A DNA stretch of 64,000 nt from Eremomyces bilateralis CBS 781.70 (GCA_010015585.1 ML975171.1); one strand, 5' to 3'; counted from the stretch's first letter, positions 1-64,000 are shown. The notes: generated by a model not told the origin, from the letters alone. Translations and numbers: made by a program.

Positions 1-2693
1 TGCCATGCTCCGGATCGTGTCTGGATGTTTGTCGCCAAGCATTTCTCGCTGTAGGCCAATGACTTCGTTACACTTCCCCTCGGCCTTCGCGTACTTCCCA
101 AGTCTAACGTTACTCGCACTCACGTAAAAGAGAAGATGCGATGTGACTTTGTCCGTCATACTGTCTCGAAACTCTAACGCTTTCTCCGCATGCGGCAAAT
201 ACCTCTCCCAGATGACCCTGTTATTATTTGTCGGGAAAGGGAATACTTCGTCGAGTCGATGTATCACTACTCTGGCAATTTCCCCCCCCAACTCTTTCTT
301 GTATAACCAGCCTCGCATTGCCAATGAGACTAGTCTGTGCATGTCGTATGAAACTTCATCTAGCCGTTCACCGATGAATGCGTACCCTTTTAGCGTGCCA
401 ATTGCCTCCAAAACCTTCCGCTCCTGGTGATTTGGCGGTAGGAGAGATTTTGGAATGTTCTTCTCCGCAAGAAATGACATGAATTTGAGGTATTCGGCAG
501 CGAGCCGATCGTCCCGAGAGATGTGGAGGAACGAAATTAACCAAGTCCTTGCAACCGGATTTTGACTGGTTTTATAGCGATGTCGATCCTTGAAATCTTC
601 ACTTAGAAGCCCGATAGCCTCCTCTTCGCTCGACTGATATAACCCGAAGTACCTTTTGGTCGACATCCCATTTTTAGCCATGAAGGCCGCAGCCTGTCGT
701 ATAGCTAGAGGCAGGTAGGCGAGGAATTCGAGTAGCCTTGTCGTGCTCTCTGTATCGGCGACTTGATGCTCCACTAGGTCCGTCATCAACAGCTCGAGCG
801 CTTCGTCCTTGTTCATTTCCTCTACGACGATTACGTTCCTGTTTCGGATATCAAGTTCTCCTATGACTTTGTGATTCCGCGTTGTAAACAGGATCGAACC
901 TTTCTGGCTACGTGGGAGATACTCCGCAATATCGGTATCGCCGGAGAGGAGTTTAAGGTCGTCAACATTGTCGATAATCAGGAGCCAGGTTCCGGCGCCA
1001 TCTTCGCTTAGGGCTTTCCGAACGAGTTCCTTGATATCTGCCTCATCCTCATTGATCCCCGGAAGTTTGAGCTTTTGGCCGATCTCGCGGTAGGCATTCT
1101 CAAAACTGGCAGGATCTACTGCGGGAACCCAGAAGATAGAGCAGTCGGGGTGCTGATCGCGGACCCGGAAGGCAGCTTCAATGGCAAGTTGTGTCTTCCC
1201 AATCCCACCGAGGCCTTCGATGGCTATCCATTGGCAGTTGTCCTCGTCTGCTGCAGGGGGGATTTTCTCGAGGAGCTGTGCAATAATCGACTGTCGTCCG
1301 ACGAAGTACTTGTTCTTTCCGAACGGGACGGTGAAGTGGCCCTGGGTGGGGTTTTCTGGGACTATTGGGATTTAATATCGGGGTACAGTATAATTAAAAG
1401 CTACATACTATGAGATGCCAGATCCTCGGTAGTATAGCGAAAGCTTGGGATAGTCCCTTGGTTAGGTGGCCGTTCTAGCAGCCGAGCCGGACCCTGTGAG
1501 CTTCCTGCGCCGCTTGAACGGCAACTAGAAAGCTGAATGTGTCTGTTCGAGCCCTCTTTGCGGACAACCTTCGATGCTAGTAATGCCTTGACTACTCCGT
1601 CGACTTGTTTAGATATTGCGTGTTGCCTAAGATATTCGGTCGTGACAGTGCGCACTGTGGGCAAGTCTTTCCACTCTTCCAACCCTACGTGCGGGAGGCC
1701 ACGATCGACACTGAAGCGGAAATACATATCTTTAACGTCTTGAAATCGCCTGTGTATCTTTTCCGCCGTCGTGTCCGACTCCGTAGCCATTTTCTTGAGT
1801 GCATTGATTAGCTTTATTGGGCTCGTTTTTGGCGAGTCTGGAAAGGTGATGACGCTGGCGACGCCGGTTCCAACACTAACGACGCAGGCCACCTTCCGCC
1901 CAGGAAAGATGCGCTTCGCCTCCTCCAACACTTGTTCGACTGGGTTGTTGTAGCCTAGCCCGCCATCCACGAACGTCTCCTGCTCGCCGTCATAGCCTAT
2001 GGCGATGGGTTCGAAGTACGAAGGTGCCGCCGAGGTTGCGCGGCACGCCTGCCAGATCGTGCAGTCGAACGAAGCGTTTTCGCGCACCTTGTAAGTCCTG
2101 AACAACCGAGGCCCGGCTCGAGCCTTGACGTCTTGTTGTGGCACGGCGCAGACAAACCTGGACGGGTTAGCTGTTCGCCGGAAAAGAAACTCCGAATGCA
2201 TACACTTTACAGCTACCATCTTTGTCCAACATTCTCTCTTCGCGGCGACCATTCCCAAGAAGCCGCTTTACCGCCTCGTTTAGCTTCTGGCCTTCAAACG
2301 TGCTCGCCTTGAGGTATCTCGGAATGGAGAAGACTTCCTCCGCAATGCGGACATATTCCCTCCTGGCCTCTGGCACCGATAGGCGCAAACGGCCCACCAA
2401 CAACGCAATCAGGCTATAGCATGAGCAGTATTAGTTGCGACCTCGACAAGCTAACGCGATAGTGACCTTACCCTCCTGTGGATGTGCCGCCAATGAGGTC
2501 AAAGAAATCCGCAGGGAGTAGATCTCGGTCTGCGTCAAGGTCGTATTTGATCCGGTCCATAATCTCCTCGAGGACAACGAGCTCGGAGAGCCCGCGGATA
2601 CCCCCGCCATCTGCACGGCTGTCAGAGAGCACGACTGTGAGTTTAATCCATAAGCTTACCCAAGGCTAACAGGCATAGTGGCCTGTCGTCCAT
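1..2693 (-). CDS. Fungal NLR: N-terminal patatin-like phospholipase + NB-ARC + probable TPR repeats; 3' end runs off the window
   Basis: ATG at 2693 gives MDDRPLCLLAL/DGGGIRG...DLIGGTSTGG (patatin glycine loop and GxSxG), then ATSAAP and FVDGG. Intron 1362-1408 (GTATGT...AATAG) joins in frame to FVGR...IEGLGGIGKTQLA (P-loop), WLLIIDNVDD (Walker B) and ILFTTR. Confidence 0.9.
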
Positions 2694-5345
2694 TTTCCAG
2701 TTCTCTGCAGTCAGCAATGAGACGACAGTTGCTTTCGTAGAATTCGAAGTCTTGTTAAATGCCGACTGTGAAGTTGGAGCAGAATGCCGCGATTTGAGGA
2801 CGAAGGTAGGGCCCTCTAGCTGATTTAATCCTCGATGTCGAGGTTGTCTGTGTGACTGCTAGAGATATGCGGCTTCGTCACATATCACATCTTGCCTTCC
2901 GCTGTTAGACAAAGCGGAATCTTAATGGTAGATCCCAACCCTAGCAGACTGGCCAATCCAAAGCTGTATCTTTGCATTGGGCTACGCCACAATTTCAGCC
3001 TTGCATACCAAACACAGGAATTGTAGCCTTGCGCTATTTTAAGCTGTATCGGCTCCAGCAACGAACGGGAGACCCTGCTCATCGAACCATTCAGCCAATC
3101 GATGCCTCTGTTTTCGCGCTCGTGTACGCCGTAGTTTCAACCTTGAGAGGGATGCACTGAGTCTTGTCCAACTGGCAAAGTCGAGGCTGGATGGTCCTAA
3201 AGTCCTGTTACCCTGCAATGAAAACCTAATTAACTAAATTGTTGAAACGTTATAAAAACAACTCGTCTCTGTCATGATGGAGTCGCTCCAGCGACTAGCA
3301 CAATCCCTGACCGGAAGGGATCATGCGGATACGAACTGCGGCACGCAAATCGGAGCTAAAAATGGGAATATTGAGAACAACTTCTAACCCTACCTAGCAG
3401 GTCCCTGTTCCTTTCCGTAGCTATCCTGCTGCTAATATTAGTCCACTAAGGAAAGCGTATCGCGACCAAGTTAACTTAAACGATAGTATCGCGGAGGTGC
3501 CAATATAGTCAGCAGGGAACATTTCACCCCTCTTTATAGCCCACGCGAAATAAGACTCTCACTTCTCGCAATATCAAGGCCGGTTTGTTCCCATGTAACC
3601 CGGATAGGGTGCCCCGAGATATCCAGAAGCTGCCTGCTGGATTGACCATTCGACAACCGATGTGTTACCAGGATATTACTGTAAGAAGGAACGAGCGAGT
3701 CGTGCTGCGAAAACAGCTGCAGGGACTCCAGAAAAACGGGTCAGAAGCGTAAAAGCACTGCGCCAGCGGGAACAAAGCCAAAAAGCCACGGAGGAGCGAA
3801 GTGGAAACTGCTAAGAACGACATTGCCGTAGGAGGGATGGCGAATTACTGCTCTTTCTTCCACCGCGAAGATGAAACCCTTTGATACTGGCCAGAAGGGC
3901 AGGCGCTCGCATTGTGATCCTTTGCCGTAGAGGATAAGTTTAGCATTCATCAGGATTTGGGGCAAAGACGTATAATCAAACATTATTCTAAGTCGATTGT
4001 ATGACGTCTTCCAGCATTCGCTACTGTATACACATCTCATTAGCTGTGGTAGGAAGTGGTGATATTGCTGGGGCTGGTTCTTCGTTCGTCTACACAGGAA
4101 TCCGTGATGTTGCTGGGCTGAGACGCTCGTTCCTGAATATAGGGAAGCCGCAAGAATCACCCAAGAGCGTTAGTCTGCCAAGCCCAAGCTTAGGGAGATT
4201 CACATGGCAACTTGGTAATTTACAATGAAATATTTGTGTCGTAATCACGTGATGTATAGATCGCAGAATGCGGAAGTTTAACCTAACGCAAGTACCGACC
4301 TACGTGGTGGAAATATTTATAATCGCTTCCAACACAACGTATGCTGCAGACAGAGAATCCTTAACATGATAATAGGATTTGTGTGGCTTTGATTTATTTG
4401 TTCATGTCCTTTACAAAAGGAAAATCGATGATGGTGGCGTTATATCATAGAAATATCGTTGCGGAGTCTAATGCTCATATCACGCTCTCTATAGAAAATC
4501 AATCATCTATCAGCCAAGCTACTGTAATTTTAAGGTAGACACGATCAAGGATAATGGCAAGTGGTCTAAGAGTACAGTTTCCAATAATTATAAGAATTTC
4601 AGTGCGTCTGGAGACTCTAAGTTAGATTGAAGTCAAAGTACCTTGAGTTCGTTCCAGCATGGCGGGTGTTCCATCACGTAGGGGGGGAGGTTAGTCAAGA
4701 AAGTGCTTAACCGACCTGGGAATCCAGAAATAGCAAGACTAGGAAGCACAAGAATATTAATCATTCATAGCGGAGGAAGATGACTGAGCGGTCCGTCAAG
4801 AATGATAAAGTTAAAACAGGGCCAAGAATATGGCATGGGTCGGTCGAAATAGCTTCCCAGAGCACCTTGTTCAGGGTCAATTTACTATGTAGTTTCCGGT
4901 TGTCGTCCGAACTGCGATACCAACCAGATCCGCAGATTGGTGCTAGTCCATACCTTGGCATTATTATTTATGCCAAGGTATGGACTAGCGGAAATTGGCA
5001 AATATTTCCACCAATAAGTGGAGACCAGAATCCCACATCCCTGCCACTGGGAAGCTATGGCTACCCTAGCGGGAGGGTAAGTGGCTCATACAAATTGATC
5101 GCGAGTCTACGGTACAGGTACTTGGGGCATATAGGAAATCACTGCTAGCCATAGAGTATATGGTACAATAAGCATGAATTTAAAGACTGGCTCTAGAGGA
5201 CGGCAATTCATTATGACTAGCTTTTCCTGCTCAATCATTTATCACTCCTCCCAAACACCAACTTCCGTCAACTTCCAGCGCTCTCGTCAAGCTAATACAC
5301 ACTCCACAGTATGGAAATAAGGATATCCACCTTCCCATTGCATAC

Positions 5346-6536
5346 TTAAGCCGACTTCCTGATAAGTTTCAACTGGAGGTACGCATCCCTTTTCGAGTTC
5401 AACTTTTCTCCCAAAGGCGGTTGCTCCTCCCCAGCCCAATCCAAGTTCCAATCGTTTCCAATACAATGGGCGAGTGAACCTATTAATAATGCAATCATTC
5501 TGAACCCAAAACCGGTCGATGAAGCTGGACATTCAAAGTTTCCAGCCCCAAAGGGCATGAATCCTGCTTCCAATTCAATCTTCTTGAGCTTCCTTTCCAC
5601 ATTTCCCTCTTCGTTGAACATCTGCCAGAGCTCCGGTCTAAAACGAAATGGATCATCCGAAAAGACTGCCATGTTATGATGACATCGTTCGACGTCAGCC
5701 ACCATTTTGCCCTCTGCTTGACCGTCGATGTCGGTGAAGTCTCGATAAATATGACGGGTAGGAGGATACAGCCGCAAGGTTTCCTTCACAATATCTTTGG
5801 CAGATGGATGTCCAGACCGACGATCCTGGAAATCGGCTCTAGAAAGATCTTGGCGCATGCGCTCCAAAGTTTGGAGCCAAATTTGTTGGTCAGGGGCATC
5901 GCGAAACTTGACCTCCAGCAAGCCGCGCAAAACGACTCGCCACATAGTCTCGTAAGCAGGGAGGATTTTGTTAAAGGGATTCGTTGCCTTATTAAGGGGG
6001 TCATGTTTCCCCTGATCTTGAAGCACTTTACGCAGAGCCTGGTACATCTCCACCTCATTCCCCCACTCCGAGTTGTTTTCCTCTTTTGATGTAATCCATA
6101 TCTCGTTGGTTCTTCGGGCGAGCAGCCTGATGGCGTCTTGAGCTGATTCGCTTTCGATATGATCCGTCTCGTCTGCGAAAAACATGCGGAATACGATCTT
6201 GAGGGTAGAGAACTGGATCAATGATGCCAAATATACCTTATCGCCATGTTTATGAAGCTCAGCGGCAACATAACTCTGACAAAGATCGCGGATTTGGCCC
6301 ATGTCTTGCCAGTCGTACTTCTTCATCACTTTAACTGCCGACCTTTTAAACTCGCTGTAAATCTTAGGATCATCTGTTGTGAATGAGTTCTGAATCCCAA
6401 ATGATTGAACTAGTCGTTTATTCGGTTGCATTCTAGCCGCAAGGCGGTTATCCCTTCCGAAGTCATTGCAAGTAATGATGCCGCGTGTGCGGTTGACCAA
6501 GCCGTTCGAATCTTGGTGATTGAGTGGTGTAGCCAT
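5346..6536 (-). CDS. Divergent cytochrome P450
   Basis: PAYET (I-helix-like), ETLR (ExxR), PFRFRPE (PERF-like) and FGAGNFEC (heme Cys) motifs; single exon, 396 aa. Confidence 0.85.
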   Translation of the reverse strand: MATPLNHQDSNGLVNRTRGIITCNDFGRDNRLAARMQPNKRLVQSFGIQNSFTTDDPKIYSEFKRSAVKVMKKYDWQDMGQIRDLCQSYVAAELHKHGDKVYLASLIQFSTLKIVFRMFFADETDHIESESAQDAIRLLARRTNEIWITSKEENNSEWGNEVEMYQALRKVLQDQGKHDPLNKATNPFNKILPAYETMWRVVLRGLLEVKFRDAPDQQIWLQTLERMRQDLSRADFQDRRSGHPSAKDIVKETLRLYPPTRHIYRDFTDIDGQAEGKMVADVERCHHNMAVFSDDPFRFRPELWQMFNEEGNVERKLKKIELEAGFMPFGAGNFECPASSTGFGFRMIALLIGSLAHCIGNDWNLDWAGEEQPPLGEKLNSKRDAYLQLKLIRKSA

Positions 6537-6701
6537 TTTTGCGTAATTTCATGTTATTCTCCGTAAATGGTTTTCAAAAACTAAAGAATAACTTTCAAAT
6601 TTATTTACAGATGACTTCTAAACTCACTTTATACCAGCAAGTCTGATGACAGGCCAACGATGACCAGATATGTATTGAATCAAACAATCTACGATTGATT
6701 T

Positions 6702-6769
6702 GCTTCAATGACCACTTGTCTAGTTAAGACGGATAGCTTCAATGACCCCTTGTCTAGTTAAGACGGATA
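6702..6769. repeat. Tandem duplication, 34-bp unit x2
   Basis: gcttcaatgacc(a/c)cttgtctagttaagacggata occurs twice with one mismatch. Confidence 0.95.
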
Positions 6770-6902
6770 GTGACAAACTGAAATCTTCTGGCAAACAGCT
6801 TGACATACAAAGAGACGCTAAGTTGATAAACACATATTGAGATGCTGACTCACAATCATTCGTCACTTATACACAACACAACGAAAGAGGACCAGAAAGC
6901 CC

Positions 6903-6983
6903 CAAACGGCACTTCCAGTGCTGAACGACATGAAATCACGCAAACGGCACTTCCAGTGCTGAACGACATGAAATCACGCAAAC
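6903..6983. repeat. Tandem duplication, 38-bp unit x2
   Basis: caaacggcacttccagtgctgaacgacatgaaatcacg occurs twice exactly, followed by caaac. Confidence 0.95.
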
Positions 6984-7153
6984 TGTCCTGGAGAAGCTCC
7001 GAAATGGCAACTTAAAGTAATTAGCCTGTTGGATCGATCAATGATTAAATTAGATATTAGCAGAGCCTCAAAAAAACCGTAGACGGTTCTCTAGATGATG
7101 TCACATGAAATACTATCTCTTTGTTTCACTGACATAGACACTGACTTGAGAGG

Positions 7154-7258
7154 ATATCTGAAAGCTTGTATTTCAATGGAACTGGAAATGAGGAAAATGA
7201 TTCCTATTTTCAGAAACCTGCCAAATAGGAACCCAAATTTAGTACCCATGTTCTCAAG
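7154..7258 (+). repeat. Dispersed non-coding element, copy 1
   Basis: atatctgaaagcttgtatttc...gattcctattttcagaaacctgccaaataggaacccaaatttagtacccatgttctca aligns with the copies at 22423, 32870 and 47558. Confidence 0.85.
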
Positions 7259-7543
7259 CAAGGTTCTAATATTTCCAGAACTTTTTTAATACTAGCGTGC
7301 AGGTATTTCTTGGCAGGATTTTGTTAGGGTAAAACGTGCTTACGACGGGGGCAGGTTGTTATTTTCTCACCAATAACCGATGATCTGGCCTCTGGACTTG
7401 ACACACAAAATACGCGATCACGTGTGAATATGCTGGGTGGCTGGACAATCGACAGCTCCGCCGTAAAGCGCGTTGTTCCAATGTTCTTACATTTCTCCCG
7501 AACTTATTTGCGATAAAACGAAGCTCATAAGAAGAAATTACTG

Positions 7544-8839
7544 ATGGCCTCCGAAGGTAATTCTTGGCGGCAGTCCAAACCGGCGAATTTGCTCAGTTTG
7601 CTGACCTACTATCCGGTATGGGGCACTCTCTTGTCATATTTATGCCTGGCCGACTTCTTGGTGCTGTTCCAAGTGAGCAAAGGAATCCGCCGCAAGCTCA
7701 AGGACAACCTAGGACGGAAATGCTTGAACATTGACATCCTACTGAGCAACTTCGTAACCCACCCTGATATATTCCGATCTCAGCTAGGAAAGCACGATGC
7801 CTTGATCTCAGGAGGGTTCGCCCTTAATTTCTTCGAGTTGAGCCGTTGGACAGTACTAAATATGGACGTTTTCGTCCCATCTGGGGTCCACGCGACTGAG
7901 TTCACAGACTACATATGCAAACATGAGGGTTATAAGGCAAGCGAGGAATACAGCCAGGAAGCTGAGACAGTAAGGAACTTGTTCTGTTAAAGGATCTAGT
8001 GTGAATATTGAATCATTGCTGACTCTGTTATGCAGGGTCGAGGTCATTTCAACTTCAACAGTGGCAAGCGGCCCGGCAAAACCCTTCGAGTAACAGTGAC
8101 AGATGGGCCCCCAATTCAAACTATTCTTGATTCCTCGTACACAACAGCGAGCATCAATTTCATCACATGGAATAAGGCGTACTCGATCTTCCCTATACAA
8201 ACCGTTATCCATCACAAACTCTATGCACTTAAGCCTATGGATGAGGACTTTGGCTCAGTCCTGAATGAGCTGAGCAATCAAGGCTGGACGACTCGAGATA
8301 TCATATGGCCGGAATTAGCTGCGGATGCTCAGTCCCATGAAATTAGTGGCTATCGCCGAGTCGGTGATCAATCCACTTTGGTTATCCTGCTGCATACCTA
8401 TAACGTCCAGAAAGCATCGACACCGGATTCCGTGACCGAGTATGCTCAGTTTGAAGTCTCTACAAACTCTGTACCACCATTCTTTGAACAGGACCGCTTG
8501 CCGAATACACAGATTCAATTGCAGCGGTTAGTATCACCTGCTTTGCGCTATGAATACACGTTTGGCAAAAGTTCATGGCATGATTTTGTGTCCAAAAGAC
8601 TACAACGCTGGGCCTGGGTCGAGCTGTATAAACTGGAACCGGGAAAGCGTCCCTTACAGTTCACGGATGGCATTCCGCACTACTTTAATATTTCCTTTCT
8701 ACAAGACTTTCAGACGCCGGAGACTTGGGACTACGCTGATGATCAAATTCCCGCATGGTATCTAGAATGGGAGCAAATTACGATAGACAGATCAGACAGA
8801 AAGGGTCGAAGCCGACATCAAGGTCGTCATATCTTGTAA
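7544..8839 (+). CDS. Hypothetical protein with possible N-terminal F-box-like segment (ISGGFALNFF-type motif)
   Basis: Two ORFs joined in phase 0 by intron 7970-8035 (GTAAGG...TGCAG). The N-terminus LLSYLCLADFLVLFQVSKGIR resembles an F-box. Confidence 0.6.
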
Positions 8840-9623
8840 CCGAACGTAGCACATTCACGTCGCGCTTTAGCAGAGGTAACGAATTACGCGCCCTGAGGTA
8901 TATGCTAAGCCGTAAGCAGAATGAGAGTAGGTTTCGTCAGTGTAAGGGTCTCACTGTAGGGAATCTCCAATCGTGAGGCAAACATTGAATTGTTGCTATG
9001 AAGGAGGAATCTATCTAAAGTGTGCGAGGCGTTATGTCCTGATGCTGCACAGCAAACGGGCCACAAGGCATCCAGGTCCGCGGACCTCTGATCCATCACA
9101 GTCAGAGTTGGTACACTGTTATAGAGAGATTAGGGTTTCACGTTGTTTGGAGAACCATCTTGAGCGCCTGGGGCTTTCTGGCTCCGTTCTTAGACTGCGG
9201 CTGAGTGTTTGTGGGAGAATGTAGGACCAGGTTTGTGGGAAGAGTGGTCGTAGGGGAGGAGTGGTCGTGGGAGAGCAAGAGGCAGTGAGAATAGGATCGT
9301 GGGGATAGGTAGAGCGTTCGAACTGATATGTGCTGGCAAGACGTCACTCACCACACACTTGGGCGGAAACATTTTCGCCCATGCTCAACAGGATGTGGCG
9401 ACTTACTCCAACCATAACATCATTTCAGCTATTATGCAGAATCACGTTACTACCTCTTTGCGGCTGTCGATCCAATAGTCCTGCATTATAACATCATTCA
9501 AGAAAGAACACACGGATAATCGACGGAGAGTAGGTCCTGCTGACACTGATACTTCTATTGGATTATTATCAATTGAGACCCCTCCCCACAAGAGTGTAGC
9601 GCCCGAGCTCAGGCGAGCCCAAT

Positions 9624-10883
9624 ATGCCCCCTTCTCCTCTCAGGAGAATCCTGGGGGAAGCAATGGCACCCCCCCCCGAACCCCCCGCTATCACCACGTC
9701 GAGGGCTGGACGCCAGCTCAGGATGTCCGCGAGGGCCAAAGCCAGAGCCGCCGAGACAGAAGGGCTAGACGAACTGCCTCAACGCGAGGCTGCGAGAAGC
9801 CAGGAGGGAAGCCCGGAAGCGAGCGAAGCGAACATCACCCGAGTCCTCCAAAGCGCTCTTACGGCGATCGACCGGAAGATCGACACGCGGATGAACGAAC
9901 TAATAGATGAGAACCGTCTATTGTCCGGAAAGCTCGTAGATGCGACGGGCAAGCTCCATATCATGGAAAACCTCTTTGAGGACATGAAACGGACTATAGA
10001 AAAGCTAGAATGCCAGATAGCGAGCTTATCTGTCGCATCGAGCCCGCAACCTAGCGTGCAGGCGAGATCGTACGCAGCAGTCACTGCACCCGGATCGAAA
10101 AGCCAGTCGAGTGCACCGTCATTGCTGTCGCCGTCCATCGCCGTCACCCCACCAGACTCATCCCCCGGACTTCGCCCTATCCCCGACCATATCGTGGGTA
10201 GTGTGCCTACCATAAGGACGTCCTCGGTAAGACGAGCCCAACACCGCCCGCCGATGGTCAGCCTCAACCTGACGGATACACGTTATGGGTCATCCTCGCC
10301 CGGCGCGCTTAAGGAAGTAATGAACAAGGCTCTACAAAGTGTTACCGAGACAAAGAACTGCAAATGCGTAGCGGTGACAAACCGTCGTCTAGATAATGTC
10401 GGGTTCGCCCTCCGATCACAAGAAGAAGCCGACGCCGTCGTAGCAGCAGCTCCATGGACCAACGAACCAACCCTCCGGGACGCTAAGCTGGCGATAAGAG
10501 AGGAACACAAAGTTAAGGTGACGGGAGTCGACAAGCTGGTAGTTGGTGACCCCGAAGCTGGAAAGCGAATTAAAGCCGATATTGTGAAGAGTATCAATGT
10601 CGAAAATGGCGCCCAGATCCAAGGCATGCGGATACTCAGCCGCCCCTCCGCCCATCCCCGGATTCAACTTGTGGTATTCTGTAAATCCCAAGACGAGAAA
10701 GAACGCCTCCTTAACCAAGGGTTTATCTCGATTGAAGGGGAATACGCACCGATTGAGGAGTTCTTCGATTCGCCACGCAGCAGGCGATGCTTCAGATGCC
10801 ACGGACTTAACCACAACGCGGCGGATTGCACTATAGAAGTAGGCACTGGAAGCGTCTCCCAAGTTGAACCTGATGAACAGTAA
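9624..10883 (+). CDS. LINE ORF1, gag-like nucleic-acid-binding protein
   Basis: Coiled-coil-like segment plus C-terminal CCHC knuckle RCFRCHGLNHNAADC. Confidence 0.9.
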   Translation: MPPSPLRRILGEAMAPPPEPPAITTSRAGRQLRMSARAKARAAETEGLDELPQREAARSQEGSPEASEANITRVLQSALTAIDRKIDTRMNELIDENRLLSGKLVDATGKLHIMENLFEDMKRTIEKLECQIASLSVASSPQPSVQARSYAAVTAPGSKSQSSAPSLLSPSIAVTPPDSSPGLRPIPDHIVGSVPTIRTSSVRRAQHRPPMVSLNLTDTRYGSSSPGALKEVMNKALQSVTETKNCKCVAVTNRRLDNVGFALRSQEEADAVVAAAPWTNEPTLRDAKLAIREEHKVKVTGVDKLVVGDPEAGKRIKADIVKSINVENGAQIQGMRILSRPSAHPRIQLVVFCKSQDEKERLLNQGFISIEGEYAPIEEFFDSPRSRRCFRCHGLNHNAADCTIEVGTGSVSQVEPDEQ

Positions 10884-13800
10884 ACCCCTCAAAGTACTAC
10901 AAGCCAATATGAGGAAGATGCCGGAAGCGCAACACGCGCTCCTAAACGACGACGCACTCCGAGACATCGGCGTTATACTAATCCAGGAACCATCCTGCTT
11001 TATCGCGAACGACGGCCGCATAATAGCGGCCCCGACCATGCACTCAGCCTTTCAACAGTTCCTCCCAAGCAAGAATCACGAGGAGCTAAGGTATCCGGTC
11101 AGGTCCCTTATCTACGCAAGTCATCAGCTACGCCCAAGACAGATAGCGGTCCCGTCGCCGGACATTACCGCAATCGAGGTGGAATTCGACGGGCGAAACG
11201 TACTCTTTATCTCGGTCTATATACAGCAGGACAACACAATAAGCGACAGTGAGACCACTGTCCAATCGGCGCTAGGTTTGATCGAACCGGTACTCGCGAG
11301 GCTCCCTACCCACGATGTCCTCGTTGCGGGTGATTTTAACCGCCACGATCAACTATGGGGTGGAGACTCAGTCATGACCAACGAAGGGGAGGCTATCGTC
11401 CAGTTTATGCATGAACGCGGACTTCAACTTACCCTCCCAAGGGGTACCCCTACGCATAACTCGGGCACGACAATCGACCTTACGATGGTATCTAGCCGTC
11501 TCTACGACGACCTACTCCGATGCTCCATTTGGCCAGTCGAATATGGATCCGACCATAGAGCGATCGAAACCCACTTCGACCTTAACCTGTACGATAGCAC
11601 AGATGAGCCGAGAAGGCTATTCCGAAAAACGAATTGGACGAAGGTAGCAAAGAACACTAGAGAAGGACTGAAAGGGTTGCAAATCCCACCGAATAAAAAG
11701 ATCTTAAGGGAGGGAATCGATAAGTTTAGCACCCAGCTGGTCCAGATCGTCTCAGACGCGGTCCTCCGGGACACCCCGGTCGCCCGACCATCTGCGTTTT
11801 CGAAGAGGTGGTGGACACTAGACCTCACCAACCTTAGAAACGCGTACACAAGGGCCAGGAACGAAGCGGCGGCAACGCGCCGGGCCAGAACCCCTAATGA
11901 CCGCCTCGAGGCGAGGTCCAAAGAGGCGAGGAAGACGTTCCACGACGCAACCAGGAGGCAACGGAGGACCTGCTGGAAAGAGTTCCTTAACGATAACGAC
12001 AACGTCTGGAAAGCTGCGAAGTTCCTCCATCCAGCCCAGTCTAGCGCGTTTGGAAGGATCTCGGCCCTCCAAACTAATAACGAGCTGGCAACGACTGACC
12101 AGGCAATATCGAAGGAACTCCTCACCCAGTTCTTCGGTCAATCGGCAGACGCCCCGGAACCCCCGGCAACAGAGAACGGGCGACAACACCCCTGGGAAGA
12201 AATCACCAAGGAGGAAGTACGCGCAGCGGTCTATAGAGCCAAGCCGTTCAAGGCACCAGGGCCGGACGGGCTCCCGCCGATAGTCTGGCAGAGGCTTTGG
12301 CCCGAAGTAGGCGACCACATATATGTGCTCCTCCAGGCGTCCGTCCGAGAATCGTACCTCCCGGAACAATGGAAGATCGCACGGATCGTCCCGCTCCGTA
12401 AGCCAGGCAAGCCAGACTACACCCTAGCAAAGGCGTACAGGCCTATCTCCTTACTTACTACGCTAAGTAAGGCGCTAGAGTCAGTACTAGCCGAACGCCT
12501 GTCCTTCCTTGACGAGAAGTACGGGATCCTCCCTAAGGCCCACTTCGGGGCGAGGAAACAGAGGTCGACAATTGACGCCCTCCAGCTAGTTACAGAACAA
12601 AGTCTACCAGGCATGGAAACAGAAGAAGGTTCTCTCATTAATTAGCTTCGACGTGAAGGGTGCCTTCAACGGGGTCAACAGAACGGTGCTATGCCAGAGA
12701 CTCAGGGAACGAGGGATCCCGCCAGAGATTGTACGGTGGGTCCACGAATTCTGTGGCAATCGGAAGGCGTCGATCATGGTCAACGGCACAGAGTCGGAAG
12801 TTATGGACATCGACCACCCCGGGTTACCACAGGGGTCGCCGCTCTCACCCATCCTCTTCCTCTTCTACAACGCAAACCTCGTCGCAGGGAGGATGGTGGA
12901 CCAGTCGGGAACCATGGCCTTCGTGGACGACTTCACGGCGTGGGTTACCGGCCCAAACATGGGAAGTAATATCCGACGAATCCAGAGTCAGGTCCTACCG
13001 AAGGTTGAAAAATGGAGCCAGGATAGCGGGGCACTGTTCGAACCGGATAAGACCCAATTTATCCACTTCACGAAGCGTTTAAGACAGGACGAGGACGAGC
13101 TCCAGCCACTGGTATTTATGGGTCGCGACGTACCGCCGGCCTCAGAGGTCAAACTCCTGGGGGTAGTAATAGACCAGAAACTTGGGTTTCAATCCCACGC
13201 GAGGAGGGCGGCCAAACGAGGCGAAAAAGCGGCTATGGCACTCCAGAGGTTGAAGGGGCTCACCCCGAAGGCAGTCAGGCAGATATTTACAGCGACGGTC
13301 GCGCCAACCACCGACTATGGTGCTCCGATCTGGTTCCCAGGCTCCGCAGGGACAGTAGCCCGTCATATCGAGAGGGCCACCAAACTGGGGGCGAGCGCAA
13401 TCACGGCCATCTTCAGGTCCGCGGCGTACGACGTGGTAACTGCCGAGGCCGGGATCGAATCAGTCCAGGATAGGCTCTACGAACTAACGAGGAAACACTG
13501 GATTAAGATGCATACGAAACCACCGAACCACTATAGCTGGCGACTTATCCGACGCCTGCACAAAACTGAAAGGCATAGGTCACCTCTAGAAGCTACAGCG
13601 GAGATCCTCCAACACGTCAAACTAGATACGCTCGAGAAGGTAGAGGCGTTTGTTAAGCCGCCATGGCAAGACCCACCTTGCGTTGTGATCAACGAGGAGG
13701 CGATTGCAATCGGGAAGGCCACCCAGCTCGGCCTTAGAACCATTTTCACCGATGGATCATGTCGGAACGGCCTAGCGGGTATCGGGATCTATGCCCCGAA

Positions 13801-14656
13801 TATCCCACGTCTCCGTAAAGCTCGCACAATAGGAATAACACCAGGCGTCGATGCCCTTTATACAGAACTGGCCGCCATCTCGGAAGCCATCTCGGAAGCA
13901 GCCGTTAATATCCCCGCACTAGGCCTCGGCCTCGACCACTGTTATATCTTATCGGACTGTAAAAGAGCCCTCGATACGATCAAGACGCCACAGTGGAAAA
14001 GGAGTAGAACCCTCCAAGAGATCTTCCGGAAACTTGCAGAGACAAAGGAAAATGGATTCACGTTCACCTTCCATTGGGTGCCGGCACATAAGGGCGTCCC
14101 CGGCAATGAAGAGGCACACTCCCTTGCCCAATCCGCTACCTCTGCGGGATCGCAGCCGGAGGGGTACACTGAAATACTTCGACACGTAATCCGGCAAGGG
14201 CGAAGACAGCAGGGAGCGAAACGCACGGCTTTCCTGGCCAGGAAGACAGGGCGCTTCGTAAAGGCACTCGACAACGCACTCCCAGGCAGACATACAAGGA
14301 AACTTTACGACAACCTAACGAGAGTCCAAGCAGCGCTCCTCGTCCAAGTCCGATCAGGTTATAGCCGCCTTAACGGCTACCTCCACAGGATCACGAAGGC
14401 CGAAAGCAGCGCCTGCGAGTGCGGGGTAACTGAGACCGTCCGTCACTTCATCCTTGAATGCCCGATATGGGAATCTCAGAGGCGGCAGATAAGGACAATA
14501 GCTGGACCCCGAGCCGGAGACTTAGCGTATCTCGTCGGCGCATACGAATCCGAGGCCAAAGACGGTCCGATCAGGCGGTGGTCTCCGGACCTGAAAGCAG
14601 TGATAGCGACGATACAGTTTGTTAAAGATACAGGAAGACTAGACCCGGGGGTTTAG
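10873..14656 (+). pseudogene. LINE ORF2 (AP endonuclease, reverse transcriptase, RNase H, C-terminal zinc motif) with one frameshift near 12600
   Basis: ILIQEP, AGDFN and GSDH (APE); KAPGPDG, YRPISLL, GLPQGSPLSP and FVDD (RT); FTDGS and WVPAHKGVPGNEEA (RNase H); CECG...HFILECP. Removing one A at gaacaaagtc restores EQVYQAWKQKKVLSLISFDVKGAFN. Confidence 0.9.
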
Positions 14657-15029
14657 CTACCCCTTTCCTCTCTAACTAACTTTCTATTCTACTAACTACA
14701 TGGTCTCCACCCTCTGACCCGACGCTGTGCCCGAGTAAGAGCAGCGTCACTCTAGAACAGAACCTAGAAGGACAGAGACGTCCAGAAACGGACCGTTTTT
14801 ATATACTACCCTTATAATACTCTCCTTTGTTTAATAGACGCGGAAAATGGAAAGCGGCAGGAAGGAACTATATTGACAAGGCCATAAGGACACAAGGCAA
14901 CCATCATGTAATTAGTCATCCTAGCTAGTTCCCCACATGGGCCTCGCAGAGAGGCCTGACGGGCGTATGAATCTCTCTCTCTCTCTCTCTCTCTCATTCA
15001 AGAAAGTATTCATCATATTTCGAACGGTT

Positions 15030-15607
15030 TTAAAACTCCTTGCCGTCCGAAACTACATCCTCATCATTCCTCTGCATTTGGCATTTCTCGTGGTCCTTTA
15101 GGTATGATCGCAGGTGTCGGATACTACCAAGATGTTTGGGACATAGCATAAGCTGACAGCCAAAACGGTCCTTTTCCTCCCTAAGTATACGTAAAGGAAC
15201 TTCGTAGTACGAATCGATCTTGAGGTACGAAAAGAGCCGTAGTGCGGTTATGTTGATTATACGCATGTTATGAACGATCGACTCTGGGCCGTTTTGTAAA
15301 CGAAGCTGGATTGGGAAGGGCTTTTTCTTGGTGGGGGAGATAGGGAGGTATTCGCCATCGGGACGCAATTTAGAAGTGATCTAAAATGGTTAATCAAGGC
15401 TTTTCTCAGCTTCCAGATGAGAGTACTAACTGTCATAACCTTGACATAACCTTTTCGCTGCGGAATCCAATCAAGAACAAGTACCCTATGGCAGAGTACA
15501 ATGCTTGGAATATCCGGAAATACGACACCAAGCCCGGCGCATTCTGCTTCGCTTCGGAATGAATAAATCCTCCCTTCAACGCTGTTCCGTGGCCCCATTG
15601 CTGTCAC
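15030..15607 (-). pseudogene. Possible degraded gene with a degenerate zinc-finger-like segment
   Basis: Two overlapping minus-strand ORFs; CQLMLCPKHLGSIRHLRSYLKDHEK resembles C2H2 spacing; no clean start found. Confidence 0.25.
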
Positions 15608-16540
15608 TAAATAATGGCGATAATTTCGAGATAAAATAAAGCTGCGGGAACCGGTTAAAGACTCACTTCTCCATGTTATAAGGAATGGCCGATTTTAATC
15701 ATCAGCTGGATGCATAAAGAGCACAGGTTTATGCAACAACGTTGCACAGCATAACCAACCGGTGAGTTATTAGATTTCTAGAGCGGGTAGAGATACTTAA
15801 TGCATGTTGGCAATGTACCAGGCAGAGGAGAAGATTCCTAAAACCGAGACTTAAAAGCGAGTTCTCATGATTCTGAAAACTGCTCTCAGGTTCGAAACTG
15901 CTCCAGCTAAAAATAGAAACCTCCACAGTCGCCGCTTATCCAATACCATATAGTTGATTTTTCCAGTCTCTTTACAGTATTGTATCAGAACTCTGCATCG
16001 GAAATGACGTTGGGAAGTACCTATGATAGAGCTTGACCGGAAGAATCCTGGCGAGGAACCGGAGAATGCTCCCCGCTTCCTATTGCTGTTTTCAGATACA
16101 CCGGAATGCGAGACTTCGACGATTGGACAGCGTAGGACGGCGCTCTCCAGATAGTACAGCTGATACTATCAATGCAATGATATAATTTCTTATAACTGTC
16201 TCATCCTCGCCTGCATTCTGGGTTCTGTTGGAAATCAGAGTTTATTACTTAGTCATCACACAAGATTCCTTTCCTTATTTTGTACCTTACGTAATCCTAG
16301 TTATATCTACCTTGCAAGGTTTTCTACCTTTCACAAATACAAGCATCTCATTCCATCTGTCGGAAAACCTATTGTTTCCGTGGTCGATTAACACGTTTAA
16401 ACCAATCAACAGGTTCGCATCGTTCGATTGTACGTCTAAAATATTATCCGGAGCCATTTAAGACTTCTACGATCACTTAAATCCTCTACTACTTCGGTCC
16501 TAATTTGGCATAAACTCAACCAAGAAGAGCTCACACCAAG

Positions 16541-18337
16541 ATGTCGCAGGACCAAAAATGGCCTTCGCTTGAAACGATCCGAAACGAACGCGGGAGGTCC
16601 CTGAATCAATGCATCATTGACACCTATAAAAACCAAGACGAATCAAATTGGAAGTCTCTTAATTTCTCCAGAAGATTGAAATGCTTTTATCTAGGTCGGA
16701 GGAGGGGCTTAAGGACAATCACTTTAGATGCTTCCAAAGGCCAAGCAGATTATGTTGCCGTCTCCTATCCTTGGCATCCATCTCCAGGCGAAAATGACTC
16801 ACGAGGGGGATACTCACTCGAGAGCGGGGAACGCACTCAGGTTCGCGACATTGTTATCGATAGGATCATCGATTTCATCAAAGATACCGGAGAGATGATA
16901 CCTTTTTGGGTGGACCAGCTCTCCATCAACCAAAAAGATGAAAGCAAGAAAATGGTTGCCGTCAATTCTATGGATCTTGTATATAAGAACTGTCTGTACG
17001 CTGTTGGGCTCCTTGCGGCTAATATCCAAACCCAACAAGAGATGGATCTTCTTGCGCGGTTCATGAACGGTGACTTTTCCCAACAGCAAACCTGGAAGCT
17101 TAGATTGCTAGCCCTCTTGTTCCGCATTGTTAGTGATCAATTCTGGGAAAGAGCTTGGATATTTCAAGAAGATTACATGGCTGGAATGAAAATGTGGCTC
17201 CTTATCCGTCATAAACCTGGTCTTCAGAAACCTTCTCATCTGGGGACTCTCCCAGAGGATATTAAGATCCAATCATTTGATTTTAAAGACAGGGCCACTA
17301 AGTTCTGTTTAAGATATCGCAAACACCCAAAGATCAATGCCTCTGCGAAAGAGTGGTGTAACACCATTCTCCAAAAGGCACCCAAATATTCTGCGCTTCA
17401 CGACTATGGTTATGATGGCTATGGGAGCCGGAGCCAAAAATCCATGACGATCCGTATCCTAGAAGACTTGGGTAGTCGTGGCATCAGGCACCAAAAAGAC
17501 CTTTTGCCAATTATTGCCAATGTCTGTGGCTATGACCGTCGCATTAGTACCAAAGACAACACATTCTCAAGTGTCAGTCTGAGCCTCATGACTCAACATC
17601 TACTAAATGGAGAAATTATTAGGAACGATATAAGGGGTAATACTGAAAAGGGTGTTTTCGATTTCCTAGCAGGCCAAGCCCTGAATATAGATGTTCCTGA
17701 TTCCCTAGGTAGTGGAGCATCGACCTTTATTAAGCATTGCCGACTCTCGGTTATCAACCTTTCCCGAACTGGAATTCATGCTAGTGGGATTCTTTGGAAG
17801 TCTTACAAACGGATCCCACCATATAATCACTGGAATCGGTGGAGAGATCCAAAATTATATCTACTTGATTTCCTTCGCCGTGAAGGGCATCATCCACTTG
17901 CGGAAGATATTGAGAGAGTTTTCTTTCCAATAAATAGCACACCACCTGGATGGTCAGCTGGACGAGTGCAGGAAATCATGGCTGATCATATAGTCGATGA
18001 AGTCAAACAAGGGAAATCCCTCCGACTGGCACGTCCAGTTGGTGACGGTTCTCTAAAAAGAAGCCCCTACCGTGGTATCTTTACTTCAGATAACCCGGAA
18101 GACTCGGATACATATGTTTTCACATCTTGGGACCGGGCAGGGGAATATATACGACACGGTAGGAGTATGACGACTCCAGCCAATTTCGCCTTTTTAGAAG
18201 TCGAACATAACGGAACTCGATATAGAGCAACAAGATTAAGAACAAAACAGTGGGTAAATGGATTGTTCTTCTTCTCCGGGGAATCACTACATGAATTCGT
18301 TTTTCCATTGCCAGAGGCACTATTTGGTCGGCCATAA
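16541..18337 (+). CDS. HET (heterokaryon incompatibility) domain protein
   Basis: YVAVSYPW, FWVDQLSINQ, MDLVY and FWERAWIFQE match the three conserved HET blocks. Confidence 0.9.
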   Translation: MSQDQKWPSLETIRNERGRSLNQCIIDTYKNQDESNWKSLNFSRRLKCFYLGRRRGLRTITLDASKGQADYVAVSYPWHPSPGENDSRGGYSLESGERTQVRDIVIDRIIDFIKDTGEMIPFWVDQLSINQKDESKKMVAVNSMDLVYKNCLYAVGLLAANIQTQQEMDLLARFMNGDFSQQQTWKLRLLALLFRIVSDQFWERAWIFQEDYMAGMKMWLLIRHKPGLQKPSHLGTLPEDIKIQSFDFKDRATKFCLRYRKHPKINASAKEWCNTILQKAPKYSALHDYGYDGYGSRSQKSMTIRILEDLGSRGIRHQKDLLPIIANVCGYDRRISTKDNTFSSVSLSLMTQHLLNGEIIRNDIRGNTEKGVFDFLAGQALNIDVPDSLGSGASTFIKHCRLSVINLSRTGIHASGILWKSYKRIPPYNHWNRWRDPKLYLLDFLRREGHHPLAEDIERVFFPINSTPPGWSAGRVQEIMADHIVDEVKQGKSLRLARPVGDGSLKRSPYRGIFTSDNPEDSDTYVFTSWDRAGEYIRHGRSMTTPANFAFLEVEHNGTRYRATRLRTKQWVNGLFFFSGESLHEFVFPLPEALFGRP

Positions 18338-18583
18338 AAGAGTATTCATTCATAGGAGAGTGTTCTTAAGAGAGCAAGTAGGTGTATATAGGAGAGCGGG
18401 TGGCAGAGCACTTGATTTGCAATATTTCTTTCCGCTATAGCGGCCTGACCTTGGTGTTTATGCTCCGCCTTCTTATCTACGGCACTCTAGTGTCTACGAC
18501 TTGATGACATCTACGACAATGATGGCCCTATTTCTCGGGTTCCGCAATTGAATGCTTGATAACTGTTCTTTCCATTATGGGGC

Positions 18584-19134
18584 TCAATTGAAAAAAGGTA
18601 TGATTATCTCTGGTGGAATATGGTTTATAGCAAGCCACTCTGAGCGCTGGATGATTCGGAAATCAATACCAAACTTTCGCCCAATCTCCGTCATAGGGAA
18701 AAGAATTGTATATTCATCAGGAGACATCCAACCCTCCATTTGGACAATGCAGTTGTCGAACTGTATGGTCAGAGTGTGTGATTGAAATTTAGACGTATCA
18801 ATCTCAGCCACGAACACATCACGGTATCTCGACGCTCTAAAGAGTGACGCTCGTCTCCGGGCATGTTCTATGATGATGGTTAAATAAGTATCTCGCTAGC
18901 TTTAACGAAATCACCCCTACCTCGGTTATCAAATAGAGAAATGAATGGGCTTGGCTCCAGTGATGTATCCTTCCCATCGAGATGCCTCCGCACCTTTGTT
19001 GGATTGAACCAATGACAGAAGTCCATCCAATACCTGCCCTTTGCCACAAATCCGATGTCTGGCTCATAATGAGTGAATGAATTCCTATGTTGGGCACGCC
19101 AAAGCCTCGGCCTTGGCCGATGACTAGAATTCAT
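18584..19134 (-). CDS. Small ADP-ribosyltransferase-like (DUF7587-type) protein, 165 aa
   Basis: Intron 18868-18920 joins two ORFs in frame. LWRAQH, SPFISLF and SEWLAINHIP follow the R-S-E ART order. Confidence 0.55.
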
Positions 19135-19897
19135 GATATGTCGAAGAGGCTGAAATGCAAACTGTCCGAGCTGGGGGCGAGCAGAACGAACCTGTGCATG
19201 AAAAAGGGGAAGCTGATGTTGCAAGGTTCTGTAGTATTAAACCAAACGAAAGATAAAGATGAAGCAAAAGTGAAGAGAAGGAGGAGAGAAATCCCTCCTA
19301 TATAGTTTCTCGACTCTCTTGTGTACTCTAACCTCGCGTGTGCTGTCAATGGTTACACAACATACTTCATCTATAGTCAGGTCATAAGACCACCAACCTC
19401 CTCGCTTCTGGTATCGATCCCAAAGGAGTACAGCTCGACTTGTTACACGTACTGCATGTTGCTGACGCAGATTAATGTACCATCCAGACTAATGAACTTT
19501 GATTATGAACCATCAACGTCTATGTAGCTTTTGCTCACAGCTAGAGTAGTCAACCTGCTCCGACGAAAAGGAGTTGCGGAACTCATCCAAGTCTTCCCAG
19601 TTGAATATTACTAGGTCTGAGTCGAGCATATATAGAGGTCGAGCTCAACTCAGACGCCGGACTAAGGTATGTTGGAATACGCCACCGAGGCGTTGCAGCA
19701 GGCAGCAGCTCTTGGAAAACATTGGGAGAGCCACGGGTGCAGGGCATGCTCGCTCTTGGCGTTCCAACCCCCAAAGCATTCAACACAGAGCCCATCATCT
19801 CCATAATCACCAAATCAAAACACGTCCACTACGTCAATATGGTACGCTACCGAATATCTTTCTCGATTTATGCTGATCTTACTAGGGGCTTGAAATC

Positions 19898-20265
19898 TTG
19901 GAGGATAGCGAAGCATGGGAGCAGATGGACGATCTCCTTACATTTTCCCACACAAAGGTCATCCTCCGCGACGGCTCGCAGTATTTCTTTGCTATCACCG
20001 ATCGCCGTTATTCTCCTTCCTCCAAGATCGATCCATCCACTCTCAAGCTTCATCCGATTCCAATCTCGCGGATCTGGCCAGTATTTCCAGCGAACTATAC
20101 ACGAGCGGCGAACCCCCTACCTCCAAATTCATATGTGAAACGGCCTCGCTTGCTCTATTATGGAGACAGCGAGGCATCGACGGATATAAGTCTGCTGCTA
20201 CATGAAGCTCAAATTTACGAGGTTTTGGCGAAGTCCCCGCATCCAAACATTGTAAGATACCTGGG
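19898..20265 (+). pseudogene. Fungal Ser/Thr protein kinase N-terminal part, disrupted by a Tc1-like insertion
   Basis: YVKRP...EAQIYEVL...HPNIVRYLG; removing the transposon gives YLGCE. No C-lobe is recognisable afterwards. Confidence 0.8.
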
Positions 20266-21728
20266 CCCAGCGGGTGACACAAAAAGCGAGACTCACAAAT
20301 TGCCGATGTTTGCCCGCCCCCTTGCAAAGTACTCTGTAGATATCAACAATCAATAATTAATTCATCTGCCATGGTTTATACACGCTCTCAAGCTCAAAAG
20401 GCTTCTAAAAATGCCCAAAATCCCGGTCCTCACCATGATACTCCAAAAAAGTCCCGTGTTCGCGGCGAAATCGAGCATGAACGAGTGCGACGGAGACTAT
20501 ATGGTTTCGAGACGACGCCCTCGAACAATTCAATATTCCACCGTAACGGCATACCTAAATCATCCGGTTATCGAATTATAAAGTCTTCTCGAGGAAACCG
20601 ACGAACTTGTGAAAAAGAAACACGCGGTCGGAAGCCAATCATCAGCCCTACGCAGCTCGCAATGCTCGATCAGTTGGTAGAAGAGATGGACTCTCAAGAC
20701 AGAGAAATGACGTGGGAAACCCTCGCTACAGAGGCTGATATTGATTGCTCAGGACGTACGATACAAAGAGCAATGCAATCGCTTGATTACCATAAATGTA
20801 TCGCTTGTCGAAAGGCCTGGGTTTCAAAGCAATTGGCTACTAAGCGTGTCGCATACGCGAAAAAGATGCTCGCCAAATACCCTACGCCAGAGCACTGGAA
20901 ACACGTCAGATTTAGCGATGAAGTTCACTTTGGCCTTGGGCCCCAAGGCAAGACTTTGATTATCCGGAAACGAGGCCAACGGTATTGTTCAAAATGCATT
21001 CAACGCGTCGATGATCCCGATGAGGAAGATAAGAAGAAAGTCCACGCTTGGGCAGCCGTCGGGTACAATTTCAAAGGGCCACTCGTATTCTACGAGATCC
21101 CGAGCAATACAAACGGGAAGATGACGCAGGAGTGCTATCTTAACGATATCCTAAAGCCTGTCGTTGGCGGATGGCTCGTAAATGGAGACTATTTCGTGCT
21201 TGAGGAGGATCAGGATAGCGGTCACGCACCACCAAGATCTACGAAGACAAAGCCTTCCGCCGCCTCGAGGTGGAAAACGGAAGTAGGACTTCATTGTTTC
21301 TTTAATTGCGCAGGATCTCCGGAGCTCTCGATCATCGAGGACTGTTGGCAACCGATCAAAAGATATGTAAGGAAATACAGGCATTGGGAACCCGAGGAAA
21401 CGGTACAATTAGCAAAAGAGGCATGGTACGAGCGTCTTAATCAGGAATGGATTAATAAACGGGTGCTTTCTATACCTGATCGGCTACGTAAAGTCATCGA
21501 GTCTGATGGGCAGCTTATTGGTTATGGCGGTGGAATGCCGGGCTAACCGCCACGCTTTTTATATATATACAAAAGCTATGGGTGCGAATAGCTTCAAACT
21601 TGCTTATATTCAAATTGAAATTAATTTAGTTACGTGGTTGTTGAGATATCCTATATTGTATACAAATTTGTATGGTGTGGTGGTGCCAAGCCCAATTATG
21701 AGTCTCGCTTTTTGTGTCACCCGCTGGG
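20266..21728 (+). mobile_element. Tc1/IS630-like DNA transposon with ~30-bp perfect TIRs
   Basis: TIR cccagcgggtgacacaaaaagcgagactca at both ends; direct duplication ctggg at 20261-20265 and 21729-21733. Confidence 0.95.
20371..21546 (+). CDS. Tc1-like DDE transposase, intact
   Basis: RGRKP and HTH-like region; FSDEVH, LEEDQDSGH and SPELSIIEDCW supply the catalytic triad. Confidence 0.92.
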   Translation: MVYTRSQAQKASKNAQNPGPHHDTPKKSRVRGEIEHERVRRRLYGFETTPSNNSIFHRNGIPKSSGYRIIKSSRGNRRTCEKETRGRKPIISPTQLAMLDQLVEEMDSQDREMTWETLATEADIDCSGRTIQRAMQSLDYHKCIACRKAWVSKQLATKRVAYAKKMLAKYPTPEHWKHVRFSDEVHFGLGPQGKTLIIRKRGQRYCSKCIQRVDDPDEEDKKKVHAWAAVGYNFKGPLVFYEIPSNTNGKMTQECYLNDILKPVVGGWLVNGDYFVLEEDQDSGHAPPRSTKTKPSAASRWKTEVGLHCFFNCAGSPELSIIEDCWQPIKRYVRKYRHWEPEETVQLAKEAWYERLNQEWINKRVLSIPDRLRKVIESDGQLIGYGGGMPG

Positions 21729-22422
21729 CTGGGGTGCGAAATCATGTCTTGGCATAAACCATCATGCCAAGATATGGAAAGCAAACCAATGGGAGGCAGT
21801 TGATAAGTTGATTTGAGACCAGGGGGTTCCATAGAAAGATGAACTGACCCTTTTGATTCCGTCCATTTTCAATATCCAGGGAAGGTTTTTTTGTGCCTGC
21901 CATCCTGCCTTCATCCCGCCTTTCATGCTATATACCCGTGACAGCCATCAATTCCTGACAGTTCCTAGATGGCCCCCCTTAAACGGCTGTTCTGCGAAGA
22001 TGACGGCTAATTCCTACGCTCCAGCGCACGCAACCCGTCACACGCAGTTCGGGTTCGGACGCTTCTTAGGGCACATGCTTCGCAACCATACGCATAGCTT
22101 CGCAGCCGAAGATGTTTGGCACAGCTTTCTCCACACTCTTCTTTGCGTGTTTTTCTTACCACACGCTATTTGATGGCAGGCACTTGGTCACACGCATACT
22201 CTCGCACACTTCCAGCCCCACATCCCCTGACTCTGCACGACCGTTACCGTAGACCTTCCGCGTTTGCAGCTTTGTTGTTGTAGGCTCCCCTAACTGGTAC
22301 GCCACTCACCGCACACTCTTGAGCTCACGCTCAGGAGCTGTTATCTAAGATTGTTCGTGGGCTAGGCTTTGGATTAAATTTCTTTTGCGTGTACATACAT
22401 GTATGCTCACTTCCGAAGATAC

Positions 22423-22587
22423 ATATCTGAAAGCTTGTATTTCCAGGGAATTGGAAATGTAGATGAGGAAATTGATTCCTATTTTTAGAAACCTGCTAAA
22501 TGGGTTCCCAAATTTAGGACCTATGTTCTCAGGAATCCGGAAAAGGGTCCCAGTGCGGATCCGACGCTAAATTTAGAACTACCAGTG
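22423..22587 (+). repeat. Dispersed non-coding element, copy 2
   Basis: Highly similar to 7154-7258 over about 105 bp, with a 6-bp insertion. The 3' part (ttctcaggaatcc...gcggatc...actaccagtg) matches copy 4. Confidence 0.85.
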
Positions 22588-22655
22588 TCTCCTTTTATGT
22601 CGCTCATCTCGCATTATAGTTTACGATACTAAAACTAACTCTCGGCTCGCTAAGG

Positions 22656-23010
22656 ATGGCTCGATACGATCAGAAAAAGGCAAGACCTAAGCGCGATAGG
22701 ACAAACGAGAATTTTAGAAAGGGAGTAAATGGATTCCTCCTGCGAGGGGAAAAACTTCGGCGGAAGTATCATGCCGACGTTTATATACTAGTACGTCGTG
22801 ATCGGAAGCTCTATTCCTATGACTCAGGTAGTAAATGCTGGGTTCCAACTCAAGAGGAATTAGTAAGTTAATACCTTTAATAACTTATATGGATTAACTG
22901 TTTTCTAGGAAAACTACTACCCTCTACCAGTAAAGAGGTCGCCAGCATATTACCTACATGATACTTCAGATGTAACCAGATCAGAAGAGCAGACAAATCC
23001 ATCTACTTAG
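22656..23010 (+). CDS. Small degenerate MADS-box (SRF-like) protein
   Basis: RTNENFRKGVNGFLLRGEKLRRKYHADVYILV...LYSYDS resembles a MADS box. Intron 22863-22908 leads to ENYYPLP... and a stop at 23010. Confidence 0.65.
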
Positions 23011-23619
23011 TTAGCTCAATAATTTCAACCATTGCAAGTACAGGCACTCAATACTCTTCTCCTCCTCTCAGGATCTTCACTTAAACCTAATCGCACCAAA
23101 CCACTCTACCGGATCAATCAATCACCATGCCAATCTTCGTGTCTTTACGCCGCTTAGTCCACGATTCTAGCATCTCCATTACCAATCCATACGTCGTTGA
23201 CTTTTTCGACCGCCTCGCCGCCTCCTACAGTATGGTTGGCCACCTCGATACACTGCCTTCTACCATCCCTTCCGCGACGGCGTGGACTACACACGAACTA
23301 CGCCGGAATTGAGAATTCCCAAATAGAGAGGAGAACTCGTACTGGACATGGGCCTGGTGATGATTCGAGATGCGGTAGTACGGGCCCTCGAGACAATGGA
23401 TGGGATATAGGTCTTGCTTGGAGAGGATAATCCACGGGCATATAAGGTTCAGGAGCTGCCTATAGCGTGTAATTCGTGCCTGGATAGCTTCGATGACTCC
23501 ATTTACTCCCCATCACCCCAGTTATAAAGCCGACTTATGATCTTAGTGGGTTACGCAATCCAAAGCATAGCTTGAATCGATTGATTACTTGAAGATAACC
23601 GAAGGGTAATATTCCCAAG

Positions 23620-24191
23620 TCACTGATCCAATCCTCCCTGATTGCGGCGCCCCAGCATATCTATGACAGCGTCGATACCGTGCATAAACCCTTTCTGAAG
23701 CCAGTACAATGACAGTGGATATAACCAAGAAGCTGTCACAACGTTCCCATTTTGCAGATGTCGCCCGCTAATGGCCATCGCTTGCGCGCCCAAGGCAAGG
23801 TACATGGCTGCGCTGACTCTGTGCCTGTGCTCATGCCGGTCCCGAGTTCCATTCACTTCCGCTTCCGTACATGGCATAAGTGTTTCCCGCCAAATCGTCT
23901 TCACCTGACGTTTCACTTCCGGATCATATTCCCATAAATCCGGCTCGAGCAAGATACAATGGGTCTCCCCTTTGACGACTAGCTTGGCGAGTATCTGTCC
24001 GTTCGATTCGTGTATGCCGGTAATATAGGCATCGTTCTACAGCATAAGTAGCTGCTCAAAGCTCTTTGGGGTTTCTCTCTTACCCTTGCCTGCAAGAGCT
24101 CTGTCCCTGCACTAATGTCTTGCTCATACTCGGGGGGGGTAGTGTCCGCTAATTTCCATCTGCCGCTGTCCTCAACGTACCACCTGCCCAT
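23620..24191 (-). pseudogene. Hypothetical gene, probably frameshifted
   Basis: Two consecutive minus-strand ORFs (70 aa and 110 aa) in different frames, 27 bp apart, with no clear intron. Confidence 0.3.
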
Positions 24192-24447
24192 TTTCAGTCA
24201 GGTGTAAAATGTGGTAAATATCTTCGTTGCGTAAAATATCAGAAGTAAAGATTTGTCTGAATTTCTTCCAAAGGTGAGGTACCGCTTCTATTTAAGAAAC
24301 GACATTTAAGGCGTCCCAAGATTCAGCGGTTAGGGATGAGGAAATAAAAGATTCTTCTATATTTCCAGCTCCGGAGGTGTGAAATATCCTAGAGGACAGA
24401 ACTGGGTGGTTATCTAGTGAGCGTGTCTGCGACGGGTTGCAGATTCA

Positions 24448-24700
24448 GTGTGAGAAAACGATGGCACCACCGGCCCGCAAGAAATCACGATGTTGCAAAG
24501 TTCGTCTTTTCTATTATGACAATCCCTTATGAGCATTTTGCAAAATACCATTCTGCACTTCGCCAACTCTATGATTTCACTGGGGAGTATATGAAAGAGA
24601 CAGATAGCTCCAAAGTGAAGTCGACAGCATGACCCGATCAGATCTCAGAGAGCACTGAAACCACTTTGGGGAGAAAACGACGTTTGCTGATAAGAAACAG
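24448..24700 (+). pseudogene. Truncated paralogous copy of the 5' end of the 27431 gene
   Basis: gtgtgagaaaacga(t/c)ggcacc upstream, and MTIPYEHFAKYHSALRQLYDFTGE versus MTNPYEHFANQLSVLRQLHDFTGE; stop at 24632. Confidence 0.8.
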
Positions 24701-24804
24701 TTGCGTTATGCCATGTCATTTTCAATATGTTTGAGCCCAAGGATCTGCTTGAGCAATAGTATTGACGTGGCCTCATAGGTTCTGTATCAACAATCATGAA
24801 AGTA

Positions 24805-25273
24805 TCAACTGACAGATGCTGCGGCGTCAGGCGTATGGCACTTGTTCACATCGGTAGCATTCTCTTCCTCTTCCTTGCTTTCCAAGTAGTTCAGCCAGAC
24901 CCAGCCACTGATATGCCTTGGTCTCTCCTCATTCCGATGTAGATGCCGGTATGCTTGAAAAAACTCCTCTGCAGCTTCCTGACCAATCTGAATCTGAGAG
25001 CTCTTTTGGTTCTCATCTATCATCACCGTCACAAAAGGCCCTCCTGTCCACTTTTGGTTTAACAAATAACGGTGCGGGCTATGATCGTACTGAAAGTAAG
25101 CCCAAATCTTGTGGGTACGATCAAAGAGAAGGATTCTTTTGCCAACAACAATATCGATGATCTATTCAAGACTTAGAATGATGTACTCTGCGGTGGTCGA
25201 TACTTACATATAGTTCTTTTGGAAATCCAGGTACACCCTCATCGAGGATTCGTTCCACTTCAGACGGAGCCAT
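24805..25273 (-). CDS. Hypothetical protein, two exons
   Basis: MAPSEVERILDEGVPGFPKELY, then a GTAAGT...AATAG intron, then IIDIVVGK... in frame with the 24805-25065 ORF. Confidence 0.55.
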
Positions 25274-25928
25274 GCGTTTCTGCCCCAAAAATCCGTACTG
25301 TAGTGTGCTCGTCGGCAAAAATGGTCGATAGAGGTAGAAAGACGCCTTTCCTAAACGAACCAGTGTTTGGATACTTGAAGGACGTGAGACCTTGAGTAGT
25401 CGTTATTGTCCGGTTTTATATCGGAGGAGCACATTGGCTGCACAAGCATCGGGGTACTCGGGAGACAAATGCCAGCGGTATTGGGTGTATAGCACTGATT
25501 CACGTTTGTATGTGCTTTATTATTTTAGCCAGAGCCAGAAGATCTCGTCTTCTCTCTTGACCCATCCACAGGAAGCCACATTCTCGGCATTATAGGAAAC
25601 AAAGCAATGGCTACGGTATGGGAAAGACGACTGAGACAGGGACTAGCTCGGGCCTTAAGAAACTTCGGGACAGTTCAGTGCTCCACGCTGCCGATGTCGA
25701 TCACTGAGACCATTACCGTGAAGATAGTGACGCGGGGTAGAGAACAGTAGGTGGCTCTTCACTGAAATTTCGATCTACCTCATGGACTGAGAATCAAGAC
25801 TTGCCTGAGGAGGGGCGGCTTCTAATGACAGGATCGTTCAGGACCGCACTGTTGTTCGCAGAACCGTTATGTGGGATGAGAGTAGTACATTTACATTCAT
25901 ATTGAATGATATCTGAATGGAAGGACTG

Positions 25929-26932
25929 CTAAGGCCGGGGCCTGATAGTCGCAGGCTGCGGTGTCATAAGGACAGTACCAGCGTGTGACTCTGGCATTGG
26001 CAATTTCCTGCTCTTCGGTTGGTTGTAATTTTGCCGCTCTCCGACTAAGCTCTCGGTAGAGCTGTTGCTGTCTTTTTGAATGAAACGTAGCATATTGGTT
26101 GCCACCACTATAGTCGAAAGTACAGTCAAAACGGTGAACTGAGTCTACGACGAGTTAGTTGAATATTGGACCGTCATTCATACACCTACAGAACTGGCGA
26201 TCTGGAACCAGAAATCAATCTGTTCAACTATGCCAAGTCTATTCATACGTCCTCGAGATACGGATATCCCTACCCATAACGCGGATACCACTATACCAGC
26301 AATTGGGCTAGCTAGAAACGGCCAGTAGACGTGATGCGCCATCTGTAGTATACATGCTCTGAACCATGAAAACAGTGCAAGGACGGCAAAACTGGAAACG
26401 TGAGACGTAAGCCGAAGTGGCTGATTCCGCAATAACCTATGAGTGTTAACAGCAGCTTGTAGGGAACCTGCTTAACTCACGAGAATGTCCATGCGACGAC
26501 CGCAGCCATCGCCAAAAGGATTACCGCCCACCATCGCCATCCAAAACCTTTAAGCCGGTTCACTAGGTCGCGAATCGGCCGTCGCCGTTCACTGACGTCC
26601 GGTTCGTGCACTTCCGGAATCGACCGACGCCATTCATTGACCTCTGGTTCGTGTACAATGTCGCGACTCGACTGGAATAATTGAAAGGCCAGAACGCTTG
26701 CGCTTCGAAGTTTTTCTGCCACTTCAAAGTCTTGGGCGATACCTGCCACACCCAGCGTGGCAGTAACAATGCAAAAGAAAATTCGTAGAGAAAATATGAC
26801 CTTGACCTCTGTGCTCTTCAAGGACTTGGAGAAAATAATAAGGACGCAATCAAGTAATAGGAGTGCGCTGCCCACTGCATGCAGCACAGCTAATGCAGTC
26901 CGTTGCTGCGGAATGGTCTGATACGGATCCAT
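25929..26932 (-). CDS. Hypothetical multi-pass membrane protein (multi-exon)
   Basis: Three consecutive minus-strand hydrophobic ORFs separated by GTGAGT/GTAGGT-type donor sites; exon boundaries are approximate. Confidence 0.55.
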
Positions 26933-27430
26933 TGGGCAAGGCAAAACATGTCTGGAATAAACCCTCACTTACCTGAGCGACCGATCGCATTTAATACCTG
27001 CGAGATTTCCATACTACGAAAGATGAAAGCGTTTGGCAGTATCAGGGAGAGTTATCGCACTGTCGCTCATGGGCTCCCGGTGGAGAGCGTGGTGGCATGG
27101 ATTGAGCCACATTGCGGCGGCCGGCAGAATCATTAGCCTTCGCCGATCGGTGATGGTGGTGACCCATGGCCATATGGTTTAATGTAGTGCCATAGGTGTG
27201 TGATATGCAATCCAATCAGGATGTGGACCGCTTAGAGCCCCTGGGGGCTCTAAGCGGTCCACATCCTGATTGGACTCCTTCATATTTCCGTTCTGTGAAA
27301 TAGAGCATGGCCTACGAGCCTTCTCATCATCAACTTCTCGCTCCTTCATGCTGCAAACAAAATGAGTGTGAGAAAACGACGGCACCGCCGGGCCCCAACA
27401 CTGCCCATTTCAATGCTTGCCTTTACTCTT

Positions 27431-28396
27431 ATGACAAACCCTTATGAACATTTTGCAAATCAGCTTTCTGTACTTCGCCAACTCCATGATTTCACCGGGG
27501 AGATTTTGGAAGAGACAGGTAGCTCCCAAAGAAACTCAAGAACATGCCTCGATGCGGTCTCAGGGAGCACTGGAACCAACCTTGACGAGAGAACCATATT
27601 TGCTGATCATACAAAGACGATATCACCCGCAAAATCAGCCCTGTTCATAAGCAAAAACGCTAGCAGGCTTTCGGAGAGAGAGCAGGATTTCCTCCGCGAA
27701 GTACTCGAGAAGGAGGGTCATGTTCGGTCTTTTTACAAGAAACCTCATGACATAACTTTTCTCCAAAGCAGAGAAGACCCAAGAGTCGTGGACTTTGGGG
27801 CCATCTTTGGATCTGAGCATAGGATTCCGAAGGGCGACTCGAGGGACGGGCCGAAAAGTGACTCGGAGGACAACTCGGAGGATAGAGAGAAGGTGGGTAG
27901 CCAATCCCTAACCTCATTGAAGGCATGCTTCGCAACCAGAAATTTGGCAGTAGCGTACCACGCTGCGAAGACGGCCGCAGGAGATGCTGCGAGAAAGGCC
28001 GCACAATCGAAGGGATGGTCGAAAGTGGATACAGACAAGGCTGCAGAAAAAGCGATGAAAGACGTGTCAGCAAGAACATATGTTGAGAACAGCCCACGGT
28101 TCTTGGACAAGGTGTTAGCACGAAAGGGCATTACGAACGGCGAGAAGCTCATCACACTTGAAAAGACCACCAAAACCAAAGGGATATCGTTGGTCGTCTG
28201 CCATATTCCAGGTATGCGCGATATCACAGTCAAATCGGTCGAACTTATTGGAGAATGCTTAACAACCCCACTGTGCGCGGGAGTCTTGGATTTGGCGAGA
28301 TCGTTAGATGAGACGTTTGAAAAGTATCAAAACAACTACGATCAAAGCATCAGTAAGGTGCTAGGACAGAACGAGGAAAGCTGTTCAGGAAAGTAA
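27431..28396 (+). CDS. Hypothetical protein (may have further 3' exons)
   Basis: Long ORF of over 320 codons from the ATG at 27431; its 5' end is conserved in the copy at 24448-24700. Confidence 0.65.
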   Translation: MTNPYEHFANQLSVLRQLHDFTGEILEETGSSQRNSRTCLDAVSGSTGTNLDERTIFADHTKTISPAKSALFISKNASRLSEREQDFLREVLEKEGHVRSFYKKPHDITFLQSREDPRVVDFGAIFGSEHRIPKGDSRDGPKSDSEDNSEDREKVGSQSLTSLKACFATRNLAVAYHAAKTAAGDAARKAAQSKGWSKVDTDKAAEKAMKDVSARTYVENSPRFLDKVLARKGITNGEKLITLEKTTKTKGISLVVCHIPGMRDITVKSVELIGECLTTPLCAGVLDLARSLDETFEKYQNNYDQSISKVLGQNEESCSGK

Positions 28397-28776
28397 TGTT
28401 CCAGATTGTCCCAACTCACTACTAACTCGTCAGCAGCTAATGCAAGTGCCGAGTCCCTTCATCAGGACAATTCTCCACTTTATCCGTCGCAATTCCGCCA
28501 TCGACTTTTCGGACGGCACGATAACTCCATTCAAACAGACAATGGGCTAGCTGGAGGGACAACCGAATTCGGCAATGGATTCATGGAGGGAAACCAGCCT
28601 ACTCAAGGGGAAGGTAATTATATGAGGGAATGATTGTTTTCTCTCACTGACTTGAAGTAGGCATCTCTAACATACTCGATCCTGGTAATATCGATTGGAC
28701 CTTCGAACAGGGACTGTTCTTAGATCCACCAACGGATTGGTTGCTTTCGGATGCTCTCATTGCATGAGTAGGGCTA

Positions 28777-29326
28777 CTACTCCGGGGGTCCAGAGGACCT
28801 TTTCATTCGGAGCGATGTAGAAGACGTCCAACCTGGCCATATTCTCCGACTGGTTTTTGATACCGATTGTACCTTGTTGTTGAGTGCCGACCGGGACGAA
28901 CAAGGTGAAATCGGTGGTACTAAGCCCATTCGATGTCGAGTTAGAGCGCACCAATGTGATCCCCTTCCTGAAATCCTGTCAAGGTCAGCGACGTACATAA
29001 GAACGGAGGAAAGATCGTACAATCGGAAGCTTGCTCTGACATGCAGCTTTAATATCTTTTAAAGTAGTCTTGTTGGCCAGATCCAGGTTTTTGCATCCAT
29101 CCATAGCTTGATCGGTAATCCAGGTGGCATTCTCATCAACCCATGCCTGCAACTCGTCCAGCAGCGGCACCACATCCTCATCGAGTGTGTAGCGAGACAA
29201 GCGTTGTTCCGTCATATGTGACGTATGTGTCAGGGTCTCTGAATCGAGGGAAGATAAATAGTCGCTGAGCAATGTCAGTTCGTCTCCTGCATATGGAGGT
29301 TCGGGATGGTTTCCATGCTGCGCCAT
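28777..29326 (-). CDS. Hypothetical protein, possibly frameshifted
   Basis: A 113-aa ATG ORF overlaps an 81-aa ORF in another frame. Confidence 0.35.
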
Positions 29327-29855
29327 GTGGGATCGGCCTGCAGAAAAGTGAGTGGAGTAGCACGTGCGGTCCTAAAATCGGTCCAGCGTTCGAGATCCTT
29401 GGCACTCCACGTTAGTTTTTGCACTTCGAAATTGCGGGGGCTTAAATTACTCGAAATTGATCCCATGTTATTATATAAAACTAGAAACTGTGCGGCCTCT
29501 CCTTTATCGGAGCGAGTCATAATATTCTATGGTCTTCTGACATCATGGCACTTGTTTGTGCTGCTGGTTTCCGGTGTGCAACGATTGCGCGATTGGGAGG
29601 TTCCATCGAGCGAGCATGTACGGTGTAGCTCGCTGAATCTTCATGTTGCGATGGAGCCGATTGCCATATAAGAATGCCGAATCCTTAGTCTCTATGTTGC
29701 CAGGGAGGAAAATCTGAGACCCCAACCGTAGTGTTCACCCAGCCGTTCTAGGGACACGGCAAAGATGGTGAATAGTGAGTCTCATCTACGATGTCTAGCT
29801 GTCCAATTGTTAATGCACAGATTTAGGACGGTTCTCATATCATCAGAATTTATTC

Positions 29856-30491
29856 TTGATAGCTTGCCTTCTGGAGAGGAACAGCTTCCTTTTCCAAACC
29901 GGGGATCAGAGGTCTTTCAATGATGTTCTCCGTCGAAAAGCGGCGGACTGGGAACCAAAGATAGGGAATGACACATTGGCCTGGAAGAAAAGGGACCAAA
30001 AAAATAATACAACTTGGGAGAAGATTGCACTTGCACTTACCGGAGGAAATTACGGGTTCCGAACGATTTCCTTAAAGGATCTGCGCATGCAACTGGCCTT
30101 CATCCTCTTGGAGATACAACGGATCTCTACCGATTTCGACATTCGAATAGAGAGAAGGGAACGAACTCAAAATCTCGACGCGCAGGAAACCCTACTCCTT
30201 CTTGGGGTCAGTCTTGGTATCAGGCCGCTTCGACTAGATCCACCTAATTTCTGGTCTTTTAAGGGTCTCGATGAGTTGGCTAAGCTTCTTGCTCAGTCTC
30301 CGGTATTTCTGGATGGCATCTCGGCGTGCGACCTGGAACAAGCAATAACATCGCTTGAACTGCTCTTCAGAACTTTAGACTCCCAATCTCACGAAGCAGG
30401 CCTAAATGTTCCGATGTCCCTAGGAAAGCGGCGATCCGATAGCGATCTTCATCGTATCTCCAAGAAACTGCGAGAGGACACGGGGATATGA
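29856..30491 (+). CDS. Hypothetical protein (5' exons likely upstream, from about 29765)
   Basis: 211-aa ORF; upstream ATG followed by a GTGAGT donor. Confidence 0.5.
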   Translation: MIACLLERNSFLFQTGDQRSFNDVLRRKAADWEPKIGNDTLAWKKRDQKNNTTWEKIALALTGGNYGFRTISLKDLRMQLAFILLEIQRISTDFDIRIERRERTQNLDAQETLLLLGVSLGIRPLRLDPPNFWSFKGLDELAKLLAQSPVFLDGISACDLEQAITSLELLFRTLDSQSHEAGLNVPMSLGKRRSDSDLHRISKKLREDTGI

Positions 30492-30986
30492 GAGCTTGGG
30501 TGCGAGGCAATAAGCATAAGGCAGAAATGGGAGGAGAGAAAGGGTTACTTGTGTCTAGGGAGAGCTAAGGGGTAAGGTAATGACCTCCTTGTACATAGCA
30601 ACTTTTCTGTTTTAAATTGAAGGTAGTCAGCTTCTCCATTTTCGAATGTGTTTCACATGAATAAGTCACCCGTTCTCCTATGCCCACCGCGGCTGACGTA
30701 TCATCTTTCCTTTCTTCCGTACCTAGGACATTTAGAATATATATATATCACCGGGAAGTCTTGACGCATTTAGATGCATGCGCCAACACCGTCTCATTTT
30801 ACTTAACATGCCACCATTGGGAGAAAATGGGGAAACAGTGCCCCGCTGGACGGGTGAAAATATAAATTGAATGAAGTTGCACACTGAACTGGTCTTCTCT
30901 TTAATCAAGTCCTTTCTATATCCCAATATCTGTGAATTTTGAACGTTCGCTTTCATCTAGAAATTTCTTTCCCACTCCGATTCAAA

Positions 30987-31561
30987 ATGGCGACCAACCA
31001 TCATGAGCTGTGCCGGGAAACTATCACAGATCCAAGGTACTCAGGTTTACCCGCTCTGTGATTACGGTCGATAACATTCATAATAGTTCTACTTACTCCT
31101 TTATCTGTATTTTCCCTCGTTGTTTGAAGGTCTTTCACAGTAAAAGTGATTGGAAGCGACACCTGGCCTCGAATCACTATTGGCTCGAGCGGTGGCTCTG
31201 CGGCGACTGCGATACTCCACTTTCCTCCTTCTACGACGAGGCCTCACTACATAATCACCTTAAGGAGAAACACAGCTACAATGATGAGGCAAAGAGGGTT
31301 GAAAAGGCTGAACAAGGCCACCTGGGACAAAAACGGGAGTGGTGTGGTCTATGTAAGGCGGTTGTCGACATAGAGCCGAAAGGCGGCATAAGTGAGCATG
31401 TTTCATCTGAACATATTTCCAAGAAAGAGAATCTGGCGGCTTGGATGTGTTTCGCAGAGCGAAAAACGAAGGAAGAATTGCTCATGGAACACAGTGAGGG
31501 AGAATCATACTGTTCTGCATGTGGGAGCAATCTTTGGCAGTGGCTCAATGTAGCACGATAG
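30987..31561 (+). CDS. C2H2 zinc-finger protein
   Basis: FICIFPRCLKVFHSKSDWKRHLASNH, WLCGDC...HLKEKH and WCGLC...HVSSEH; exon structure approximate. Confidence 0.75.
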
Positions 31562-31923
31562 ATGCAGATAACAGAATGTTAAATCTATGCCAGAAGTGTT
31601 GGTGCTCGACTTCAAAATCGTTCAGGGAGGAAAGTCCAAATAGGATCAGAACGCCGACAAAGCCTAGCCCCTTAGCCGGGCATATGTTTTGCCGAGCGAC
31701 ACAGACCATCCAATTGGGCGTGGAACAGCCTCAACAGGCAACAGCCTTGTAGTGCCTTCATGCCCCACCGACTAACGCCACAAGCAGATGTGAATTCGTC
31801 GTCGTAAAAAACTGCTGTCCATCATCACGTGACACTGTCATTGTGAGGGTATAAGAACATAGCAATTTTCCTGCTTCTCAACTGTGTTGTCTAGGCTGGT
31901 TAAATTCTAATCCCTACACAAAC

Positions 31924-32454
31924 ATGGCATTAGTCGGTATCCGTGCCCCATGGCCGCCCCACAACCAGAGGTTGTGGGGCGGCCATGGGGCACGGATACT
32001 GTCCTCTTTTGTACCAGTTGTGGGAGTATACTGGATCGGCATTCTCCTGAAAAAACGACGATCACTTGTAATGTTTGCCATAGCCTGAATAAAAGTGAGC
32101 TTGATTCAATCCACGTTCTGTTTTCACTGCTAAGCTTAAGTGTAGATAACTGGCCCACCTCTGTTACAACTAAATCCAAACCTGATGCTTTCCCGTCGGC
32201 TCTCCTGCAAAAGCGGAGTGTGGTAAATCAAACGATGAATTTGGAAGATGCACAAACTTGGCCGTCGACGTCTCAATCATGCCCCTCCTGTAATAATCCG
32301 ACGATGTGGTTCAAAGACGTTCAATTACGTAGTGCAGACGAAGGGACCACAATCTTTTACCATTGTCCCAGATGCAATCACAGGTATGAAAGACTGCAAA
32401 TCTCCCTTAAGCTATAATGTTCTAATATTTCAAAGATACAATTCCGATAATTGA
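31924..32454 (+). CDS. RPA12: RNA polymerase I subunit A12-like (TFIIS-type zinc ribbon)
   Basis: LFCTSCGSILD...CNVC, FPSAL and CPSC...QLRSADEGTTIFYHCPRC. Introns at 32095-32145 and a 3' intron that gives the ending HRYNSDN*. Confidence 0.85.
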
Positions 32455-32529
32455 TGTCGGCTTCGGTGTTGGATCAGCCACTAGGACCATGCTCTGCTAG
32501 GACGCCTGCTATTATGGCAATTGTGGTAC

Positions 32530-32650
32530 CGAGACACCGTCGCCCAGGACACTCTGGCTCCCAGGACACCTGAGAGACGGGGACACATATTATACTAAGA
32601 CACCCGATGCACTATGACGTCTCCAGTACCAGGACACAGCAGGAGACACC
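32530..32650. repeat. Cluster of seven (A/G)GACAC motifs
   Basis: gagacacc, ggacact, ggacacc, ggacaca, agacacc, ggacaca and agacacc within about 120 bp. Confidence 0.6.
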
Positions 32651-32869
32651 AGATAAACATGGCTGCGCTAGGATTGTGAGAACGTCAGATTTGCCGTGCC
32701 AGCATGGCTGGGCTGATAATGGGTCACTTGTGGGTGAGGCCAAAAATGACTCAGAAGTCCGCGCAGTGGGCAGTCTGCATGGTAGGCAGTCCGCAGGAAC
32801 TCTCTCAGGTATCCGAAAACATATACGCTGATATCGGGCGTGGTCAGTAATGGACTCCCGAAGTCCGCA

Positions 32870-32943
32870 GATCCCGATTTTGGGAAACCTGACAATTAGG
32901 TTCCCAAATCTGGGATCCAAGTCCTCGAGGTCCCCAAAAAGGG
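32870..32943 (+). repeat. Dispersed non-coding element, copy 3 (core only)
   Basis: gatcccgattttgggaaacctgacaattaggttcccaaatctgggatccaagtcctc aligns with copies 1, 2 and 4. Confidence 0.75.
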
Positions 32944-33080
32944 CACTCTATCTTGATTGGCCAACTACCATGACATCAAATCGTGACAATTGGTGCCTAC
33001 CTCCACCAGGTACTAGCTCCCATTGGACTTTGCGCCGTGCGGACTAGTTACGGGTAGCTTAGGGAAATTCGCACGTTCCC

Positions 33081-33658
33081 GTGTGGCGGATCCGCTTATG
33101 CGGGACGAGCCTTAGCACTATTCTAGCTCCCGTACGAGCGCTTAGCCCGTATATACAATAGGATAATAATCTATAGTCTCGTGCGGCCGATCCATCAACG
33201 CGGGACGAGCCTTAGGCTCTCGCATGGCGCAGGTTCCCGTGTGGCCGAAAAAATCCACGCTCGCGTGCGGGCGCTTCGCCCGTATCGACAAGCAAGCCAA
33301 TGGTTCGGGCGGCAGATTGTGCCGTGCGGCGGATCCGCTCATGTGGACGAGCCTTAGCACTATTCCATCTCCCGTGCGAGCGCTTAGCCCGCGTACACAA
33401 TAGGACAAACCAAGCCACAGTCTCGTGCCGTCGTGCGGCGGATCCGCTCATGCGGACGAGCCTTAGCACTATTCCAGCTCCCGTACGAGCGCTTAGCCCA
33501 TGTACACAATAGGAGAAAACAAGCCACAGTCTCGCGTCGTCGTGCGGCGAATTCTTCGACATGGGCTGAGCCATGCTCTCGGCGGATCGAGCGCCAAGAC
33601 TGTCCTAGTCCTATTGTGTACGCGGACTAAGCGCTCGTACGGGAGCTGGAATAGTGCT
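33081..33658. repeat. Complex ~109-bp tandem array with an inverted partial copy
   Basis: Unit starts gtg(c/t)ggcggatccgct at 33081, about 33181 (degenerate), 33324, 33433 and 33542 (truncated). 33608-33658 is the reverse complement of about 33465-33515. Confidence 0.95.
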
Positions 33659-34345
33659 TTTTGAAGTAAGTGATTGTATTCTTGTCTTGAGTACAGGCCG
33701 GCGAGATGCCTATATGTATATGCATTCCCAACTCTGTTGCATGTTTCATCCACCGTGATATCTAACGGGAGAAGTGCACCATACTTTGCAGGTACAAAGC
33801 CCGCACGGCCCCCGTCATTTCAGGCACTTTGGTGTCTAACGCGATTGGTTGAATAAACAGCAGAAACCAGTGGCGATGAATATCAGACTGCGGATGAAGA
33901 GAGCGATGCCAAGATTTTAGAACATGGAAATTGGAAGAGCAGAGGAATAAGCCACATGATAACGACTAAGAGGGCACTTCTCTTAGGAATTTCTGGATTC
34001 GATAGACTGATAATAAGCAAAATTCACTCCGACACTGATTCTGAAAACGAGCTGCCTCTGCTGAACGCTGTTCAGTGCGGGGTCCCAAAGTCCGGAAAGC
34101 GGTGGCATTCCTGCCGCAGCTTCGAGCTCGGCAGAAACTATAGAGATCCGTCCCCGTGGGCGCGTCTTGAGGTCACTGTAGATATGCTGTGATCGCACCG
34201 AAAGAAATAGGATATACTGAGGGTTCAGCATTGCTGTAGGGTTGAGCTTTGAACGAGCTGTTGGTCGTCCGCAAACTTACGCCCATCCAGAGCGCGATAT
34301 CTCTAGTCTACAGGCCATTAAAGCGTGGATAAGCGCATCATCTGC

Positions 34346-35875
34346 TCAGAGCAACTCATCATCCGCCTGAAGGGATCGACCTGTCTTACGCTTCCTACGG
34401 GCGGGTTGGTGCGTCCTTGCGCGTTTCGTCGGCAGATTCGTTGGCATTGCAAGCTCGTCCATCGATGTTTCGGATTCTTCGTGTACAGTGTTACCCGCGA
34501 AGAGCTCGTTCTGCGTAGACTGGCTGGTTGACGTGAAGGAGGTTAAGTAAGCTTCGGCTACGGCAATTTCAGGCTCATCCTCAGCATCAGCTCTCTCATT
34601 CGCACGCGCAATGAATTCTCCTCTTGTTTCCTTCGCCAAATCTTGCAGATTCCGGAAGCCACGCAGGCCTTGCCGGCAACTATCCGGATTATCGGTCAAA
34701 GCAAACGCCCTCGCCTGGGTTGTATAGTACTCGGGCTGCCCGTCCTGCTCTACCGGTTCGGTCGGATGCATCGTATACAACTGCAATGTGCCGGTCCCGC
34801 TGTGGTAGGTCGACCCGAATGCGTAGGCATTTCCGTCACACTCAGGCTCGTCCAGTCCGTACGACTGCATCTTGTGCATGCCGCGGGCTCCACACGCGAG
34901 ATCCTGCGTGATCTGGCGCTTGGCCTCTGACGCCTTCCCGTCTGGCCCCTTCGCTTCTAGGAAGAAGTTTGGAAGTGCCGGCCTGTGTCGCTGGCTCGTG
35001 GGGATGATGTATGGTGCAAGGTCATCCCGCACTTCGGAGCGGATCTGCGTTGGGCGAGAGCCATTGTAGTAGTCTGGTTTTGCGTTCGAAATGCGGTCGC
35101 CGAGTGGCTTGAGGTTATTGAACAACTGATTGTAGCCGGATGGTATGTTGGCCTTGCCTCTGATGATCGGGAAGACTTGGCTCATTACTTCAGCTTCGGT
35201 CATGGCCTCTTCGTTCTTCAGCTGGAATTCCTCGAAGGCCCCATCGGAGAACTGAGAGGGTGATAAAGATGGCCTAGGTTGTGCCAGCCGCTCTTGTATG
35301 TCCTCCCAGTTGTTTGGTTTGGGTCCTCGGTTGTATGGATATATCCCCTTATCAATAAGTGCCTGCTCAAAGGCCGGACCTTTTGACGAGATTGACGTCG
35401 CCCGCGTGTTCGAGTTCACCGTGCTAGACCGGTCGGTACCCTTGTCGGATAGAGCACGTCCTGAGCTCATCTTGACTTGTGCTTCCTGTTCTGGGTACTG
35501 AGATAATTAGCACCACTTCTCTATTGCATTGACAGGACTAACTCCTCGGATATCGCGAAGGTCTGGACCACCACGTCGGGCAAAGCGCTTGAGCTGTTTG
35601 ACGAGATCGCCTTTAACGACAGACTCTGCTCGCTGTTTCGAGGTAATAGGCCGGACTGCCCGTCGATTGAACTCTCGAAGAGCGCGACGACAGAGGGGCA
35701 CCCGCGAAAGATTGTCCCAGAACTCTGGTGGCGTCTTGCTGCGTGATCGTCGTAACCGTTTTTGGCATTTGGTAGGCGGTTGAGGTTGCAGTTCTGGCTC
35801 TGCCGTCGGCGCTGCTTCAGTTGTCCGTTTCCGTTTTCGAACTTGAGACTTTAACTCCTGTGCTAGATGCATCAT
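34346..35875 (-). CDS. Fungal PD-(D/E)xK nuclease-like protein (DUF7924-like)
   Basis: KPDYYNG...PNFFLEAKGPDG...GARGMHKMQSY; the 5' exon ends GGPDLRDIRG followed by a GTTAGT donor. Confidence 0.65.
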
Positions 35876-36211
35876 TGATCATGAACGAGATGGAGCGAAG
35901 GTTACATAGATATAAGTTATGCAGACACTCTTGTAAGCGCTGTGAAATGCGGAGGAGGGTGGGGTCTCGTTGGTTGGAGCGCGTGCTTGGCAGCAATGAC
36001 TCACAAAGTCACGATAACATCGCATCGATTGGCGGTCATTGCTGCTACCTGAGACTCCCAACATGGAAATGGGATTGTCGATCAGCGTGCCGAAGTCAGC
36101 GCATTTAATTCCTCTTCTCATATATTCTGTCCACGCTTGCAAGCTGCGTTGGCAAGCTAGTAGACTTTCTACGCTGCGCTACTCAACCATGTTTTTGCTC
36201 TCTTTTCCGTC

Positions 36212-37201
36212 ATGAAGCCTATTGTTGTCCGGAACAAGTACCAATTGGACCTCCGGCTGGGCGGCGGCTCTTATGGCGAAGTGTATCAATGTTAGTACAG
36301 ATCAGAGGATATTTTAAGGGAAACCTAATCGATATCGCAGGTCACAACATCCAAACAGGACAAGAAGTCGCTTTAAAGCTCGAGTATAACCAAATAAGTC
36401 CTTCACACCTTGAGAATGAAGTCGAAATCTACAATGAACTCGCCGGTGTGCCGGGCATCCCTCAGGTATACTGGCATGGATACGAATGCGAGTTCAGGGT
36501 GATGGCATTTGAGCTTCTCGGACCAAATCTAGAGAACCTCTTCAACTACTGTAGTCGGAGGTTCTCGCTGAAGACAGTGCTGATGCTGGCGGATCAGCTT
36601 ATCCCTCGATTCCAGTGCATTCATTCCAAAGGGTACATCCACAGGGATGTCAAACCGGACAATCTGCTCATGGGCGACGGCAAGCAAGGAAATACAGTCT
36701 ACATGACTGATATTGGCCTGGCCAAGGAAATTGAAGGCGGAGATCGGCAAAGCTATCCTGTGGTTGGGACACTGCGGTACGCCAGCATCAACGCACACTT
36801 AGGGAAAGGTAAGACTAGCACGTTTGAAAGAATGACGCATCTGACGTGGCAATCTAGAGCAATCCCCTCATGATGACATAGAATCACTTGGATATGTCTT
36901 CCTTTATTTTCTTCGGGGTTCTCTCCCGTGGCAGAGCCTGAAGGCCAAATCACCGGAGAAAGAGACAATGATCTTGGAGAGAAAACAGCATGTGCAAGAG
37001 GACGATCTCTTCGATGGTGTTCCAGAGGAATTCAAGAAGTATTTCGAGCACGTCCGGTCCGGGGAGAAACTCGACTACAGCTATTTGCTCCGCTTGTTCC
37101 GCAATCTGTTCCGCCGTAAGGGCTTCGAGTATGATTATGTCTTCGACTGGACTATACTAAAGTTTCTAGAAGAACCTGAAGGGAAACAGAAGAGCAGTTA
37201 A
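36212..37201 (+). CDS. Casein kinase I family protein (divergent paralog)
   Basis: GGGSYGEVY, EVALKLE, LLGPNLENLF, FSLKTVLMLADQ, HRDVKPDN, GTLRYASINAH, DDIESLGY, LPWQ and DYVFDW; two in-frame introns. Confidence 0.92.
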
Positions 37202-37265
37202 TATTTTCAAGGAATGTGCAGTGTGAGAAGGCGAGAGCAACCATTGCCAAGCTGGTTAAGAAAAG

Positions 37266-38749
37266 CTACGCAGTATGCACCCAAGAACCCTCCCGCTTTA
37301 GCTTATTCCCCCTTTCCTTCCTAACTTTAGCAATCCATGCCTCCACCCTGGCAACAGCGCTCCCTGGGGATTGCCTATTTTCCAACAGAAGTGAGAGAAC
37401 CTCTGCTGGGCTGAACTCCGACTCGGGCACTCGACTAGCAAAGTTTTTGGCATGTCGCTCGACGGCTTCGTTATCGTTTCCATCTGATCCTTTAAAAACG
37501 ATGCGGAATAGTTGGCAAATAATGTCTTTATCGGCCAGCCGGAACTGGATCTTCCAGTCCACGCGGCCGGGACGAATGAGTGCGTCGTCCAGTCGTTCGA
37601 TGTAATTGGTTGTCATGATGAGCACCCGGCCTTCTTGCGACCCTACTCCATCAAGAGCGTTGAGCAGCCCGGACAGCGTTACTTCCTTCCCCTGCTTTTC
37701 CGAAAGGCTTGACATAGGATTAGGGTGTTCCGTTTCCTTGTCTTGCGATCGGCTTTGGCTGGCTACGTCTACGTCTTCCAGGAGGATCACGCAGTGTTGC
37801 GGCAACTGGGCGAACAACATGTTTAGAGTACGGTCGTCGACGCTCGCCAGGTTCAGAATGTAAATGTCCAGGTCGAAATGCCCCGCAATCGACAGACTAA
37901 GGCTGGATTTGCCAGTTCCGGGCGGTCCGTACAGCAAGTAGCCCCGTCGATAAGGGATGCCGCGCTTGGTGTACCATTCCCGCGTATCCGGGTCAAGGAA
38001 GCTCGAGATATCGCTCAAAAGGGCTTCTTTCTCCTTGTCCTCGTGGAGGACGGTCGATATCTGTCGGATGCATCGCGCCTTGGACTGCTCCCACCTCCCG
38101 CTTCGAACTTCAAATATTAGCGTTTGGCCCTGGAGATCGTCCAGGTACCTCTGACGACATTCCTCCAATAGATCCTTCAGAATGCGTGAAGACCACCCGA
38201 GGCACGAAATCGAGACTTCTTCTCTGTCTCGGAAGAGATCTCCTTTCTTCTCCATACGGCGGTACACGAGCGGGTAGTTCTTGTACCAGAATCGAAGTTC
38301 TCCATTCCAAGGCGCATATTGTAGAGGCTTCTTCACTGAGCCGTTTGCACCCGGACCGTAGCCTTTCTTCAGGTCGATGTTGACAAGGAACGAGCGGCTA
38401 TCTTTGGCAAATGGCTGGTTTGACACCCAGGCGAGAACCATTTCGTGCACCTCGCTGTTGCATGAGACGTGGACGGTCGAAGCTGCTGATTGTAAGGAAG
38501 CTTGAATGACCTTTTCGAGAAAATGGACTGACAAAAAGATTTCTGCACCCAGTTCGATATGTCTTGATAGCCACGTTTGTATAAGAACACAAGAAATCCA
38601 CAGAGGCAAACCAAAGGAACGACTGCATCTAAGTTGATCCCCGTGTATCGTTGGATGACAGGGGAGATACGAGACAAGCCTGGGAAGAACAATTCCAGGA
38701 CTGACACCTGTCCTTGTGGGAGCGGTTGGAATGGTGAGCTACTGGCCAT
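37266..38749 (-). CDS. BCS1-like AAA ATPase
   Basis: WYTKRGIPYRRGYLLYGPPGTGKSS, ILLEDVD, TLSGLLNALDGV and MTTN...LDDALIRPGRVD; one 5' intron. Confidence 0.92.
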
Positions 38750-39130
38750 ATTGATGACGGATATAGAGAAAGGCAGAATTAGTTATAAACACTTCTTTCG
38801 GTGCCCGATTTGAAGTAAGGACTGGTAACTCAGCTTTCCATTCCCTTTTGTTCCCGTATTTATATCCAAGCATAAGTCGAGAGCATTATGATCGTCATGT
38901 CGGAGTGCCGACCAGCCCCTTCGCATATGAAGATATCCCTATTTTCGCATCAATCCGACATGTTGGTAACGATAAGCTAGTGAAGCTTATCTTCCATTGG
39001 CTGTGAGTATACCGTGAGGCTTGAGGCGTTAGTTCTCTAACACGTTGAAAAGCTTGTGCCGAATCATCACGCGACTGACTTAACAGCGTGCTTCTTCCAT
39101 ATGCGGAGGGCGCATTATAGGTAGTACTAG

Positions 39131-39378
39131 TGAAACGGGATGAAATGAAACGGGATAAAATGAAACGGAATGATATGAAACAGAATGAAATGAAATAGAA
39201 TGAAATGGAATAGAATGACATAGAACGATATAGAACGATAAAATATAAATACTGCACACTGGAATGGTGCAATATGAAGGACCAATCAGCATGGAACACG
39301 TAGACAAACCCACATAGAGGGGCTGATAAAGTATTTCATTTTACACCATTTCATATCATTTCAGTTTCTTCCATTTCG
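39131..39378. repeat. Inverted pair of degenerate pentamer tracts, (ATGAA)n ... (TTTCA)n
   Basis: Purine-rich tract at 39131-39250 and complementary tract at 39333-39378. Confidence 0.8.
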
Positions 39379-39401
39379 CGTGCTCAGCTCTTTTTGAAAT
39401 T

Positions 39402-40229
39402 ATGGATCAGAACATGGCACCAGTCCTTGTCCACTCTAACGCACAGATCGAAAAGTTCATCAACAAGATCAACAAGAAAGTGACGCAATTAAAAATTAAC
39501 GATCTAACGCGGGGCGACCAAGATCTTTTGCGAAACCGGCTCAAAATCGTTTGGGCGGAGCCAAACGACCATGATGGCTCGGCAACAAAATGGCGAAAGG
39601 CTCGGGCCCATCGTGCGTACAAGGAAATTCAAGACGAAAGCGATCATTTACTTCTTGTTGTGGTGTTGGTCATCGCGCCAACAGAAATCGCTAAAACAAG
39701 TTTCGACGTCGTCCTGGACTACCTGCTCCGCCTGGAAACTTACAACCCATATCGTCTGCAATTGAGTGCAGGTACAAAGAGGTTCTTTGAGTCAATGGCC
39801 GCAGAACAGGGTTTTGCTAGCAACCGTCGCTACCTCAGTTTAATACAGTCTTTATTCCCTCAAAGTTTGTGGTCTTATTTTTCCACAAAAAGATATAAAG
39901 CTGACTTGAACAGGCGAAGAACTGAGACGTGAGTCATGTAGATCTTCTTAGCAGAGATACACTATTGATCTAATACTGCAGAAATACAACTGGCATACAC
40001 GAACATACCGCTCGAGAACATTGATAAATTGTTCTACATAATGCGGAAAGGAATCGAAACAAGTAAACAATGGAATTCAGAGAGGGAGCGGGGCGAGAAA
40101 ACCTCCAGTTTCGTGACCGGCCTAATACCCACCGGTGACAAAGATTGCTGCTTCACTATCACGATCGGCCGTGAAGATATAATGCGAGGTCTCCTGCAGC
40201 TCGGGCTCACACAACTTAAGCTCGAGTGA
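39402..40229 (+). CDS. Hypothetical protein (multi-exon)
   Basis: 176-aa ATG ORF plus a downstream ORF at 40029-40229, with intron-like sequence between them. Confidence 0.6.
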
Positions 40230-41487
40230 ATTTGAACTCGCAGCTGCCCAATACTTCACAAGAATGCCATGGAGGAACATAAAACGACCTCTCCGTATCA
40301 CTAGCCCATCCCTCTTCACGGATCGTAACCCAGTCTTTCTCACGAACTCTCACGAATCCGTTTTTGAAGGATATCCATTTTGCAGACTGTCCGCCCTCAT
40401 ACAGTCCATCTCCCCGACACCATAAATTATAAATTGTCTAGTCGTTTATGTTAGCTGTGAGCTAAAGGAATGGAGATTAGTCTAACCGTTTGCCCTTTTG
40501 CTTGCTCCTCTTCTTGCGTCACTGTCTGCACTGTCTGCTCCTCAGTCATGTACTCTGCTTTTGTTTTGCTGGGCCAAATATTGGCCTAGGGTCAGTTAGA
40601 TCAGATCACGTATAGAATTTGATTTCCTCACCAAATGTCGAAATGGAGGAATCTCCACTCTCCACTTAGAGGATGAGCGGATATGAGAGATGAGTAGGCT
40701 TAGGGAGAGGTGCTCAAATTGCTGGAAGATGCCTTATTCTATGCGCATATGCCGTTTTCCGCACTGTAAGAGGAAGTGGAACCAGTGAAGTTGTCGTTTA
40801 CCACTTCAAAGGGTGTCGTGTCCCATGTGTTCAGCAGGTTCGAGGATGGAGAAGCTGGATGTAATTTGGCTTCAAAATATACGTTAACGAACTCATCGGG
40901 GAGGTGTAAAAGGTGTACATAGAAGAACATGCTTAGACCACTGCAAATGAAGTTGACTGTGTTGGAGTTAAGCAAGATCAGGTCTAAGGCGTGGGTGCCC
41001 GATGAATGAATAAACGGGGTGCTGCGTCAGATTCCCCCTGTAAATGTTCCTAGGGCATTAACAGGTCAAGTGACTTAAAAGTGGAACAAACCACAGGTAT
41101 GTGGCACCTCTGACGAACGATAATTAGATAATTTGCATTACTGCCCAACCTGAGCTATGTGGCAAATAATGTATCATGTGATTTGCTCTTCATTCGTTTA
41201 CCTGCGGATTATTTCGGGATGCTTCAGTTCTCGCCCGGAACGACGAACAGCGTCGGTCAGTTACCCAAGTCGAAAATGCCAGAGCTGTCAACCAAAAGGT
41301 TCAAACGGCACTACTCCTTGAGTGGGTTTGAGCGAGAGAGTAGTAGGTGTCACATGCCATTTGCTGGACGCGTCGCGAAAATTGCAAGCTGGATTACAGA
41401 ATCTGGTTATGTAATAGGTTCCCACAGCAATTCGAGGAACGGTCTTCGCGAATTGGTTTCATTAAATTAGCTCTCATTTGCGACACC

Positions 41488-42402
41488 CTATGATGCAGGA
41501 CGTCTCGATGGTCCGCCGTTCTGCAGGAGCTCGAATCGGCGCCCGACTGGCCATCGTGTGAATTTCCATCGAATTTGTTCCAATACACTCGCCTCCCTCC
41601 GATAACGCCCAGCCGCGGCCCAAACAAATAGATTCCACCGCAATCGTGCAAAAAAGCCCCAGTTTTGAGGTATATGAAAGTTGTGTATAGATGCGTACTC
41701 GAAGAAAATTGGATAGAAGCCAGCGTAATCCCAATCTATCAACCACAGTCGGCCTGAAGGATCAAGGAGAATATTTCGGGGCGCAAGGTCATGATGAGTG
41801 AATACCAATGTATCAACTCTTGAAGGTATTCGACATTTAGAGTTTACCGAACCTTGGGTCGCTGCCTTCATCGCAGTCCGAATCGAGATAAAACCAGCCC
41901 AAAACCTGATGAAATATGTGATGTCCTTTGGGGATGCCCTCGCAGGGAGTCCGTAGCGATCTTCGAGCCAGAATGATCTGCACTCGCCAGTGGCTAGAGA
42001 GCCTGCGGTTGTCGAGGTTATCGACCTCATCAGATGGATAGAACGGCGAAGTTGTAGAGCCAGATTTGCAGTCGCGAGCCATCCTAATTTCGTCCACATA
42101 GCTTCTAGAGTTGTACCCTGGATACGGTCTATGATGCAATACGCATTGCCATTGTATTGAACTACCCTCTGAATTCGAGGAGCGGGAATGCCGAGTTGAA
42201 GGGCATTTTCAATAGCTTTCACAGTATCTTCTGCTAAGGGAGGTTTGTAATGCTTAGCCAGTAGATTCCTTGACAGTAGGAACACGCTGGAGATTGGTTC
42301 GATTCGAGGGGAGGCGACAATATACCGTGCCAGTTCATCGTCAGTGTAATCATGGAGACGATCTTCATGAAAGTCCGTATGCATGATCCGGGGCAAGGCC
42401 AC
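41488..42402 (-). CDS. Aminoglycoside-phosphotransferase (APH)-family kinase
   Basis: IPAPRI, FTHHDLAPRNILL and LIDWDYAGFYP. Confidence 0.88.
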   Translation of the reverse strand: MALPRIMHTDFHEDRLHDYTDDELARYIVASPRIEPISSVFLLSRNLLAKHYKPPLAEDTVKAIENALQLGIPAPRIQRVVQYNGNAYCIIDRIQGTTLEAMWTKLGWLATANLALQLRRSIHLMRSITSTTAGSLATGECRSFWLEDRYGLPARASPKDITYFIRFWAGFISIRTAMKAATQGSVNSKCRIPSRVDTLVFTHHDLAPRNILLDPSGRLWLIDWDYAGFYPIFFEYASIHNFHIPQNWGFFARLRWNLFVWAAAGRYRREASVLEQIRWKFTRWPVGRRFELLQNGGPSRRPAS

Positions 42403-43516
42403 GATCGGATATAAGAGAGCCGTTTAATGAGATGCTGATCGTGTGTTTAAGTGAAAATCGTGACGATGGCCTTGGATCCGTAAGCACGGCACTGCTGTGC
42501 CAAAGACGGGATAGTGACGCTCGCGAGAAATGGCTTTGTGAGCAACAGCTAGTGTCGTGTGCCTTCGTATGAGAGATTAGGGAGAGAGGAATACACGTTA
42601 GAAGGGAAAGGTGGAATAAATAAATGATTTATGGGGAGCCTGAATGCGGATAAACTTCGGAAGTGGCCAAAGACACGGGTGCTTACGTGAACGCCGCATC
42701 CCGGCATAAACTGATCTCTCGTCCAAATTCCATCTAGACACTTTTGGGAGTCATCGGGCACCATCGTCATGGATGCCCTTTTGTCACTCATGGCGCAGTC
42801 TAGCAGATTTGCTCAGCATTCGGTCTTGCGATCATTTGTATTGTGCAGCCTCTGCGGACTTATCTCAAGTTACGCCTCTAGCTACCATCTTTCTTGAACC
42901 TCTCCTCACAGGCTGGTTTCGGAATCTACCTATCAGCGCCTTCGTTCCTACTATTTCCCTAGACGATCGGTTCCTTGGGCACACTTGTTAGAATCGCGCC
43001 AAAGCACCGCTTACCGCCACACTCTGTCTTGTAAAATATCTAGTAGGTGAGACTAGCGCTTTAAAGTCCATACGTCGTTTACTGACAAGTTTCAGCAACG
43101 GAGCAGACTTCCTCGATCCCCAAACTACACATATAATTCGGCCTCTCAGCTTCTTAACCTTAAGGAACCAAATAACGACGATGGATGGAGGACTTTCAGT
43201 GGATGATATTGCAGCCGATGATAAGAAACTGGAAGAGAAAGCCGAGGAATTGGTATATGGATCAGATTTCCTGCGAATGCCTATGTTAACAGCTTTATAG
43301 TGCAAAGAGCCAGTAGACATTGGGCCAGAAACCGTCGCAACAATACATGATCCTATCGACGCTTCCGTTCGTGCCATTCTGGTTAAGAAACACGGCAGTG
43401 GTGGCGCAGTCCGAGCATTTGGGGACAACATTACAAACGTAGTCACTGGTCAAGGCTGGGGTTATGTTATTGTTGTCGTAAAGCGTGGAGATAGCTACAG
43501 GATATTGGGAACCCCT

Positions 43517-44515
43517 TCAGTGCGATACTTCCGAGTTCGTGGGACCCTTTGAAGCGAACAAATGTTTCATAAGAGCCTCGCTCAGCCGAAGAGAGAGTTC
43601 GAGTTTTGCTGTTAAACCAAGCGTGGGATCCAGCACTAGGTTAATGGATGGTAGCGGAACGCCATCCCAAGGACACTCCAGCCAGAAATTCGGAGAGCAT
43701 TCTTGATGTTTTTGGACTAAGCTAAGAAGCTTCTTCAAATCGAAAGCGGTAGGAGATAGCTCCAATTTCGCACTTAAACCCAGTGTTGGTTCCAGTATTA
43801 TCTCAGCCGGCGAAGACGGTTCTGAAGGACATACCGTACGATGAGAAGGGTAGGTCTTCTGGCATTCACGGAGAAATGTGGAGAGATCGGCTGACTTGAA
43901 GCACAACAATTCTTCGCGAGGAAGCTGCTGCAATTCAGTAGTTGCATGTGTATGTTCCGTTGTGGGTCGGAATTGTCCCTCGTCTAGATTGCGTTAGCCT
44001 TTTTCTACCACTATTCAAGGCGTAATACCTGGTATGTGCGGTGCCTCTTGATTATAGTCTACATGCGATTCTGTAGTATCTTTCGGGTTTCGATTTGGGA
44101 CGATTTGGGACACCAGGCGAGGGATCGATGCAGTCGAGCAGAGCTTATTCGCTTTTTCCACCAATCCTCGCGGATGCGGAACGGTCTTCCACCATTTTCC
44201 AATATGTTGAAGGAGGCCAAGCTGCCTTACTGTGGCTAGAGTTGTGATTGGTGCTGCCAGGGTGCAGAGGAGAAATGCCGCTGAGCCTAAGCTTGAAAAT
44301 ACATCCGCCAAAAAGAGACGCACCCGCCTTCGCCTGCTCGACCGCTGACCCGATCTGCTCGCTAGCGAGGTCTCACCTTCTCGAAGTAACTTAACACAAT
44401 CATTGAACCGCTTATTCTGGATAATGGATAGCGGGTACACGTCGTTATCGAATATTGTCCTTTCATCATCAAGTCTTTGGATTAACCAAGAAGACGCTTT
44501 CGCATTCGTTGTCAT
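43517..44515 (-). CDS. Hypothetical protein, two exons
   Basis: ATG ORF 44015-44515 and ORF 43517-43933 with an intron-like gap; the second part has an internal repeat (LEPTLGLSAKLELS / LDPTLGLTAKLELS). Confidence 0.6.
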
Positions 44516-44555
44516 GATTGATCGAAGTCGAGAGTGGGCGGACAGAACTCAAAAC

Positions 44556-44966
44556 TGGATAGAGAAAGATGGATGGAAATGGATGGAGATGGATGGTAAT
44601 GGGTGGAGATGGATGGAGATCGGGGGCGTCTTGATTTTAACAGCAAAGATGGTGTGGTGGTCTAGATCCTGTCAGATGGCTGATGCCTCATCAGGCGTAG
44701 CACCGGGGTACCAAAATTGATGGCGCGGAGGCCAAGACCCGAATCCTCACCAAAATGGGAAACTTCACAAGCCAACATCTCAGCCAAAAAGAGCTCAAAT
44801 TCAATAAAATTATATCTAGCATTAACTTATAGTTAAGACCTTTCTTCTCTACTAATTATCCGGTATGGCTGGTTGGTTACCAGAGTTCTTACTAGCCTAT
44901 TCAGCTCCCGCCCATTTCTCCATCCATCTCCATCCACATCCATCCATCTCCATCCACCTCTATCTA
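44556..44966. repeat. Inverted pair of GATGGA-rich ... TCCATC-rich tracts
   Basis: Tracts at 44556-44620 and 44912-44966 are mutually complementary; both begin t(g/a)gatagag when read inward. Confidence 0.85.
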
Positions 44967-45270
44967 GAGAACAGATGCAGATTCGTATTTAGAAACCCTG
45001 CAATGATATGCAATGATGCCAATTAATCACCGCAGAACCACATCCAGACAAAGCTGGCGGCTGACCGCAGGGAGTGAAATGCCCTGCTTGCAACATATTT
45101 GCATCCTACAAGATATAAACCTTAGGATCCCTCCGATGTCTCAAGAAATCTTACGCAGACATCTGATCATCCATTACCTCTGAGATTGACCCATCCAAAA
45201 TTGGCACTATCCGCAACAGGTTAGCAAATCCTTTTATGTGGACGAACTATCCTTACCTAACTTCTCAGCC

Positions 45271-45798
45271 ATGAGTAACAATTACGACACGGACAACTTC
45301 AACACCGCAGAGCTTGCTCTTCAGGTTGTTGCCATACATATTTGCGGCTACCGAAACCCCAGCAACACCGGCGATGAAGACGGAAACCCTCCCACGAATC
45401 ACTGGGCTGCTTTCATGCAGCTCCCCACCGGTGGCTCTGTCAGACTCGACATGGCTCCTGGATACGGCTCAGACGGACGGAGAGGAAAGATAGAGCTTTC
45501 CTCCAAGAAATATACGTATACGCAAAACGCGATCAAGACATTGTCGTTCGGCGCCATTGCCTACGTTACGGTGCAGATGGTCACGGAAATGATCAATAGA
45601 AACGGGAGGGATAAGTACAATTTCACAGAGGAGTGGGAGGGATGTAGATTCTGGATCTACACCTTTATATCGGACCTGGAAGCTGCGGGAATCATTCCAG
45701 CAGGTAGCGCGCAAGCTACCTGGGCAGCGGTGTCTTATTATTGGCGTAGTCCGAGCGGACAGGAACTAAGAGACGTCAAACAGGGAGAATTTCGGTAG
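45271..45798 (+). CDS. DUF7770-like hypothetical protein
   Basis: TNHWAAF...SVRLDMAP...GRDKYNF...GCRFW; the His and Cys motifs suggest a papain-like fold. Confidence 0.7.
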   Translation: MSNNYDTDNFNTAELALQVVAIHICGYRNPSNTGDEDGNPPTNHWAAFMQLPTGGSVRLDMAPGYGSDGRRGKIELSSKKYTYTQNAIKTLSFGAIAYVTVQMVTEMINRNGRDKYNFTEEWEGCRFWIYTFISDLEAAGIIPAGSAQATWAAVSYYWRSPSGQELRDVKQGEFR

Positions 45799-46544
45799 GG
45801 CGAATGAAACTCGCATGAGCGAGGAGGATTGTGTCGGAACGGTACCACAGCGGAATCGGCCGACGATAGGTTGCAGTTGAAAAGGAAAACCTTGAGGAAA
45901 GGATTTGGGAATTTGATCCTGTAGCCAAGCATCATAGCAACAATGACGGAATTTGAAGAATCTAGCATATCCTGCTCCGCATGTTGCGTAATCTCCGCTG
46001 TGAGGAGACGCCGCCTCTCCTTCTCTTCCCCGAGAATGGGTCAAGAAACAGGAAGAAGTGATAGCAGAGCCGCCGCCTCAAGAATTGTGACAAAACTTCC
46101 AATGGATGAAAGAATCTTCGCGTAGCTGAGGGCTAGCTCCAGCCTTGCAGATGAGATATAAGAATGTTCCAGAGTTGTGCAGCAGGTCAAAGTAGAGCCC
46201 TTGAGTGGAAGGACTGAGGTGCCGTTTGAGGATTGGAGGAGGCGGTTGCATTGGTTGGCTCACCTGCATTGTCCACTAGCGCCGGGCGCGCCTGACCCTC
46301 CAACTCAGTCTCGGGATCTGAATACGGGCCGTACCGACAAAGCCGGTCACCTGCCCTGTTGGCAAGGCCATCCTCGCTAGTGAGCGGCCTCTTCCTTGGT
46401 TTCCGCTCTGGTGTCCTCACCAAACTCTAGCGCTGTCAAGGTCTAACGAGATCTGGACATAGCTCATTAACTCCATTTTTGATGGGTACGGCTTTAGGAT
46501 ACACCACAGAACCGAAGTGTTGAATTCTCAGGACAAAACTCATT

Positions 46545-47343
46545 ATGCCTGGACGGTATGAATCCTCCCGTTGGATTTTGAATTCCGCTGACTGGATGGA
46601 TACTAATATAGGGTCTCCTGCTCTCGCTGTAATCGAGGATTCTCCTCTCAAAAGGCGAGACAACAGCACTATGATGATTCTCCTCACCATAACCCATGCG
46701 ATGTCTGCTCCTTTGATGGCTTGACCTGGGAAGAGTTGCTTCAACACCATCGTCAGACACAACATCGGGAAGTGTGCCAGGGCTGTGATGATGGAGAAGG
46801 CATGATTTGGGTCCCAGGCTGTAATGAATATGTGGAGCATCTCGAGTAAGAGAACGTGTGCAAGAAATGCGAACGACATTTCACAAGCCCGAGCAACCTA
46901 GAGCATGTATGTGTACTCCAGTTCCTGCTACATTCGTACTGACGCGTAGTCCCTAGCACCAGATGGTACATATAAAGCCCTCGATAAATTGCTACGGTTG
47001 TTCTCAAACCTTTAAAATCTATCCTGGGATGATTATTCATCTAGAATCTGGCGCGTGTGACTCCGGGATCGATGCTATCGACTTGAATGAGTCCGCTGCG
47101 ATGTGCTACCAGTGGGTGTCATACCTTGACGAGGAATATCGAGACTAGCTGCTGGAACGTCGCGATTTAGGACTTGAGGACGTTGATGTCTATCCATTCC
47201 ATTGCCCTGGATGTGACGCGGCATTCTCGAAGCTGTCGGCCCTATTCCAACATGTGGGCAGTAAAGCGTGCGAACAGAGTTTGACTGGTGGAAAGGTGGG
47301 GAAATTGATCAGGTGGCTAGAGGTGCGACATAATGAGAATTAA
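46545..47343 (+). pseudogene. C2H2 zinc-finger pseudogene with two in-frame stops
   Basis: CDVC...HHRQTQH, CKKCERHF...H, CYGCSQTF...HLESGAC and CPGCDAAF...H; TAA at 46847 and TAG at 47146 interrupt the frame. Confidence 0.8.
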
Positions 47344-47557
47344 AGAACAACGCTCACAACGAAGCCAGAAAAGGTCTCTAGCACTTATCGCATGTACCAG
47401 TTCTGTATACGCCTAGCTAAGCTGCGGTGAATAGTTTCGTAGGGCGAATTTGAGTGCATGGGCTACTCCCGCTGAATGGTGAGTTTGATTGCAAAACTCG
47501 GGAGAACTGCGATTCCAAGGTGGTCGGCCGAAGAACCAAGCATCTTCCGCGCCATAT

Positions 47558-47716
47558 AGGGAACTAAAAATAAGAAAAGTGATCCCTATTTTCAAAAGCC
47601 CGCCAAATAGGTTCCCATATTTGGGATCCAAGTTCTCAGGATTCCAAAAACAGGACCCAGACCAGATATCCGAGGATGCGGATCGAGACCCCACTTTTAA
47701 GTTTCACTAATCAGTG
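47558..47716 (+). repeat. Dispersed non-coding element, copy 4
   Basis: gggaactaaaaataagaaaagtgatccctattttcaaaagcccgccaaataggttcccatatttgggatccaagttctcaggattcc...gcggatc...actaatcagtg. Confidence 0.85.
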
Positions 47717-48298
47717 CTGTCGCATTACGAGGGGGTGATGATTAAGCATTCTCTGCATAAGCTTAGTTATTGTATAGACACAGCGCAAGTTATATTGACA
47801 ATCCCCATTGTCTCTCCAGGAGAGAGATAGCTAGCTGTTGAAGATATATGTAAATATATAGGAAAAGACAGAGCCTTCCAAAATAGGCTTAGCCTAGGGG
47901 TAATGGGCAGGAAAAGGAGTGTTAGGTGGCAGTATAAAACAACAGGGGCATCTTGCGACAGGCGCTACCTATGGTAGCGTCCTCAAAACTGAGGATAACT
48001 GGGTAATTAGTGGATAACAGGGGTACGCATAGGCGCCAAAATGGGATTAAGAAAGCGACGAGCGAATACCAATCGTTGCAGGCAATAAGACGTGCGTGGT
48101 ATTATGGCCATAAGTGATAAGACAGGGAAGGGAGCTCAATTTCTTCCACACCGTATGGTGGTTGAACATACCAGCCTGCCTTTTGCCTGGCTGTCTTCGC
48201 TTTCCCCCTCCTTTGAATCTCCCTTCAGCTTGATAGTTGCATTTGCTTCTCATTCACTCCCTGAAGAATTCGTGTCCTTGTCTCACTAGCTGCAAAAG

Positions 48299-49631
48299 AT
48301 GGCAGAGCCGATCAGTTTAGCGTCAGGACTAATCACATTTGTGGTGTTCGCGTTGAAAACCAGCACGTCGCTCTACGAGGCTGTTGACAGTTTCAAGACA
48401 TCTCAGAGGGCTATTCGTGAGCTTAGGAGTGAGCTCAGCGGACTGCAAGCAGTCTTACTGTCTTTGCAAGAGGCGGCTTCCAACTCGACCGTGAAGCTGG
48501 ATGTTCTGCAGGTCCCATTGCAACGATGTGGCAAGGCTTGCCAGGAATTTGAAGAGGTCATTGCCAAATGCACGGCACATTCTGGCGGATCGAGGGAGAG
48601 TTTTCGGGACTGGGCGAAGATACGGTATATGGGAAATACTATTGAAGGGTTCAGACGGACGTTAGAAGTCTATAAGTCCACAATTACGATTGCACTTGGA
48701 GACGCGAATATGTAAGTATGACTTGGATCTTTAAAAGTAATAACTCATGTTCTTGCATAGTCGCACAAGCGTTGTTACCGTCGAGGTCCTTCAGGAGTAC
48801 AGACAGCTGATTGATGATACTGTGTCGGATCTGCGAGATCATCTCCAAGAAATCAATAACAAGCTGGAGAGTCTCACGTCTCAGGGCCCAAGTCTGTCCA
48901 TTGAGGATTCCAACGAGGTCCAACGCATCCAGGAGGAAAAAGAAAGCACCCAACAGTGTCTGCTTATCTGTGCAGATGTTGCCGCTCATGTTGATAATAC
49001 CCGACCGAAGGTACTTGAGAATCTCTCCACTCCAGACGACGGCTACCAAAGCCTGATGAACACGTCACGTGCTCAAGTTTCAGCTCGAGCGGCTACCGCC
49101 AAAACTCTCCAGGACTGCGGAAGAATGCTGCACAGCACAACCTCCAAACTCGAGAAATATCTTCGAGAGATCGAAAACCGACTCGATACCATGGATTCTA
49201 CAGCCATCAGACCGTCACAACATCAAATCTCTGAGGAAGCAAGCATAAGAGAAGAGCGAGACAGCATCCAAAAATGCATTGAGATTGTTGGCAACGCTTC
49301 TGATCAAGCTGACCAAACACGCACGAACGAATTCGAAGACATCACCATGGCTGATGACGGCCATCAAGTGATTGTGTCTACACTCGGAGATCTGATATCA
49401 GCCAGACGCATCACGGTCGGAAATCGATCAATACAATGGCTTGGACAAATGTCTGATGAGTCACTCCAGAAGCTCTCAGGCGACCATCGTCACTTTGTCC
49501 CCGAGAAATTTGAGAGAGCACAATCAGGAATTGTTGCAGAGTTTGGGGATCGGCATGGGCCTGGACGCAAGCTTGAACCGGATGCTCGAAGTGGAGCGAA
49601 CCCTGTCACAGCCAAAGAACGCCTCACCTGA
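48299..49631 (+). CDS. HeLo-like (Helo_like_N/SesA-type) N-terminal domain protein with internal helical repeat and amyloid-like C-terminal motif
   Basis: MAEPISLASGLITF...IRELRSEL...CGKACQEF...SFRDWAK; intron near 48711-48760; EEKESTQQCL / EERDSIQKCI repeat. Confidence 0.8.
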
Positions 49632-49935
49632 CAATGGTCAGAGAGAAACTGTATTACTTGGAATTCGAGTTGCTACAGGAGAAGAAGAGAAAAGACGATT
49701 CTTCTACAGTAAGCTACACATGTCCTCTCCGTTGCGGTCCCTCATTATCATCTCTCAGACAATTACGGCACTATCATGCTCAGCACGAGGTGGGGACTGC
49801 GGGGGAATCAGCTATTGACGAGAGCAATTGAATTCATGCTATTGCTTTCCAAAATATTTGAATTAGAGTTGCCAGTGTCAAAATGAAATTGTAGAGCAAT
49901 CGAGCCTCTATCGTCAACAGCAGGCCATGCGGCTT

Positions 49936-51317
49936 CTATCTCTTCGGTGAGCTACTGAGCCTGCCCACTGCCGACCCAGTAGAAGAAATGGGAATTTCCG
50001 CAGTAGTACTAGATGTGAGCTTATAACTTCGCCCATACCGTTCCCGGTATTGTGAGTCAGGTTTGTGCTCTATCCCATCATCAGGGACGGATGGTGTATT
50101 GCCTCGCGAAGACGAGCTCTCGCTCCCGGTGTTCTGGAAGCTAATGCTTGAAAAGTCCCGTGATATCTTTTGGACGGTGGCATCACTGAGGTGGCCTCCG
50201 ACCTGCCTCGTTCTCCACCCAAGTCCTCGATTAGTACCATGAAGAGTCTTACCATCAGTCGAAACCATAAACTGTACCGCATCTCCCGTGGCGTAGTTGT
50301 CAATGGTGCTGATATTTTTCTTCAAGTGGATGTCTGCTTTGGAGCAGATATCCCGGCACTGGCGGGCGGTATCCCACTCCTCCCGCAGCCTTGCAAGATC
50401 CGCAAGATCCTCTTCGGAGGTCGTCGCTGCCTTCGATTTTGCCACCAATCGGTCGATTAGATTTTTCATATGGTCTTCCAACTTTGCTGCAGTGAGAGCA
50501 AGGCTATTCTTGCATTCCTGCAGGCCATCCATGGTGAGCCTTTCAGGTACAGCACCTGGATCTATGTGCCCAGGAGAACTGCTATCACTCTCGGGTGTGA
50601 GCTGAATCTGATCAATGTGATCGGACAACCGGGCACAGATTTGAAGGCATTTCTGCGTGCTCATCTGCTCCTCCTTTATGCGTCGCAGTTCCGTTTCATC
50701 TGAGCCGGACTCGGTCACTGTGTGCCCAAATATGGTTTCGAGTTTTTCATCGATGCTTCGAAGATGAGTCTCCAGATCATCAGTAACAGTTTCGATAAGG
50801 TCCCGATACGCGTCAAGGCTTTCGGTAGTGACTGAGGACTTGCGACTAGTCAGGACAAAAATGGTTAGAGCTGCGATGAGTGCCAAGGAATACAGACTTA
50901 CAGACTTGCGTCCGTGAGCGCAATAATAATGGTAGACTTATATCCCGCCAGCAGTCGCCTGAAACCGTCGATGTCATCACCCATATACTTTAACTTGGCC
51001 CAGTCTCGAAAGCTCGTCCGATTACCACCGGACCGCGACGAACATTTCATAATTTCCTGCTCGAACTCTCTACAAGCATTGCCGCATCGCAGCAAGGGAT
51101 GATCGAGAGCAGAGAAGTCTACGTCAGTAGTGGCACTGACTGTCTCGGTGAGCGAGCGCAGCACCTCAGTTAAGGCCTCAAGCTCTTCTTTGAGATCGCG
51201 GACTTGTTTAGGATGAGATTGAAAACTCTGGACCGTCTTGACAAGGGCGATGCTGCTTTTGAAGGCAAAGATAGACAAAGTCAGCAGCCCGGAACTCAGC
51301 CCTATAAGTTCTGCCAT
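49936..51317 (-). CDS. HeLo-like N-terminal domain protein, paralog of 48299-49631, convergently transcribed
   Basis: MAELIGLSSGLLTL...VRDLKEEL...CGNACREF...SFRDWAK; intron at the same position, after IALTDAS; EEQMSTQKCL / EEWDTARQCR repeat. Confidence 0.8.
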
Positions 51318-51719
51318 TGCGGCAGTCAATTTGTTGAGATATAAGGCAGTCGAAGCAGGCAAGAAGTTGATCCTTATAATTAATGAAGAATTCTGGTATC
51401 GAGATGTGTGAAGGCTGTGTACTCTACGGGTAGCTTATTAATAGCTGGAAACTCCAATCAGGTGAGGGTCGTAAGCGCCCACTTTGCCAGAGCAACATCG
51501 ATCGAGAGAGCAACCTGAATGGTATGAACGCGGTCGCCCATTTCTCCTTAGCCAATACCGTTAATTATGGGCACACCTTAATTATCTTACGGAATTTGAC
51601 GAGTCTCTGATCCAGCGTCTTCATTTCTTGCTTTCTCGATTACCGCCAGCCTTGGTCAGAGCAGTGGTTTCATTTAGATTAACTGACACATTTGAGCAAT
51701 CCGGTCCATCACTGTCGCG

Positions 51720-53881
51720 CTAAGAACCCGTTGTCTCGTCCAGTCCTTCCCGTGACCTTTTAATCGTGTGCCAGCGGGTACATACGGCGCCCGGCGTCCT
51801 ACCCGGGAACTGTTTCGAGATCCACTCCCATGACTTTCCCTCTACTCTGTACGCCCACAAGCGCTCGTCCTCTAAAGGTTCCCAGCGCCGATTCTTCCGG
51901 CCATATACGCCTTGATCGATGTATTTCTCGTCGTCGATACGATAGTCGCTGACGCTACTATCGCTCCCGCTGATGCTGCCGTCATCCTCCGAGTCAGGAA
52001 ATTGAGCCACTGGGATGGCGGTCCCGGAGGCAACACCCTTTCGCCGGTTTGGCATGGTCTCGTACCATGTGGTGGCGCCGCCAATGATGCAAGGGCTGCG
52101 CAGAAAACCGGTCAGTAGCCATTGGCCTTCTAAGAGCGGTTTAAGCGTCACGTCTTGTACTTTCGCTGCATGGCCTAAGATATTCTCGATAAGAGTGAGC
52201 AGCGTGCTGCAAGAAATCGCCTCGATATTGCGATCGAACTTGATCGTAGCTGCTAGGAAAGTGTCCCCCGGCGTTGGACGAAGCGAAATATCGGTTACAT
52301 TATGCCGGGTCATGGCGAAGGGTGCGCTCTCGTCACTATCCTGAGGGCATCTATCGTCGCTTCTGGTTGCTGAGGAGTCAGGATGCGAGCTATTTAAGCA
52401 GCGTGGAATCTGCTGATCCCGTGCGAGCGTGGGTATGTTCCTCCTAGCATTCGATTGGAACGGCTGACCTCTGCGCTGGATCTTGCCTCGATGCCGTCGC
52501 GCCAATGGCGGTCTCGGCGGATTTGTTCCATAGTTGTCATCCACGGTATGCTCTTCGTCCGTGTCACCACCACAGCCACGACCATAGTCAGCAGTGTCTC
52601 CGATCCAGCCATGCCCGTGAATGGGATCGTTGGTCTCGCGTCGCCGATAGGCTCTTATTGTACGGGGAGACGGGGCTGCTTGTGGGCCAGTGCTGGCCAG
52701 CCTAGGGTTGCCAGAGCGGTCGCGGTTTGTATGCTCGCTGCGCGCCCTTCCTCTATTGTCTGCTGCGTCGCTCTCGTCACCGTCTTGGGGGGATGTTTCA
52801 GCATCGGCAGAGCCCGGTCGTTCCTTCCCTACACGATGAAACATGGGTGGTGCCTCGCGCCGCCCCAGACAGTCAAGCCCAGTATCGTGGACAGCGGCGA
52901 CGGATGGCGGCGCCTCACCGGAACGAGATCGTCTCGGTCGCTTCGCCGGACGTGGCTCCTCCAGCGGTTGCTTATCCATCTGGTGTGATCTACTGCCGAG
53001 CGCAGCATCGAGGTCGGTGGATAGGGTCGTGCGGGAGGAGGAACGGACCCGCTTCCTCTGTTCAAGGGACGACGGATTGATTGCAGGGTCATGGTTTTCG
53101 TCGGCGATGCTATCCGTTTCCTCTGTACAAAACTGTCAGTCAGGGTCATGCCCATTCCAGAGCACGGTGAGGCCATACCTGAAGGTTGCAGGCTGCTAGA
53201 TTCGGCCGTTTCGATAAATGGAACAAGGCTCTCGAATGATATTCGCGCATGGTCCGCTACTGAGACGTCGACTTCCAGAGCAGAATAGTTGGCTACCATT
53301 TGCGTTAGCATAGGGCGGAGCATTCGAAGGGATACACTGGCTTACATAAGTCGCTAGCAGCCCAGGACATGTCGACACCAGTAGACAGTTCGCCGTTCTG
53401 TCCAGACGGCGGGTTTTCGCCGCTCTCTATCACTTGTAACGAGCTCGAATCACGGACTCCATCCGCGGCCGGCGTCCCACCGACTTCTGGTTGGGAGCCC
53501 GCACTGAACAATGCGTTGAGAGAAGGCAGCTCATCTTCGGAACCAGTGTCCGATTCGCTGTCTTCGATGAGTATAGCTCCATCTAAAGAGAGATTAATAT
53601 ATGATCCTCTTCGGAAGCTGTTCGCGCAGCATCTTTAGTAACTTACCCGCACAGCTTCCTGTGAATGCCTCGCACGCTGGTTCCTGCGTGGGATTTGGCT
53701 CGGCCAAGCCTTCGCCCGTCAGAATATCATCAATATCGGTCCATGGGTCGTTAAAAGGGATATCAAGAATGGCATCAGCTCCGTATCTGCTTTTTGACGG
53801 GCCAGAATAATGGCGAAAGTTATCAGGCGACTGATTTTGCGATTGAGAATCGAAGGAAGAAGAGGCTGTCGTGACCGCCAT
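51720..53881 (-). CDS. Low-complexity protein with C-terminal Myb/SANT domain, four exons
   Basis: RRWEPLEDERL...GKSWEWISKQFPGRTPGAVCTRW. Three GT-AG introns (about 53584-53646, 53294-53346 and 53123-53178) link the ORFs in frame. Confidence 0.8.
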
Positions 53882-55929
53882 GTCAACTTTTACGCAGTTT
53901 TCACTCTAGAATGCGTATAATCTTTCAAAAGTGCAGAGGAGTCGCTAACCTTTAAAAGGAGGGAGTAGGGAGTAGCGAAACCTTTATGCCGGGAACCAGG
54001 CTCGCCTTGTTCATCTAGCTCACCCAAGCGGACCATCCGCTAGCTCCGGCTCGGCGCTTCTAAATCGGACCTTGCGAGAAGAGTGAGCCTGATAGGGCCG
54101 AGGCCATTAATTCAATCAAAGGGGTAGGAGGCATGAAACGCCCTCGCCTGCCCTAGACGAGCATACCCACTTCCTGGAGTACTTGCAGCAGCCTCCCAAG
54201 TAGAAGGATTGAACAAACATGCGAAGCTGAAGCGCAGAAAGCCAATCAAGCATAATACCGCCTCCTCGCCCATCTGCCAGAGCGAAGGAGGCTGAGCTGA
54301 CGTGTCCCCTTCTCGATTCTGAATTGCACCATTGCAGCCTTTCAACGAGGCACGCATTGTGCCTTCGGTCCCTGAAGAATCGCGCGTTTCAAGCGGCGCG
54401 AAAGCCCTCGTCATGCGATGATGTAACATGGAGCTCTAAGCCTCCGAACTTGCCGCTTCCAAAGGCGGCTCGGAAAATGGACGCTCAATCTTGGACCGGA
54501 ACAAGAGCTCCGTTCGCGCGAATCCACCATTCTAGGGTATTCCATCCGATAATCTCCCTCTTAACGAAGGGACGAGCGCGTAATCCGACACGTCGTCCCT
54601 AGCGTTCAGCCATACAATGGCCGGAGATACATAACGCATAAACGGCGACGTATGAATTGGTTCGTATTCGGTCATATGCGCTCTCTTAGGAAACTAAGTC
54701 CGAGATTCGCGCCTGATGGTGGTGCGGCCTTTCTGGGGTAGAACCGTGATCATGCTGTGTGTCTGCTGACAGCGTCATCATTCCATAACGTCCCAGATTT
54801 GGAGCGAGTCCCTCCGCCCCTTTCAATCCCCTGCACTCCAACCATACCTATCCTCTCGACCACTCCAGCTGCTGCCTAGGCGAGATGAGTAGGTCTTTCT
54901 TGGAGATCCTTCGGGATCGCCGAGTGTCAGATGGATTCCCAACTCACCAACCACTTCCAGGAAGCCAAGGAGCTAAAGATGGAAGCGTACCATGCGTGTG
55001 CCTCTCGCCGCCTCACCGTCTCACCGTCTCGCCCTATCACCCTCTCGTGGCCCTCCTTGAGCATGAACGCGACCGCCATTGCTCGCCTCGCCCTTGCCTT
55101 GCTTTTCCTCCCCCACATGCACCTCATCTAGACCGGCTCAGCCCACGAGCCCGGCAATGCCACGTAGGCAGCAAAGCGACCAAAATAATGATACAGGGAT
55201 CTAGGATCGATATAAGCCGTGGACCTTGTGACCGACTTCCATGACTCGGATTGAGGATGACGGTGGACTGAGGCGCTGGACTCGGCGTGACCGAACGGGA
55301 TCAGCGGCCCCCAATGCCGGGGTGTATGTGGGCCACCCCGAGCTCGCGAGAAGGACGTGAGCGAGATGGTCGGCCATCTGCTGAACTTGGGCAGGAGCGT
55401 GGAGAGGGAGGAGGTTGGATTCGGATTCTGGGAGATGGTCAGTCTCACGCTCGAGAGGGAGAGAAACGGTCTAGGGAAACGGGAGGTGTACCTGGTAATC
55501 CAGGCAGACGAGCTCCTCCAGAATGAAATGACCAGCAGAAGGGACTGCAGCGCTGTATAGAGAGAGTGCAACACTTGGGACGGCGATCCGGAGGGAGTGC
55601 GGCGGCTAAGGAACGCAGCGAAACCAGAGACGCAGGGGGAGCAGGGAGCAAGCGAAGAATGAAGAGCGGTCGTAGATTCTCGGTGGCCGCAGTTGTTGAG
55701 GGGTTTGAGAGGAGAGGGGAAGGGGAAGAAGACGAGAGCGACGAAATAAAACGGCAGAAGAAGGAATGGTGGAATGCGCGTTTTATATGTGACGTCGAAG
55801 CAGGCGGATTGGGCAGAGCAGCCGGAAAATCTTCGGACCATGGGAATCGACCAATGAGCGTGCACGGTTGGCAAGCCTGCCATTCTGGAGGCCGATATGC
55901 CGTCGTCTCTTTTACTAGTAAAATGAGCT

Positions 55930-56035
55930 GGGCCACTCGCTTGTATGGGCCACTCGCTTGTGGAATACGTTAGTTAACTTAACTTAACTAACTAACTAAC
56001 TTAGTTAGTTAACTAGTTAACTTAAGTTAGTTATT
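55930..56035. repeat. Short direct duplication followed by a quasi-palindromic TAAC/GTTA tract
   Basis: gggccactcgcttgt occurs twice, then ttagttaacttaacttaactaactaactaacttagttagttaactagttaacttaagttagtta. Confidence 0.8.
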
Positions 56036-56176
56036 ACTTTCTGACTTTGGGGATCAGACTCCAGTCTTGACTTCTTCACGTCCATCCAGGCTTGTGAATA
56101 CCAGTATATTATGATAATATTAGCATTCTGCTTGGAAAAATTAAAATGGTGGTTTAATCTGCAGCCTATTAAGGTC

Positions 56177-58435
56177 TCAAATAATTGTAATGGTATATTT
56201 ATGGCCTCCGTCTCCATCACGACGAAAATCGATCCCCTCCTCTTCCGCTCTAGAGTCGAACCATCGAAGACCTGCCTCAACAACATCCACAGCTTCCGGG
56301 CCCAACGCATGGAATACCCCCCAGCGCCGATATTGTCCACGTGGACCACATGCCTCCAACATAAGGCCGTGAAAATATGGGTCTCCGTTCAAGTCGGTAT
56401 CGAGTATTGGCAGACAATACAAGTTGTTGTGTTTAAAGGGCATCTTGAAACCGTGGATACTCTGCCTATCCATATAGCAGACAATATTGGCGGGCATCAA
56501 ACAATCCGCCCAAACAACCACTTGAAAATTCGGGCAGCCCACTCTCATTCGGAAGAGCCTCCCCTCGAGACAGACCGACCCGCCTTTGATCCGACCGAAG
56601 GCGTTTTCTCCTTCTAGCTCAACCCTAACACTCTTTATCGTAATGATTGCGGCGCGTCGACCCTCGGATTTATCATTGCTGACACCCTTGATTTTGCCAT
56701 TGACAGACGCCCAGGACCAAGAAGGGGCAAGGTATTGTTTCGGTTTCGAACTTTGGGAGTCGTCGCAGTACCACAGCAGTTGATATTCGAAATAACGACG
56801 CCAGAGCCCAGCGAGATAGGAATCCCCTAGTGCTCGATGCATCGCCTCTGCAACGCCTCCGATAGCGATTAGCTTATCGGTCTCGCGTTTTAAGCCAGCT
56901 TTTGTGTACCGCTCTACAATAGAGTTCCACAAATCATGTGCCACAATATCAAGTATTTTGGAGGAAACCATATCCAGGTCATGTGCGCTCTCATCCAAAA
57001 CGCTCTTATACGTCACTGTTAGCGCCTGGTCTATACTCGTCAGGGACCGGCTCTCAACACAGGGTGGAACTCCGAAAGGAAATGACTCGCATGCAAGGGA
57101 CTCATTGCATTCCCAGAAAACCTGCGTGGAAGCAAAATGGAGGATACGGGGTGCTAGTAATCGTTCTTGGCAAACCCAAGCCCTTTGGTTGAGAGGACCA
57201 CGCTCGACCTCTCTCTCCCACAACTGGTTATCGACGACATTGTGGGTAGACTTTCCTACTCTGACACGTAGAGGGTGAAGCGGGCGAGTATCGCGCGGTC
57301 TAAAGAGCCCCCCTGAGCCGTCCTTGGAGGCTGTGGCAGCGAGGTTGCAAGCTGAGTTCGAATACACCTGGCACATCTGAGCAGACTCTCTTCGCCAGTC
57401 CTCGTCAGAGTCAGAGTCTTGAATTATGCAGAGCGCATCAATCCATATATACTGGAACCCTAGTTCCTTGGTAATGATCAAGGCATCTTGAAATGATTTA
57501 GAGAGCTCCTTGAACCGGATGGATGTCATCATGTTTGTCAAGTCCCGTTGGAGTAGTCGTTTTGGGATATTTTCACCCCAGCAATGGCTCAGGGTCAAGT
57601 ATGGAGGTATTCCATCTATATCTGCTGAAATCCGAAGACGAGGCTGAATGTGTGCAGTGGTACCGACATCGACTAGCCTTGTAGGGAGTACAAAACCATT
57701 CTCGGCTCCTCGTAGACTCTTCAGGCATCGAGTATGGTACTTCGTACAGGTGGCTAACCAGCTCTGGGCTAGAGATATGGTCACAGGGGACCTGGTGGAT
57801 GACTTCAAACGCCGCGCATGTGCAGATAGGCCTTCGAAGCAAGGTTCTAAATTTAAATTAGCGTAGGATTTCCGTGAGAATAAAGCAAGTCAAGTACCAC
57901 CTGTGGACTCAGATAGATCGAGATGCTTGATTGCATGACCATTTAGTTCAAAATCATCATCATCATCCTGCCGGACTAACTTCCACGGAAGGAAGTAACG
58001 GAGTTCTAGGCTGAGTGATTCTACCCCAGCGAATTCGATAAGAGCTGCCGCGTAGTCGATCTTGAAACGCGACTGGTCCTCACCCATGATATCGAGAATC
58101 TGTTCGGTTTTATCGGTACTGTATCGGTGTCGGCGCATCAGGTCTCTCGTCTCTTTGGTAAGGGTTCCCAAGAACAGCAAGCATAGGGGACAATCCTTTC
58201 CCATAGTGTCTTCGTGCAATTCAGTGGATTGGATTAGATTTTCAGAGTAGAATTCCTCTCCTGCTGGGCGTCTGATTTTCCCACATCGTCGGAGTATTTT
58301 CCTGCACCTTGAGCACAGTGCGCGGTTGGAATACCTCTCGCGGAGCCGATACACAAGCCCTCTCGCCCTGGAAACCGGTATAATCTTCCTGGGTTCAGAC
58401 GAAGAGCTACAGAAGCTTACGTCTTTGCCTGACAT
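56177..58435 (-). CDS. HET domain protein with N-terminal Cys-rich region (start approximate)
   Basis: WLATCTKYH, LPTRLVDV, YLTLSHCWG, YIWIDALCIIQD, MCQVYSN, LNQRAWVCQE, YLAGLW and APSWSWAS; intron near 57850-57899. Confidence 0.92.
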
Positions 58436-59897
58436 TTTTGCGATGAACTCAGCCAGCGCGACCGGAGGCGACCTGCGACGGTCTTGGACAACGGAGAAAG
58501 TATATGCCAAGCGCAGCTATTAAAACGGCTAGCGAGACACACCCGTAAAGCGACTGGATAAACAAGTAGGAAGAAATCATCCCGCGACATGATCATAGTA
58601 GGTCAAAAAACAACGAGATCAAACTAGTCCGAAAGATCGAGGGCGACATTAATGAGGCTGTGGAGGGAGCACTCTGCCCTGACCGACCTCCATTTTGCCT
58701 CTGGAGGGCGACAGGGAGATCGTCCCAAGGTAGCGAATGCTGTAGCGGGTAAGTAACATCTTGTTCGCGTATCCAGGTATTATTCGTGGAACGGTGAAAG
58801 GCAACCATATATTCGGGATCAAGCCCCTGGCCAAAGGATGATAGGCAGGGGGCACCGCGCTTCCGAAGCGCTGTTGTGAGGGAGACCCCTGTATCCTGCA
58901 GCAAGCCGAGCGGTGGGCTGTACAGGAACAAAACTGCATAGTCAGTAATAAAGTCGTACTGACATGCATTCCAGGGTTGTTCATAATGAGCCTTGTGCCA
59001 TATAGGACTTGGTGCGAGGTGGAATAATCGTGGATCTATAGTCAAGGTGATCCTGCTTCGTAGATAACGTTGAGCCCCGAACCTATCAGTGACTTCTGTT
59101 TGTGCAAAACCAACTTCACACATTGAGGAAGAACGATCAAAATATGCCGGCGCTATACATGTTGTCGAGATATGCTGAAATATACTGTATTGTGACCGCA
59201 GCCGCAATGTAAACGTTAAGCTGGGGGCCATCGAAATGCATGAGCGGTTAGGCTACAGCAGCTCGAGCAAAAAAGTGCATCAGGTCAAGATGGGATGCCC
59301 TGTTCTTTCTGGCAGTGTCGCATTCTCCTCAACAGTTCGACGGAAAAAACTCGTAATCGCGACCTCCTATCGCCCCTGCTCTTCTGCCCTCGCACGCACT
59401 TTTCACGCGGATATTTTGAATAGAGCCCACATATACTTTAGTGGCAGAACTTCAACAGACCCGAACACTCCTGTGATTTTGAATGGTGCCAACCAACCGT
59501 GGTGTGCTTGGGACCACACCAGCTCGCTGTTTATGCTACCGGTGCATCAGTGTGGAGTGCTTGCAACAAGCTCGAATACCAAACCAGGGTAGGGCGGTCA
59601 CATCTTGGAGGAATCTTCGCCACCGACAGCAGCGCTGAGGACCACTCGAAAATCAGAGGTGATCCAGATTCCTTCTGCGGAGATAACAGAACGGAGCATA
59701 TGCCCCGCAAGCTACTGTGCTCGTCGAAGGTGACACTGCCCACAGGTGGTGTCACGGCAGTTGAATATCATAACTGGCGGATGGGTCCCGGGACGTCCGC
59801 ACTGCTGTGCTCTGATATAGGGACCACCTAAATGCAGAGCTGAGTTCGGTAGTAGCCCGAGCAACAAGTTTTTGGTCGCCTTGCCCTGTTATCCCCT

Positions 59898-61286
59898 TCA
59901 ATCGCGGTTCCTGTTTGGAGTCCACCGCTTGATGCAGAACTCTCTGACTTTGTACTGCCTGAGCAACCCGCCGACATCTCTATGCTCTTGGAATTCCTTT
60001 ATCACAGAAGGCTCAGGGACCTCCACGTAGGTGAGCACAAGCGTCTTGAACACATGGCTTTGGACTCTGTTGGTGCAATGCATCCGCCACCAATCTTTCG
60101 CTCTGTATCGCTTTGAGGACTGACCGTCCTCGCTATCCCAATGGACGCCTTTGTAATTGGGAACGATGACAATGGCAAACTCAGCATGAGTGAAGACCGG
60201 ACCCTTGAGATATAGCATGTAATCGCAAGCGAACTTCAGGCCTGGACGGACGACCCATCCCAGAGACCGGAAGTGATGGTAGGTAATATATTGAAGAAGG
60301 AATGGGTCGTCCGGAGAGAGTGTCTCGATAGGAGCGGGAGGGAAGTACGAGTGAGCCCGGAAGAGATTCATAAGCGAATAAGAATCCTGAGATGCTTCCG
60401 TAGCTTCGTTAGAGGATTCTAGGCCGTTTATCGCGGCTGAAGACACGGTACTGGGGACGTTGATTCGAAGTACGCCCAGTCCGTATGCGAGGAAGAATGC
60501 TTCCTCAAGGCTTAATTGGAGGTGCTCCTGGTCCAGTACTTCAATGCTGTCGGTCTGTTCGGTACTGAGAAGGGCAGCCTCGCGGCTGCTAGGAGTCGTG
60601 GATGGTGTTGTTTGCGCTGGTCCATTGTCAACCACCTGAAGAGGCGAGGTTACATCAGCGACAGGGGAGGGTTGGATATCGACTGCATCGGTTTCTTCCT
60701 TCACTGCGGTTGCGGATTGAGACTCGTTTGTTTGGTCCGCAGACGGCTCTTCTAGTATCTCGCCTCTCTCACGGCGTAGCTGATCCTCAAGGGCTTTAAG
60801 CTGTGCTCTTTGTCGGTCCAACTTGAACTTTCTCCTCTCCTTCCTTCTTTTCCCTGTCACGATCTCGCTGGTTCCCTTGAGATAAAGGCCTCTGCGATTC
60901 TTTTCCGTCTGGAGCCACGCGGGTTCCGATCGGCTTAGAGATCCCTTGCCGAAAAACCCACACTTCCACAATGCATTAATGGTTGTGGTGGCGGTGATCT
61001 GAACTGAGCGTGTTTCCGTCGAGAAGGAACCTTCATATACAGGAGAAGGAATGGATTCTGGCGTCGTGAAGAAGTGTTTGGCTAGAACTAACAAAACATG
61101 CACAACCGACAAAGGATTGGTTGTTACTGATGGTAGAGGATGGACCTTGATTGGCAACCTTTCCGAGTAGATGAGATGCATGTTAGGGCGCCCATTTCGG
61201 CGGTCAGATGGTTTGGAAACGGGACCATATCCGAGGAAGCTCGCAAGAGTGCGCCATGCTAGAGATGCCTGGGCGATAGTCGACAT
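59898..61286 (-). CDS. SEN2: tRNA-splicing endonuclease subunit Sen2
   Basis: GFFGKGSLSRSEP, EHLQLSLEEAFFL, YHHFRSLGWVVRPGLKFACDYMLY...GPVFTHAEF and RWTPNRNRD. Confidence 0.92.
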   Translation of the reverse strand: MSTIAQASLAWRTLASFLGYGPVSKPSDRRNGRPNMHLIYSERLPIKVHPLPSVTTNPLSVVHVLLVLAKHFFTTPESIPSPVYEGSFSTETRSVQITATTTINALWKCGFFGKGSLSRSEPAWLQTEKNRRGLYLKGTSEIVTGKRRKERRKFKLDRQRAQLKALEDQLRRERGEILEEPSADQTNESQSATAVKEETDAVDIQPSPVADVTSPLQVVDNGPAQTTPSTTPSSREAALLSTEQTDSIEVLDQEHLQLSLEEAFFLAYGLGVLRINVPSTVSSAAINGLESSNEATEASQDSYSLMNLFRAHSYFPPAPIETLSPDDPFLLQYITYHHFRSLGWVVRPGLKFACDYMLYLKGPVFTHAEFAIVIVPNYKGVHWDSEDGQSSKRYRAKDWWRMHCTNRVQSHVFKTLVLTYVEVPEPSVIKEFQEHRDVGGLLRQYKVREFCIKRWTPNRNRD

Positions 61287-62276
61287 GTTGGTGGCCTCTC
61301 GCCTCTCCTAAAGAAGTTCCTGTGGCAGGTCTCGATGCTGATGATAAAAAATGTGGTATTAGAGTCCAAGTACGTGTAGCATTGTCCTCATCGATTTCAT
61401 CCAAGCTCTTCCAAGTATTCTTCAAACGGCTTGTCGAATCAACACTCAATTCAAAGTATTTGCATCGAAAGTATAACTAAACTGAGTTGGTCGTCATTGA
61501 ATTGTGCATCAAGAGAGTTCACCTGGACAGGACGGAGTCAATGAAATGAGGATTTTGTAAGGGCAATTTGACCCGGACGCTCGGACCTGCTCGCCTCCAA
61601 TTGCCCACTTTAGTGTCTCGCTGTATTACACAACATTCAATCTGGATTCACAATTGTCTGGTAAGGGCATCCTGTATTATTTCCGTGAGGGGAAGAAGGC
61701 TAGGCGGCATTTATTACCCCGGGGGAGCCAATTTCCTGGATGAGGGCCATGGCACTCAGGGGAAGACTTCGAAGTGCTTCCAGTCATCCGAACGAATCTC
61801 GTCAAAGAGGCGTGGTGAATTGCTGCTTCGTTACTTAAGCCGACAGAACACTCTAATCAAGTTCGGAGATTTAAGCAGCTAAAGCGAAGATACACCCAGC
61901 TTTGGAAATCCAGAGGGGTTGTAGCAGGCATGGGAAAGGCAGAATTGGTCAGACCATCGACCTTGTATACGACGCAATCGGCGCTTCTTATCTAAGTAAT
62001 GGCGTCCTTGGAGCTCGAGGAGTGGATGAAAGAACAAGTCATGAATTTATTGGAAGGGTTGCTTATTCGATTGGAGATTATCTTCAGGTCTTGATATATG
62101 GAAATCTGACGAACACCTTTCCCTTGCGGGTTTCGGCTGAAGCATATCCAAATCGGAATGGTATTCCATATACATGTTTACCGCGCCTTCGAAACCCCCT
62201 GTAAATGGATTTTATTATAGCAACCCGTTCCGAATGTATCCTTTCCCCCTCCTGCGTTCTGCTGGGGTGTCTCCAC

Positions 62277-63051
62277 CTACTTGTTCATCTGGTTCTCTCT
62301 GTGCTTTTGGTACAGTTGCTGGTACTCGGGCGTCGTATCCCCAATCAAATTACTCGCTAGACTCAAGCCACTCCATTTGGGGAGCCTATCATTGATATCG
62401 ACAGCCCGAGCGCCGTAGAACATATGGCACCTATGTGAGTGTTAGCCCCTCCCTGGTCCGACAGCATTGGACGGCATATACCTTGGCCTAAAGTTGGGTC
62501 TGTCTTTCTCGTCCATCTTGATCAAGGATGGGAACAAGAGGATCATGTTTCGGCCCTCGTCCATAATGGGAGTGTGGCAGAACGCGCAGCGGACTTTGCA
62601 GGGGAGTTTGTGATCGGCGGTCTTTGTGCTCGGGTCGTACCATTCGAGGTTATGGTGGCCGTGGACGAAATTGATGTCGTCCTTATGAAAGATTGCCGCC
62701 CATTGAAAGGGTGCCCCTGCATCGCTACGATTAGTTTGAGTCGCAGCTCTCGGCGGGCGAGCACTTACCGTGCTGGGTCTGGCAGGTGCTGCAATGACAG
62801 AACTTGACATCCAACGGCTTCTCTCGTGACAGTTGGTATTTCACTTCTCCACAATGGCATTCCCCCTCGTAGCGGGCAATGAAGTTCTCGCTTGGTTCAC
62901 GGGCTCGATATGGTGTCTTCTTTTTCCAGGCATTGATTCCCTCTGTGTTTTTGTCCGCTGAAATAGCATGCTGCATAGCCGTGGCCTCCGGTCGCTCGTA
63001 GTTCCCTAGCTCTAGGTGGTGGTCACTCCTGTCCGATCCTCTCGGTGCCAT
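62277..63051 (-). CDS. GFA/CENP-V (Mss4-like) family protein, three exons
   Basis: GECHCG...FCHCSTCQTQHG, APFQWAAIF, CAFCHTP and CHMFYG...DRLPKWSG. Confidence 0.88.
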
Positions 63052-64000
63052 GGTAGTAGAGAAAGTGCACTGGTTTTAGATCTGGGATGGAGCAGTACCG
63101 CGAGAGACCGAACCGAAGAAGGGGATGACGTCGGAGGGCTGAAGTAGCTAGCGGATCTGTACGGACGTAAGCCGTTTCAGGGTAGCAGTTCAGTCTGGGC
63201 AACAGTATTGAGAAAGCAAATGATTTGAAGAAAATGAAAACCTTTCGGCCATTCGAATCATATGAGCTAGATCAACCATGGTCTTGCTTTTCTGCACAGC
63301 ACACCGCGTGTCGCTGCGATGACTCCCCGCACTTCAGCAGGGCTGCAGGGGGTGAGGGCACACGCGAATGATACGACGCGAGGAATCACGCTGGCACGTG
63401 ATATCCTCCCCTAATTCCGGCCTTCCAGGTGCCCCGAATACGAGCGGGATGCTATGCTGATTCGGAGCGCCGATATTCGGTGCATGCGAAGTCCAGTGAC
63501 GGCAGCCATTGCATGCAAGGACGCAAGGAGCCTTGTTTGATACTGGAAGACAGGTCGTGGCATGACTAAGATCTACTTAGAATGTCTGTTTCAGGAATTT
63601 GAGACTGAGTCTACTGCATATTAAGGTGCTGGTGTATTTACCAGGTAAGGAGGTATGCCTGTGCTACGGCGGCCGTCCACATGAAACCACGCTCATCCAA
63701 AGTCGTAAGAATGCCCACAGTATGCTGCCGGTTATGCTGCTTTTGTAACGAATCAATATCCAGAACCCTATCTCCCCTGCAAATCCCGGTATCGCAACCT
63801 GACCGGATATCCCCTAATTGCGAGGGTTTCCACTACTGGCCACGTAGAACGATCGTATGTTCTCATTACCTCAACAGGCGCTCGGCTTCTTTGGTCGGAA
63901 GACCGAAGACATTCATCAAATAATCAAGTCTGTCATAAGCATCAGTAACAGTCGACAGCAAAGGGAGAAGGGCCGTACTTCGTATCACGCGCGACTCGTT

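Follow-up and report, generated by a model that had tools for sequence, protein, structure and literature searches.

Two convergent fungal paralogues with a HeLo-like head, a duplicated helical stalk and a predicted HET-s-like two-rung C-terminal block

Introduction

Two adjacent genes of the fungus Eremomyces bilateralis CBS 781.70, at positions 48299-51317 of a 64,000-nucleotide stretch of DNA (the window), raise the question of whether they form a two-gene system or are separate proteins, each with its own amyloid-type switch. A preliminary description of the sequence had proposed a tail-to-tail pair of HeLo-like genes ending in a HET-s-like two-repeat motif, which may act together. Known fungal amyloid signalling involves short effectors encoded beside their own NLR, with fast-diversifying motifs. 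The family to which the two genes belong bears the HET-s-type two-rung hallmarks, yet it is large, class-spanning and strongly conserved, has a longer architecture and is usually not found next to an NLR, while a small sister branch keeps the classical NLR/effector pairing.

Results

Gene structure of the convergent pair

The two genes, A and B, are paralogues that converge on each other. Both are transcribed and spliced, they encode proteins of 427 and 441 aa, and the gene models are each 100% identical to a database protein (P0001, 427 aa, and P0101, 441 aa, respectively). Both products begin with a PF17111 (HeLo-like/HELL) head, continue with a helical module present in two copies and carry a conserved block towards the C-terminus.

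Gene A lies on the plus strand. Its exon 1 (48299..48711), the end of which is backed by a spliced contig, encodes the HeLo-like/HELL domain (PF17111 profile positions 1-137, Pfam E 1.1e-53) and is followed by a 49-nt GT..AG intron in phase 2 (48712..48760). Exon 2, including the stop codon (48761..49631), encodes the end of the profile (PF17111 positions 139-209, E 4e-29), the second helical module, the C-terminal block and the tail. The stop codons of the two genes are separated by a spacer of 304 bp (49632..49935). Gene B lies on the minus strand, and its exon 1 (50902..51317) likewise encodes the HeLo-like/HELL domain (Pfam E 3.7e-57). Its intron (50846..50901) is 56 nt long, GT..AG on the minus strand and in phase 2, and its exon 2, with the stop codon (49936..50845), matches PF17111 positions 139-209 (E 9.8e-23).

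A single contig of the public run X1 spans both genes, is unbroken across the spacer and lacks exactly the two introns (GT..AG and CT..AC); the type of this run, "RNA?", is a guess, and it was treated as RNA-derived solely because the contig lacks both introns. The introns of A and B interrupt a homologous codon in the same phase, and the heptapeptide SFRDWAK is present in both proteins. A and B share 54% identity in exon 1 (74/138, E 2e-52) and 33% in exon 2 (79/241, E 8e-30), where the alignment extends through the C-terminal segments. Thus, the exon alignments, the gene models and the X1 contig bear out the earlier account of a convergent paralogue pair with SFRDWAK, a common intron position and alignable C-termini.

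Head domain and helical stalk

PF17111, the former Helo_like_N, currently carries the Pfam name PigL_N. Against its gathering cut-off of 27.2 bits, exons 1 and 2 score 182.2 and 101.9 bits in A, and 193.5 and 81.1 bits in B, confirming the N-terminal HeLo-like domain of the preliminary description. The AF2 models predict four head helices in each protein, at residues 5-30, 37-62, 68-93 and 115-140 of A and residues 4-30, 37-62, 69-94 and 116-141 of B, with pLDDT values of 90-98 in both. In these models, A and B alike show the N-terminal helical bundle starting with a hydrophobic first helix that characterizes PF17111. HELL and HeLo domains are described as homologous to the four-helix bundle of MLKL in PMC12881547 and PMC9815663. 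By analogy, the head would be an MLKL-like membrane-targeting executioner domain, with which A and B may attack membranes.

The head is followed by a stalk. In gene A, the second helical-hairpin module, residues 226-323 (49023..49316, plus strand; AF2 helices 246-285 and 291-323), is a duplicate of residues 112-225, with 31% identity over 91 aa (BLASTP E 2e-15). The corresponding copies in B share 23% identity over 73 aa (E 4e-6), and a profile comparison of copy 1 with copy 2 (hhalign) yielded a probability of 99.5% (E 2e-22). The duplication of the helical module, which had already been noticed in the sequence, therefore holds in both proteins.

Against PDB sequences, the family profile found nothing but coiled-coil noise, the best match being to prefoldin (E 0.005). 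Foldseek and VIA-align searches with the whole 427-residue model of A (pTM 0.72) retrieved only long-helix proteins, with TM <=0.2 and Z <=11.8 (residues 109-324), where a Z of 11.8 is under the bar of the tool for helical folds and the whole-model search in effect did not probe the β block.

The C-terminal block is predicted to form two stacked rungs

In gene A (plus strand), rung 1 extends from T326 to D348 (49323..49391), with AF2 strands at residues 326-330, 333-334 and 339-344, and rung 2 from L349 to E371 (49392..49460), with strands at 349-353, 356-357 and 362-367. Rung 2 runs into a predicted helix, D370-H383 (49455..49496), with the family pattern SD.SLQQLS, and a distal aromatic/glycine motif follows at F399-L409 (49542..49574; pLDDT about 50-60), with the family pattern F..R[YH]G.G.KL. 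Both the helix and the distal motif are conserved in the alignments A1 and A2. In gene B (minus strand), rung 1 comprises I317-K338 (50248..50313; strands 317-325 and 329-334) and is one residue shorter than that of A, while rung 2 comprises T339-A361 (50179..50247; strands 339-347 and 352-357), within which G348, R350, Q353, G356 and D360 are conserved. The helix after rung 2 spans residues 360-377 (50131..50184), and the distal aromatic/glycine motif lies at Y405-L415 (50017..50049), where G410 and L415 do not vary in alignment A2. The predicted strand pattern repeats at an offset of 23 residues in A, where the block has pLDDT values of 84-93, and of 22-23 residues in B (pLDDT 71-84).

The same period emerges from covariation between the rungs. 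An MIp analysis covered 344 unique block sequences (Neff 160). Of its 20 top pairs, 7 are separated by exactly 23 positions, as against 0.43 expected (p about 9e-8), and the covarying pairs of these 344 sequences showed no enrichment for an antiparallel register. At several of the paired positions, opposite charges face each other. Positions 330/353 are E/K in 131 sequences, E/R in 66, D/K in 66 and D/R in 25; positions 337/360 are D/R in 275, E/R in 17 and, with the charges exchanged, R/D in 6; and positions 331/354 are N/N in 144, D/R in 129 and E/K in 10. Gene A itself has the in-register charge pairs E330/R353 and D337/R360. Positions 340/363 are Q/Q in 332 of the 344 sequences, and positions 343/366 are V/G in 294. 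It is the DSSP string, together with the covariation, that points to parallel stacking, and AF2 and the covariation count draw on one signal, hence they are not mutually independent. Plain sequence similarity between the rungs is not significant: in a BLOSUM profile self-comparison, the best diagonal also fell at offset 23, and 990 of 2000 column shuffles did as well.

No gap interrupts the block in any subfamily, and its rungs are contiguous, with an implied linker of 2 residues between them. The structural neighbours of the ESM Atlas models are β-helix families and the PF11558 part of a HeLo cluster, all at TM <0.5 and thus leads only. Taken together, the sequence alignments and models support a block that behaves as two stacked in-register rungs, like HET-s. 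The HET-s-like two-repeat C-terminus of the preliminary description finds support in the covariation at separation 23, in the AF2 strand repeat and in a single-rung receptor of a sister subfamily, described below.

Two further segments were compared with the block. The segment closing the head domain (STITIALGD...) was considered as a third copy of the β element and rejected (hhalign probability 0.2%), and the linker after module 1 aligned weakly with the first 30 block columns (probability 47.5%, E 1.9e-4).

No other part of the protein is as conserved as the block, and the B-type is 57-79% identical across fungal classes. Known NLR/effector pairs differ in this respect, their motifs being quick to diversify.

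A sister subfamily is paired with single-rung NLR receptors

At two loci (L059 and L068), a NACHT (NPHP3_N) ORF lies head-to-head, in divergent orientation, with a family member that has only one helical module. The first exon of this NACHT gene encodes a 21-residue peptide, starting from the Met, that is a copy of rung 2 (r0); the intron that follows has GTTAGT as donor, CTAAC as branch point and AG as acceptor, and its removal puts r0 in frame with the NACHT exon. The best local alignment of each r0 peptide to the neighbouring family protein falls gap-free on rung 2, with a score reached by 37 of 5000 shuffles at L059 and by 1 of 5000 at L068. The core G.GATQ occurs at four places only among 21,924 ORF pieces, all of them at L059 and L068, and most family members have G.RS.Q at this site. 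Judged from the sequences, this layout is the NWD2/HET-S arrangement.

Among the 50 flank ORFs scanned, NACHT neighbours were found at L059, L068 and L077 only. The last of these is an all-in-one NACHT-WD40 gene, convergent with an A-type gene, and shows no r0. Within the window, no receptor carries the A or B motif, the best single-rung HMM match having an E of 2.2, and no NLR lies within 46 kb of A and B; the sole NLR of the window (1-2267) is a Patatin + NB-ARC gene with its own effector domain. The window ORFs and the single-rung HMM thus agree with the earlier statement that no NLR adjoins the pair. A weak search of residues 318-392 against proteins of 749-2135 aa gave 12 candidates, none at E <=0.01. 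When run over every ORF piece from the window and the loci, the single-rung HMMs revealed paralogue fragments (L040, L011/L012, L044 and L073) and no credible further r0, on a scale where the family-wide rung profile gives true r0 peptides only 5-8 bits and diverged r0s would be missed.

These observations bear on a different view of the block, in which the two-module A and B proteins would carry a stable, non-amyloid, two-turn β-helix, capped by the helices 291-323 and 370-383 and serving as a fixed oligomerization, ligand-binding or autoinhibitory domain, with templating confined to the one-module, NLR-linked relatives. Such a fold would fit the confident AF2 prediction in the monomer (pLDDT 84-93 in A and 71-84 in B, pTM 0.72 for A), the contiguous rungs without a flexible loop, the conserved helix straight after rung 2, the very strong conservation across classes and the lack of an NLR beside A- and B-type genes, save the L077 NACHT-WD40 gene without r0. 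However, a folded monomer is also what AF2 generally gives for known amyloid motifs, and solved non-amyloid β-helices generally have more turns, whereas two rungs alone leave both edges of the sheet open. Moreover, the NLR of the sister subfamily starts with a single rung that matches the block, a correspondence that is sensible only for intermolecular stacking. We consider a capped β-helix in A and B unlikely.

A and B are ancient, separately conserved subfamilies

The family comprises 1344 representatives at E <=1e-3 and ranges over the classes of Pezizomycotina, from Orbiliomycetes to Dothideomycetes. A and B fall into separate clades, the B clade having an SH-aLRT of 100 and short branches, and word-index database searches yielded 100 matches with an A-type query, compared with 619 with a B-type one.

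The preliminary description had suggested that the pair may be a two-component module for cell death, allorecognition or toxin-antidote action, assembled as a hetero-amyloid or heterodimer. It had named a survey of gene neighbourhoods for obligate pairing as a check and had counted mostly single homologues as evidence against the idea. In this survey, homologues are indeed usually single. Of 28 locus groups in which the downstream sequence extends for 1.7 kb or more, none has a family copy there in tail-to-tail orientation, and of 23 groups with 1.7 kb or more of upstream sequence, 2 have a head-to-head copy; where both flanks lie in one locus, the gene stands alone in 14 of 16 groups. In Scytalidium lignicola, the A-type and B-type genes are on different contigs. 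The blocks are far closer to their own orthologues, with up to 87% identity over the block, than A is to B, at 33% over exon 2. The in-register pairs also differ between the types, with D/R in A versus N/N in B at one pair and I/I in A versus Y/R in B at another, suggesting, as far as residues can tell, two insulated pathways. With 0/28 downstream and 2/23 upstream copies, separate old clades and differing in-register residues, the two-component proposal is not supported.

The view that A and B act jointly could nevertheless take several forms: cross-templating or hetero-oligomers through the tails or stalks, or a toxin/antidote or allorecognition pair, with the adjacency kept for co-regulation. 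In its favour, the genes are adjacent and convergent with one RNA-derived contig across both, and both tails are predicted to share a fold. In addition, two other groups (L011/L012 and L039/L040) have an A-type and a B-type gene in head-to-head orientation with about 400 bp between them, and because the adjacency recurs in a second lineage, some functional linkage between A and B may exist. On the other hand, the missing convergent partner, the predominance of single genes, the separate contigs of S. lignicola, the unequal numbers of A-type and B-type matches and the different in-register specificity positions all speak against joint action. Cognate pairs are reported to show concerted evolution (PMC4518210), and no concerted evolution is seen between A and B, each block being nearer its own orthologues. 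Joint action is slightly more doubtful than the capped β-helix. The best reading of the sequences is that A and B belong to ancient, separately conserved subfamilies, and that their tail-to-tail adjacency is lineage-specific rather than the mark of an obligate two-gene system.

Discussion

Comparison with known systems

With HET-S/NWD2 and the motifs HRAM1-5 (Daskalov et al. 2015, PMC4518210), A and B have in common a helical executioner head, two C-terminal pseudo-repeats, predicted to be parallel and in register, and opposite-charge pairs between the rungs. An aromatic/glycine segment after the second repeat is a further likeness to HET-S/NWD2, and a one-repeat N-terminus on an adjacent NLR is shared in the sister subfamily only. 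Canonical HET-s has N at HRAM position 3 (PMC4518210), and we infer our own register by placing N327 there. Positions 5, 8, 10 and 18 are then mostly hydrophobic or small, position 16 is Gln, as the same source describes for HRAM5, and charge pairs occupy positions 6 and 13, two of its three HET-s salt-bridge positions. The HRAM consensus, as given there, has Gly at 19, hydrophobic residues at 5, 8, 10, 16 and 18, and R/K at 15. In the present block, position 19 is the V/G pair of 294/344 sequences, with Gly only in rung 2 and, unlike HET-s, Val in rung 1; R occurs at position 15 only in B-type rung 2, and the A-type shows no R/K preference there.

The linker sets the block apart more clearly. 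PMC4518210 describes a loop of 6-18 residues between the repeats in 154 of 155 HRAM proteins, whereas the rungs of A and B are joined by 2 residues, for which the same text reports one case in 155. Likewise, 98 of the 155 HRAM proteins are reported to have an adjacent NLR with one motif copy at its N-terminus, an arrangement absent beside A and B and present at the one-module loci L059 and L068. Relative to HET-S and HRAM proteins, A and B have PF17111 rather than HeLo PF14479 as the head, a 180-residue duplicated stalk between head and motif (427 and 441 aa in total, compared with up to 310 aa in the screen of PMC4518210), a conserved helix after rung 2 and very high conservation. PF11558 (HET-s_218-289), which according to the same source matches only 38 of the 155 HRAM proteins, does not match the block, and no Pfam family matches the two C-terminal pieces at E <=10. 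The A and B motif strings are absent from two supplementary files of PMC4518210; in the literature on PF17111/Helo_like_N or on HELL with β-solenoids, we found no description of the motif, and its strings were found in no paper.

HELLF/FNT1 and HELLP/PNT1 share with A and B the HeLo-like PF17111 head (PMC9815663) and a C-terminal amyloid signalling motif, and their effector/NLR two-gene layout recurs at L059 and L068. In contrast to HELLF and HELLP, A and B have an extra stalk module and no adjacent NLR. The PP motif is described in PMC5485727 as a single copy, roughly 20 residues long, around a GxQxG core. Around the conserved Gln, A reads G-H-Q-V-I and S-I-Q-W-L-G, and B reads A-V-Q-F-M and T-R-Q-V-G, so that GxQxG is found in neither. 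The σ-related Pfam models, which we take to be PF17046 and PF17106, are among the families that the C-terminal pieces do not match at E <=10. With MLKL, A and B have in common an N-terminal four-helix-bundle executioner, a helical "brace"-like region and a C-terminal regulatory part; the latter is a pseudokinase in MLKL and a predicted two-rung β motif in A and B, and the whole-model search gave no structural match to MLKL.

Proposed mode of action

On balance, and with confidence only slightly better than even, we favour the reading that A and B, members of one family spread across Pezizomycotina, diverged long ago and work independently, each with a HeLo-like/HELL head, a duplicated hairpin stalk and a two-rung amyloid-type switch. 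The motif is best read as HRAM-like, with contiguous rungs of period 23 (a 21-residue core plus 2) and no loop, a form that we have not found described before.

In such a protein, the head would be a HeLo-like/HELL four-helix bundle acting as an MLKL-like membrane-targeting executioner, the stalk a duplicated helical hairpin, and the tail two contiguous rungs, parallel and in register, followed by the conserved helix and the aromatic/glycine motif. By analogy with HET-S/NWD2, the tail may serve as a conformational switch: a template, in the form of an oligomerized NLR displaying single-rung copies, would stack on the tail, the tail would polymerize, and the heads would be brought together to release a membrane-damaging activity. 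The trigger for A and B would presumably be encoded outside the window, whereas the one-module sister subfamily has a receptor of this kind as its neighbour. In this scheme, the formation of amyloid, its templating, the attack on membranes and the insulation of A from B are inferred.

A tentative extension, which we hold to be rather unlikely as a whole, is that A and B stand for two ancient, class-spanning lineages of amyloid-switched, MLKL-like executioners, in which a new HET-s-related motif subfamily with contiguous 21+2-residue rungs sits on a long duplicated stalk. Such lineages would have lost their link to adjacent NLRs, and their trigger would be a receptor encoded elsewhere or no receptor (self-nucleation, stress or modification, for instance); limited cross-seeding between A and B, where they are adjacent, could then couple death pathways.

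Finally, it is highly improbable that A and B are ordinary coiled-coil proteins without a regulated cell-death role, their PF17111 match denoting a mere helical bundle: the whole-model structure searches do return generic long-helix proteins only, and the namesake PigL is described in PMC8241920 as having no discernible function in pigment synthesis, but PF17111 scores far over its cut-off, PMC9815663 and PMC12881547 link the family to HeLo/MLKL executioners, and the NLR-linked sister subfamily places it in NLR signalling.

If the motif of A and B forms amyloid, as the favoured reading would have it, loop-less rungs would be added to the range of sequences and geometries known for functional β-solenoid amyloids. 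The family would then also offer a natural series, from NLR-linked one-module proteins to the orphan two-module A and B, on the triggering and insulation of switches, and two differently "coded" motifs in one genome, suited to tests of cross-seeding barriers.

As to longer family proteins (461-867 aa), PF17111 is the only domain matched in 7 of 8, and the remaining one, P0236, also has methyltransferase-type matches.

Gene models and transcription of A and B

Gene A (exon 1, 48299–48711; exon 2, 48761–49631; + strand) and gene B (exon 1, 51317–50902; exon 2, 50845–49936; − strand) are interrupted by introns of 49 nt (GT..AG) and 56 nt, respectively, and 304 bp separate their stop codons. The products, of 427 aa (A, P0001) and 441 aa (B, P0101), are both identical to records of Eremomyces bilateralis CBS 781.70, a Dothideomycete. 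In the public sequencing run X1, which is typed as RNA by guess only, a 3487-nt contig spans both genes and lacks exactly the two modelled introns. Since a DNA assembly would retain these introns, we take A and B to be transcribed and spliced as modelled. The spliced contig corresponds to window positions 47781–51372 and runs without a break through A, the 304-bp spacer and B, so the 3′ ends of the two transcripts must overlap or abut; a contig over two genes does not show that they share one transcript.

Both proteins carry a HeLo-like head and a duplicated helical module

The preliminary description had related the two genes by a common N-terminal domain, a common intron position and a duplicated EE...Q.C module, and all three features are borne out. 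SFRDWAK is present in both heads, and the exon 1 products match Pfam PF17111, the Helo_like_N profile to which that description had pointed, with 182 bits (A) and 193 bits (B), far above the cut-off of 27.2 bits; the profile is completed in exon 2, by its first 71 residues in either gene. PF17111 is the "HeLo-like" domain of the amyloid-signalling literature, as the term is used in PMC9815663. Its present name is PigL_N, after a protein, PigL, that makes no discernible contribution to pigment synthesis according to PMC8241920. The intron falls at a homologous codon and in the same phase in A and B. Exon 1 is 54% identical between the two proteins and exon 2 is 33% identical, the latter alignment extending through the C-terminal segments, which are thus diverged yet alignable, as first described. 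The repetition of the module is genuine: ~90 residues are duplicated within each protein, as detected by BLASTP (E 2e-15 in A and 4e-6 in B) and by profile comparison of residues 112–225 with 226–335 (probability 99.5%, E 2e-22).

The conserved C-terminal block is predicted to form two stacked rungs

In every subfamily, conservation is highest in a C-terminal segment, the block, which contains rung 1 (T326–D348 in gene A) and rung 2 (L349–E371). Its pattern is N.FED....DD.HQV.VST.GDLISA.R.T.G.RS.QWLGQMSD.SLQ.LS in the A-type subfamily and I.NYATGDA.QFMVST.G..IHG.NRG.GWR.RQVGGHLSD.SLQQLS in the B-type subfamily, and F..R[YH]G.G.KL occurs farther on in both. The block gave no Pfam match at E up to 10, and no solved structure matching it by sequence was found.

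The AF2 model of A (94-row alignment, mean pLDDT 84.8, pTM 0.72) consists of a helical head and a long helical stalk, followed by strands at 326–330, 333–334 and 339–344, a pattern that repeats 23 residues on (349–353, 356–357 and 362–367) and ends in a helix at 370–383, with a pLDDT of 84–93 in the block. In B (98 rows, pLDDT 79.4), strands at 317–325 and 329–334 are followed by strands at 339–347 and 352–357 and a helix at 360–377. These strands were read from the DSSP string, without coordinates, and the string alone is also compatible with an antiparallel meander.

Covariation was measured as APC-corrected mutual information over 344 unique block sequences (Neff 160). A separation of exactly 23 residues was found for seven of the top 20 pairs, as compared to 0.43 expected (hypergeometric p 9e-8), and for nine of the top 50, and no enrichment was seen for an antiparallel register. 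Among the 344 sequences, the in-register pair 340/363 is Q/Q in 332 and 343/366 is V/G in 294, while 335/358 is G/G in 164 and A/G in 106. Charged residues face each other at 337/360 (D/R in 275, E/R in 17 and, with the charges swapped, R/D in 6) and at 330/353 (E/K in 131, E/R in 66, D/K in 66 and D/R in 25), and 331/354 is N/N in 144, D/R in 129 and E/K in 10. This covariation is the signature of two putative parallel rungs stacked in register, with a predicted ladder of Gln, a position held by either an Asn ladder or a salt bridge, and additional salt bridges elsewhere. As AF2 draws on the same signal, the model and the covariation are not independent evidence. In the single-sequence models of the ESM Atlas, neighbours of the block are the β-helix families SufBD core, DUF4097 and LiaF-like_C and, for the A block, also the PF11558 part of a HeLo cluster (TM 0.45), all below the bar and leads only. 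A BLOSUM test for an internal repeat in the block was negative, although offset 23 was the top diagonal, and the rungs are complementary rather than alike. By homology, the blocks of A and B should adopt the same two-rung fold.

Comparison with HET-s and related motifs

Two parallel in-register rungs with ladders and salt bridges constitute the HET-s/HRAM architecture, as outlined in PMC4518210. With N327 set on position 3, given there as "N in canonical HET-s", the register that we infer places mostly hydrophobic or small residues at positions 5, 8, 10 and 18, Gln at position 16 as in HRAM5 (same source, in its treatment of that class), Gly at position 19 of rung 2, and charge pairs at positions 6 and 13; HET-s has salt bridges at these two positions and at a third. 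Unlike the HRAMs, the block has a linker of 2 residues, as compared to loops of 6–18 residues with one exception among the 155 tabulated in PMC4518210; position 19 of rung 1 is Val, PF11558 does not match, rung 2 is followed by a conserved helix, conservation is far stronger, and in A and B an extra, duplicated stalk stands between the block and a head of the PF17111 type. The GxQxG core of the PP/RHIM motifs is also absent from the A and B blocks. Motif-string and topic searches, with subscription papers and bioRxiv supplements outside their scope, found no published description of the block motif, and the strings do not occur in two supplements to PMC4518210 or in 11 of the 13 that accompany PMC9815663 (one incomplete).

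We lean towards regarding A and B as two independent HeLo-like executioner paralogues whose tails bear a novel form of the HET-s-related motif. On this reading, both proteins would form amyloid, respond to a template and be toxic. The main rival, which we consider unlikely, is that the block is a stable capped β-helix domain.

A one-rung receptor lies beside one-module relatives

Flanking genes were surveyed at metagenome-contig loci carrying family homologues. From 107 listed ORFs, 50 of at least 230 aa at 39 representative loci were scanned, the other 57 being the family genes themselves, antisense overlaps or ORFs of near-identical loci. A NACHT-type (NPHP3_N) ORF adjoins the family gene at three loci, L059, L068 and L077. 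That of L077 (7773–12185, − strand) encodes a 1471-aa NACHT-WD40 protein convergent with an A-type gene (6001–7285, + strand); this all-in-one NLR has its own N-terminal domain, lipase-like by eye (GHSMGG), and no motif copy was seen in it.

In L059 and L068, the NLR is head-to-head with a family member of the one-module kind, made up of a head, a single helical module, the block and a tail; the gap between them is ~280 bp in L059. The first exon of the NLR is a short ORF whose Met lies one codon past a stop. Its 21-residue product is MNIKDVYVGAGATQIIQVKPE in L059 and MNLNHVHAGAGATQIIQVNRE in L068, and the reading frame continues into the NACHT exon across an intron with GTTAGT as donor, CTAAC as branch point and AG as acceptor. 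The best local alignment of each peptide to the neighbouring effector is gap-free, starts at peptide residue 1 and falls on rung 2, with a score that 37 of 5000 shuffled peptides reached in L059 and 1 of 5000 in L068. Among 21,924 ORF pieces, the shared core G.GATQ is confined to the two effectors and the two NLR exons, the same site reading G.RS.Q in most family members, and one position co-varies between the two loci (D versus R in L059, H versus H in L068).

An adjacent NLR, a single N-terminal repeat copy and concerted evolution are likewise features of NWD2/HET-S as presented in PMC4518210. With such a layout, intermolecular stacking is the role to be expected of the block in the one-module relatives. 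Together with the offset-23 covariation (7 of 20 pairs) and the AF2 strand repeat at 23 residues, the one-rung NLR of these relatives upholds the earlier view of the tail as a HET-s-like two-repeat motif.

A and B belong to separate subfamilies and their homologues are usually single

The exon 2 query of gene A retrieved 100 proteins, from Leotiomycetes, Eurotiomycetes, Dothideomycetes, lichen-forming fungi and Orbiliomycetes, and that of gene B retrieved 619, the best 120 of which are 57–79% identical at full length; P0001 matched 1344 proteins at E up to 1e-3 among 1.84 billion cluster representatives. In a quick IQ-TREE tree of 55 hand-picked full-length rows (28 named, 27 unnamed representatives, fragments omitted), rooted at the midpoint only and with the careful search incomplete, B falls in a 20-row clade with short branches (SH-aLRT 100) and A in a separate 18-row group with longer branches (support 85). 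A and B thus appear to belong to two subfamilies of long standing rather than to have arisen as a recent tandem pair. The B-type evolves much more slowly than the A-type, with 57–79% identity between classes and terminal branches of 0.05–0.4, as compared to ~0.04–1.2, mostly 0.3–1.2, in the A-type; such slow evolution is unusual for genes with a link to non-self recognition.

A scan of metagenome contigs with an alignment of both types yielded 79 loci, in 55 groups at nucleotide identity of at least 95%, and these loci were searched by tblastn with the four exon translations (E up to 1e-5). None of the 28 groups with 1.7 kb or more of downstream sequence had a family copy there, and of the 23 with 1.7 kb or more upstream, two had one on that side; where one locus covered both flanks, 2 of 16 groups had a second copy. 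The A-type and B-type proteins of Scytalidium lignicola are encoded on separate contigs (119,810 and 505,685 bases). Homologues are therefore usually single, and the tail-to-tail layout is apparently peculiar to the Eremomyces bilateralis lineage. The structural part of the preliminary description is supported and extended, while its two-component module is not supported: convergent partners are missing from all 28 groups, and A and B differ at in-register positions.

Functional coupling of A and B is retained as a minor alternative because their adjacency recurs in another lineage, where the two positive groups (L011/L012 and L039/L040) have an A-type gene head-to-head with a B-type gene, ~400 bp apart; the orientation is different, and none of the 28 groups has a tail-to-tail partner. 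L011 (2572–7345), like L012 and L040, holds a four-member cluster, in which two short convergent block-only ORFs (2572–2988, +; 3212–3835, −) precede the head-to-head A-type (−) and B-type (+) genes, with an ATG17-like ORF upstream. L044 carries a frameshifted block fragment (2351–2611, −), with rungs 1 and 2 in different frames; probably the remnant of a decayed paralogue, it is 3.4 kb upstream of a B-type gene.

Receptor search and neighbourhood of A and B

For A and B themselves, no cognate receptor was found in the window, with single-rung profiles or in a search among long proteins. The profiles gave nothing credible over the window, the L059 and L068 peptides did not match the A and B blocks, and the long-protein search, a weak one, was empty. 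As first noted, no adjacent NLR could template the pair: the sole NLR in the window, a Patatin + NB-ARC gene (1–2267, −), is ~46 kb away and has its own effector domain. Its Patatin-like phospholipase and NB-ARC ORFs extend past the left end of the window. Adjacent NLRs are recorded for only 98 of the 155 HRAM effectors counted in PMC4518210. Given that A and B differ at in-register positions and are only 33% identical in exon 2, in which the block is encoded, while each block is up to 87% identical to its own orthologues, they look like two insulated specificities, not a cognate pair.

The pair sits among mobile elements, and LINE-like retroelement ORFs (endonuclease, reverse transcriptase and RNase H; 10843–14656, +) and a Tc1/mariner-type DDE transposase ORF (20278–21546, +) are present in the window. 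The neighbourhood is also rich in families typical of fungal non-self recognition regions; HET (heterokaryon incompatibility) domain ORFs lie at 16514–18337 (+) and 56177–57889 (−), and BCS1-like AAA, kinase-like, APH-like and DUF7770 ORFs occupy 36–46 kb.
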